From: Lentisphaerota bacterium
GTDB lineage: Bacteria > Verrucomicrobiota > Lentisphaeria > Oligosphaerales > Oligosphaeraceae
Direction: 5' to 3'
DNA: 26,324 nucleotides
NCBI GenBank assembly: GCA_012800625.1
Contig: JAAZIY010000352.1
Span: forward strand, 1 to 26,324
Part shown: in pieces, positions 1 to 26,324 of the stretch
Position numbering within the stretch: the stretch's first letter is position 1
Layout of the letters: the number at the start of each line of letters is the position of its first letter
Made by a program: the position numbers and the translations under genes
Notes under the pieces: generated by a model
Database searches by the model: none
The model's input: the letters and a program-made list of their open reading frames with translations, nothing else
Told to the model about the DNA's origin: nothing

Positions 1-130
1 ATCGTTTTGTCGGACGAATCGGACGAATCGGACGAATCGGACGTATCGGACGTATCGTTTTGTCGGACGGATCGGACGGATCGGACGAATCGGACGAATC
101 GGACGTATCTTTTGTGGGACGAGTGGGACG
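1..130. repeat. Tandem 9-bp repeat TCGGACG(A/T/G)A arranged as 53-bp higher-order blocks; may continue upstream of the window
   Basis: TCGTTTTG plus 5 units at 2-54, the same again at 55-107, then a degenerate TCTTTTG-TGGGACGAG-TGGGACG at 108-130. Confidence 0.95.
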
Positions 131-164
131 TGTTTTTTCGGGATTGTGTTATTTGAGGAGAATC

Positions 165-980
165 ATGTTACGCGCCAATTTTCATACGCATACTCGTTTG
201 TGTAAGCATGCCAGCGGCGATGTCGCCGACTACTGTCAGGCCGCGCTTGATTCAGGTGTGTCGGTTCTGGGATTTACCGATCATTGTCCGCATCCGGACT
301 CGCGCTGGTCTGAGGTGCGCATGGATATGAGTGATCTGCCCACATATGTGGACGACATAGAAAAAGCCGTGCTCGATTTTCCCAAACTGCATATATTGAG
401 TGGCCTGGAATGTGAGTTCGTGCCCGAGCTAAGCGATTTTCAGCGAGAATATTTTCTTGGTGAACTAGGCTTGGACTACTTGCTGGGGGCGGCGCATTTT
501 TACTGGCATAAAGGCGAGTTTCATAATATCTACGGTCAGCTTATGGATGCCGAGCAACTAGACGCCTATGCCGAATATCTTTGTGACACTATGCGTAGCG
601 GCCTATATATGGCACTGGCGCACCCCGATCTTTTTGCCATGTCCATATGGCAGTGGGACCAGGCCGCCGAGTCTTGCTCGCGCCGCATATTACAGTGCGC
701 CCAGGATTGTGCCATGCCTCTGGAGCTTAATGCCTATGGCCTGCGCAAGCCGGCCAAAGAATATGCCGAGGGCATACGCCGCATGTATCCGGTGGCGCAA
801 TTTTGGCAGCTGGCTGCAGAATATGATATCGAGGTGCTGGCCAGCTCTGACGCCCATCAGCCCGAAGATGTCTGGGGTAATACCGACGACTGCTATGAGA
901 TAGCAGAAAAATATGGCCTGAAGGTAATCAACGAGGTTTTTCTGCAGCGCATTCTTGAGGCAAAAGACAACAGACTGTAA
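165..980 (+). CDS. PHP-domain phosphoesterase, histidinol-phosphatase HisJ family
   Basis: Metal-binding motifs HTHT, FTDH, GLECE, AHPD, ELN and SDAH. Start placed at ATG 165 behind GAGGAG (155-160); the ORF-track extension from 60 is translated repeat. Confidence 0.85.
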   Translation: MLRANFHTHTRLCKHASGDVADYCQAALDSGVSVLGFTDHCPHPDSRWSEVRMDMSDLPTYVDDIEKAVLDFPKLHILSGLECEFVPELSDFQREYFLGELGLDYLLGAAHFYWHKGEFHNIYGQLMDAEQLDAYAEYLCDTMRSGLYMALAHPDLFAMSIWQWDQAAESCSRRILQCAQDCAMPLELNAYGLRKPAKEYAEGIRRMYPVAQFWQLAAEYDIEVLASSDAHQPEDVWGNTDDCYEIAEKYGLKVINEVFLQRILEAKDNRL

Positions 981-996
981 GTCCTGGCCGCTGTTC

Positions 997-1052
997 TTTT
1001 GTGTGCCTTCGTGTGCCTCGTGTGTCTTAGTGGTTCATGGGCTTTTTGGACG
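997..1052 (-). repeat. Dispersed ACACTAAG-family repeat, copy 1, between convergent PHP gene and larC
   Basis: Minus strand reads CGTCCAAAAAGCCCATGAACCACTAAGACACACGAGGCACACGAAGGCACACAAAA. Confidence 0.8.
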
Positions 1053-1060
1053 GAGCCTAA

Positions 1061-2389
1061 CTAATCGGTTTTCTTTTGCTGCCAAGTATTGGCACTGTTC
1101 AATACTTGTCTTATAGGGACATTATTGGCCAGTGCTATTTTTCTTGCCGCCTCATATTCCGGCACCAGTTCAATGATGCCGCCGGGACGCTGTACCTGCT
1201 TGCAGAGCAGCTTCCCCCAGGCCGTGTCTATCTCTATGCTGCGGCGCTTGAGCAGCAGTCTTTGATTTTGGCTTAGCCGCAGGCCGATGCTGCTGGACTC
1301 GCGCAAAATCAGCTCGCAGAGACCTTTTTGCTGCTCGAGCCGACAGAGCACCCGGACTAGCTGCCCCGGACGGTTTTTCTTTTTTTGAGTGGCGGTAAAG
1401 GATACGTCGAGCGCGGAATGTTCGTACAGCTGCTCCATGAGATAGGCCAGGCTTTCCGGGCTTTGGTCGTCAGTCTCAAACTCGATCACCTGCACCTGGT
1501 CGCAAAGCAGCTCGCCGTCTTGTTGCTCGTCCTCGCTTTCAAACAGAATGGAGCGCACCAGGTTGGGCATGAGAGCAAACTCCTTGCTTCCGTGTCCGTA
1601 GCCACAGCCTAGGATGCGTGCGTTTGGCGGTATTTGGCTGCCTTGGCTCAAAGCTGTAAGAATGGCTGCTCCAGTCGGAGTGGTCAGTTCTGATTCTATG
1701 GGCAGGCGGCTGACTTTTTGGCCCTCGAGCAGCTTGGCTGTGGCTGGAGCAGGCACCGGCATGATGCCGTGCGCGCAACGCACCGTGCCGTAGCCAATCT
1801 TGTGCCCCGGGCAAAACAACTTTTCGACGCCAAGTAAATGCAGGGCGATGCAGACCCCGAAAATATCCACAATGGAGTCTACCGCGCCGACTTCGTGGAA
1901 ATGAATCTCCTCGGGGCTGACACCGTGTATGGCGGCTTCGGCCTCGGCCAGGCGACGAAAGACCTTTTCGGCGTTAATCTTGGCAGGGGCGGGAATTTCA
2001 CTCTTGTGCAAAAGCGCTAGTATCTCTCGAAGACCGCGGTGAGCGTGAGGCGAAGAATGTTCGTGTTCATGAGCGTGTTCGTGTTCATGTTCATGTTCAT
2101 GTTCATGAGCGTGTTCATGCTCGTGTCCATGCTCGTGCCCGTGCTCGTGCTCGTGCTCGTGCTCGTGCCCATGCCCATGCTCCGCCTTTTCGTCTGTATA
2201 TACATTCAGGTATGCGCAGACTATGCCGTGTTTACACAGTTTGCGTTCGAAGCACAAAGAAAAATCCTGCAGTCCGCTGGTTTTAATCAGGCGGACGATT
2301 TCCTTCTGGTCCGCTCCCAGGTCAATCAAGCTGGCCAATATCATGTCACCGGCGGCTCCGGACAAGGGTTCGATACTTAAGAATTTCAT
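1061..2389 (-). CDS. larC: Nickel pincer cofactor biosynthesis protein LarC (Ni insertase) with a His-rich insert
   Basis: N-terminus MKFLSIEPLSGAAGDM; motifs IHFHEVGAVDSIVDI, HGIMPVPAPAT, ELTTPTGAA and KKNRPG. AAGGA SD precedes ATG 2389; the longer ORF-track start overlaps the tRNA. Confidence 0.93.
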   Translation of the reverse strand: MKFLSIEPLSGAAGDMILASLIDLGADQKEIVRLIKTSGLQDFSLCFERKLCKHGIVCAYLNVYTDEKAEHGHGHEHEHEHEHGHEHGHEHEHAHEHEHEHEHEHAHEHEHSSPHAHRGLREILALLHKSEIPAPAKINAEKVFRRLAEAEAAIHGVSPEEIHFHEVGAVDSIVDIFGVCIALHLLGVEKLFCPGHKIGYGTVRCAHGIMPVPAPATAKLLEGQKVSRLPIESELTTPTGAAILTALSQGSQIPPNARILGCGYGHGSKEFALMPNLVRSILFESEDEQQDGELLCDQVQVIEFETDDQSPESLAYLMEQLYEHSALDVSFTATQKKKNRPGQLVRVLCRLEQQKGLCELILRESSSIGLRLSQNQRLLLKRRSIEIDTAWGKLLCKQVQRPGGIIELVPEYEAARKIALANNVPIRQVLNSANTWQQKKTD

Positions 2390-2446
2390 GGTTTCATCCT
2401 TGAGGCAGAAAAAGTCTGCTTTCACTTCGTCTGCTTTTGTACATTT

Positions 2447-2469
2447 TTGTCTGTCTTCGTGTCCCAAAA
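2447..2469 (-). repeat. Dispersed repeat, copy 2, in the larC/tRNA divergent region
   Basis: Minus strand TTTTGGGACACGAAGACAGACAA. Confidence 0.7.
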
Positions 2470-2482
2470 CAGTTTTGCCGAC

Positions 2483-2510
2483 TTGTAAGTTGCGTCTCTT
2501 GTGATAAATT
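2483..2510 (+). promoter_or_regulatory. Putative sigma70-type promoter of tRNA-Ser
   Basis: TTGTAA (2483-2488), 16 bp spacer, TG-n-TAAATT extended -10 (2502-2510), 20 bp upstream of the tRNA. Confidence 0.5.
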
Positions 2511-2530
2511 AGTTTTTTGACCAATTTAGC

Positions 2531-2620
<90 letters not shown>

Positions 2621-2622
2621 TT

Positions 2623-2787
2623 TTATTTTTTATCTTTGCTCACTGCGATGACCAGGGCGGCAACCGTGCCTGGCACCCAGCCTAGCAGGGTAAGAAAGAA
2701 GACGACCATGAAGGCGCCGCAGCCTTGGTCGGCCACTGCCAGTGGCGGAAATATAAAACAGAGTATTATTCTTATAAGCAGTGACAA
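2623..2787 (-). CDS. YqaE/Pmp3 family small membrane protein (54 aa)
   Basis: IRIILCFIFPPLAV...LTLLGWVPGTVAAL matches the family pattern; TTG start at 2787 behind AGGAG. Confidence 0.88.
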   Translation of the reverse strand: MSLLIRIILCFIFPPLAVADQGCGAFMVVFFLTLLGWVPGTVAALVIAVSKDKK

Positions 2788-2858
2788 TGCTACAGCTCCT
2801 GTGTAAAAGCCCTGTGGCTTTGCGGCCAAAAAAAAATTGCTAAGCCGTCCGGCAGGAA

Positions 2859-2890
2859 TTTAGACATCAAGGCCCACTAAGGCAGAGCAA
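2859..2890 (+). repeat. Degenerate dispersed repeat, copy 3, just past the TPM gene stop
   Basis: TTTAGACATCAAGGCCCACTAAGGCAGAGCAA keeps the 10-bp AAG periodicity. Confidence 0.45.
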
Positions 2891-2898
2891 GACAAGTC

Positions 2899-3708
2899 TC
2901 ACCATCTGCCTGAGGCTCCGCCTCCTCCGAAGCGTCCGCCTCTGCCGCCGCCAAAGCTAGTTCCGCCGCCGAAGCCGCGCATTCCTCCGCCGCTAAAGCT
3001 GCCTCCTCCACCGCCGCTGCCGAAGCCTGAGCCCCCGCCTTTATTGAGCAGGGCGAGCAGCAGTATGACTCCCAGGATGCCAAAGAAGAAGAAGATCATG
3101 GGCAGGTCGGTCTCTTGCCCGTCCGTCTCCTGCGGGCGCCTATCTGCATCAAGCTCGCTTGGCGTCTTTGGCTGCTGTCCGCTGACAAAAGCCTGCACCT
3201 GGTGTATGGCGTAGATACTGGCTTCGGCGTAGCGTTCATTTTGCAGATATTGGCGCATGGCTCGGATGATGTCACCGGCTCTGGCGTCATTGATAAAGCC
3301 TTCCCAGCCGTAGCCGATTTCGAGACGCAGCTCCCGTTCTTTGAGGCATATAAGCAGGATGGCTCCGTTATCTTGTTCTTTGTTGCCTGGGCGCCATTTT
3401 TCGGCTAGTTTCAGGCTGTATTCCTCGATGCTCCATCCTTTGAGTTCCGGCAGTGTGAGCAGGCCCATTTGTCCGCCAGTGGCTTGTTCCAGCGCTTCAA
3501 TCTCCTGCTCGAGGCGCATTTTTTCCTCTTCTTGGAAAAGGCCGGCCAGGTCTACTACGCGGGCACTGAACTCTGGCAGCTGGGTGAGGGAGTCAGAGCT
3601 GCCTCTTTTTTTAGGGCAGCGGTCCAGTGCGAACAGAGCCAGTGCCAGGATGCTGATAAGCAGCACCAGGCTGAGATTGATGCGACGTTGATGATTCTTT
3701 TGCGCCAT
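2899..3708 (-). CDS. TPM-domain (YgcG-like) membrane protein with Gly-rich C-terminal tail
   Basis: RVVDLAG, SIEEYS..LAEKW.PG....DNGAILL, LRLEIGYGWEG, a TM helix, and a tail ending GRFGGGGASGRW; directly downstream of lemA. Confidence 0.92.
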   Translation of the reverse strand: MAQKNHQRRINLSLVLLISILALALFALDRCPKKRGSSDSLTQLPEFSARVVDLAGLFQEEEKMRLEQEIEALEQATGGQMGLLTLPELKGWSIEEYSLKLAEKWRPGNKEQDNGAILLICLKERELRLEIGYGWEGFINDARAGDIIRAMRQYLQNERYAEASIYAIHQVQAFVSGQQPKTPSELDADRRPQETDGQETDLPMIFFFFGILGVILLLALLNKGGGSGFGSGGGGGSFSGGGMRGFGGGTSFGGGRGGRFGGGGASGRW

Positions 3709-3723
3709 GAGCTTGATGTCGTC

Positions 3724-4299
3724 TTAGAAGCTGACTTCTGGCGCCTGTTCCAGCGCTGCTCTGCCAGCGGGCGGTTCGTAGTATTCGGCGGGGCTAAATC
3801 CCAGGCCGGGGGCAAACAGGGAGCCGGGGAACATGCGTATGGCGGCATTGAAATTCTTCACTGCGCCGTTATAGCGTCCGCGGGCGACCGCGATGCGGTT
3901 TTCAGTGCCGGCCAGCTCATCCTGCAGTCTGACGAAGCTGCTGTCGGCCTTCAGCTGCGGATAGTTCTCGGCGATGGCGAGCAGGCGGCTCAGGGCGGAA
4001 CTGACCGCAGTCTCTGCTCCGGCCTTTTCGGCTGGTGTACTTGCTCCTATGAGTTTGCTGCGAGCATCGGCGACGGCTGTGAAAATCTCGCTTTCATGCG
4101 CCGCATAGCCTTTGACCGTGTTGACCAGGTTGGGGATCAGATCGGAGCGCCGCTGTAGCTGCGTGTCTATCTCGCTCCATTGCAAGTTGACCGCTTCGTC
4201 TTGGTTAATCAGGCTGTTGCGGCTGGAGATTACCCAGCTGGCCGCCAAAAGAAAAAGGGCTAAAAGCGCTAAAACTATGATGATGATGGTTTTTTTCAT
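3724..4299 (-). CDS. lemA: LemA family protein
   Basis: N-terminal TM helix; QLQRRSDLIPNLVNTVKGYAAHE, AENYPQLKA and ENRIAVARGRYN; GGAG SD. Confidence 0.95.
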   Translation of the reverse strand: MKKTIIIIVLALLALFLLAASWVISSRNSLINQDEAVNLQWSEIDTQLQRRSDLIPNLVNTVKGYAAHESEIFTAVADARSKLIGASTPAEKAGAETAVSSALSRLLAIAENYPQLKADSSFVRLQDELAGTENRIAVARGRYNGAVKNFNAAIRMFPGSLFAPGLGFSPAEYYEPPAGRAALEQAPEVSF

Positions 4300-4374
4300 A
4301 AAAACAACTCCAGTTCGGTTAGTGATATTTGCTATAAAAAGATAAGGTTGTTTAGACGGGTTTTGCTTATTTAC

Positions 4375-5082
4375 CTATTGCCTGGCCAGTTGATTTATGA
4401 GTTGCTGGGCGAAGAATGCGGCTTTATAGCTATGTTGCAAGCTTGCTGGTGGTGGCACTTTAAGGCTTGCCAAGAGGTCTAGTCCCAGGAGGGCATTGCC
4501 GGTTTCGTTGACATGCATGGGATCAAGCATAAGCATGCTATACAGCTCAGGTTGTTGTTCCTGCAAAAGCTGCCAGCGTTGGTAATGGTCTTGCAGAGAC
4601 GAGGCGGTTTGCTTTGCCACCTCGCGGATGCTTTGCATATTAGCCAGCATCTTATCCGCCATTTCCTGTTCGAGTTGGTCCAGCATACAGGCGTAGTAGG
4701 TCTGAAAAATGACTTCAGCGCCCATATCGGCAATGCGCTTCTGCAAGTCAAGCAGGTTTTTTTTGAATTGCGCCTTGCTGATGTTTTTCAAGGTGCTGCT
4801 GTCATTGCCGCCTATGGTTATAATTACCAGGTCAGGCTTATATGCGTCTAGGTCTCTCTGATAGCGTGCAAGCAGTCCGCTGCTGGTATCTCCGCCAATG
4901 CCGCAGTTGATGAAGTTGCCGCAGCCGCCGCCATAATGCTGTTTAAAGGCAAGTTCGACAAAATCAAACCAGGTCATGCCTGGCAAACGGCGCTGTGTGT
5001 TGGAGGAGCCGAAGGCTTCCACCACTATATGTTGTCCTCGAGCCAGCTTGTGGAAAATATGCAGGCCGCTAAAGTCTTCCAT
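4375..5082 (-). CDS. SGNH/GDSL hydrolase with an intact catalytic set
   Basis: Block I FGSSNT, block II NCGIGGDT, block III IGGND, block V DPMHVN; ATG 5082 behind AAGGGG. Confidence 0.88.
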   Translation of the reverse strand: MEDFSGLHIFHKLARGQHIVVEAFGSSNTQRRLPGMTWFDFVELAFKQHYGGGCGNFINCGIGGDTSSGLLARYQRDLDAYKPDLVIITIGGNDSSTLKNISKAQFKKNLLDLQKRIADMGAEVIFQTYYACMLDQLEQEMADKMLANMQSIREVAKQTASSLQDHYQRWQLLQEQQPELYSMLMLDPMHVNETGNALLGLDLLASLKVPPPASLQHSYKAAFFAQQLINQLARQ

Positions 5083-5401
5083 GTATAAAACCCCTTGCAG
5101 TGACAAAACAACGGTCAAGTATGCTAATATAAAACCAAACTATACTTTTGTTGAGCAAGCTTGTAAAATAAAGGCGCAAGCGATATGGCAAGGGTAATGT
5201 ACGGATTTGTAAGCCTTAGGTTTTATGGAAAAAAAAGCTGGCAGAAATTGGACGCTAAGGCGCAGCAAGTTGACTTTGCTAAGGAAATACTGGTTTTCTG
5301 TGAATTTCTCGGGAGTTCTTCCCCGACAAGATTTTTGAACGAAGCCCTAGGCAAGTTACTAAGGCTTTTTGCATATATATCATCATTCCAGGAGTTCAGC
5401 C

Positions 5402-6613
5402 ATGTCTCGCAGACTGCTTTCCACCGATTATGCATCCTTGCAGGCCGCCGTAGATGCGGCTGCTGAGAATGACTTGGTCGTGGTTCCCGCCGGTCATCAC
5501 CAGTGTGCTTCGCTACGCTTAAAGAGTAATTTAACTCTGCGTTTGGAAGCTGGGGCTGTGTTGCATGCCCCCAGAGAAATTGAAGGCTATAACAAGAGTG
5601 AGATGCTGCAGCGGCAGACCAGCTTAGACCATTATTTCTTTGGCGGCTTTGGCCTCGAAAACCTGTGCATTGAAGGTGAAGGCGTGCTAGCCTGTAATGG
5701 CGATGCCTTCTGGAGTGATTATGACGGCAAAGACTCGCCGCCAGCCAGCGAGCTGAGGAGCAGGGTGTATCTGTCCATGCCCTCCAGGCCTAGCGCCATG
5801 CTTTTTGTCAATTGCCGGAATCTGCGTCTGCGCGATTTCAGCATAGTCAATGCCGCCGCCTATACGGTCTGGTGCATAGGCTGTCAGAATCTGCGTTTGG
5901 AGCGCTTGCGCATAAAAAACCACCGGCTGGGTCCTAACACCGACGGTCTGGACATAGACTGCTGCCAGGATGTCTGGATAGACTCTTGCCACATCGACGC
6001 CGGCGACGATTGCATCGCTCTGAAAAGCGACATAGCCATACTGGGGCGTGAGCTGCCCTGTGAAAGGGTACATATCAGCAATTGCACGCTTACTTCAACC
6101 TGCTGTGCCCTGCGCTTGGGCTATGAGGGCGACGGCGATATCCGTGACATTATAGTGAATGACTGCATTATACACGACAGCAACAAGGGCTTTGACTTGA
6201 TCTCGGTGTTGCCAGAAATTCAGCGTTTCAATATATACAAGGGGGCCAGAATAGAAAATGTGGTCTTCAAGGGCGCAGTTATGCGCAATGTCAGACAGGC
6301 TATTGCCGTGTGGAGTGGAGCCGACTTGACCGAGGATGAAGAACGTTATCAGGGATATATCAGAAGGCTGAGCTTTGCCGACTTGCAGATAGAAGCGGTG
6401 GACGCCTCTTTTATCGGCGGCATGGCGGTCTCAGAGATCATGCTGAATAATATACGTATGCAGGTTAGGCGAGATGCGCAGCGCTATAAAGGGCAAACGC
6501 TCGTGCGCAAGCCTAATGTCTGGGGTACGGGATATCTGCCTTATGCCTTGAATTTCCACCAGGTGGCCAACCCCATCCTCAATAATGTGAATGTCAGCAT
6601 GGAGGAGTATTGA
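5402..6613 (+). CDS. Glycoside hydrolase family 28-like / pectin-lyase-fold protein
   Basis: VVVPAG, LRLKSNLTLRLEAGAVL, NTDGLD, GDDCIALKS and beta-helix repeats; ATG 5402 behind AGGAG; no signal peptide seen. Confidence 0.85.
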   Translation: MSRRLLSTDYASLQAAVDAAAENDLVVVPAGHHQCASLRLKSNLTLRLEAGAVLHAPREIEGYNKSEMLQRQTSLDHYFFGGFGLENLCIEGEGVLACNGDAFWSDYDGKDSPPASELRSRVYLSMPSRPSAMLFVNCRNLRLRDFSIVNAAAYTVWCIGCQNLRLERLRIKNHRLGPNTDGLDIDCCQDVWIDSCHIDAGDDCIALKSDIAILGRELPCERVHISNCTLTSTCCALRLGYEGDGDIRDIIVNDCIIHDSNKGFDLISVLPEIQRFNIYKGARIENVVFKGAVMRNVRQAIAVWSGADLTEDEERYQGYIRRLSFADLQIEAVDASFIGGMAVSEIMLNNIRMQVRRDAQRYKGQTLVRKPNVWGTGYLPYALNFHQVANPILNNVNVSMEEY

Positions 6614-6643
6614 GAGCGGCTGAGACCCAGCCTCAAAAATCGC

Positions 6644-6681
6644 CTGCCTTAGTGTGTCTTGGTCTGTCTTAGTATCCAATA
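6644..6681 (-). repeat. Dispersed repeat, copy 4, between convergent GH28 gene and dinG
   Basis: Minus strand TATTGGATACTAAGACAGACCAAGACACACTAAGGCAG. Confidence 0.8.
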
Positions 6682-6754
6682 TTTTGGCGATCGCTTTTTA
6701 GGCGGGGGGGTGGGCCGCGCCAATAGCGATTGCCTTCTTGCTTCAGTGGTTCTT

Positions 6755-8752
6755 TTAGAATATTTCCACTGGGCATTTAGGTATTGATTCCAGGAAGAAC
6801 CTGCCGTAGAACTTTTGTTTGACGCGGCAGTCCATGATAACGACCATGCCCTGGTCTTGCTTGGAGCGGATCAGTCTGCCGAAGCCCTGCCTGAACTTGA
6901 GCACGGCTTCGGGCAGGGAGTAATGCAGGAAGGGGTTGCCGCCTCGGAATTTGATCATTTCGCAGCGCGCCTCGATGAGGGGGTGGTCCGGCACCGAAAA
7001 TGGCAGTTTGCAGATGATGACGTTGCTCAGCGCCTCGCCGGCCACATCTACGCCGGTCCAAAAGCTGGCGGTGCCGAAAATCACCGCCTTCTCGTTTTCC
7101 CGGAAGAGTTCGAGCATGCGCCGAGGTCTGTATTCGCCGCCTTGCACATAGACCTGGTAGCCGCCCTTAGCAAAAAAGCCCTGCATATTTTCGTAAAGCT
7201 CATTCATCATCGAGTAGCTGGTGAAGAGGACGAAGGCTCTGCCTTGGCTGAGGCTCAAAAAATGCTCGATTTGCTTTTCCGCCTCGGGCAGAAATTGCGG
7301 CGAGTTAGGCTCGGGCATATTTTGGCCTAGGTATAGCTTCACCTGGCGTTCAAAGTCAAAGGGGCTGTCCAGCAGCAGGCTTGGACAATTCTGCATGCCG
7401 ACGCGTTTCTGGAAAAACGAGATATCGCCGGCAATGGCCAGGGTTGCGCTGGTGACAATGACCGGGAATTTTTCCAGATTGTTGAAAAGCAGCTCATTGA
7501 GCTGTTTTGAAATTTCAATGGGCACGCAATTGAAGCTGATTTCGCGCCCCTCCTTGCCGAAGCGTTCAAACCAGTAGACATACTCATTTTCGCGCATACT
7601 GAAGAAGAGGTTGAGTGCTTCGTTATGTGTGCGTATGCTCTCGATTATCAGTTTAAGCTCCTGAGCGTCTTCGGCCTCCGGTTCACTGCTGCCGCTCAGT
7701 TTTTTTAGTTCAAAAAGCAGTTTGGCGATAAGGCTGTCAAGGTGATTGTCTATATGGTTTGGCACCGTGTAGCGCAATGGTTGCGGGCGCTGGCTCTGCT
7801 GTTGCAACCAGTCCAGGAGGCGGGCAAAGAAAAGCTCGGCCTGGGCGCGCAGTTCGTTGACTGCGCGTCTGCATTCCAGGCAGTTATCATTGGCCAGCAG
7901 GCGCGGGTGGCGCTCATCGACATAGAGTCGGTTGAGCAGCTGTCTTATGCTTAGTGTGTCGCTGCGCGCTCCCAGGTGACTGGAGGCCACCTCCTCCATG
8001 GTGTGTGCCTCGTCCAGCACCACGGCGCTTAATTTGGGCAATAGCGAGGAATTCTGGTTTTCCTCGTCTTTCGCAGTGGGTTTGCCGCGCATGGCCATGC
8101 TGCTAAAAAAGAAGGCGTGATTGGCGATGATGACCTGGCAGTCGGCCAGGCGGCGACGCGCTTTGAAAAGAAAGCATTTTTGATAAAAGCGGCATCTTTT
8201 ATTCAGGCAGTTGCCTCTTTCGCAGCAGACCAGGTTCCAGAGTTGTCTGGAGAGCTGCCTGTCCATTTCTGTATAGTCGCCATTTTGGCTGTTTTGCACC
8301 CAATTCAAGAGCGTGCTGATTTGGCCGCTTAGCTCTTCGCCGGCGAAGTAGCGTTGTTCCAGGCTGGCGATTTGGCTCAGTCTTCGCAGGCAGAGGTAAT
8401 TGCTGCGTCCCTTGCCTACCGCGTAGCTGATTTCGCGCCCTAGCAGCCGTTCAATAAAAGGCAGGTCTTTTTTCAGTATCTGCTCTTGCAGGTTGATGGT
8501 GTGTGTGCTGACCAGTACTGGGCGCTCGGTCTCGAAGGCGTGAAAAACCATCGGCAGCAGGTAGGCGAATGTCTTGCCTACGCCGGTGGGGGCCTCGATG
8601 CAGAGATGCTCACCCCTGGCCAGGCTGGCGGCGATCTCGTGCGCCATGCGCGCCTGCTGCGGACGGGTTTCATACTGCAGGCCTTCATTGCGCTGGCTGT
8701 CACGCAGGGGCGACTTGTCCGAGAAGAACTGGTCTGACTCAAAAAGGCTCAT
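6755..8752 (-). CDS. dinG: ATP-dependent DNA helicase, DinG/YoaA family
   Basis: Q motif ETRPQQ, Walker A EAPTGVGKT, Fe-S cysteines (NYLC; CCERGNC...C...C), DEAH, FWTGVD and QGFGRLIR. Confidence 0.92.
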   Translation of the reverse strand: MSLFESDQFFSDKSPLRDSQRNEGLQYETRPQQARMAHEIAASLARGEHLCIEAPTGVGKTFAYLLPMVFHAFETERPVLVSTHTINLQEQILKKDLPFIERLLGREISYAVGKGRSNYLCLRRLSQIASLEQRYFAGEELSGQISTLLNWVQNSQNGDYTEMDRQLSRQLWNLVCCERGNCLNKRCRFYQKCFLFKARRRLADCQVIIANHAFFFSSMAMRGKPTAKDEENQNSSLLPKLSAVVLDEAHTMEEVASSHLGARSDTLSIRQLLNRLYVDERHPRLLANDNCLECRRAVNELRAQAELFFARLLDWLQQQSQRPQPLRYTVPNHIDNHLDSLIAKLLFELKKLSGSSEPEAEDAQELKLIIESIRTHNEALNLFFSMRENEYVYWFERFGKEGREISFNCVPIEISKQLNELLFNNLEKFPVIVTSATLAIAGDISFFQKRVGMQNCPSLLLDSPFDFERQVKLYLGQNMPEPNSPQFLPEAEKQIEHFLSLSQGRAFVLFTSYSMMNELYENMQGFFAKGGYQVYVQGGEYRPRRMLELFRENEKAVIFGTASFWTGVDVAGEALSNVIICKLPFSVPDHPLIEARCEMIKFRGGNPFLHYSLPEAVLKFRQGFGRLIRSKQDQGMVVIMDCRVKQKFYGRFFLESIPKCPVEIF

Positions 8753-8827
8753 CTGATAACATGAGAGCTATATGGTAAATACAGTTGGAAGCGGGAGATA
8801 TTCCTTCCCAAAAGCAGTTCGGCGCGA

Positions 8828-8861
8828 TTTTGGACACTAAGACACACTAAGGCAGGCCAAG
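8828..8861 (+). repeat. Dispersed repeat, copy 5
   Basis: TTTTGGACACTAAGACACACTAAGGCAGGCCAAG. Confidence 0.85.
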
Positions 8862-8878
8862 GTCAACACTACGGGCAG

Positions 8879-9637
8879 TTATTGTCCGGGATAGGCAAAG
8901 TCGGGCAGCAGTATGGACTTTTCCCCCTCTTTGATCTCGCCCTGTTTTTTTTCCGGCACAATAAGCGTAGGTTTGCGCATCTCAGCCTGTTGTCGCTGCT
9001 CCAAGACCTCTTCGCTGACTTGCAGTTCGAGTTTTTGCCGGCTTTCCGGGTAGAGCCTGGCATAGCAGTGTTGCAGAGCCAGGATAAAGTCCTCCTCTTT
9101 TTTTATGGCGGAGAGGTCCACTCGGGTGTCGCCGTCAATCTCGATCAGGCTGCTGTCGTTGATCTTGATTTCACTTTCCGGCTCGCCCTCTTGTGGAGGC
9201 TTGTATGCGATGGTGAAATATATTTCACTGGGCTTGCTGTCCACGGCGGCATGAGCCAGCTCCACTATACTGCTTGGAGCGAGCATCTCCTCGGCAAAGC
9301 GCATCTTGATGTGCAGCAGCGCCTCGGAGTTGCCGTACTGCTTCAGGTTCTCGTGACTGGGTTGGGTTGTTTCATCCTCGTCGGGCAGCTCGCTGCCCTG
9401 CAATAGCGTGGGCGGGGAAAAAATATACTTCAGCGGCTTGTGCAGCACAAAGGCGATTATGCCAACTAGAAGCAGCGCGCCAGGCAGCACCAGGCGCAGC
9501 AACAAACGGCGACGGCGCAGCCTCTCAAATTCAGACAACTGTTCGTGCTTTGACTGGGCCTGACTGCTGTCAGACGGTGAAAACAGGGACTTTGAATACT
9601 GTTTGTCTGCTTCTGTTTGCCCAGGCTTCATAAGCAA
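8879..9637 (-). CDS. Hypothetical single-pass membrane protein
   Basis: 252-aa ORF co-oriented with its neighbours; RRRRR followed by a hydrophobic stretch (LVLPGALLLVGIIAFVL); start may be 9631. Confidence 0.7.
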   Translation of the reverse strand: MLMKPGQTEADKQYSKSLFSPSDSSQAQSKHEQLSEFERLRRRRLLLRLVLPGALLLVGIIAFVLHKPLKYIFSPPTLLQGSELPDEDETTQPSHENLKQYGNSEALLHIKMRFAEEMLAPSSIVELAHAAVDSKPSEIYFTIAYKPPQEGEPESEIKINDSSLIEIDGDTRVDLSAIKKEEDFILALQHCYARLYPESRQKLELQVSEEVLEQRQQAEMRKPTLIVPEKKQGEIKEGEKSILLPDFAYPGQ

Positions 9638-9703
9638 CTTCTCCTGGTTTTTCGCACACCGCGTGACAGCAAGGGCCTCAAGAAGCCCGCGGGGGTGTTT
9701 TGT

Positions 9704-10108
9704 TTACCTGCCGCTGGCGCGCAGTTCCTCGTCTATGGCGACCAACAGTTCCTGAGAGCTGCGCTTGTCGCCCAGCTTGCCCACCTTGATCTCGATCTTA
9801 GACTGTTTGTCTTCGGTTTCCCAAAGCTTGAAGAGCACCTTGTTGCCATAGAAATCGCGGTAGACATACTCGATATTGTTATATTTGTTGCGTCTGGCCT
9901 CCTCGATAAGCTTGGCTCTGGAGGCAGTGGCTCGGATGGCCTTGTCGGTATCAAACAGATTACTGGCCAGTACCGCCGAATAACTGCCAAAGAGAAAACG
10001 CTCATTGCTCACATTATGAGACGGAGCAGTGGTTTTGCTGACGCAGGCGCCGAGGAAAACCAGGGATACGACTAAAAGCAAAGTTGGGATGAAGCCAGGC
10101 TTGTACAT
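9704..10108 (-). CDS. Putative lipoprotein, DUF3568-like
   Basis: Lipobox FLGAC; C-terminal IEIKVGKLGDKRSSQELLVAI resembles DUF3568 (from recall); AAGGGGG SD. Confidence 0.7.
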   Translation of the reverse strand: MYKPGFIPTLLLVVSLVFLGACVSKTTAPSHNVSNERFLFGSYSAVLASNLFDTDKAIRATASRAKLIEEARRNKYNNIEYVYRDFYGNKVLFKLWETEDKQSKIEIKVGKLGDKRSSQELLVAIDEELRASGR

Positions 10109-10149
10109 GAAACCCCCTTGTGAATAATGTTAATAGGAAGGATATGACA

Positions 10150-10179
10150 ATAATATGATTGTGAAAAAAAAATAAGCAA
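10150..10179 (-). promoter_or_regulatory. Putative sigma70-type promoter of the lipoprotein gene
   Basis: Minus strand TTGCTT, 18 bp spacer, TATTAT. Confidence 0.45.
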
Positions 10180-10303
10180 ACCAGGCTGCCAAGTAATGCG
10201 CCGATTTTGCGCTTCGAGGGCTGCTGTGGAAGAGCAAGGCAGAGTAAAGCGACGCCTTGAGCGCTTGCAGTGCCTTGCTTTCCCAAAATCAGCCAAGCCG
10301 GTT

Positions 10304-12214
10304 TCAGCCCATGTTTTTCAGCTGCAGCCCGTCGAGGAACTCGGCGTTGCTCTTAGTGGTTTTGAGCTTGTTGACGATCATTTCCATAGCGTCGTTGACG
10401 TTGGTTCCACTGATGGCTTTGCGCAGTGCCCAGATTCTTTCCAGCTCATGTGCGGGCACCAGCAGCTCTTCCTTGCGCGTGCCGCTCTTTTCCATGTTGA
10501 TGGCTGGATAGATGCGTTTGTCGCTGAGGAAGCGGTCCAGGTGCAGTTCCATGTTTCCGGTGCCCTTGAACTCTTCGAAGATAACCTCGTCCATGCGGCT
10601 GCCGGTATCTATCAAGGCGGTGGCCAATATGGTCAGGCTGCCGCCGTTTTCGATGTTTCTGGCTGCGCCGAAGAATCGTTTTGGCTTATGCAGCGCATTG
10701 GCGTCGACGCCGCCGGAGAGTATGCGTCCCGAGTGCGGCTCGATGGTGTTGTAGGCTCTTGCCAGGCGGGTGATGCTGTCCAGGAGGATAACCACGTGTC
10801 TGCCGTATTCGACCAGTCGCTTGGCCTTTTCGATGACCATTTCGGCCACCTCGACATGGCGGTCTGGCGGCTCGTCAAAAGTGGAGCTGACGATTTCGGC
10901 CTCGACATTGCGCTGCATGTCAGTGACCTCTTCGGGGCGTTCGTCAATGAGCAGCACGATAAGTGTGACGTCGTCATTGTTCCTGGTGATGCTGTTGGCG
11001 ATTTTTTGCAGGATGACGGTTTTGCCGGTGCGCGGTGCGGCCACGATTAGCCCGCGCTGGCCGCGGCCCACCGGCGTAATCAGGTCAATGACGCGGCATG
11101 ATATTTCGTTTCTTTCGCGTTCGAGCACCAGTCTCCGCGTGGGGTAGAAGGGGGTCAGGTTTTCAAAGGGGACCAGGTCGCGTTTGCGCTCAGGCGGCTC
11201 GGCGTTAATGGTCTCCAGCTTAGTCATGGCGAAGAAACGCTCTTTTTCCCTGGGGCGGCGTATCTGCCCTACTATGGTGTCGCCGGTGCGCAGCAGGAAG
11301 CGCCTCACTTGAGTTGGACTCAGGTAGATGTCCTCGGGGCATTCCTGATAGCTGAAGTCGGCACTGCGCAAAAAGCCAAAGCCCTCCTGGGTTACTTCGA
11401 GCACGCCGCTGCCGTAGGCCAGGCCGCCGGACTCGGCGTCGTTGCGCTCGAAAATCTGCTCAACCAGTTCTCGTTTTTCCAGGGACTCGGGCTTTTCGAT
11501 GTCTAGTGCGGCGGCGATTTCGAGCAGCTCGGGCAGCTGCAGGCTGCGCAAGTGCTCGATGTCCAGGGCTTCGCGCATGGCTGGCTCGGCAAAGCTGTAG
11601 TCCGGCCCGTCTTGGGTCAAGGCGTCATAGTCCTCGAAGTTGTAGTAGGCCTGCTGTTTGCCGCGAGCGGAGCGTCCGCCGCGCTTGGCCTGGCGCTGCG
11701 CCTCGCGCAGCGGGCGCGGCAAGGCACGTGGAGCGCTCTCTTGGCGGCTTGGCTTGGGGCGCGGCGGTGTTTTTTCCTTGGCAGGCGGGCTGGGTTTGAT
11801 GACGGCGCGGGGCGCCTGCGGCTGTCCGTCGCTAAGGCTGACCAGGCCGGGGGTTCCGGTTAGCGGCAATATGCCTTTGCCCAGCTTGAAACCCAGCTTG
11901 CTGACTCCCTCCGCGGGAACATCGCCGTTTTCAGTGCTCGCATCCCGCAGGCCCTTGTCATTGGACTGTGGCTCTGCCGCGTGAGCCTCACTGAGGGTCA
12001 GTGCAGAATCTTTTTCTTTTTCAGCTTCCATATCCGACTCCTCGGCTTTGTCGAGTTTTTTTTTGCCTGCCGCCTTACTATCCTCGGCCTGGCTCGGTTC
12101 TTCGCTGGCAGCGGTTTTTCTGGGACGTCCGCGAGGTTTGGGCTTGTTTTCCGGCAAAGCCTCTTCAGGAGGCGTCTGCTCGGCCTTGATTGTTAGTTCA
12201 GGGTCTGTGCTCAT
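10304..12214 (-). CDS. rho: Transcription termination factor Rho with an approximately 215-aa N-terminal extension
   Basis: [58 protein letters not shown] and FKGTGNMEL. Confidence 0.98.
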
Positions 12215-12334
12215 TCTTTATTTCTCGATGATGGCTAAACTGCGGTCCGGGTACTGTGGTTCCATAAATAAGGCGGGTAAGCCGGGACGGCAAAAAAGGC
12301 CGGGGCAAAGGCAAAACAAAGCTTAAAGACTTGC

Positions 12335-12380
12335 TGTGTCTTCGTCTGTCTTAGTGTCCAAAAGCCGGTCTTTTTGGACG
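12335..12380 (-). repeat. Dispersed repeat, copy 6, with an inverted GTCCAAAA/TTTTGGAC hairpin, between coaE and rho
   Basis: Minus strand CGTCCAAAAAGACCGGCTTTTGGACACTAAGACAGACGAAGACACA. Confidence 0.85.
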
Positions 12381-12388
12381 GGGTCTGC

Positions 12389-12988
12389 TTAGGCCTGGTG
12401 TCCGGCTAGCATACGCAGTATTTTTGCATAAACTAGGTCGCACTGCGCGTACAGCACTTGCCAGGAACAGTTGCTGATAATAGCAAAGCGGGCGCGGCGC
12501 AATTTTTCATCCATGCCGAGTTGATGCTGCAGTCTTGATAGTATCTCGGCCTCGCTCCAGCCGCGCGCCATAAGCCTTTGTCTTTGTGTGCAGGGATCAC
12601 ACCAAAGCGAGATGCTGCACAGTGCCTCTGCTTCCCAGGCGCATTCAAAAAACAGGGGAATGGCACAAAATAGAGCCTGGTCAGTTTTGCCAGCGGCGTT
12701 TTTAATTGCAGCTTTGACTTTCGGATGCAGGATCGAGTTAAGCCAGGCCAGCTCTTCGGCATGGTCGAAAACCCGGCTGGCGATCTTGCTGCGCTCAGGC
12801 AGCCCGTCGGCGTCAAGGATATTTGCCCCCCAGCGTTGCAGCAGGGCCAGTTTCAGACCTGCATCGTGGCGATATAAGCCGTGCACGAGCAGGTCGGCAT
12901 CCAGAATATCCGCACCAAGCAGTTTGAACCTGCTTAAAACTGTAGACTTGCCTGCACCGATTCCACCAGTGACAGCAATTAAAGCCAT
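12389..12988 (-). CDS. coaE: Dephospho-CoA kinase
   Basis: IAVTGGIGAGKST, LDAD, LNSILHPKV, IPLFFE and RLQHQ. Confidence 0.95.
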   Translation of the reverse strand: MALIAVTGGIGAGKSTVLSRFKLLGADILDADLLVHGLYRHDAGLKLALLQRWGANILDADGLPERSKIASRVFDHAEELAWLNSILHPKVKAAIKNAAGKTDQALFCAIPLFFECAWEAEALCSISLWCDPCTQRQRLMARGWSEAEILSRLQHQLGMDEKLRRARFAIISNCSWQVLYAQCDLVYAKILRMLAGHQA

Positions 12989-13214
12989 GAAAGAAACACC
13001 TTAAAGGTCAGCATTACAAGCAATAATCAGCATCGGGTACAGGCACCTAAATACAGGCTCTGAAAAGCATAGATGCGCAAAATCACGGGACGATTGAAAA
13101 AAGACTCTACAATTATAAGAAAGCAATATCTGCGTGCAAATACAAGTATAGCCTGAAATAAACAAAAAGCAAGTCCAGGCCTACGGAATTTCGTAAAATG
13201 CCGGGCATAGCGGA

Positions 13215-13256
13215 TTTTGCCGGCCAGTCACTCAAATCATACTGGCGGCGGCAAAA
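13215..13256. other. Inverted repeat / hairpin in the coaE-zinc-protein divergent intergenic region
   Basis: TTTTGCCGGCCAGT, 12-nt loop, ACTGGC(GG)CGGCAAAA: 14-bp stem with a 2-nt bulge. Confidence 0.6.
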
Positions 13257-13391
13257 AAAAACGCTACTTGCTCTGGGCTAAGCCATGAAAAATCAAGCGC
13301 TTACTTGTAAAGCGCATTTGTCGGATTATTTTTGCCTATGCGACTGGTTTGCTTCATTTCATCTGTTTTTGTCTGACAAGGAGAATTTGCC

Positions 13392-15434
13392 TTGGGCGAT
13401 CATTTTGACAATTTCGGCAGTCTGGGCGACTTGTTTCCGACCTCTGAGCTTAAGTGCCGTATTCGCGGCTGTGACAACCTGGTGCAGGTCAGCGGCGAGC
13501 AGGCCATGTATAATGCCGCGCGGGGACAGTCCGGCAGGCCCGACAAGATGTGTCAGAGCTGCTACGAGCGTTTTTTGCAGCTTGAGGACCGGGAGCAGCC
13601 CTGCTCGAAGCCCGGCTGCTCGGGCAGCTGGGTGTGGAACCGCTTTCAGCAGCTCGAGGCTTTGGCATACGGCAACTATGATAATCCGCCCAAGGGCCTC
13701 TGCGAGGCCTGCCGGCAAGAAGTCAGGGAAGGCAGCGATGTGGAGCAGAAATGCCGTATGCGGGGCTGCAAAAACACCTGGGTGTGGAGCAGCAGGATGC
13801 AATTGCAAAGCGGACTGGACAAGCCGCCCAAACGGCTCTGCGAGGAATGCTTCCAGACATTGAAAACACTGCATGACCAAGAGCTGCCCTGCCGCATCAA
13901 ATCCTGTCAAAATAGCTTTGTCTGGAATAAATACCAGCAGCTCGAACATCTGCTTTCGGGTAAAAAACTCGATGCGCCGCCCCCCCGGATGTGTGAGCCT
14001 TGCTTCCAGAAGTTTCGCTTGTTGAACAATAGCGTGGAGCCTTGCAAGATCAGCGGCTGTTCGGGTACTTGGGTCTACAACGCCTACGAGCAACTCGAGC
14101 GGCAGCTGGCCTGCAAAGAGGGGGAAAGCCCCGCAAAGCCCAGCCGCATGTGCAATCAATGTTTCGACTTCTTCAATAATTGCAAAGACATAGAGCTGAA
14201 CTGCAAAAACCGGCACTGTGAGCATAAATGGCTGTGGACGCGGGGCATGCAGCTGGGATACCGCCTGAGAAATCCGGAGGGCAGGCCGCCGGCCAGAATG
14301 TGCAAACAGTGTGTGGAAAAGCTGAAGTCGCTCTCCACCCTGCAGGAACCTTGCTCACAGCAGGGCTGCAACGGCAGCTGGAACTATGAGCCGGAGGAGC
14401 AGCTGCTCGATCAGCTGGCCGGCAAGAGGCCGGCAGCCAAAGCCTGCAAGACATGCCAGGACTTCCTGGCCAGCCATGAGAGCGCGGAGATAAGCTGCAG
14501 CCAGTGCGGCACTGTGTTCCTGTGGAGCAGCCATGAGCAACTGCTGCATAGCCTGGGGGTCTTTGACAAACCACAGCTTTGCGCCAACTGCGTAGGTGCA
14601 AAAATGCGGCAAATAACCCCAAAAGAGGCGCCTAAGCCTGCTCCAGAGGAGCGTTTCAGCATACGCATACCCCAGCGCGGCGCCTGGCAAAACAGCGCCG
14701 TCATTCGGGATTGGCCGCCACATATGAACATAAGCGCCATACGCGAGCTGGAGGAAGCCAGCCTGCGGGTGCTCTGTTTTGGAGACGAGCTTACCTTTTG
14801 CTCGGCCGAGAGCGAAAAAGGCTGGCCGGCCATGCTCAAAAAACGCCTGCAAAAGCGTTATGAGCCGGAGTTTGGCCGGCTTGGCCTCATCAATGTCGGC
14901 ATGCCAGGCTCCAATACGGCTTTGTCCATTCGGCGTTTCGAAAGAGATGTGCTCCCCTTTGAACCGCATTTGCTCATCTTTTCATTTGCCTTTAGTGACA
15001 CGTTTATGCTTGACCGGCATGAGCGTGCCCAAGCCGCCGAGGCCCTGGCCAGGTTGAGTGAGGATTTCGAGCAATTGCTGCGTCAGTTTGAAAAACTGCC
15101 GCCGCTCTGCCGCCTGCTGTGCTGGCTGCCTAACCCGATATTCCCGCAAAAGGAGCAAATTATCGATGCGGACTGGCGTGAACGCGGCAACCTGGACCTG
15201 CCGCTGCTGGAGTTCTACGAGAGCCTGCTGCGGCAAATGAGGCAAAAATGCCAGAGCGCCGGCCTGAATTGCCTGGAAGGACGCACGCTCTTTGAAATAG
15301 GCGGGCGACAAACCGCCCTGAAATGGATGCAGAACTGGTACCTGCCTAACGAAATCGGCCAAAATAGCTTCGCTGGATGGTTCGAGAATATCATACAAAG
15401 AGAAAACCTGCTGCAACCCAGAGAAGAGAACTGA
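13392..15434 (+). CDS. Protein with eight tandem zinc-ribbon-like repeats and a degenerate SGNH/GDSL-fold C-terminal domain
   Basis: TTG start behind AAGGAG; residues 22-400 carry 8 repeats of Cx(2/4)C...W.W...QL...P...CxxC; C-terminal VLCFGDEL, INVGMPG, SFAFSD and LPNEIG. Confidence 0.9.
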   Translation: MGDHFDNFGSLGDLFPTSELKCRIRGCDNLVQVSGEQAMYNAARGQSGRPDKMCQSCYERFLQLEDREQPCSKPGCSGSWVWNRFQQLEALAYGNYDNPPKGLCEACRQEVREGSDVEQKCRMRGCKNTWVWSSRMQLQSGLDKPPKRLCEECFQTLKTLHDQELPCRIKSCQNSFVWNKYQQLEHLLSGKKLDAPPPRMCEPCFQKFRLLNNSVEPCKISGCSGTWVYNAYEQLERQLACKEGESPAKPSRMCNQCFDFFNNCKDIELNCKNRHCEHKWLWTRGMQLGYRLRNPEGRPPARMCKQCVEKLKSLSTLQEPCSQQGCNGSWNYEPEEQLLDQLAGKRPAAKACKTCQDFLASHESAEISCSQCGTVFLWSSHEQLLHSLGVFDKPQLCANCVGAKMRQITPKEAPKPAPEERFSIRIPQRGAWQNSAVIRDWPPHMNISAIRELEEASLRVLCFGDELTFCSAESEKGWPAMLKKRLQKRYEPEFGRLGLINVGMPGSNTALSIRRFERDVLPFEPHLLIFSFAFSDTFMLDRHERAQAAEALARLSEDFEQLLRQFEKLPPLCRLLCWLPNPIFPQKEQIIDADWRERGNLDLPLLEFYESLLRQMRQKCQSAGLNCLEGRTLFEIGGRQTALKWMQNWYLPNEIGQNSFAGWFENIIQRENLLQPREEN

Positions 15435-15447
15435 TGCGACACACAGC

Positions 15448-15540
15448 TTTTTTGAACACTAGGCCACGAAGTCACACTAAGTCACACTAAGTCACACTAA
15501 GTCACACTAAGTCACATTGAGTCACATTGAGTCACATTGA
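15448..15540 (+). repeat. Dispersed repeat, copy 7: head plus 4x GTCACACTAA and 3x GTCACATTGA
   Basis: TTTTTTGAACACTAGGCCACGAA, then exact 10-bp units at 15471-15510 and 15511-15540. Confidence 0.95.
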
Positions 15541-15630
15541 GCTTTTCACGCGCTTTTCATGCGCCGCTTTTTGGACGCGGTTCAAGGTAGGCCATTGCTA
15601 TGGGGGTGGCCCTGAAAATTTATTTTTTGC

Positions 15631-15658
15631 TTGAGAAAATTCAGATTGGCATTATACT
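15631..15658 (+). promoter_or_regulatory. Putative sigma70-type promoter of the pal operon
   Basis: TTGAGA, 16 bp spacer, TATACT. Confidence 0.5.
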
Positions 15659-15728
15659 AGGCTAATTACAGTTTTTTACGCTTGTTTAGGTTTTTTTGCT
15701 TTTATCATTTGAAGGAGACATTATTATT

Positions 15729-16400
15729 ATGCTTGGCAAGTTAATTAAGCCTCTGCTCGCGGTTTTGCTCGTCAGCCTACTTTTCAGCGCTTGTACGAAG
15801 AAGCCGAAGATTGACCTAAGCGGCCTGCGCGAGTCTCCAGCCGGCTCGGGTGCCCTGCGTGTCTCTACCGGCGCAGATCAGTTTGGTGGTCAAGGCTTTG
15901 AGATTCTTGACGGTTCCGAGCCGCTTTTCAGCGAGTTCCAGACCGGCGACTCCGGCGGTGCTCTTGCCGGCGGCGCGCTTGGCGCCGAAGGCTGGGACGA
16001 CTTGGCGAAGCCATTGGCCACTGGCGCCGATGGAGACGGTTTTTTGCAGGACTCGAGAGCTTGGAACGATGTGGTTTATTTTGCCTATGACCGCTCTGAG
16101 GTCCTGCCCTCGGAGCGCTACAAGCTCGATGCTCTGGCACAAAACCTGTTGGCCGCTCCGGAGCAGGGGCTGGTCATCGAAGGGCATTGCGATGAGCGCG
16201 GCAGCGACGAGTACAACCGGGCACTGTCCGAGCGCCGCGCCTTGTCGGTGCGCGAATATCTCGGCAATCTCGGCGTTTCCATTGAGCGCATGCAGACCAT
16301 CAGCTATGGTGAGGACCGTCCGGTGGTTCCTGATGCCCGCAGCGAGTCTGAGCACCAGAAGAACCGGCGCGCACAGTTTTTGCTGGGCAAGCGCAAATGA
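15729..16400 (+). CDS. pal: OmpA-family peptidoglycan-associated lipoprotein (Pal-like)
   Basis: Lipobox LFSAC; VYFAYD, IEGHCDERGSDEYNRALSERRA, SYGEDRP and NRRA; ATG 15729 behind GAAGGAG. Confidence 0.88.
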   Translation: MLGKLIKPLLAVLLVSLLFSACTKKPKIDLSGLRESPAGSGALRVSTGADQFGGQGFEILDGSEPLFSEFQTGDSGGALAGGALGAEGWDDLAKPLATGADGDGFLQDSRAWNDVVYFAYDRSEVLPSERYKLDALAQNLLAAPEQGLVIEGHCDERGSDEYNRALSERRALSVREYLGNLGVSIERMQTISYGEDRPVVPDARSESEHQKNRRAQFLLGKRK

Positions 16401-16879
16401 CCCTGCTTGTCGAGGTCTGTGCCGCAGTTATTTTAGACCAGTCTGGCCTGTTGTTGGCCACCCGCGCGCCGGGCAAAGACCTGAGCGGGCAGTGGGAGCT
16501 GCCCGGCGGCAAACTGCATAGCCAAGAGACGCCTGCTGAATGTATCAGCCGAGAACTGCACGAGGAACTCAGGCTGACTGTTGAGCAGGCGTCTTTGTTT
16601 TTAAGCATGGTGCATCATTATCCTCACAAGTCCATAAGACTGCACTTCCTGCATTGCCGCTTGAGCAGACAAGACCCAATGCCGCAGGAAGGCCAAAAAA
16701 CCGCACGCTTCAACAGTACAGAGCTGCCCTGGCAGCATATGGCCGAGGCCGACCGCCTAGCCCTGGAATTCCTGCGCTCGGCAAAATGGCGCATCAATAC
16801 GGGGCAGGGCACTGAGCTGCCCGAAATAGTCGATTTGCCCCTGGCTGAACGCATACACCACTGGCTGAAGCTGTCCTGA
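16397..16879 (+). CDS. NUDIX hydrolase, MutT-like
   Basis: WELPGGK..SQETPAECISRELHEEL Nudix box; ATGA overlap with the pal stop. Confidence 0.9.
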   Translation: MTLLVEVCAAVILDQSGLLLATRAPGKDLSGQWELPGGKLHSQETPAECISRELHEELRLTVEQASLFLSMVHHYPHKSIRLHFLHCRLSRQDPMPQEGQKTARFNSTELPWQHMAEADRLALEFLRSAKWRINTGQGTELPEIVDLPLAERIHHWLKLS

Positions 16880-16887
16880 TAAAAAAC

Positions 16888-17823
16888 ATGCCTTCGTGTC
16901 CCCTTCCCCCCCGTTCTATTGTTATGTCTACTGAATCTAAAACCGCCTCCTGTGGTTTAGCTCACCCCGAGTGGTACAAGGTGGCCTTTAAGGGCGGCAA
17001 AGAACGCCTTGCCATGCGCAGCTTGTTGCGAGACAGCAAGCTGCATAGCGTGTGCGAAAGCGCGCGCTGTCCCAATCTCTGCGATTGCTGGAAACGACAG
17101 ACCGCCACCTTTATGATTCTGGGAGAACAGTGCACGCGCAATTGCCGCTTTTGCGCGGTGAATCATGGCAAGCCGGCGGCGCCGGATCCCGATGAGCCGC
17201 AACGCATCGCCGAGGCGGTCGCGACTCTGAAGCTGCGCTATGTCGTCATTACCTGCGTCACCCGGGACGATTTGCCCGACGGTGGCGCCGCCATGATGGC
17301 GGCCTGCATCAGGGCGGTCAGACAAAAAAGCCCGGACTGCAAAGTGGAGGTCCTTTGTTCCGACTATGCCGGCAGCAAAACGGCCTTACAGCTGGTTTTG
17401 CAGGAAAAACCCCAGGTTTTTGCTCATAATCTTGAGACTGTGCGCCGCCTGAGCGCCAGCATACGTCCGCAGGCCGACTACGAGCGCAGCCTGCAAGTGC
17501 TGGCCAACGCGGCGCAATGGGCAAGGCATTCGGAGGGCTTGCCGAAAATTAAGTCCGGACTGATGCTGGGGCTGGGCGAGAGCGAGCAAGAGCTGCGCCA
17601 GTGCTTGGCTGATCTGCGCGACAGCGGCGTGCAGATACTTACACTGGGACAGTACCTGCAGCCTAGCCATGAACAGGTGCCGGTGCAGAGACATGTCTCA
17701 CCAGAGGAGTTTGAAGGCTGGAAAAACTGCGCCGAAAAGGAATTCGGCTTCCATATGGCGGTGGCCGGACCACTAATCCGCAGCTCCTATCTTGCCGAAG
17801 AGGCCTATCTGGCCGTGAAATAA
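16888..17823 (+). CDS. lipA: Lipoyl synthase
   Basis: CESARCPNLCDC (auxiliary cluster), CTRNCRFC (radical SAM), VTRDDLPDGGA, HNLETV, LTLGQYLQPS and RSSY. Confidence 0.97.
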   Translation: MPSCPLPPRSIVMSTESKTASCGLAHPEWYKVAFKGGKERLAMRSLLRDSKLHSVCESARCPNLCDCWKRQTATFMILGEQCTRNCRFCAVNHGKPAAPDPDEPQRIAEAVATLKLRYVVITCVTRDDLPDGGAAMMAACIRAVRQKSPDCKVEVLCSDYAGSKTALQLVLQEKPQVFAHNLETVRRLSASIRPQADYERSLQVLANAAQWARHSEGLPKIKSGLMLGLGESEQELRQCLADLRDSGVQILTLGQYLQPSHEQVPVQRHVSPEEFEGWKNCAEKEFGFHMAVAGPLIRSSYLAEEAYLAVK

Positions 17824-17846
17824 AAATCAGCCCCCGGGAGCCGGCC

Positions 17847-18215
17847 ATGAATTTCTACACCATAGTACGCCCCGAGCATCTTAATCACTATAACTACTTG
17901 TTTGGCGGGGTCTTGCTGCGCTGGGTGGACGAGTTCGCCTACCTGGCCGCAGTGCGCGAGTTCCCCGCCGCCCGCTTTGTCACCCGCGCCATGCATGAGA
18001 TCGAATTCACCAAAAGCGTGAAAAACGGGGCCATGCTCAGGTTCCAGGTGGAACGTGAAAAATGCGGCATTACTTCAGTGAGCTATAGAGTGGTGGTCTA
18101 CGCCAGAGACTTGCAGGAACATGATGAGTATCATGTCTTCGAAAATGTCGTCACCCTGGTCTCATTGACCAAAGAGGGAGAGAAGACCCCGCTGCCGAAA
18201 AATGTGAAAACGTAG
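17847..18215 (+). CDS. Acyl-CoA thioesterase (hotdog fold)
   Basis: VRPEHLNHYNYLFGGVLLRWVDE and FVT....IEF. Confidence 0.88.
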   Translation: MNFYTIVRPEHLNHYNYLFGGVLLRWVDEFAYLAAVREFPAARFVTRAMHEIEFTKSVKNGAMLRFQVEREKCGITSVSYRVVVYARDLQEHDEYHVFENVVTLVSLTKEGEKTPLPKNVKT

Positions 18216-18225
18216 AAGGAGAAAA

Positions 18226-19215
18226 ATGAGGATACTTTTTATTGGCGGTACCGGTAATCTTTCCTTGAGCTGCGCCGAGCTGCTGGCCAGCCGTGGACAT
18301 CAAATCAGCATGCTCAACCGTGGCAAAAGCAAGATCGAGACCCCGTTTGAGCAGATAATTGCCGACCGCAACCAGCCCGGAGCATTGAAAAAAGCCCTGG
18401 AAGACCGGTATTTTGACGTTATCGCCGATTTTATCTGCTTTGATGCCGAGCAGGCGGAAACCGCCTTCGAGGCCTGCAGCGGGCGCTGTGCGCAGTATAT
18501 GCTTGTCAGCACCACCGTCGTGTATGCCAAACCGCATGACAAAATACCGGTGACCGAGCAAAGCCCGCTGGGAAACCGCTTTTCGGCTTATGGCAGAGGA
18601 AAGGAGGCGGCGGAAAAATATTTGTTGGCGAAACTGGCCAGCGAGGGCTTTCCGCTCACCATCGTGCGCCCTTCGCACACATATTCGCAGCGCTGGCTGC
18701 CCAATGTCGTCAATAGCTTGGGTTATACCCTGGCGGCAAGACTGGAGCAGGGCAGGCCGGTCTTTGTGCATGATGACGGCCAGGGGCTGTGGACCTTGAC
18801 CCATGTCAGAGACTTCGCCGTCGGCTTCGCAGGACTCTGCGGCAACCCCAAGAGCATAGGGGAGGCCTACCAGATCACCTCCGACATGGTGCTGACCTGG
18901 AACCAGATCATGCGCGAAACCGCCCTGGCGCTGCAGCTTGACGAGCCTGAAATATTGCATATACCCAGCGAGTTTATAAGCCGTATAAGACCGGAAATGG
19001 CAGACAAGCTTTTTGGCGATAAGGCCTGCGACGGAGTCTTTGACTGCTCGAAGCTGAAAAAACTGGTGCCCGACTTTGACTGCCGCATATCTTTCCGCCA
19101 AGGCATACGCGAGTCGATCGCCTGGTTCAAGGAGGACCAGAGCCGGCAGACAAGCGATCCCGAAGTGGACCTGGTCTTCGACCAGGTCTGCCAGGCCTGG
19201 AAAAAACAAGCTTAG
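18226..19215 (+). CDS. NAD-dependent epimerase/dehydratase (extended SDR)
   Basis: GGTGNLS, LNRG, YGRGK (YxxxK) and IVRPSHTY; AAGGAG SD. Confidence 0.88.
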   Translation: MRILFIGGTGNLSLSCAELLASRGHQISMLNRGKSKIETPFEQIIADRNQPGALKKALEDRYFDVIADFICFDAEQAETAFEACSGRCAQYMLVSTTVVYAKPHDKIPVTEQSPLGNRFSAYGRGKEAAEKYLLAKLASEGFPLTIVRPSHTYSQRWLPNVVNSLGYTLAARLEQGRPVFVHDDGQGLWTLTHVRDFAVGFAGLCGNPKSIGEAYQITSDMVLTWNQIMRETALALQLDEPEILHIPSEFISRIRPEMADKLFGDKACDGVFDCSKLKKLVPDFDCRISFRQGIRESIAWFKEDQSRQTSDPEVDLVFDQVCQAWKKQA

Positions 19216-19250
19216 CTCTCTGTCTAAAAACAGAAAATAAAGAGCGCTAC

Positions 19251-19276
19251 TTTGAACACGAAGGCACACAAAGGGC
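19251..19276 (+). repeat. Dispersed repeat, copy 8
   Basis: TTTGAACACGAAGGCACACAAAGGGC. Confidence 0.7.
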
Positions 19277-19394
19277 TTATCGGGCTTGGCTATTTCGTTT
19301 CGATTTTCCCTTGCAGGGTGACTTTATACATACAGTGAATATACTATGCCATTTGCCTTGAATGTTTTGCCCCAGCCCCATTTCAGGAGTAGAG

Positions 19395-21167
19395 ATGTCG
19401 CGTGAGCTATTTGAGAGGTTTCAACCAGCTTTGTCAGAAGAGGCCTTGTTACAAAACAATTTTTTTGAGCTTTATCCTCATGATGGCGGCGGCAGCTTCG
19501 TACATCGCGAGCTGCTCGGCAGCGTAGATGATCTTCAAATGGCCGATTTTATCCTCCAAGGCGGCGCTTTGGAGCAGTTCGGCAAGCTGCCCAAACTCGA
19601 CTATCATAAATTTGCGCGCTGGCTTCACATCGAGAAGAGCTGCTGGCTGACGCGCATGTATTTTATCGTGCCGCTAGCCAAAAAGTACCGTCTCGAGGGC
19701 AACGAGGAAATAGCCATCCTGCTAAAAGAGCTGCTGCTGGATTTTTATGCCAGTATGCCCGCTCCTCAAGGCGTACAGGCCAATGTGGACTACTGGCGCG
19801 AGATACACCGGCGTCGGGACGAGGACTATAATATGCGCTCCTTTGAGGAATATAGCCGGGATGAACGCGAAATTGATTATAGCTGGTATGACTTCCAACC
19901 GGCCAGCCGACTTATACATAGCCTGCATGCCTTGTACCTGCTGCGCAACTCGCCTTCTATTAATGAGGAGGAATGGCGGCAACTGGCCGATTTTTGCCGG
20001 CTGCACGGCGAAACCCTCTATATACAGGAAAAACACTGCAATGAACTAAAGCGCGGCAACCACCAGGCGCTGAGAGCAACCGCATTGCTCTATGCCGCCG
20101 TGTTCAGCCAGAATCAGGACTGGGCCAGGCTCGGGCTGGAAATCAGCCGCTGGCATCTGAAAAATGATTATTTCGCCGATGGCAGTCTGCGCGAGATCAG
20201 CCCTTCATACCATTGTTTCGAGACCTGGATTTGCCGCGACGCCGCCATCCTGGCGGAGCGTCTGGGCGGCCCTTTTGAGGAGGCGGAGTTGGAGGCTCTG
20301 ATGAAAGCGCTGCAAGCCTGCCGCATCCTCGAAACCCCCAATGGCTATACAGTGGTGCTGAATGACGGCTACCCGGTCAATAATACGGCTTTTATAGACA
20401 GCTTCGCCGGGCTTTTCGAACAGCTGCCAGCGGCGGAGTCGGGCACGCAGCTGCTGGCGGATGCGCAGCTCGCGGTCTGGCGCCAGGGCGATTCATACCT
20501 GCTTTTGGACGCATCCCCCTTTGTCGGACGTTTTTCACATTACCATGCCGGCAAGAATGCGCTCACGCTCTGGGTGAAGGGCGAACCTTTTTTGGTAGAC
20601 AGCGCCTGCTGCAACTACGATGACCCGAAATTCGCGCAGTGGTACAAGCTCACTGAGGCGCATTCCAGTTTGCTTTTGAATGGCAAGCGCGACGCTGAGT
20701 TGGCCGGCACTTATGATTGGCAACAGACGCCTGAGCCTAAACTGGGCGGCTGGGAGAACAACGGCGAGCTGGGGCGACAGCAGATCAGCGCCGAGCTGCG
20801 CTCACCTTGCTGGCCGGGAGCCTGCTGGCAGAGAACCCTGCAGGTGCCTGCCTCGCAAGACGAGCTGGAGATCAACCTGATTGACCGCGTCAGCTGCGGC
20901 GATTGCGAAGCCGAGCTGGTCTTTGTTTTACATCCGCAGGTGCAGACGCAAATGCTGGATGAGGGTATAATACTGAGCAGCGGCAAAGTCAAGCTCATGA
21001 TGCACTGGCTCTGCCTGGAACTGGACTGCCCGGCAAAACCACAGCCCAGCCTGGTTGAAGGCATGGTCTATGAGGACTTCGAGCATCGTCAGTCTAAGCG
21101 CCTTATCCTGAAATTCAACACCGGAGGCAGGCACAGCATCAGAACTAACTTTAAACTAATCGAGTAA
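19395..21167 (+). CDS. Heparinase II/III family polysaccharide lyase-like protein
   Basis: GNHQ, DGSLREISPSYH, SHYHAGKNALTL...FLVDS and AHSSL; ATG 19395 behind AGGAG; no signal peptide seen. Confidence 0.82.
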   Translation: MSRELFERFQPALSEEALLQNNFFELYPHDGGGSFVHRELLGSVDDLQMADFILQGGALEQFGKLPKLDYHKFARWLHIEKSCWLTRMYFIVPLAKKYRLEGNEEIAILLKELLLDFYASMPAPQGVQANVDYWREIHRRRDEDYNMRSFEEYSRDEREIDYSWYDFQPASRLIHSLHALYLLRNSPSINEEEWRQLADFCRLHGETLYIQEKHCNELKRGNHQALRATALLYAAVFSQNQDWARLGLEISRWHLKNDYFADGSLREISPSYHCFETWICRDAAILAERLGGPFEEAELEALMKALQACRILETPNGYTVVLNDGYPVNNTAFIDSFAGLFEQLPAAESGTQLLADAQLAVWRQGDSYLLLDASPFVGRFSHYHAGKNALTLWVKGEPFLVDSACCNYDDPKFAQWYKLTEAHSSLLLNGKRDAELAGTYDWQQTPEPKLGGWENNGELGRQQISAELRSPCWPGACWQRTLQVPASQDELEINLIDRVSCGDCEAELVFVLHPQVQTQMLDEGIILSSGKVKLMMHWLCLELDCPAKPQPSLVEGMVYEDFEHRQSKRLILKFNTGGRHSIRTNFKLIE

Positions 21168-21196
21168 AAAAGACAACGCAAATAATGTGGCGGCTC

Positions 21197-21268
21197 TTTA
21201 GCACACGAAGACACACGAAGGGGAAGGACACGAAGGGACACAAAGGGACACGAAGACACACAAAGGGC
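21197..21268 (+). repeat. Dispersed repeat, copy 9, between convergent heparinase gene and mrdA
   Basis: TTTAGCACACGAAGACACACGAAGGGGAAGGACACGAAGGGACACAAAGGGACACGAAGACACACAAAGGGC. Confidence 0.85.
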
Positions 21269-21284
21269 ATAGGTCTATTTAGGA

Positions 21285-23078
21285 CTAATATTTTTGCAAG
21301 GCGGCCTGCATGAGTTTTTTGAGCAGCGGGGCGGCCACTCGCCCGCCGCCGCCGGCATTTTCCACCAGGGCCAGTCCAATAAATCTCGGCTTTTCGGCGG
21401 GGCTGGCGGCTACACACCAGGCCTGCGGCAGGCGAGCGCCGCCCACTTCGGCGGTGCCGGTTTTACCCAGCATAGTATGTCCCGGGATTTGCAATGCCCG
21501 CCCGGTTCCCTCCGGGGCATAGACGCAGGCCTGCATGCCGGCAATGACTTGGGCCTGAGCCTCGGGTTGCCAGTTGCAGGACTGCAGCAGCTGGCTAGGC
21601 TCGTCCAGGAGCAGCTTCAGCTGCATTTGCTGTCCGGTCAGCAGCATGGCGTATGAGAGTAGCATTTGTAGCGGAGTGACCAGCCATTTTCCCTGGCCTA
21701 TGCCGGCATAGGCCGAGTCGGCCTCGGTCCAGCGTGGCGACTGTTTTTGTGCTTTCAGCCAATGTGGCGAGTAGGCTATGCCCTCGGCTTCCTGCCGGTA
21801 TAAGATCGTGTTCAGTCTTCTGCCGAAGGCAAACAGCTCGGCGAGTTCGTCCCAGCCTTGCGGCCCCATTTTCTGGCCCAGGCGGCAGAAGAAGACATTG
21901 CAGGATTTTGCCAGGGCTTCGACTAGTGCCAGGTCGCCATGCCCCTGGCGTCTATGACAAGCTATGCTGCGTCCGCCGCGCAGTTCCAGGTAGCCGGGAC
22001 AGTGATATGGTTCGTCGCTTTGCAGCAGCCCTTTTTCCAGGGCGTAGAGCGCCATGAATGGCTTGATGGTGGAGCCTGGCGCATACAATCCGGATACGGC
22101 TCGGTTAAATTGCGCTCCCTGTCTGCTCTCCGGCTTATTTGCGTTCAGATCAAAGCCCGGGCAGCTAGCCAGCACGAGGAGCTCGCCGTTTTCGGCGTCA
22201 AGCAGCAGCATGGCGCCTTTGTAATCGTATTCAGCATACATTTCTTCGGCCAGGCTTTGCAGCTCTATGTCTATGGTCAAGAGTATATCATTGCCGTTGA
22301 CGGCTTGTTTGGATTCCAACACGTTATTTCGAAAAGAGAGCACATCGGTTTGCAGCAGTTCACTGCCGCCGGCTCCGCGCAGCTCCGGGTTCAAGAGATA
22401 TTCCAGTCCGCTTTTGCCCACCGGTTCTTTAAAGTTGGCATTCCAGTATTCTTTCAAGTCTGGTGTCTCAGGTTCGCCCAGGCGGGTATAGCCGCGCAAT
22501 TGCGAGGCTAGCCCGGGGTAGGCATACTGTCTTTTCCACGATAGCATGAGCTCGCTGCCGGGAAAGTCAAGCCTGCGGGCGTTCCAGCGCGCCATGGTGT
22601 GCGCGTCCAAGTCCTGCCAGAGCGGGATAGGCATGGGCGTTCGTTTGTTTAGATGCGCGGCGAGCTGCGCGCGGTCTGGCATGAAACGATAGTAGTCTGC
22701 GCCCAGATACAGTGCCAATTCCGAGATGGCACTGCTGATCTTTTCCAGCGTAATGCTTTTGGTGTCCCGCGGGTCGCGGAGCAGGTCTGGCCTGATCACC
22801 AGGCTGTACATGGGCACCGTATAATTAAGCGGTTTACCGTATCTGTCGCAGATCATGCCGCGTTTGGCCGGCACGTAGAGTTTGCGGGTTTGCTGGCGTT
22901 GGCTCTGCTGAGTGAAGCTTTCGCTTTGAAAAATCTGCAGGCTGGCCAGGCAGGCAAGCAACAACAAGCTTAGGGCGGCGAAAAAAAACAAAAGCGCATA
23001 GCTGTTTTTTTGGCGCCGCAGCAGGGTTTTGTCCTGCCTGCTCTCATTTGCAGGGAATGAGCGGTTTTCTATATGCAT
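21285..23078 (-). CDS. mrdA: Class B penicillin-binding protein (PBP2/MrdA-like)
   Basis: N-terminal TM helix, PAKRGMICDR, GKSGLE, catalytic STIK, SCN and KTGT; downstream of mreCD. Confidence 0.88.
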   Translation of the reverse strand: MHIENRSFPANESRQDKTLLRRQKNSYALLFFFAALSLLLLACLASLQIFQSESFTQQSQRQQTRKLYVPAKRGMICDRYGKPLNYTVPMYSLVIRPDLLRDPRDTKSITLEKISSAISELALYLGADYYRFMPDRAQLAAHLNKRTPMPIPLWQDLDAHTMARWNARRLDFPGSELMLSWKRQYAYPGLASQLRGYTRLGEPETPDLKEYWNANFKEPVGKSGLEYLLNPELRGAGGSELLQTDVLSFRNNVLESKQAVNGNDILLTIDIELQSLAEEMYAEYDYKGAMLLLDAENGELLVLASCPGFDLNANKPESRQGAQFNRAVSGLYAPGSTIKPFMALYALEKGLLQSDEPYHCPGYLELRGGRSIACHRRQGHGDLALVEALAKSCNVFFCRLGQKMGPQGWDELAELFAFGRRLNTILYRQEAEGIAYSPHWLKAQKQSPRWTEADSAYAGIGQGKWLVTPLQMLLSYAMLLTGQQMQLKLLLDEPSQLLQSCNWQPEAQAQVIAGMQACVYAPEGTGRALQIPGHTMLGKTGTAEVGGARLPQAWCVAASPAEKPRFIGLALVENAGGGGRVAAPLLKKLMQAALQKY

Positions 23079-23090
23079 GGCAAACTGTGT

Positions 23091-23164
23091 TTTTGGACAC
23101 TAAGACACACTAAGACACACTAAGACACACTAAGACACACTAAGACACACAAAGACACACTAAG
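23091..23164 (+). repeat. Dispersed repeat, copy 10: head plus 6x (T/A)AAGACACAC, between mreD and mrdA
   Basis: TTTTGGACAC, 5x TAAGACACAC, AAAGACACAC, TAAG. Confidence 0.97.
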
Positions 23165-23774
23165 TCCCGCGAGGTTTTTTCGGTTTTTGCAGCAGGTCGA
23201 GCACCGCGAAAAGCAATGGTCCGGCGGCCAGGGCATTCAGAGCAAAAGCCAGGAGCAAATATCGCGGCAGCAGTGCCAAACGCTCTATTAGGCTTAAAGC
23301 GCCGGCAAAAAAGATTAGCTGCAGTGAGAGCAGCGTCGATGTGGCTAGGGCGCAAGCAAAGATGGCCTGCATATATTGCTGCTTCACAGCGCTCAACGCC
23401 GGCTTCGCCAAGGAGAGAATAAAAACGCAGGCCCCAAGCAGAAATACATTGCTGCCCAAGGCCTGAAACTGCAAAGTGTCCAGCATCAACCCGGCTGGCA
23501 GCGCCAGAATCAAAACCCAAGGCAGGCTTAGCCGTAGACTCAGATAGCTGAAGAAGAGCAGGGCGGGATACAGCGGAAGCCCGGCGTAGTAACGCGGCAA
23601 AATCGCCTGCAAGGCAGCAGTATAGGGTAAAAGTAAAACAACAAGGCAAAACGTGACTATATAATGCCAGAGACCGCGCCGCGAAAAGAAGAACTCCCGG
23701 ATAAGCTCAGAGTTGTAGACTATGTGAATCTCGAGCAGGGAGCGCTGGCTTTTGTCGTTGACGGAAATGCGCAT
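23160..23774 (-). CDS. mreD: Rod shape-determining protein MreD-like (start uncertain)
   Basis: Several hydrophobic segments, LPAGLMLDTL..ALGSNVF; lies between mreC and the PBP2 gene. Confidence 0.72.
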   Translation of the reverse strand: MRISVNDKSQRSLLEIHIVYNSELIREFFFSRRGLWHYIVTFCLVVLLLPYTAALQAILPRYYAGLPLYPALLFFSYLSLRLSLPWVLILALPAGLMLDTLQFQALGSNVFLLGACVFILSLAKPALSAVKQQYMQAIFACALATSTLLSLQLIFFAGALSLIERLALLPRYLLLAFALNALAAGPLLFAVLDLLQKPKKPRGT

Positions 23775-23796
23775 TGCAGAAAAGATAATGGGACGG

Positions 23797-23835
23797 TTTT
23801 GGACACGAAGTTACATAAGCGGTCAAAGGACACAA
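23797..23835 (+). repeat. Dispersed repeat, copy 11, between mreC and mreD
   Basis: TTTTGGACACGAAG head, then degenerate units (...CAAAGGACACAA). Confidence 0.65.
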
Positions 23836-23869
23836 TATTTCCAGCGCAGTTGCGGCTGTTCGGTTTTTG

Positions 23870-24721
23870 TCACGGTATGGCGACCAGGACATAACGCAGA
23901 TTCTCGAGGCCAGCTGCCGGATGCACCTGGTAGCGTTTGGCTCCGGCATTGTCGGTTTCGCTGGCGCTGACGCGGCCTATGGGTATGTCATCAAGCAGGT
24001 TTTCGCTGCCCAACGAGCTAGTTAGCACCCAGTCGCCTTCATTAACGCTATCAAAATCGTCGCCGCTGAGGGAGTCCAGCAGCATATCTTGCGGCGGCAA
24101 GAAGAGGTCGGCGCTGCTGTTTGCTGCTCTTGCCGGCCCGTGTATAAGGGCGGCAATGTTTTTTTTTGCCAACTTGCAGGAGAGCGATAGCCTGGGGCTG
24201 CCCACAAGCGTCACCTGTGACTCCTTGGCCGTGGTTTGCGCGACGATGCCGACCAGGCCTTCCGGGCTGAGCACGGCATGTCCCGGCTTAAGTCCGTCGC
24301 TGTGTCCGCGGTCTATCAGGATACTGCCATAATAATCGCTAAGCGGATAGCGTCTTAACACGCGGCAAACGATAAGGGTGTGCGTTTTCGGGCTGCGCTG
24401 CAGGCGCAGCAGGGTTTGCAAGGTGATATTGTCCTGGCGCAATCGCTCGGAGTCGTTTTGGGCGGCATGCAGCTCGATGCGGGTTTGGGCCAGGTCTTGC
24501 AGCAGCGCGTCGCGCTCTTCCAGACTGAAGTTTTCCGGCAGCCCGCCCAGAGCCTCGCGACTGACCCTGGCGCCTATCTCGGCCAGGGTTTTGGCAGGGC
24601 TGCTGGCCAGAGCCAGCAATTCGCGCAGGCGCTGCTGCCTGCCCTCGGGCAAAAAGAAGAGCAGCGCAAGCAGAAGCAGAAAAGCCAGAAAGTAAAAGAT
24701 TTTACTGCTTAGCTTTGACAT
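23870..24721 (-). CDS. mreC: Rod shape-determining protein MreC
   Basis: N-terminal TM helix, coiled coil (LRQDNITLQTLL), ILIDRGHSDGLKPGHAVLSPEGLVGIV, VLTSSLG and IPIGRV. Confidence 0.9.
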   Translation of the reverse strand: MSKLSSKIFYFLAFLLLLALLFFLPEGRQQRLRELLALASSPAKTLAEIGARVSREALGGLPENFSLEERDALLQDLAQTRIELHAAQNDSERLRQDNITLQTLLRLQRSPKTHTLIVCRVLRRYPLSDYYGSILIDRGHSDGLKPGHAVLSPEGLVGIVAQTTAKESQVTLVGSPRLSLSCKLAKKNIAALIHGPARAANSSADLFLPPQDMLLDSLSGDDFDSVNEGDWVLTSSLGSENLLDDIPIGRVSASETDNAGAKRYQVHPAAGLENLRYVLVAIP

Positions 24722-24750
24722 TTTTTCTGTGGCAGGCAGTGGTTTTGCTT

Positions 24751-25935
24751 TTAGTATCCGTATTCGGCCAGGGCCTCGTTGCCCAGTTGGCCGCTGAGCA
24801 GCGCCTTGAGGTCCACGCTGACTCCGCGAGTCACCCCGTCGCTGAGCTGGCTGCCCATTTTCAGGCTTTGCTCGGCGCCTTCGAGCACCAGGCTGGTGTA
24901 GAAGCCCAGGGCGGTGGCGCTCATCATGTCTTGGCGCATCTGCGCGCTCAGTGTGCCCTGCTGCGCGGCCAGGATCTTCTGATAGATACGCCCCGGGCTG
25001 CTAATGCCGTAACCGGTCACACTGCCGTCCTTCTCGAAGTTTCTAAACAGGGGATTGACCTCGAAGATGCCGTCAGGCAAGATTTCACAAAGCCCCGGCT
25101 TGTCGATCTGCAGCTCGAACATGCCTTCGCTGCACACCATTTTACTGGACTGCACCGTCAGGGCATAGGCGGGGTTGGGCAGATGCCAGCCGCTAAGAAT
25201 GTGGGCGCAGGCCCCGTTGTCAAACAGGATTTCAGTGTCGCAGAGGTCATAGCCATTGACCGCGATCGGCTTCAGCGAAGGCATCTTGTGCGAGTAGCCC
25301 GTGGCGCGCACCTCGATGGGCTTCAGGTTGACGATTTTGATAAGGGCGTCGCACATATGCACGGTCAGGAACGAGATAGGCGAGTTTTTCTCGGCGAAGT
25401 CGGCGCTGGCGAAGAAACGCGGCTGGTGATTGGGGTCTGCGACCAGCAGTCTGTCGAGCATAAACCAGGTGCCGCTTTGGAAGCGTCCGTAGATTCCTTT
25501 TTGATAGCGCGCCTCGGCCTCTTTGATGCGCGGGTCTTCGCGCTTGTGGAAGTCGATGCCCATCAGCCTGCCGTTTTGCTTGGCACACTGTATCATGGCA
25601 TGCGCATCTTTGATAGTTGAGGCGGTGGGCTTTGGCACGACCACGTCCATGCCTGCCTGCATGGCGGCTATGGCTGGCGCGGCGTGTATATGGTCCGGCG
25701 TATTGATTTGCGCCACATCGCATTCCACCTTTGCGAACATCTCGGCGTAGTCATTGAAACGGCGTTCTTGCGGAATGTTATAGGTGTCACAGAACCAGTC
25801 CAGGCATTCCTGATTAGGGTCGGCCACGGCGACCACGTCGAAAATATGGCTGTAGTCGCTCTGAAAATACAGATATTGGTATATTTCGCGCACCACCGAC
25901 CCGACACCAACCACGGCAAGACGTAATTTTTCCAT
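24751..25935 (-). CDS. Gfo/Idh/MocA family oxidoreductase
   Basis: LAVVGVG, VAVADPN, INTPDHIH, VVVPKP and GIDFHKRED; ATG 25935 behind AAGGA. Confidence 0.88.
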   Translation of the reverse strand: MEKLRLAVVGVGSVVREIYQYLYFQSDYSHIFDVVAVADPNQECLDWFCDTYNIPQERRFNDYAEMFAKVECDVAQINTPDHIHAAPAIAAMQAGMDVVVPKPTASTIKDAHAMIQCAKQNGRLMGIDFHKREDPRIKEAEARYQKGIYGRFQSGTWFMLDRLLVADPNHQPRFFASADFAEKNSPISFLTVHMCDALIKIVNLKPIEVRATGYSHKMPSLKPIAVNGYDLCDTEILFDNGACAHILSGWHLPNPAYALTVQSSKMVCSEGMFELQIDKPGLCEILPDGIFEVNPLFRNFEKDGSVTGYGISSPGRIYQKILAAQQGTLSAQMRQDMMSATALGFYTSLVLEGAEQSLKMGSQLSDGVTRGVSVDLKALLSGQLGNEALAEYGY

Positions 25936-26050
25936 CTTCAATCCTTTGCATTAGGGCTAAACAAGCTGAAAACACAGCGAAAAAGTAGACACTATAGTGT
26001 AACCGTTTTTTGGCAAAGAACAAACCGGACAAGATAAAAACAGCCTGGGT

Positions 26051-26073
26051 TTTTTGGGACACGAAGCCACACT
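26051..26073 (+). repeat. Dispersed repeat, copy 12
   Basis: TTTTTGGGACACGAAGCCACACT. Confidence 0.7.
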
Positions 26074-26220
26074 CAGCCATATAAAACCCTGCTATGAGCG
26101 CCGCCCTGGGACAAGCCTGCCTGAAGCCGGCACTCCGACCTCATTTTTTCAAAGTCTTGCTTTTCTTCGGGGGTGTAAGTGTCAACGCCGCTCGATTTTC
26201 ATGAAAAAAACGGTTTCGGA

Positions 26221-26250
26221 TTGTAAATTTAGAAGAAAAGCCTATATTAT
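26221..26250 (+). promoter_or_regulatory. Putative sigma70-type promoter of tRNA-Leu
   Basis: TTGTAA (the same -35 as before tRNA-Ser), 18 bp spacer, TATTAT, 11 bp before the tRNA. Confidence 0.55.
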
Positions 26251-26261
26251 TCCTATCACTT

Positions 26262-26324
26262 GCCGGAGTGGCGGAATGGCAGACGCGCTAGACTCAAAAT
26301 CTGGTATCCGTAAGGGTGTGCGGG
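26262..26324 (+). tRNA. tRNA-Leu (anticodon CAA), truncated by the window end
   Basis: GCCGGAGTGGCGGAATGGCAGACGCG, anticodon arm CTAGA-CT-CAA-AA-TCTGG, long variable arm, start of the T stem. Confidence 0.93.

Follow-up and report, generated by a model that had tools for sequence, protein, structure and literature searches.

Introduction

Eukaryotic regulators typically carry long arrays of small zinc modules, few of which are known from bacteria. The polydactyl C2H2 proteins, such as YY1, WT1 and ZNF410, string together modules of 28 residues with a Cys2His2 ligand set. Closest to the repeats described here is zf_Tbcl (PF13451, 'Probable treble clef domain', formerly zf-trcl), a domain of about 45 residues with a hairpin-borne Cys pair and a helix-borne CxxC; this family is itself uncharacterised, so that membership gives no function. 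Among solved structures, the best match of one repeat is the CR3 zinc domain of HPV E7 (2b9d, 6iwd), a CxxC...CxxC module of strand-strand-helix-strand-helix topology. The second fold that enters the comparison is that of the SGNH/GDSL hydrolases (PF13472, Lipase_GDSL_2), represented among the closest solved chains by E. coli TesA/thioesterase I, 1yzf, 4rsh and 7ddy. The OSK domain of Drosophila Oskar (5A4A) has the same fold, is fused to a LOTUS domain and binds RNA through a basic surface. All SGNH-fold structures in a published survey carry the nucleophile Ser save the non-enzymatic OSK domain, the sole structure of that dataset with Asp at this position and an RNA-binding domain devoid of the triad (PMC10792757).

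Here we describe a gene within a window of 26,324 nucleotides (the whole stretch of DNA analysed, contig JAAZIY010000352.1 of a Lentisphaerota bacterium) whose product, P0001, combines eight tandem Cys4 repeats with an SGNH-like domain. Databases name its homologues only 'hypothetical protein' or, automatically, 'SGNH/GDSL hydrolase family protein', and our literature search found no paper that mentions the family, none on PF13451, zf-trcl or zf_Tbcl, and nothing relevant on tandem treble-clef or zinc-ribbon arrays.

Results and discussion

A transcribed gene for a cytoplasmic protein

The gene and the elements at its 5' end are:

13392..15434, + strand: whole gene, an open reading frame for the 680-residue protein P0001 with an eight-repeat Cys4 array and an SGNH-like domain, a predicted pseudoenzyme
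13379..13384, + strand: Shine-Dalgarno sequence AAGGAG, 8 nt 5' of the TTG start codon, read from the sequence
13413..13439, + strand: conserved N-terminal peptide FGSLGDLFP (residues 8-16), predicted disordered

Metatranscriptome contigs span positions 13374-15494 and cover the whole gene, with one contig starting at 13374, and RNA depth is zero in the intergenic stretch upstream; the array gene is transcribed. The absence of a signal peptide and transmembrane helix, noted in the preliminary description, agrees with a Kyte-Doolittle maximum of 1.06 over 19 residues (-0.05 within the first 30 positions), and the product is, judged by its sequence, cytoplasmic. In the N-terminal peptide, G9, G12, F15 and P16 are each at least 90% conserved in the orthologue alignment, residues 1-15 are modelled by AlphaFold2 with pLDDT below 50, and related arrays in Myxococcota are headed by a similar motif, GF.xL.D.L.

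Eight repeats with a constant junction

The array consists of eight tandem four-Cys repeats of about 50 residues, CxxxxC...CxxC in repeats 1-7 and CxxC...CxxC in repeat 8:

13440..13586, + strand: repeat 1, residues 17-65, CRIRGC...CQSC, the most divergent CxxxxC repeat, without the W-x-W strand
13587..13736, + strand: repeat 2, residues 66-115, CSKPGC...CEAC
13737..13874, + strand: repeat 3, residues 116-161, CRMRGC...CEEC
13875..14027, + strand: repeat 4, residues 162-212, CRIKSC...CEPC
14028..14186, + strand: repeat 5, residues 213-265, CKISGC...CNQC
14187..14336, + strand: repeat 6, residues 266-315, CKNRHC...CKQC
14337..14480, + strand: repeat 7, residues 316-363, CSQQGC...CKTC
14481..14615, + strand: repeat 8, residues 364-408, CSQC...CANC, of the canonical zf_Tbcl (PF13451) type

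The Cys pairs stand at residues 22/27 and 54/57, 71/76 and 104/107, 121/126 and 150/153, and 167/172 and 201/204 in repeats 1-4, and at 218/223 and 254/257, 271/276 and 304/307, 321/326 and 352/355, and 369/372 and 397/400 in repeats 5-8. All 16 pairs and 32 Cys listed in the preliminary description are thus present, and the interval it assigned to them, 13455-14591, coincides with the stretch bounded by the Cys22 and Cys400 codons, both included. Residues 22-400 (379 residues) hold 34 Cys, against six in the other 301. Every one of the 32 motif Cys is invariant across 78 orthologues of 27-84% identity, and almost all full-length relatives have exactly seven CxxxxC and nine CxxC motifs; to judge from these sequences, the Cys pattern is not due to chance.

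The spacing is equally regular. The second and third Cys are 23-30 residues apart in all eight repeats, and in 675 of 679 junctions precisely 13 residues separate the fourth Cys from the first Cys of the next repeat, while the loop within the repeat varies in length. In repeat 5, relatives carry frequent insertions in the loop ahead of the second Cys pair (repeat length 48-115 residues). A repeat of the zf_Tbcl type, as in repeat 8, closes every array of the family. Repeats at the same position in different orthologues are 40-51% identical, compared with 21-40% between different positions, and the alignments indicate that the eight positions have remained distinct in sequence from the origin of the family onward.

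A semi-conserved Arg/Lys and a W-x-W strand recur in each repeat, with V-Q-V instead in repeat 1; the W/F-x-W/Y strand that had been ascribed to every repeat is missing from the first. The repeats have no conserved His in their alignment, and so do not present the Cys2His2 ligand set of C2H2 fingers.

A predicted treble clef akin to zf_Tbcl

AlphaFold2 modelled the full-length protein with a pLDDT of 90.1 and a pTM of 0.49, and a two-repeat unit with a pLDDT of 90.1 and a pTM of 0.71. Each repeat takes the form strand-knuckle-strand-helix-loop-CxxC-helix. By DSSP, C22/C27 lie between strands E18-21 and E30-33 and C54/C57 at the start of helix H55-63, an arrangement repeated in all eight. The models thus predict a treble clef, one Cys pair sitting in a hairpin knuckle and the other at a helix N-terminus. 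The repeats had originally been described as zinc-ribbon-like, a label that the models do not bear out: a zinc ribbon was ruled out as the second Cys pair begins a helix in every modelled repeat.

The same geometry bears on the metal. Four-Cys sites can bind Fe(II/III), and the hosts include organisms of anaerobic habitats, so that a rubredoxin-like array of iron sites acting as a multi-centre electron carrier might be envisaged. We consider this extremely improbable: rubredoxin has a two-knuckle fold, as opposed to the predicted treble clef with its helix-borne second Cys pair, Pfam scans returned no rubredoxin family, and about 50 residues per centre would probably place the centres too far apart for electron transfer.

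Two-repeat units superpose with a TM score of 0.93 on an orthologue and 0.77-0.91 on Myxococcota arrays. Because the junction measures 13 residues in nearly all cases and these units superpose across phyla, neighbouring modules are probably held in a fixed register. The overall shape is uncertain and some junctions may flex, given the low pTM of the full-length model and its rmsd of 15.6 A from an orthologue's AlphaFold DB model.

The suggested likeness of repeat 8 to PF13451 was recovered with scores on both sides of the gathering cut-off of 24 bits: 24 bits, flagged over the cut-off, in a six-frame genome scan, and 18.4 bits (E 0.0022) for residues 366-405 in the whole-protein scan. The orthologues P0018 and P0130 scored 29.5 and 24.8 bits. 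Across the repeats compared, 15 of 127 matched PF13451 at E <= 0.01, and repeats 1-7 were unmatched. With hhalign, repeat 8 aligned to the profile of repeats 1-7 over 40 columns with a probability of 95.7% (E 9e-9), and repeats 1-7 aligned among themselves with E of about 1e-23. On this profile evidence, repeats 1-7, which the preliminary description had already called a CxxxxC variant, are divergent, homologous to zf_Tbcl and missed by Pfam. The repeats of the array share with zf_Tbcl the hairpin Cys pair, the helix CxxC and the predicted fold, and differ from it in the CxxxxC knuckle of repeats 1-7 and in the joining of eight copies by the 13-residue junction. Zf_Tbcl_2 and the CxxC-x17-CxxC family (PF23477, TIGR04272) were absent at E <= 1 from Pfam and NCBIfam scans of the protein.

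Single-domain zf_Tbcl proteins overlay one complete repeat, from the hairpin to the second helix, at about 3 A over some 50 residues, which supports pairing of the four Cys within one repeat. The alternative, in which a CxxC would pair with the CxxxxC 13 residues downstream, was rejected on this ground, and is further opposed by the full-length alignment of repeat 8 with repeats 1-7 and by the unpaired motifs that it would leave at both ends of the array.

Comparison of the repeat with known structures was uninformative on function. In the PDB, the top Foldseek match had an E of 0.78, which is not significant, and among 48,161 chains compared with VIA-align the top match, also not significant, was HPV E7 CR3 (Z 2.6-2.9), which has no sequence relationship to the repeats. 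A viral structure library yielded only phage proteins named 'putative zinc-ribbon'. The missing structural match for a module of 50 residues is not evidence of a new fold. The array shares with polydactyl C2H2 proteins the use of tandem small zinc modules and a local likeness around P-C-x4-C-x3-F/W (weak HMM matches, E 6e-4 to 3e-3), whereas its modules are Cys4 and about 50 residues long, with an extra helix, rather than 28; homology to C2H2 fingers was rejected, as PDB sequence searches with the whole protein and with the repeat profile gave weak motif-level matches only.

An SGNH fold without its catalytic residues

The array is followed by two further segments:

14616..14756, + strand: linker, residues 409-455, its first part disordered, then a conserved IP..G.W...WP.H leading into the SGNH-like domain
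14757..15431, + strand: SGNH/GDSL-fold domain, residues 456-680, with block I GDE (E466), block III AFSD and block V N648...P652

Linker residues 409-416 have a pLDDT below 50 in the AlphaFold2 model, and P427, G430 and W432 are invariant in the orthologue alignment. Scanned alone, the C-terminal domain matched PF13472 at 40.9 bits, above the gathering cut-off of 32.9, and 60 of 60 orthologues matched it at E <= 0.01; the family is not listed in the Pfam scan of the whole protein. Foldseek against the PDB placed the domain with GDSL esterases at E of about 1e-8 (best 2e-8; target TM 0.7-0.85). The domain is an SGNH/GDSL member by sequence and fold, and the fusion of a modular array to an SGNH domain, recognised in the preliminary description, is sound.

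Like the hydrolases, the domain has GD in block I, N-x-G in block II and N..G in block V. It differs from them at the catalytic positions. The nucleophile position is Glu in 42, Asp in 41 and Ser in 6 of 94 relatives (E466 in P0001), and the block III Asn is replaced by Ala (54/94), Gly (18/94) or Ser (14/94; S535 here). The Asp-x-x-His of block V is not conserved: P0001 has N648 and P652, and position 652 is His in 50 and Pro in 33 of the 94. The oxyanion-hole Gly of block II is kept (G503, 87/94), and Ser, Asp and His are combined in a single relative out of 94. Because the catalytic residues are lost and 83 of 94 relatives have an acidic residue, Glu or Asp, in place of the nucleophile Ser, the domain is predicted to be a pseudoenzyme, without the catalytic Ser, His, Asp and Asn.

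D465, N501, G503, S531, D536 and N653 are highly conserved and R515, R518 and D519 are conserved too. These residues and the acidic nucleophile position could support unrecognised chemistry rather than mere binding. An active enzyme in which Glu/Asp466 or a bound metal drives a hydrolase or transferase reaction, with the array only positioning the domain, would be consistent with this conservation, with the nearly always acidic residue 466 and with the score above the Pfam GDSL_2 cut-off. We judge it very unlikely nonetheless, as none of Ser, His, Asp and the block III Asn is both present and conserved, the surveyed SGNH-fold structures all have the nucleophile Ser except OSK (PMC10792757), and relatives exist that consist of the array without the SGNH domain.

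The OSK domain resembles the C-terminal domain of P0001 in its SGNH fold, its acidic residue at the nucleophile position and its lack of a triad, and differs in its fusion to LOTUS instead of a zinc array; the domain of P0001 is moreover acidic (pI 5.6; family median 5.7). No kinship in sequence came to light, 5A4A being absent from a PDB profile search at E <= 10, and OSK is retained as a functional precedent only.

Distribution and genomic neighbourhood

We found 112 homologues. Within one order of Lentisphaerota, the gene is present as a single copy in 73 of 75 genomes, including 28 of 28 high-quality genomes and representing 37 of 37 genera; a search of about 190 further genomes from the phylum did not recover it. 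The repeat matched 195 of 1.84 billion representative proteins, and beyond the order these are mostly from Myxococcota, some of which carry related arrays of 2-9 repeats. Other multi-copy zf_Tbcl-like proteins also exist, and the earlier view that the PF13451 domain occurs in single or double copies was thus incomplete. Forms of exactly eight repeats without the SGNH domain exist in Myxococcota, which argues that the array can function independently. The C-terminal tails of the Myxococcota arrays match no Pfam family and look disordered. Carriers of the family include organisms of anaerobic habitats (landfill, digesters and biogas plants).

The features downstream of the gene are:

15465..15536, no strand: 10-bp tandem array, 7.2 copies of CACTAAGTCA, which starts 31 nt 3' of the stop codon
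15696..16400, + strand: gene for a Pal-like OmpA-family lipoprotein (Pfam OmpA), a conserved downstream neighbour, with a likely start ATG near 15730
16397..16879, + strand: gene for a MutT-like NUDIX hydrolase (Pfam, synteny), a conserved neighbour in Lentisphaerota

The Pal-like gene scored 105.7 bits against TIGR02802 (Pal), below the cut-off of 125, and a promoter scan gave it a promoter-like site of its own at 15631-15658. Synteny with the Pal-like and NUDIX genes was found in 23 of 40 loci of the order. Clustering of open reading frames over 41 loci showed the downstream Pal-like/NUDIX(/LipA) genes to be recurrent and upstream ABC-transporter genes to recur in a few genera; the 17 loci without the Pal-like/NUDIX synteny have no common partner in this clustering. 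In a clade of Myxococcota, the array gene also adjoins a MutT-like NUDIX gene and neighbours a tig-clpP-clpX-lon protein-quality-control cluster. Because the array gene and its neighbours are convergent or divergent there, they do not form one operon. The neighbouring MutT-like NUDIX gene, in two phyla, is the only recurrent genomic lead. The expectation of an undescribed system is narrowed: the family is uncharacterised, but what is conserved is one gene, not a multi-gene 'system'.

The RNA contigs break at the 10-bp array, copies of which are present at other loci. Short-period arrays (8-11 bp), of varying sequence, are common between the genes of related genomes. The tie between the gene and the local 10-bp repeats, raised in the preliminary description, was rejected, the arrays being a general intergenic feature whose excess beside the gene is too small in a rough count.

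These neighbours could be read as signs of a redox or zinc sensor, or of a redox-switched chaperone, in which oxidation would free zinc and unfold the array, yielding a stress signal or a holdase surface as in proteins of the Hsp33/RsrA type. Thirty-two invariant thiolates in one cytoplasmic protein, the anaerobic-habitat carriers, the neighbouring MutT-like enzyme in two phyla, a sanitiser of oxidised nucleotides, and the protein-quality-control cluster of the Myxococcota clade would all be consistent with such a role. However, similarity to Hsp33 or ZAS anti-sigma factors goes no further than a non-significant Foldseek row (E 1.8), the synteny is partial and in Myxococcota does not amount to one operon, a sensor has no obvious need for eight position-specific modules with an invariant junction, and the dead SGNH domain would be left unexplained. 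We therefore regard this role as quite unlikely.

A polydactyl reader of nucleic acid deserves somewhat more attention, although we still consider it unlikely. Each module would contact a few nucleotides of RNA, single-stranded or double-stranded DNA, and the dead SGNH domain would be a further RNA-binding module, for which OSK is the precedent (PMC10792757), with Asp or Glu at the same position in most relatives. The relative P0186 has its repeats fused to TPR and an SF2 helicase, the Myxococcota arrays hold Lys/Arg-rich inserts such as KKRRRSKRARKPR, and weak structural neighbours of the zf_Tbcl kind are named as cold-shock, helicase, restriction-endonuclease and HNH proteins; the semi-conserved Arg/Lys with the W-x-W strand of each repeat and the MutT-like neighbour in two phyla would also fit. 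Against this, the net charge of the array is only +7 without its eight Zn(Cys)4 centres, and with these sites at -2 each it would be net acidic, as is the SGNH-like domain. The basic residues flank the Cys ligands and may simply offset the Zn(Cys)4 charge by neutralising thiolates, the structural neighbours are not significant, OSK is absent from the profile matches of the domain and the 10-bp arrays are not specific to the gene.

In its most developed form, this reading would make P0001 a bacterial polydactyl counterpart, a stiff, position-specific reader with eight modules for an extended polymer, such as RNA, single-stranded DNA or repeated DNA, that feeds a partner docked on the SGNH domain or the peptide and is coupled to the MutT-like NUDIX hydrolase in nucleotide or nucleic-acid quality control, a proposal that we find distinctly doubtful. 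The repeated DNA meant here would be, for example, the 8-11-bp intergenic arrays of the clade.

A putative zinc-pinned scaffold

The function that we propose for P0001, with about even confidence, is that of a non-enzymatic, cytoplasmic, metal-structured scaffold or adaptor, formed by an extended zinc-pinned array with docking ends that include the dead SGNH domain. Each of the eight predicted treble-clef modules would hold one Zn(II), the metal that we infer, through its four invariant Cys, two from the beta-hairpin knuckle and two from the N-terminus of the second helix. This second helix would pass through the invariant 13-residue junction into the next hairpin, and the fixed register of neighbours would give an elongated and, by extension to the whole array, largely stiff platform. 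The FGSLGDLFP peptide and the SGNH-fold domain are likely docking elements at the two ends. Because the catalytic residues are lost and other SGNH-block residues are kept, the SGNH-fold domain most likely binds a ligand rather than hydrolysing one, and the binding or scaffolding role of the protein as a whole is put forward on the same conditional terms.

Conclusions

This analysis corrects the automatic label 'SGNH/GDSL hydrolase family protein' and its mistaken suggestion of an esterase. The zf_Tbcl treble-clef domain gains a CxxxxC subfamily that current Pfam models miss, and the C-terminal domain would be a second case, after OSK of Oskar, in which an SGNH fold has outlasted the catalytic residues. 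The lineages that carry the array have little experimental biology, and the fixed eight copies, the invariant junction and the near-universal single-copy retention in one order of Lentisphaerota point to an important cellular role for this protein.

An array of eight four-cysteine modules

Residues 17-408 of the array protein (P0001) form eight tandem repeats of 45-53 aa each, of which repeats 1-7 carry the pattern C-x4-C ... C-x2-C and repeat 8 the pattern C-x2-C ... C-x2-C. The repeat consensus reads D-x-E-(V/L/I)-P-C-R-x-(R/K)-G-C-x-(N/G)-T-W-x-W-(S/T)-x-R-x-x-Q-L ... G ... P-P-x-R-(M/L)-C-x-x-C-F-x-x-L, with the aromatic strand missing from repeat 1. All 32 motif Cys were invariant in an alignment of 78 orthologues (27-84% identity to the query), and almost all full-length relatives had exactly seven CxxxxC and nine CxxC motifs. 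Profile comparison placed repeats 1-7 close to one another (E about 1e-23) and identified repeat 8 as homologous to them (probability 95.7%, E 9e-9). The eight tandem four-Cys repeats proposed in the preliminary description are thus real, and its claim that signal peptide and TM helix are absent was also borne out: P0001 lacks both a hydrophobic N-terminus and TM-like segments (Kyte-Doolittle 19-residue window, maximum 1.06). Between proteins, identity was 40-51% for repeats at the same position versus 21-40% at different positions, implying an old array whose position identities have been kept, with no recent expansion or fast shuffling.

The AlphaFold2 model of P0001, based on the 78-sequence alignment, had a mean pLDDT of 90.1 and a pTM of 0.49, with pLDDT below 50 in residues 1-15 and 409-416 only; repeats 3-4 modelled separately gave a pLDDT of 90.1 and a pTM of 0.71. 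The predicted order is the same in every repeat (strand, Cys knuckle, strand, helix 1, loop, and a CxxC that starts helix 2), and because this second CxxC sits at the N-terminus of helix 2, the predicted fold is a treble clef and not the zinc ribbon that had been proposed. The suggested kinship of repeat 8 with PF13451 did stand: this family (zf_Tbcl, 'Probable treble clef domain') is the sole Pfam match in the array, and was found on repeat 8 at 18.4 bits (E 0.0022, under the 24-bit cut-off) in the whole-protein scan, at 24 bits in a six-frame genome scan, and at 29.5 and 24.8 bits in orthologues. Only 15 of 127 individual repeats matched it, so the CxxxxC repeats are a divergent subfamily missed by this model. 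AlphaFold DB proteins that consist of one 'probable zinc-binding domain' overlay a complete repeat (about 3 A across about 50 residues), supporting a single site made of the four Cys within one repeat, and Zn would be the metal expected for such a cytoplasmic Cys4 treble clef. Searches of solved structures gave no significant match to the repeat (best E 0.78 with Foldseek; best Z 2.9 with VIA-align, for HPV E7 CR3), a result that does not demonstrate a new fold, the module being so small.

Thirteen residues separate the last Cys of one repeat from the first Cys of the next at each of the query's seven junctions, at 675 of 679 junctions in Lentisphaerota-type relatives, and at most junctions of other carriers. 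The intra-repeat loop, in contrast, spans 23 to 30 residues, and repeat 5 accepts insertions, reaching 115 aa. A two-repeat model superposed on its counterpart in an orthologue (TM 0.93, 1.2 A) and on Myxococcota proteins (TM 0.77-0.91). Because the junction is constant while the loop varies, and the two-repeat units superpose, we infer that neighbouring modules are held in fixed register. The modelled shape of the whole array is uncertain, given the pTM of 0.49 for the full-length prediction and an orthologue model lying 15.6 A rmsd away. The array could possibly act as a redox or zinc switch, but this function would leave both the position-specific modules and the fixed junction unexplained.

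In one genus (g2; genomes G073, G079, G100, G109, G196 and others), the open frame of the orthologue spans 750-1140 aa and the match to the query breaks at residue ~250, inside repeat 5; this split points to a large insertion within that repeat.

A predicted pseudoenzyme and conserved ends

Residues 420-680, when scanned alone, matched Lipase_GDSL_2 with 40.9 bits, above the Pfam gathering score of 32.9, and the match was recovered at E <= 0.01 in 60 of 60 orthologues. Foldseek related this domain to GDSL esterases and TesA (E about 1e-8, target TM 0.7-0.85), and a PDB profile search agreed with the SGNH/GDSL assignment. The nucleophile position is occupied by E466 in the query and by Glu (42/94), Asp (41/94) or Ser (6/94) across the family; at the block III Asn site the query has S535 and most relatives carry Ala, Gly or Ser; and in block V the query has N648 and P652, with His kept in only 50 of the 94 relatives. 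Ser, Asp and His occur together in a single relative out of 94. The C-terminal domain has lost its catalytic set and is a predicted dead SGNH fold; an active esterase is unlikely. Other positions in the SGNH blocks (D465, N501, G503, S531, D536 and N653) and an R515/R518/D519 helix are also conserved, and this conservation suggests a retained binding site.

Throughout an SGNH-fold survey dataset, Ser is the nucleophile except in the OSK domain of Oskar, which binds RNA, has Asp at this position and is not an enzyme (PMC10792757). The SGNH fold with an acidic residue in place of Ser is common to OSK and P0001, a functional precedent that lends indirect support to the idea preferred in the preliminary description, namely that the array reads nucleic acid; the PDB profile search gave no sequence relationship between OSK and the P0001 domain. 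Against this idea, the SGNH-like domain is acidic (pI 5.6), the charge of the array is modest, and its conserved Arg/Lys residues adjoin the thiolates.

Conservation extends to both flanks of the array. In the N-terminal FGSLGDLFP of P0001, which lies in a region predicted to be disordered, G9, G12, F15 and P16 are at least 90% conserved. A similar motif, GF.xL.D.L, stands at the head of many Myxococcota arrays, and on this resemblance the N-terminal motif is probably a docking peptide. Ahead of the SGNH-like domain, the segment IP..G.W...WP.H is conserved, and its P427, G430 and W432 do not vary.

Distribution and architectures

A word-indexed search recovered 112 homologues from Lentisphaeria or Victivallales MAGs, whose labels, where named, were automatic ('hypothetical protein' or 'SGNH/GDSL hydrolase family protein'). 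Within the Oligosphaerales, the order of the window, the gene was detected in 73 of 75 genomes, including 28/28 high-quality genomes, 37/37 genera and 12/12 families; it is essentially always single copy, as in the window's own genome, and about 190 genomes from elsewhere in the phylum gave no match. Two orthologues (G242:C8:10364-12358 and G249:C24:3580-5592) have one in-frame stop each, TGA and TAA, which may reflect pseudogenes, assembly errors or recoding; such stops were absent from all other matches listed in this order-wide search.

A single-repeat profile compared with 1.84 billion representative proteins gave 195 matches at E <= 0.001, and the named carriers besides Lentisphaerota were Myxococcota MAGs labelled Polyangia, Myxococcales or 'Deltaproteobacteria'. 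Some of these proteins consist of the array alone (about 400 aa, with 32 Cys in precisely eight repeats); in others, 6-7 repeats lead into disordered tails, and Lys/Arg-rich inserts are present. Every complete array read is closed by a repeat-8-type CxxC module. Besides the SGNH-like domain, the only repeat fusion to a Pfam-annotated domain that we observed was P0186 (1769 aa, from a Logan contig), in which five or six N-terminal CxxxxC repeats precede TPR and an SF2 helicase core (DEAD/ResIII and Helicase_C). Both this helicase fusion and the basic inserts in Myxococcota would be consistent with nucleic-acid reading.

Genomic context and transcription

The array gene lies in the window between divergent coaE and rho on the minus strand and three genes on the plus strand:

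13392-15434, plus strand, array gene (P0001), single ORF of 680 aa
downstream, plus strand, Pal-like OmpA lipoprotein gene
downstream, plus strand, MutT-like NUDIX gene
downstream, plus strand, lipA

Its start codon is TTG, with an AAGGAG Shine-Dalgarno sequence 8 nt upstream, and the span originally assigned to the repeats (13455-14591) starts precisely with the Cys22 codon and ends with the Cys400 codon. Antisense ORFs at the gene are shadows, because conserved homologues exist for the plus frame only. Three metatranscriptomes yielded contigs spanning 13374-15494 (99-100% identity), and RNA contig depth was zero across 13174-13310, in the intergenic DNA upstream, and almost zero across 15640-15776; the gene is therefore transcribed, probably as its own transcription unit. 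A promoter-like site is located at 15631-15658, ahead of the Pal-like gene. The organism was detected repeatedly in metagenomes from landfill, anaerobic digesters and biogas plants.

Among 40 distinct loci of the order with enough downstream sequence, 23, from four families, have the array gene followed on the same strand by the Pal-like and NUDIX genes. This gene order is missing in six other families and one genus, and the loci revealed no other recurrent neighbour; genus g2, with the probable repeat 5 insertion, has lost it. In five loci of a Polyangia-like clade (L051, L052, L054, L055 and L056), lon-clpX-clpP-tig lies on one strand and the array gene next to it on the opposite one; on the other side of the array gene come a convergent MutT-like NUDIX gene and a hybrid response-regulator/histidine kinase. 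Array proteins of this clade have Lys/Arg-rich inserts within the repeat loop and long acidic, Pro/Ala-rich tails. The clade's NUDIX protein is 28% identical to that of the window, both have MutT models as best matches, under cut-offs, and the MutT-like neighbour is absent from two other Myxococcota loci. A MutT-like neighbour in two phyla serves as a lead rather than proof, and lends indirect support to nucleic-acid reading.

In a family f2 locus without the Pal-like/NUDIX synteny (L008/L013), mreB shares the strand of the array gene and ends 64 bp before it, with an ExbB/ExbD/TonB_2 (TolQRA-like) cluster about 3-5 kb upstream, and L001 and L010 carry a class A PBP gene after NUDIX or lipA; these neighbours may reflect a cell-envelope theme, or chance. 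Elsewhere in the window, the Rho factor (10304-12214, minus strand, 636 aa) has about 215 low-complexity, Lys/Glu/Pro/Ala-rich residues ahead of its Rho_N domain, which starts at residue 222, and two minus-strand ORFs (18151-19269, 372 aa; 8879-9637, 252 aa) matched no Pfam family at E <= 0.001.

Tandem arrays of 9-10-bp units occupy five intergenic stretches of the window:

15465-15536, intergenic tandem array, after the array gene stop
23097-23164, intergenic tandem array
21226-21267, intergenic tandem array
1001-1032, intergenic tandem array
10-109, intergenic tandem array

The units CACTAAGTCA (x 7.2) and ACACTAAGAC (x 6.8) have a CACTAAG core in common. In metatranscriptome X15, the stretch 15366-15502 reached a depth of 325 with loose ends running into different flanks, indicating array copies at several loci that are present in RNA libraries. 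Arrays of 8-11-bp units of other sequence are frequent in the intergenic DNA of related genomes (e.g., 10 bp x 36 in locus L039). A specific link between the 10-bp array and the array gene found no support; the array at 15465-15536 belongs to a class of short-period arrays that recur intergenically in the window and in related genomes.

Proposed function

The anatomy, conservation, predicted fold, catalytic loss, distribution and transcription of P0001 would be most consistent with a scaffold or adaptor that lacks catalytic activity, is held together by eight putative Zn(Cys)4 centres and carries docking elements at both ends. Its two kinds of domain, a treble clef of the zf_Tbcl type and an SGNH fold, are known; what is undescribed is the CxxxxC subfamily, the fixed number of eight copies joined by an invariant junction, and the pseudoenzyme partner. 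P0001 represents a genuine protein family that is conserved, transcribed and uncharacterised, of interest to structural, PVC-group or myxobacterial biology.

Follow-up and report, generated by a model that had tools for sequence, protein, structure and literature searches.

A probable SGNH-fold pseudoenzyme at the C-terminus of a zinc-array protein conserved in one order of Lentisphaeria

The stretch of Lentisphaerota DNA analysed here (26,324 nucleotides of contig JAAZIY010000352.1, referred to as the window) encodes a 680-residue protein, P0001, whose C-terminal domain, the last third of the protein (14760-15434), resembles the SGNH/GDSL esterases and carries other residues at the catalytic positions. 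This raises the question of whether the domain is still an enzyme, a product of decay or of faulty assembly, or a domain that has been put to another use. The first-pass annotation of the window had proposed a pseudoenzyme that forms, together with the zinc array preceding it, a new one-component sensor. As described below, the pseudoenzyme part of this proposal extends to the whole family and is supported by fold, losses and selection, but the sensor part is not, because neither a known output domain nor a conserved neighbour was found. The organization of the gene is as follows.

13392..15434, plus strand: whole gene P0001 (680 aa; open reading frame and translation), encoding eight zinc modules, a hinge and an SGNH-like unit
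13455..14591, plus strand: eight four-Cys zinc-ribbon-like modules (C22 to C400), with Cys columns invariant or nearly so
14616..14636, plus strand: low-confidence hinge (residues 409-415, pLDDT <50) between the array and the SGNH-like unit
14637..14756, plus strand: N-terminal extension of the SGNH unit (residues 416-455), with P427, G430 and W432 invariant
14757..15416, plus strand: SGNH-fold core (residues 456-675), identified by a PF13472 match, an AF2 model and structural superposition

The gene starts with TTG, with AAGGAG located 7 nt before the start, and the N-terminus is kept across orthologues. It is present in a single copy: the assembly from which the window derives contains one full-length match. 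Scans for promoters and terminators yielded only the counts expected by chance. In the AF2 model of the full-length protein (mean pLDDT 91, pTM 0.52), residues 409-415 have a pLDDT of <50, and no confident docking of the zinc array on the SGNH domain was found. Residues 416-455 reach a pLDDT of 90-98 when folded jointly with the SGNH domain. Every zinc module was modelled as a hairpin and two helices with a pLDDT of >90. The array is basic, with a net charge of +6 in the window protein and a median of +9 in the family, and contains a weak match to PF13451 in the Pfam scan.

The C-terminal unit has a genuine SGNH fold, as had been assumed from the sequence. Its AF2 model (pLDDT 94.5, pTM 0.93) can be superposed on solved SGNH proteins, in agreement with the three-layer alpha/beta/alpha arrangement with a five-stranded parallel sheet that defines this superfamily. 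The best matches in a Foldseek search with this model were all GDSL/SGNH enzymes (E 8e-9, probability 1.00), and VIA superposition on 4q9a of P. merdae gave a Z score of 20.3 and an rmsd of 3.0 Å over 198 aligned residues, with a Z score of 19.3 for 1yzf of E. faecalis. Residues 440-680, when scanned alone, match PF13472 with 41.3 bits (gathering cut-off, 32.9); a scan of the full 680-aa sequence misses this match, and the domain is visible only if scanned on its own. The SGNH core is acidic (net charge -3 and pI 5.6 in the window protein; family median, -4.5). A homodimer prediction with two copies of the SGNH unit and an alignment scored 0.00, a value that has no bearing either way on oligomerisation.

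The catalytic blocks of this domain and the SGNH gene in the window that was used as an internal control are located at the following positions.

14781..14789, plus strand: block I, G464-D465-E466 (GGA GAC GAG), with Glu (GAG at 14787-14789) for the Ser nucleophile
14892..14918, plus strand: block II, N501-V-G503-M-P-G506-S-N-T, aligned to the control gene by hhalign, with the oxyanion Gly506 kept
14988..14999, plus strand: block III, A533-F-S535-D536 (GCC TTT AGT GAC), with Gly and the oxyanion Asn lost and Asp kept
15333..15350, plus strand: block V, N648-W649-Y-L651-P-N653 (AAC TGG TAC CTG CCT AAC), with CTG at 15342-15344
4375-5118, minus strand: control SGNH gene P0002

Every codon and residue of the substitutions noted earlier, i.e. 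GDE for GDS, AFSD for GxND and NWYLPN for DxxHPN, was found at its position. The control gene reads GSS / GGD / GGND / DPMHVN and matches PF13472 with 61.8 bits. In block V of the window protein, the acid Asp and the base His are gone, and the family-specific Trp649 stands for the usual Gly. The equivalence of these columns was validated on enzymes. When aligned to solved GDSL enzymes, the family profile places GDe on GDS and AfaD on GxND; hhalign against the control gene gives the same equivalence for blocks I-III; and in the family alignment to which the control gene was added, the Asp and His of the control are aligned with N648 and L651, respectively. The 117 nearest non-family relatives contain Ser (117/117), Asn (115/117) and His (116/117) in the same columns, and Asp is found in the 648 column of 96 of these 117 relatives versus 36 of the 96 family members. 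The canonical nucleophile, oxyanion Asn, acid and base are thus missing from the domain, as the first-pass annotation had stated. Its dismissal of sequencing error was also justified, because at least two base changes separate GAG from every Ser codon and the block residues are identical in the closest orthologue (80% identity).

Among the approximately 100 orthologues known, 96 were examined. None has the full catalytic set, and Ser and the canonical His never occur together. Retention of Ser/His by the orthologues, which the first-pass annotation had named as an outcome that would refute its proposal, was thus not observed. Position 466 is occupied by E in 44, D in 41 and S in 6 orthologues and is therefore acidic in 85 of 96; position 535 is A in 55, G in 19, S in 14 and N in 1, and His is found at position 651 in 4. 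On the family tree, with the root placed at the most divergent pair, position 466 is ancestrally acidic, and non-acidic states arise six times at the tips. The orthologue columns (n = 96) and the tree thus identify the losses as family-wide and ancestral rather than as lineage-specific decay. A family-profile scan of 1.84 billion representatives set the family off sharply from other SGNH proteins: the family representatives that cover the blocks (E <1e-36) all lack Ser and Asn, and two of them have the canonical His.

Conservation within the family is uneven. Of the Glu and Leu for which the first-pass annotation had suggested a conservation check, the former is kept as a charge, but the latter is not conserved, the column of Leu651 being nearly free (41 changes on the tree). 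Similarly, the block II Gly described as kept is present in the window protein (G506), but in only 53 of the 96 family members, with 39 changes on the tree. D465 and D536 are conserved in ~97% of the family and in 98% each of the canonical relatives and can thus be regarded as fold determinants, not as new features. W649, on the other hand, is found in 95% of the family versus 1% outside and belongs to a set of family-specific aromatic positions (W478, F523, W578, W645, W649 and W663). The old active-site loops are among the best-conserved parts of the domain. H652, one residue past the canonical His, is present in 51 of 96 orthologues and missing from the clade of the window protein.

Because the synonymous sites of the window gene are saturated relative to every available orthologue, selection was assessed in an unsaturated pair of orthologues (L007 and L008); the values for the window gene and the 80% orthologue are pN 0.134 and pS 0.694. 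In the unsaturated pair, dN/dS is 0.18 for the SGNH domain (28 synonymous and 18 non-synonymous differences), which indicates purifying selection, and 0.10 for the zinc array. Position 466 interchanges between E and D many times on the tree, and its acidic character, maintained through these exchanges, indicates functional constraint rather than drift. In one clade (P0042/27/33/32/37; support 100), position 466 is T/S/C/S/G and position 535 is D/E/E/E/E, respectively, and no other family member has an acidic residue at 535. The carboxylate itself, exchanged between E and D at 466 and shifted to the former Asn position in this clade, appears to be under selection. The relocation of the charge from 466 to 535 represents a single evolutionary event.

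The gene was found in all 13 genomes of the same order and in none of 288 genomes elsewhere in the phylum sample, and belongs, in single copy, to the core genes of one Lentisphaeria order; the database names for the matches are Victivallales and Lentisphaeria. No conserved gene partner was found in the neighbourhoods of the orthologues (including P0045 and P0093): the downstream OmpA-NUDIX-LipA genes occur only among closer relatives and are lost in P0045 and P0093. As the neighbours change between lineages, no regulated target is suggested. Pfam and NCBIfam searches detected no known output, DNA-binding or signalling family and gave only weak zinc-ribbon matches and the SGNH domain. The zinc array also exists without an SGNH unit in other bacteria (P0105 and P0108-P0113), indicating that it does not depend on SGNH input. 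Arrays fused or adjacent to an active SGNH domain were not found among the best 150 representatives, and the matches of 570-630 aa that have canonical residues lack Cys arrays and represent secreted fusions of the BNR/sialidase type. The neighbouring genes of the array-only P0105 and the stand-alone P0131 (see below) are unrelated.

The SGNH fold, the ancestral and family-wide losses, the purifying selection and the selected carboxylate provide good support for a pseudoenzyme. As judged from the alignments and the tree, these comparisons show a domain that derives from ordinary small SGNH esterases and lost Ser, Asn and Asp-His before the family radiated; its fold has been retained under purifying selection since these losses. 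With the catalytic Ser, Asn and His missing in essentially all orthologues under such selection, the domain is best regarded as a conserved non-enzymatic module, and 14760-15434 probably encodes a catalytically dead SGNH-fold domain that would act as a binding or scaffolding module at the C-terminus of a cytoplasmic protein. The public database labels of the orthologues, 'SGNH/GDSL hydrolase family protein' or 'lysophospholipase L1-like esterase', are almost certainly wrong as functional statements for this family.

A possible mode of action is as follows. The domain would no longer hydrolyse esters and would serve in binding or scaffolding. From the SGNH block layout, the carboxylate is most likely located in or beside the old oxyanion hole, where it may either stabilise the empty site or provide a fixed negative charge, and W478, F523, W578, W645, W649 and W663 may convert the former cleft into a surface for docking. 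This surface could receive either a partner protein or a small ligand, the latter probably cationic or polar. The short low-confidence hinge joins the SGNH domain to the basic eight-module zinc array, which presumably carries the primary activity of the protein. Within this non-catalytic reading, docking of a partner or scaffold and binding of a small ligand are given equal weight, each slightly more than a third, and the rest falls to a purely structural role. In a more speculative and rather improbable version, the domain would be a receptor with a pocket that is formed by the carboxylate and the family-specific Trp/Phe residues, takes up a cationic metabolite or basic peptide and controls the flexibly tethered array through its occupancy, or else the carboxylate would support new chemistry on the SGNH fold. 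If such a receptor exists, bacteria would have turned a dead esterase into a signalling or adaptor architecture that has not been known before.

Several other explanations were considered. The source is a fragmented MAG of 510 contigs, for which recent decay, a pseudogene or an assembly error might be suspected. The chance of this is practically nil: all 680 codons are read without interruption, the 80% and 60% orthologues, which come from independent samples, contain the same residues, the dN/dS values lie well below 1 and the loss is common to the whole family, and the explanation is refuted on these grounds. Another chemistry might operate without the canonical residues. It is nevertheless quite unlikely that the domain is a non-canonical enzyme in which D465, E/D466 and D536 bind a divalent metal or act as a general base or nucleophile with the help of His652. 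The persistently acidic 466, the conservation of D465 and D536 and the frequency of H652 in the family fit such an enzyme; D465 and D536 are, however, just as conserved in canonical relatives. In the window protein and throughout its clade, residue 652 is Pro and the loop contains no His, and the oxyanion-hole positions 506 and 535 are either unconstrained or limited only to small residues. None of the solved SGNH-fold enzymes has a residue other than Ser in block I (PMC10792757).

The sensor favoured by the first-pass annotation, in which an acyl group or acetylated sugar is recognised by the dead pocket and the output comes from the zinc array, is also unlikely. Well-conserved active-site loops that have gained family-specific aromatics, and a basic array compatible with nucleic-acid binding, are what such a protein might be expected to have. 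Nevertheless, no known DNA-binding or signalling output family was detected in Pfam or NCBIfam, the array exists without the SGNH unit, the neighbours differ between lineages, and a pocket with a fixed carboxylate is poorly suited to acyl or acetyl groups. A gene that belongs, in single copy, to the universal core of one order is, moreover, unlike typical accessory sensors. Even less support was obtained for a role in which the dead SGNH domain itself binds RNA, like the OSK domain of Drosophila Oskar, which we consider very unlikely. The two domains share the block pattern and the fusion to a second binding module, but the domain described here is acidic both in the window protein and in the family, and a search with the family profile against all PDB sequences did not find any Oskar chain at E values up to 10, whereas esterases were matched at 5e-11.

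The preferred reading, that of a non-enzymatic binding or scaffolding module, can be placed among known systems. Canonical bacterial SGNH/GDSL esterases (PF13472, Lipase_GDSL_2; for example, E. coli TesA/TAP 1IVN, AlAXEase 7DDY, 1YZF and 4Q9A) have the same fold (Z 19-20) and a recognisable sequence homology (E 5e-11 to 7DDY with the family profile), and share the fold determinants G464, D465, N501, G503, R515, D519, P525, D536, N653 and G656. They differ in that the family lacks Ser, Asn and His, with the window protein also lacking the acid Asp, and has Trp instead of Gly in block V; furthermore, they are free or secreted enzymes, whereas the SGNH unit described here ends a cytoplasmic zinc-finger protein. 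The nearest relative with the full Ser-Gly-Asn-Asp-His set is P0131, an uncharacterised metagenomic stand-alone protein of 238 aa without a signal peptide, which gives the highest score with the family profile among all matches outside the family (E 8e-42, 160 bits). P0131 has family-typical motifs around blocks II-V, including Trp649 and the His at 652, but keeps GDS, the block III Asn-Asp and D-x-x-H, and contains no zinc array and has none encoded beside it. Apart from P0131, the next full-length matches, starting from ~1e-28, are canonical. Weak similarity over blocks I-III was also found to PF25182 (NonGDSL, 'Non-GDSL lipase-like family'), for which some orthologues carry a precomputed match; the window protein scores about 11-14 bits against a gathering cut-off of 80 bits and is thus not a member.

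To judge from the block residues, OSK (5A4A) is the closest precedent, without a specific sequence relationship. It has GDD in block I and no triad, is the sole solved SGNH-like protein lacking Ser at this position (PMC10792757), binds RNA (PMC5785220) and serves, without enzymatic function, as a module of a protein that contains a second binding domain (PMC5785220, PMC2848206). In both cases, an acidic residue replaces the block I Ser (GDD in OSK versus GDE in the window protein and GD[ED] across the family), Gly of block II and Asp of block III persist, and neither domain has the Asn, the acid Asp or the His (PMC10792757, Table 2). OSK is, however, an insect domain with a basic surface and is joined to LOTUS, whereas the present domain is bacterial, acidic by net charge and joined to a zinc-ribbon array. 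OSK was not among the 50 matches listed in either fold search, which is not evidence of absence. Because no sequence match to OSK was obtained at E up to 10, the resemblance is regarded as convergent and the losses as independent. The family thus provides a clean, independent bacterial case of an SGNH esterase turned non-enzyme, and, as a single-copy core gene of a whole order comprising gut and environmental Lentisphaeria, the gene is a defined target for structural and genetic work. The repeated replacement of Ser by an acidic residue, in OSK and here, suggests a general route by which the fold may be stabilised or repurposed after catalysis has been lost.

Positions 14760-15434 make up the 3' third of a single gene (13392-15434 on the forward strand), which encodes a 680-aa product, the window protein. 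This gene starts with a TTG codon located 7 nt downstream of AAGGAG, and the N-terminus of its product is kept in orthologues. The domains and catalytic blocks of the window protein are as follows.

Residues 22-400: eight four-Cys zinc modules
Residues 409-415: low-confidence hinge (pLDDT <50 in the full-length model)
Residues 416-675: one folded unit, comprising the SGNH core and an N-terminal extension
40 residues preceding the core: N-terminal extension of the SGNH unit
Residues 456-675: SGNH core
14787-14789 (+): block I, GAG, E466 in G-D-E
14988-14999 (+): block III, GCC TTT AGT GAC, A-F-S-D
15342-15344 (+): block V, CTG, L651 in N-W-Y-L-P-N

In the full-length model (pLDDT 91, pTM 0.52), the modules are each modelled with confidence, but their placement relative to one another is not. 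The zinc array is basic (net charge +6; family median, +9) and the SGNH unit is acidic (net charge -3; family median, -4.5; pI 5.6). Two orthologues, at loci L007 (301-2766, 821 aa) and L008 (301-2784, 827 aa), carry an Ala/Pro/Glu-rich tail of ~156 residues after the SGNH unit, which is absent from the window protein. In six genomes of one genus of the same family (G073, G079, G100, G109, G196, and G205), the match to the window protein is split into two pieces (residues 2-250 and 249-656). In five of the six, both pieces lie inside one longer open frame (765-1143 aa), which points to an insertion midway along the zinc array of this genus; in G205, each piece lies on a contig of its own.

The model of residues 418-680 (pLDDT 94.5, pTM 0.93) had only GDSL/SGNH enzymes among its top matches, with Foldseek E-values of about 1e-8 and a probability of 1.00, and with VIA Z-scores of 20.3 to 4q9a (rmsd 3.0 A over 198 residues) and 19.3 to 1yzf. 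Pfam PF13472 was detected when the SGNH domain was scanned alone (41.3 bits; cut-off, 32.9) and was not reported for this domain in the whole-protein scan.

The codons quoted in the first-pass annotation were exactly right, and the replacements it described (GDE, AFSD, and NWYLPN) are present in the sequence. When the family profile was aligned to solved GDSL enzymes (7DDY, 1YZF, and 4RSH), G-D-e fell on G-D-S and A-f-a-D on G-x-N-D. The control SGNH protein P0002, encoded in the same window, gave the same pairing of blocks I-III by hhalign, and its addition to the family alignment placed N648 and L651 opposite its Asp and His, respectively. The strongest check of this assignment is provided by the 117 nearest non-family relatives, retrieved with the family profile from 1.84 billion representative proteins, which in the same columns contain Ser (117/117), Asn (115/117), His (116/117), and Asp (96/117). 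The control gene (4375-5118, reverse strand) encodes GSS, GGD, GGND, and DPMHVN, scores 61.8 bits to PF13472, and probably specifies a carbohydrate esterase. A GH28 polygalacturonase-like gene (5369-6613, forward strand) is its head-to-head neighbour; the start previously given for the control gene (5082) is an internal ATG, 12 codons downstream of the TTG.

A word-indexed search identified ~100 full-length relatives (26-80% identity). Where a source is named, it is in nearly all cases a Lentisphaeria or Victivallales MAG; a single relative bears the label Candidatus Pacebacteria.

Residues at catalytic positions in the 96 aligned family members
Position 466, nucleophile: E 44, D 41, S 6, other 5
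Position 506, block II Gly: G 53
Position 535, oxyanion Asn: A 55, G 19, S 14, N 1
Position 648, acid Asp: D 36-37
Position 651, base His: H 4, otherwise R, L, N, Q, or M

None of the 96 members possesses the full catalytic set, and none combines Ser466 with His651. On a tree for which the trait columns were masked and the most divergent pair served as the root, position 466 is ancestrally acidic and non-acidic states appear six times, at tips; the loss of the catalytic residues is thus older than the family and does not represent decay within the window lineage. As positions 651 and 506 changed 41 and 39 times, respectively, both are essentially unconstrained. Glu466 is conserved as a charge, Leu651 is not conserved, and the block II Gly is kept in the window protein but not across the family. 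Column 652 contains His in 51 of the 96 orthologues and Pro in the clade of the window protein (P652, 15345-15347). This His may have been left over from the ancestor, given that the nearest relative with a full catalytic set, P0131, has His-His.

In an exhaustive profile search of the 1.84 billion representatives, family representatives covering the blocks scored E <1e-36; Ser and Asn are missing from every one of them, and the canonical His is present in two. The next full-length matches begin at ~1e-28 and are canonical, with the exception in score of P0131 (238 aa, stand-alone, E 8e-42), which retains Ser, Gly, Asn, Asp, and His together with family-typical motifs, including Trp649 and the His at 652. 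The P0131 gene has no zinc-array gene nearby. Of the known proteins covered here, P0131 best represents the active ancestor.

Between the window protein and its 80% orthologue, pN was 0.134 and pS 0.694 in the SGNH part, with synonymous sites saturating. In the unsaturated pair L007/L008, the SGNH part (28 synonymous and 18 non-synonymous differences) has a dN/dS of 0.18, and the array and the extension have values of 0.10 and 0.09, respectively. Selection maintains the dead SGNH domain, with a slightly looser constraint than on the array. Most of the strongly conserved residues are fold determinants common to active relatives (G464, D465, N501, G503, R515, D519, P525, D536, N653, and G656); others are family-specific (W478, P522, F523, S531, W578, P585, W645, M646, W649, and W663), W649 standing where the usual D-G-x-H has Gly. 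In the extension, P427, G430, and W432 are invariant in the family and occur in only about one-third of active relatives. E and D have replaced each other many times at position 466, and the charge there is retained. In a single clade with good support (P0042, P0027, P0033, P0032, and P0037), position 466 is T, S, C, S, and G and position 535, the former oxyanion Asn, is D, E, E, E, and E, respectively; no other member among the 96 has an acidic residue at 535. This single evolutionary event looks like a relocation of charge inside the old active site, as expected if the selected feature is a carboxylate in that corner. The loss being ancestral, family-wide, and maintained, the pseudoenzyme reading is well supported by these comparisons and can be put more strongly than in the first-pass annotation.

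The gene is single copy in its assembly and was found in all 13 genomes of the order of the window and in none of the 288 others among 301 sampled from the phylum. Arrays without any SGNH unit also occur, in P0105 (413 aa) and in P0108-P0113, the latter with a poly-Arg/Lys run that comes after a long insert of acidic, low-complexity sequence. The downstream block (15696-17823, forward strand), encoding an OmpA-family lipoprotein, NUDIX, and lipoyl synthase (LipA), is retained at orthologous loci down to ~47% identity (including L004 and L005) and lost at more distant loci. Upstream, rho-coaE is present in the window and at L003, with other genes elsewhere. Rho (10304-12214, reverse strand) has a charged, low-complexity N-terminal extension of ~220 residues before its Rho_N, RNA-binding, and ATPase domains. 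The window also contains the following genes.

1061-4299 (-), 19362-21167 (+), and 21285-24721 (-): LarC-like nickel insertion protein, TPM-domain and LemA pair, heparinase II/III-like lyase, PBP2-like transpeptidase, and MreC

Domain content, distribution, and context lend no support to the one-component sensor role proposed for the SGNH domain and the zinc array, which is speculative.

Loss of catalysis in an SGNH domain has an established precedent in insect Oskar, whose OSK domain binds RNA (PMC5785220; PMC2848206). According to a structural survey (PMC10792757), OSK (5A4A) has G-D-D in block I, a kept block II Gly, G-S-V-D in block III, and no Asp/His, and no other solved SGNH-like protein lacks the block I Ser. 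The window protein follows the same block pattern. The likeness to OSK is convergent: among PDB sequences, the family profile matched esterases at 5e-11 and no chain of Oskar at E-values up to 10, and the SGNH domain of the window protein is acidic, not basic.
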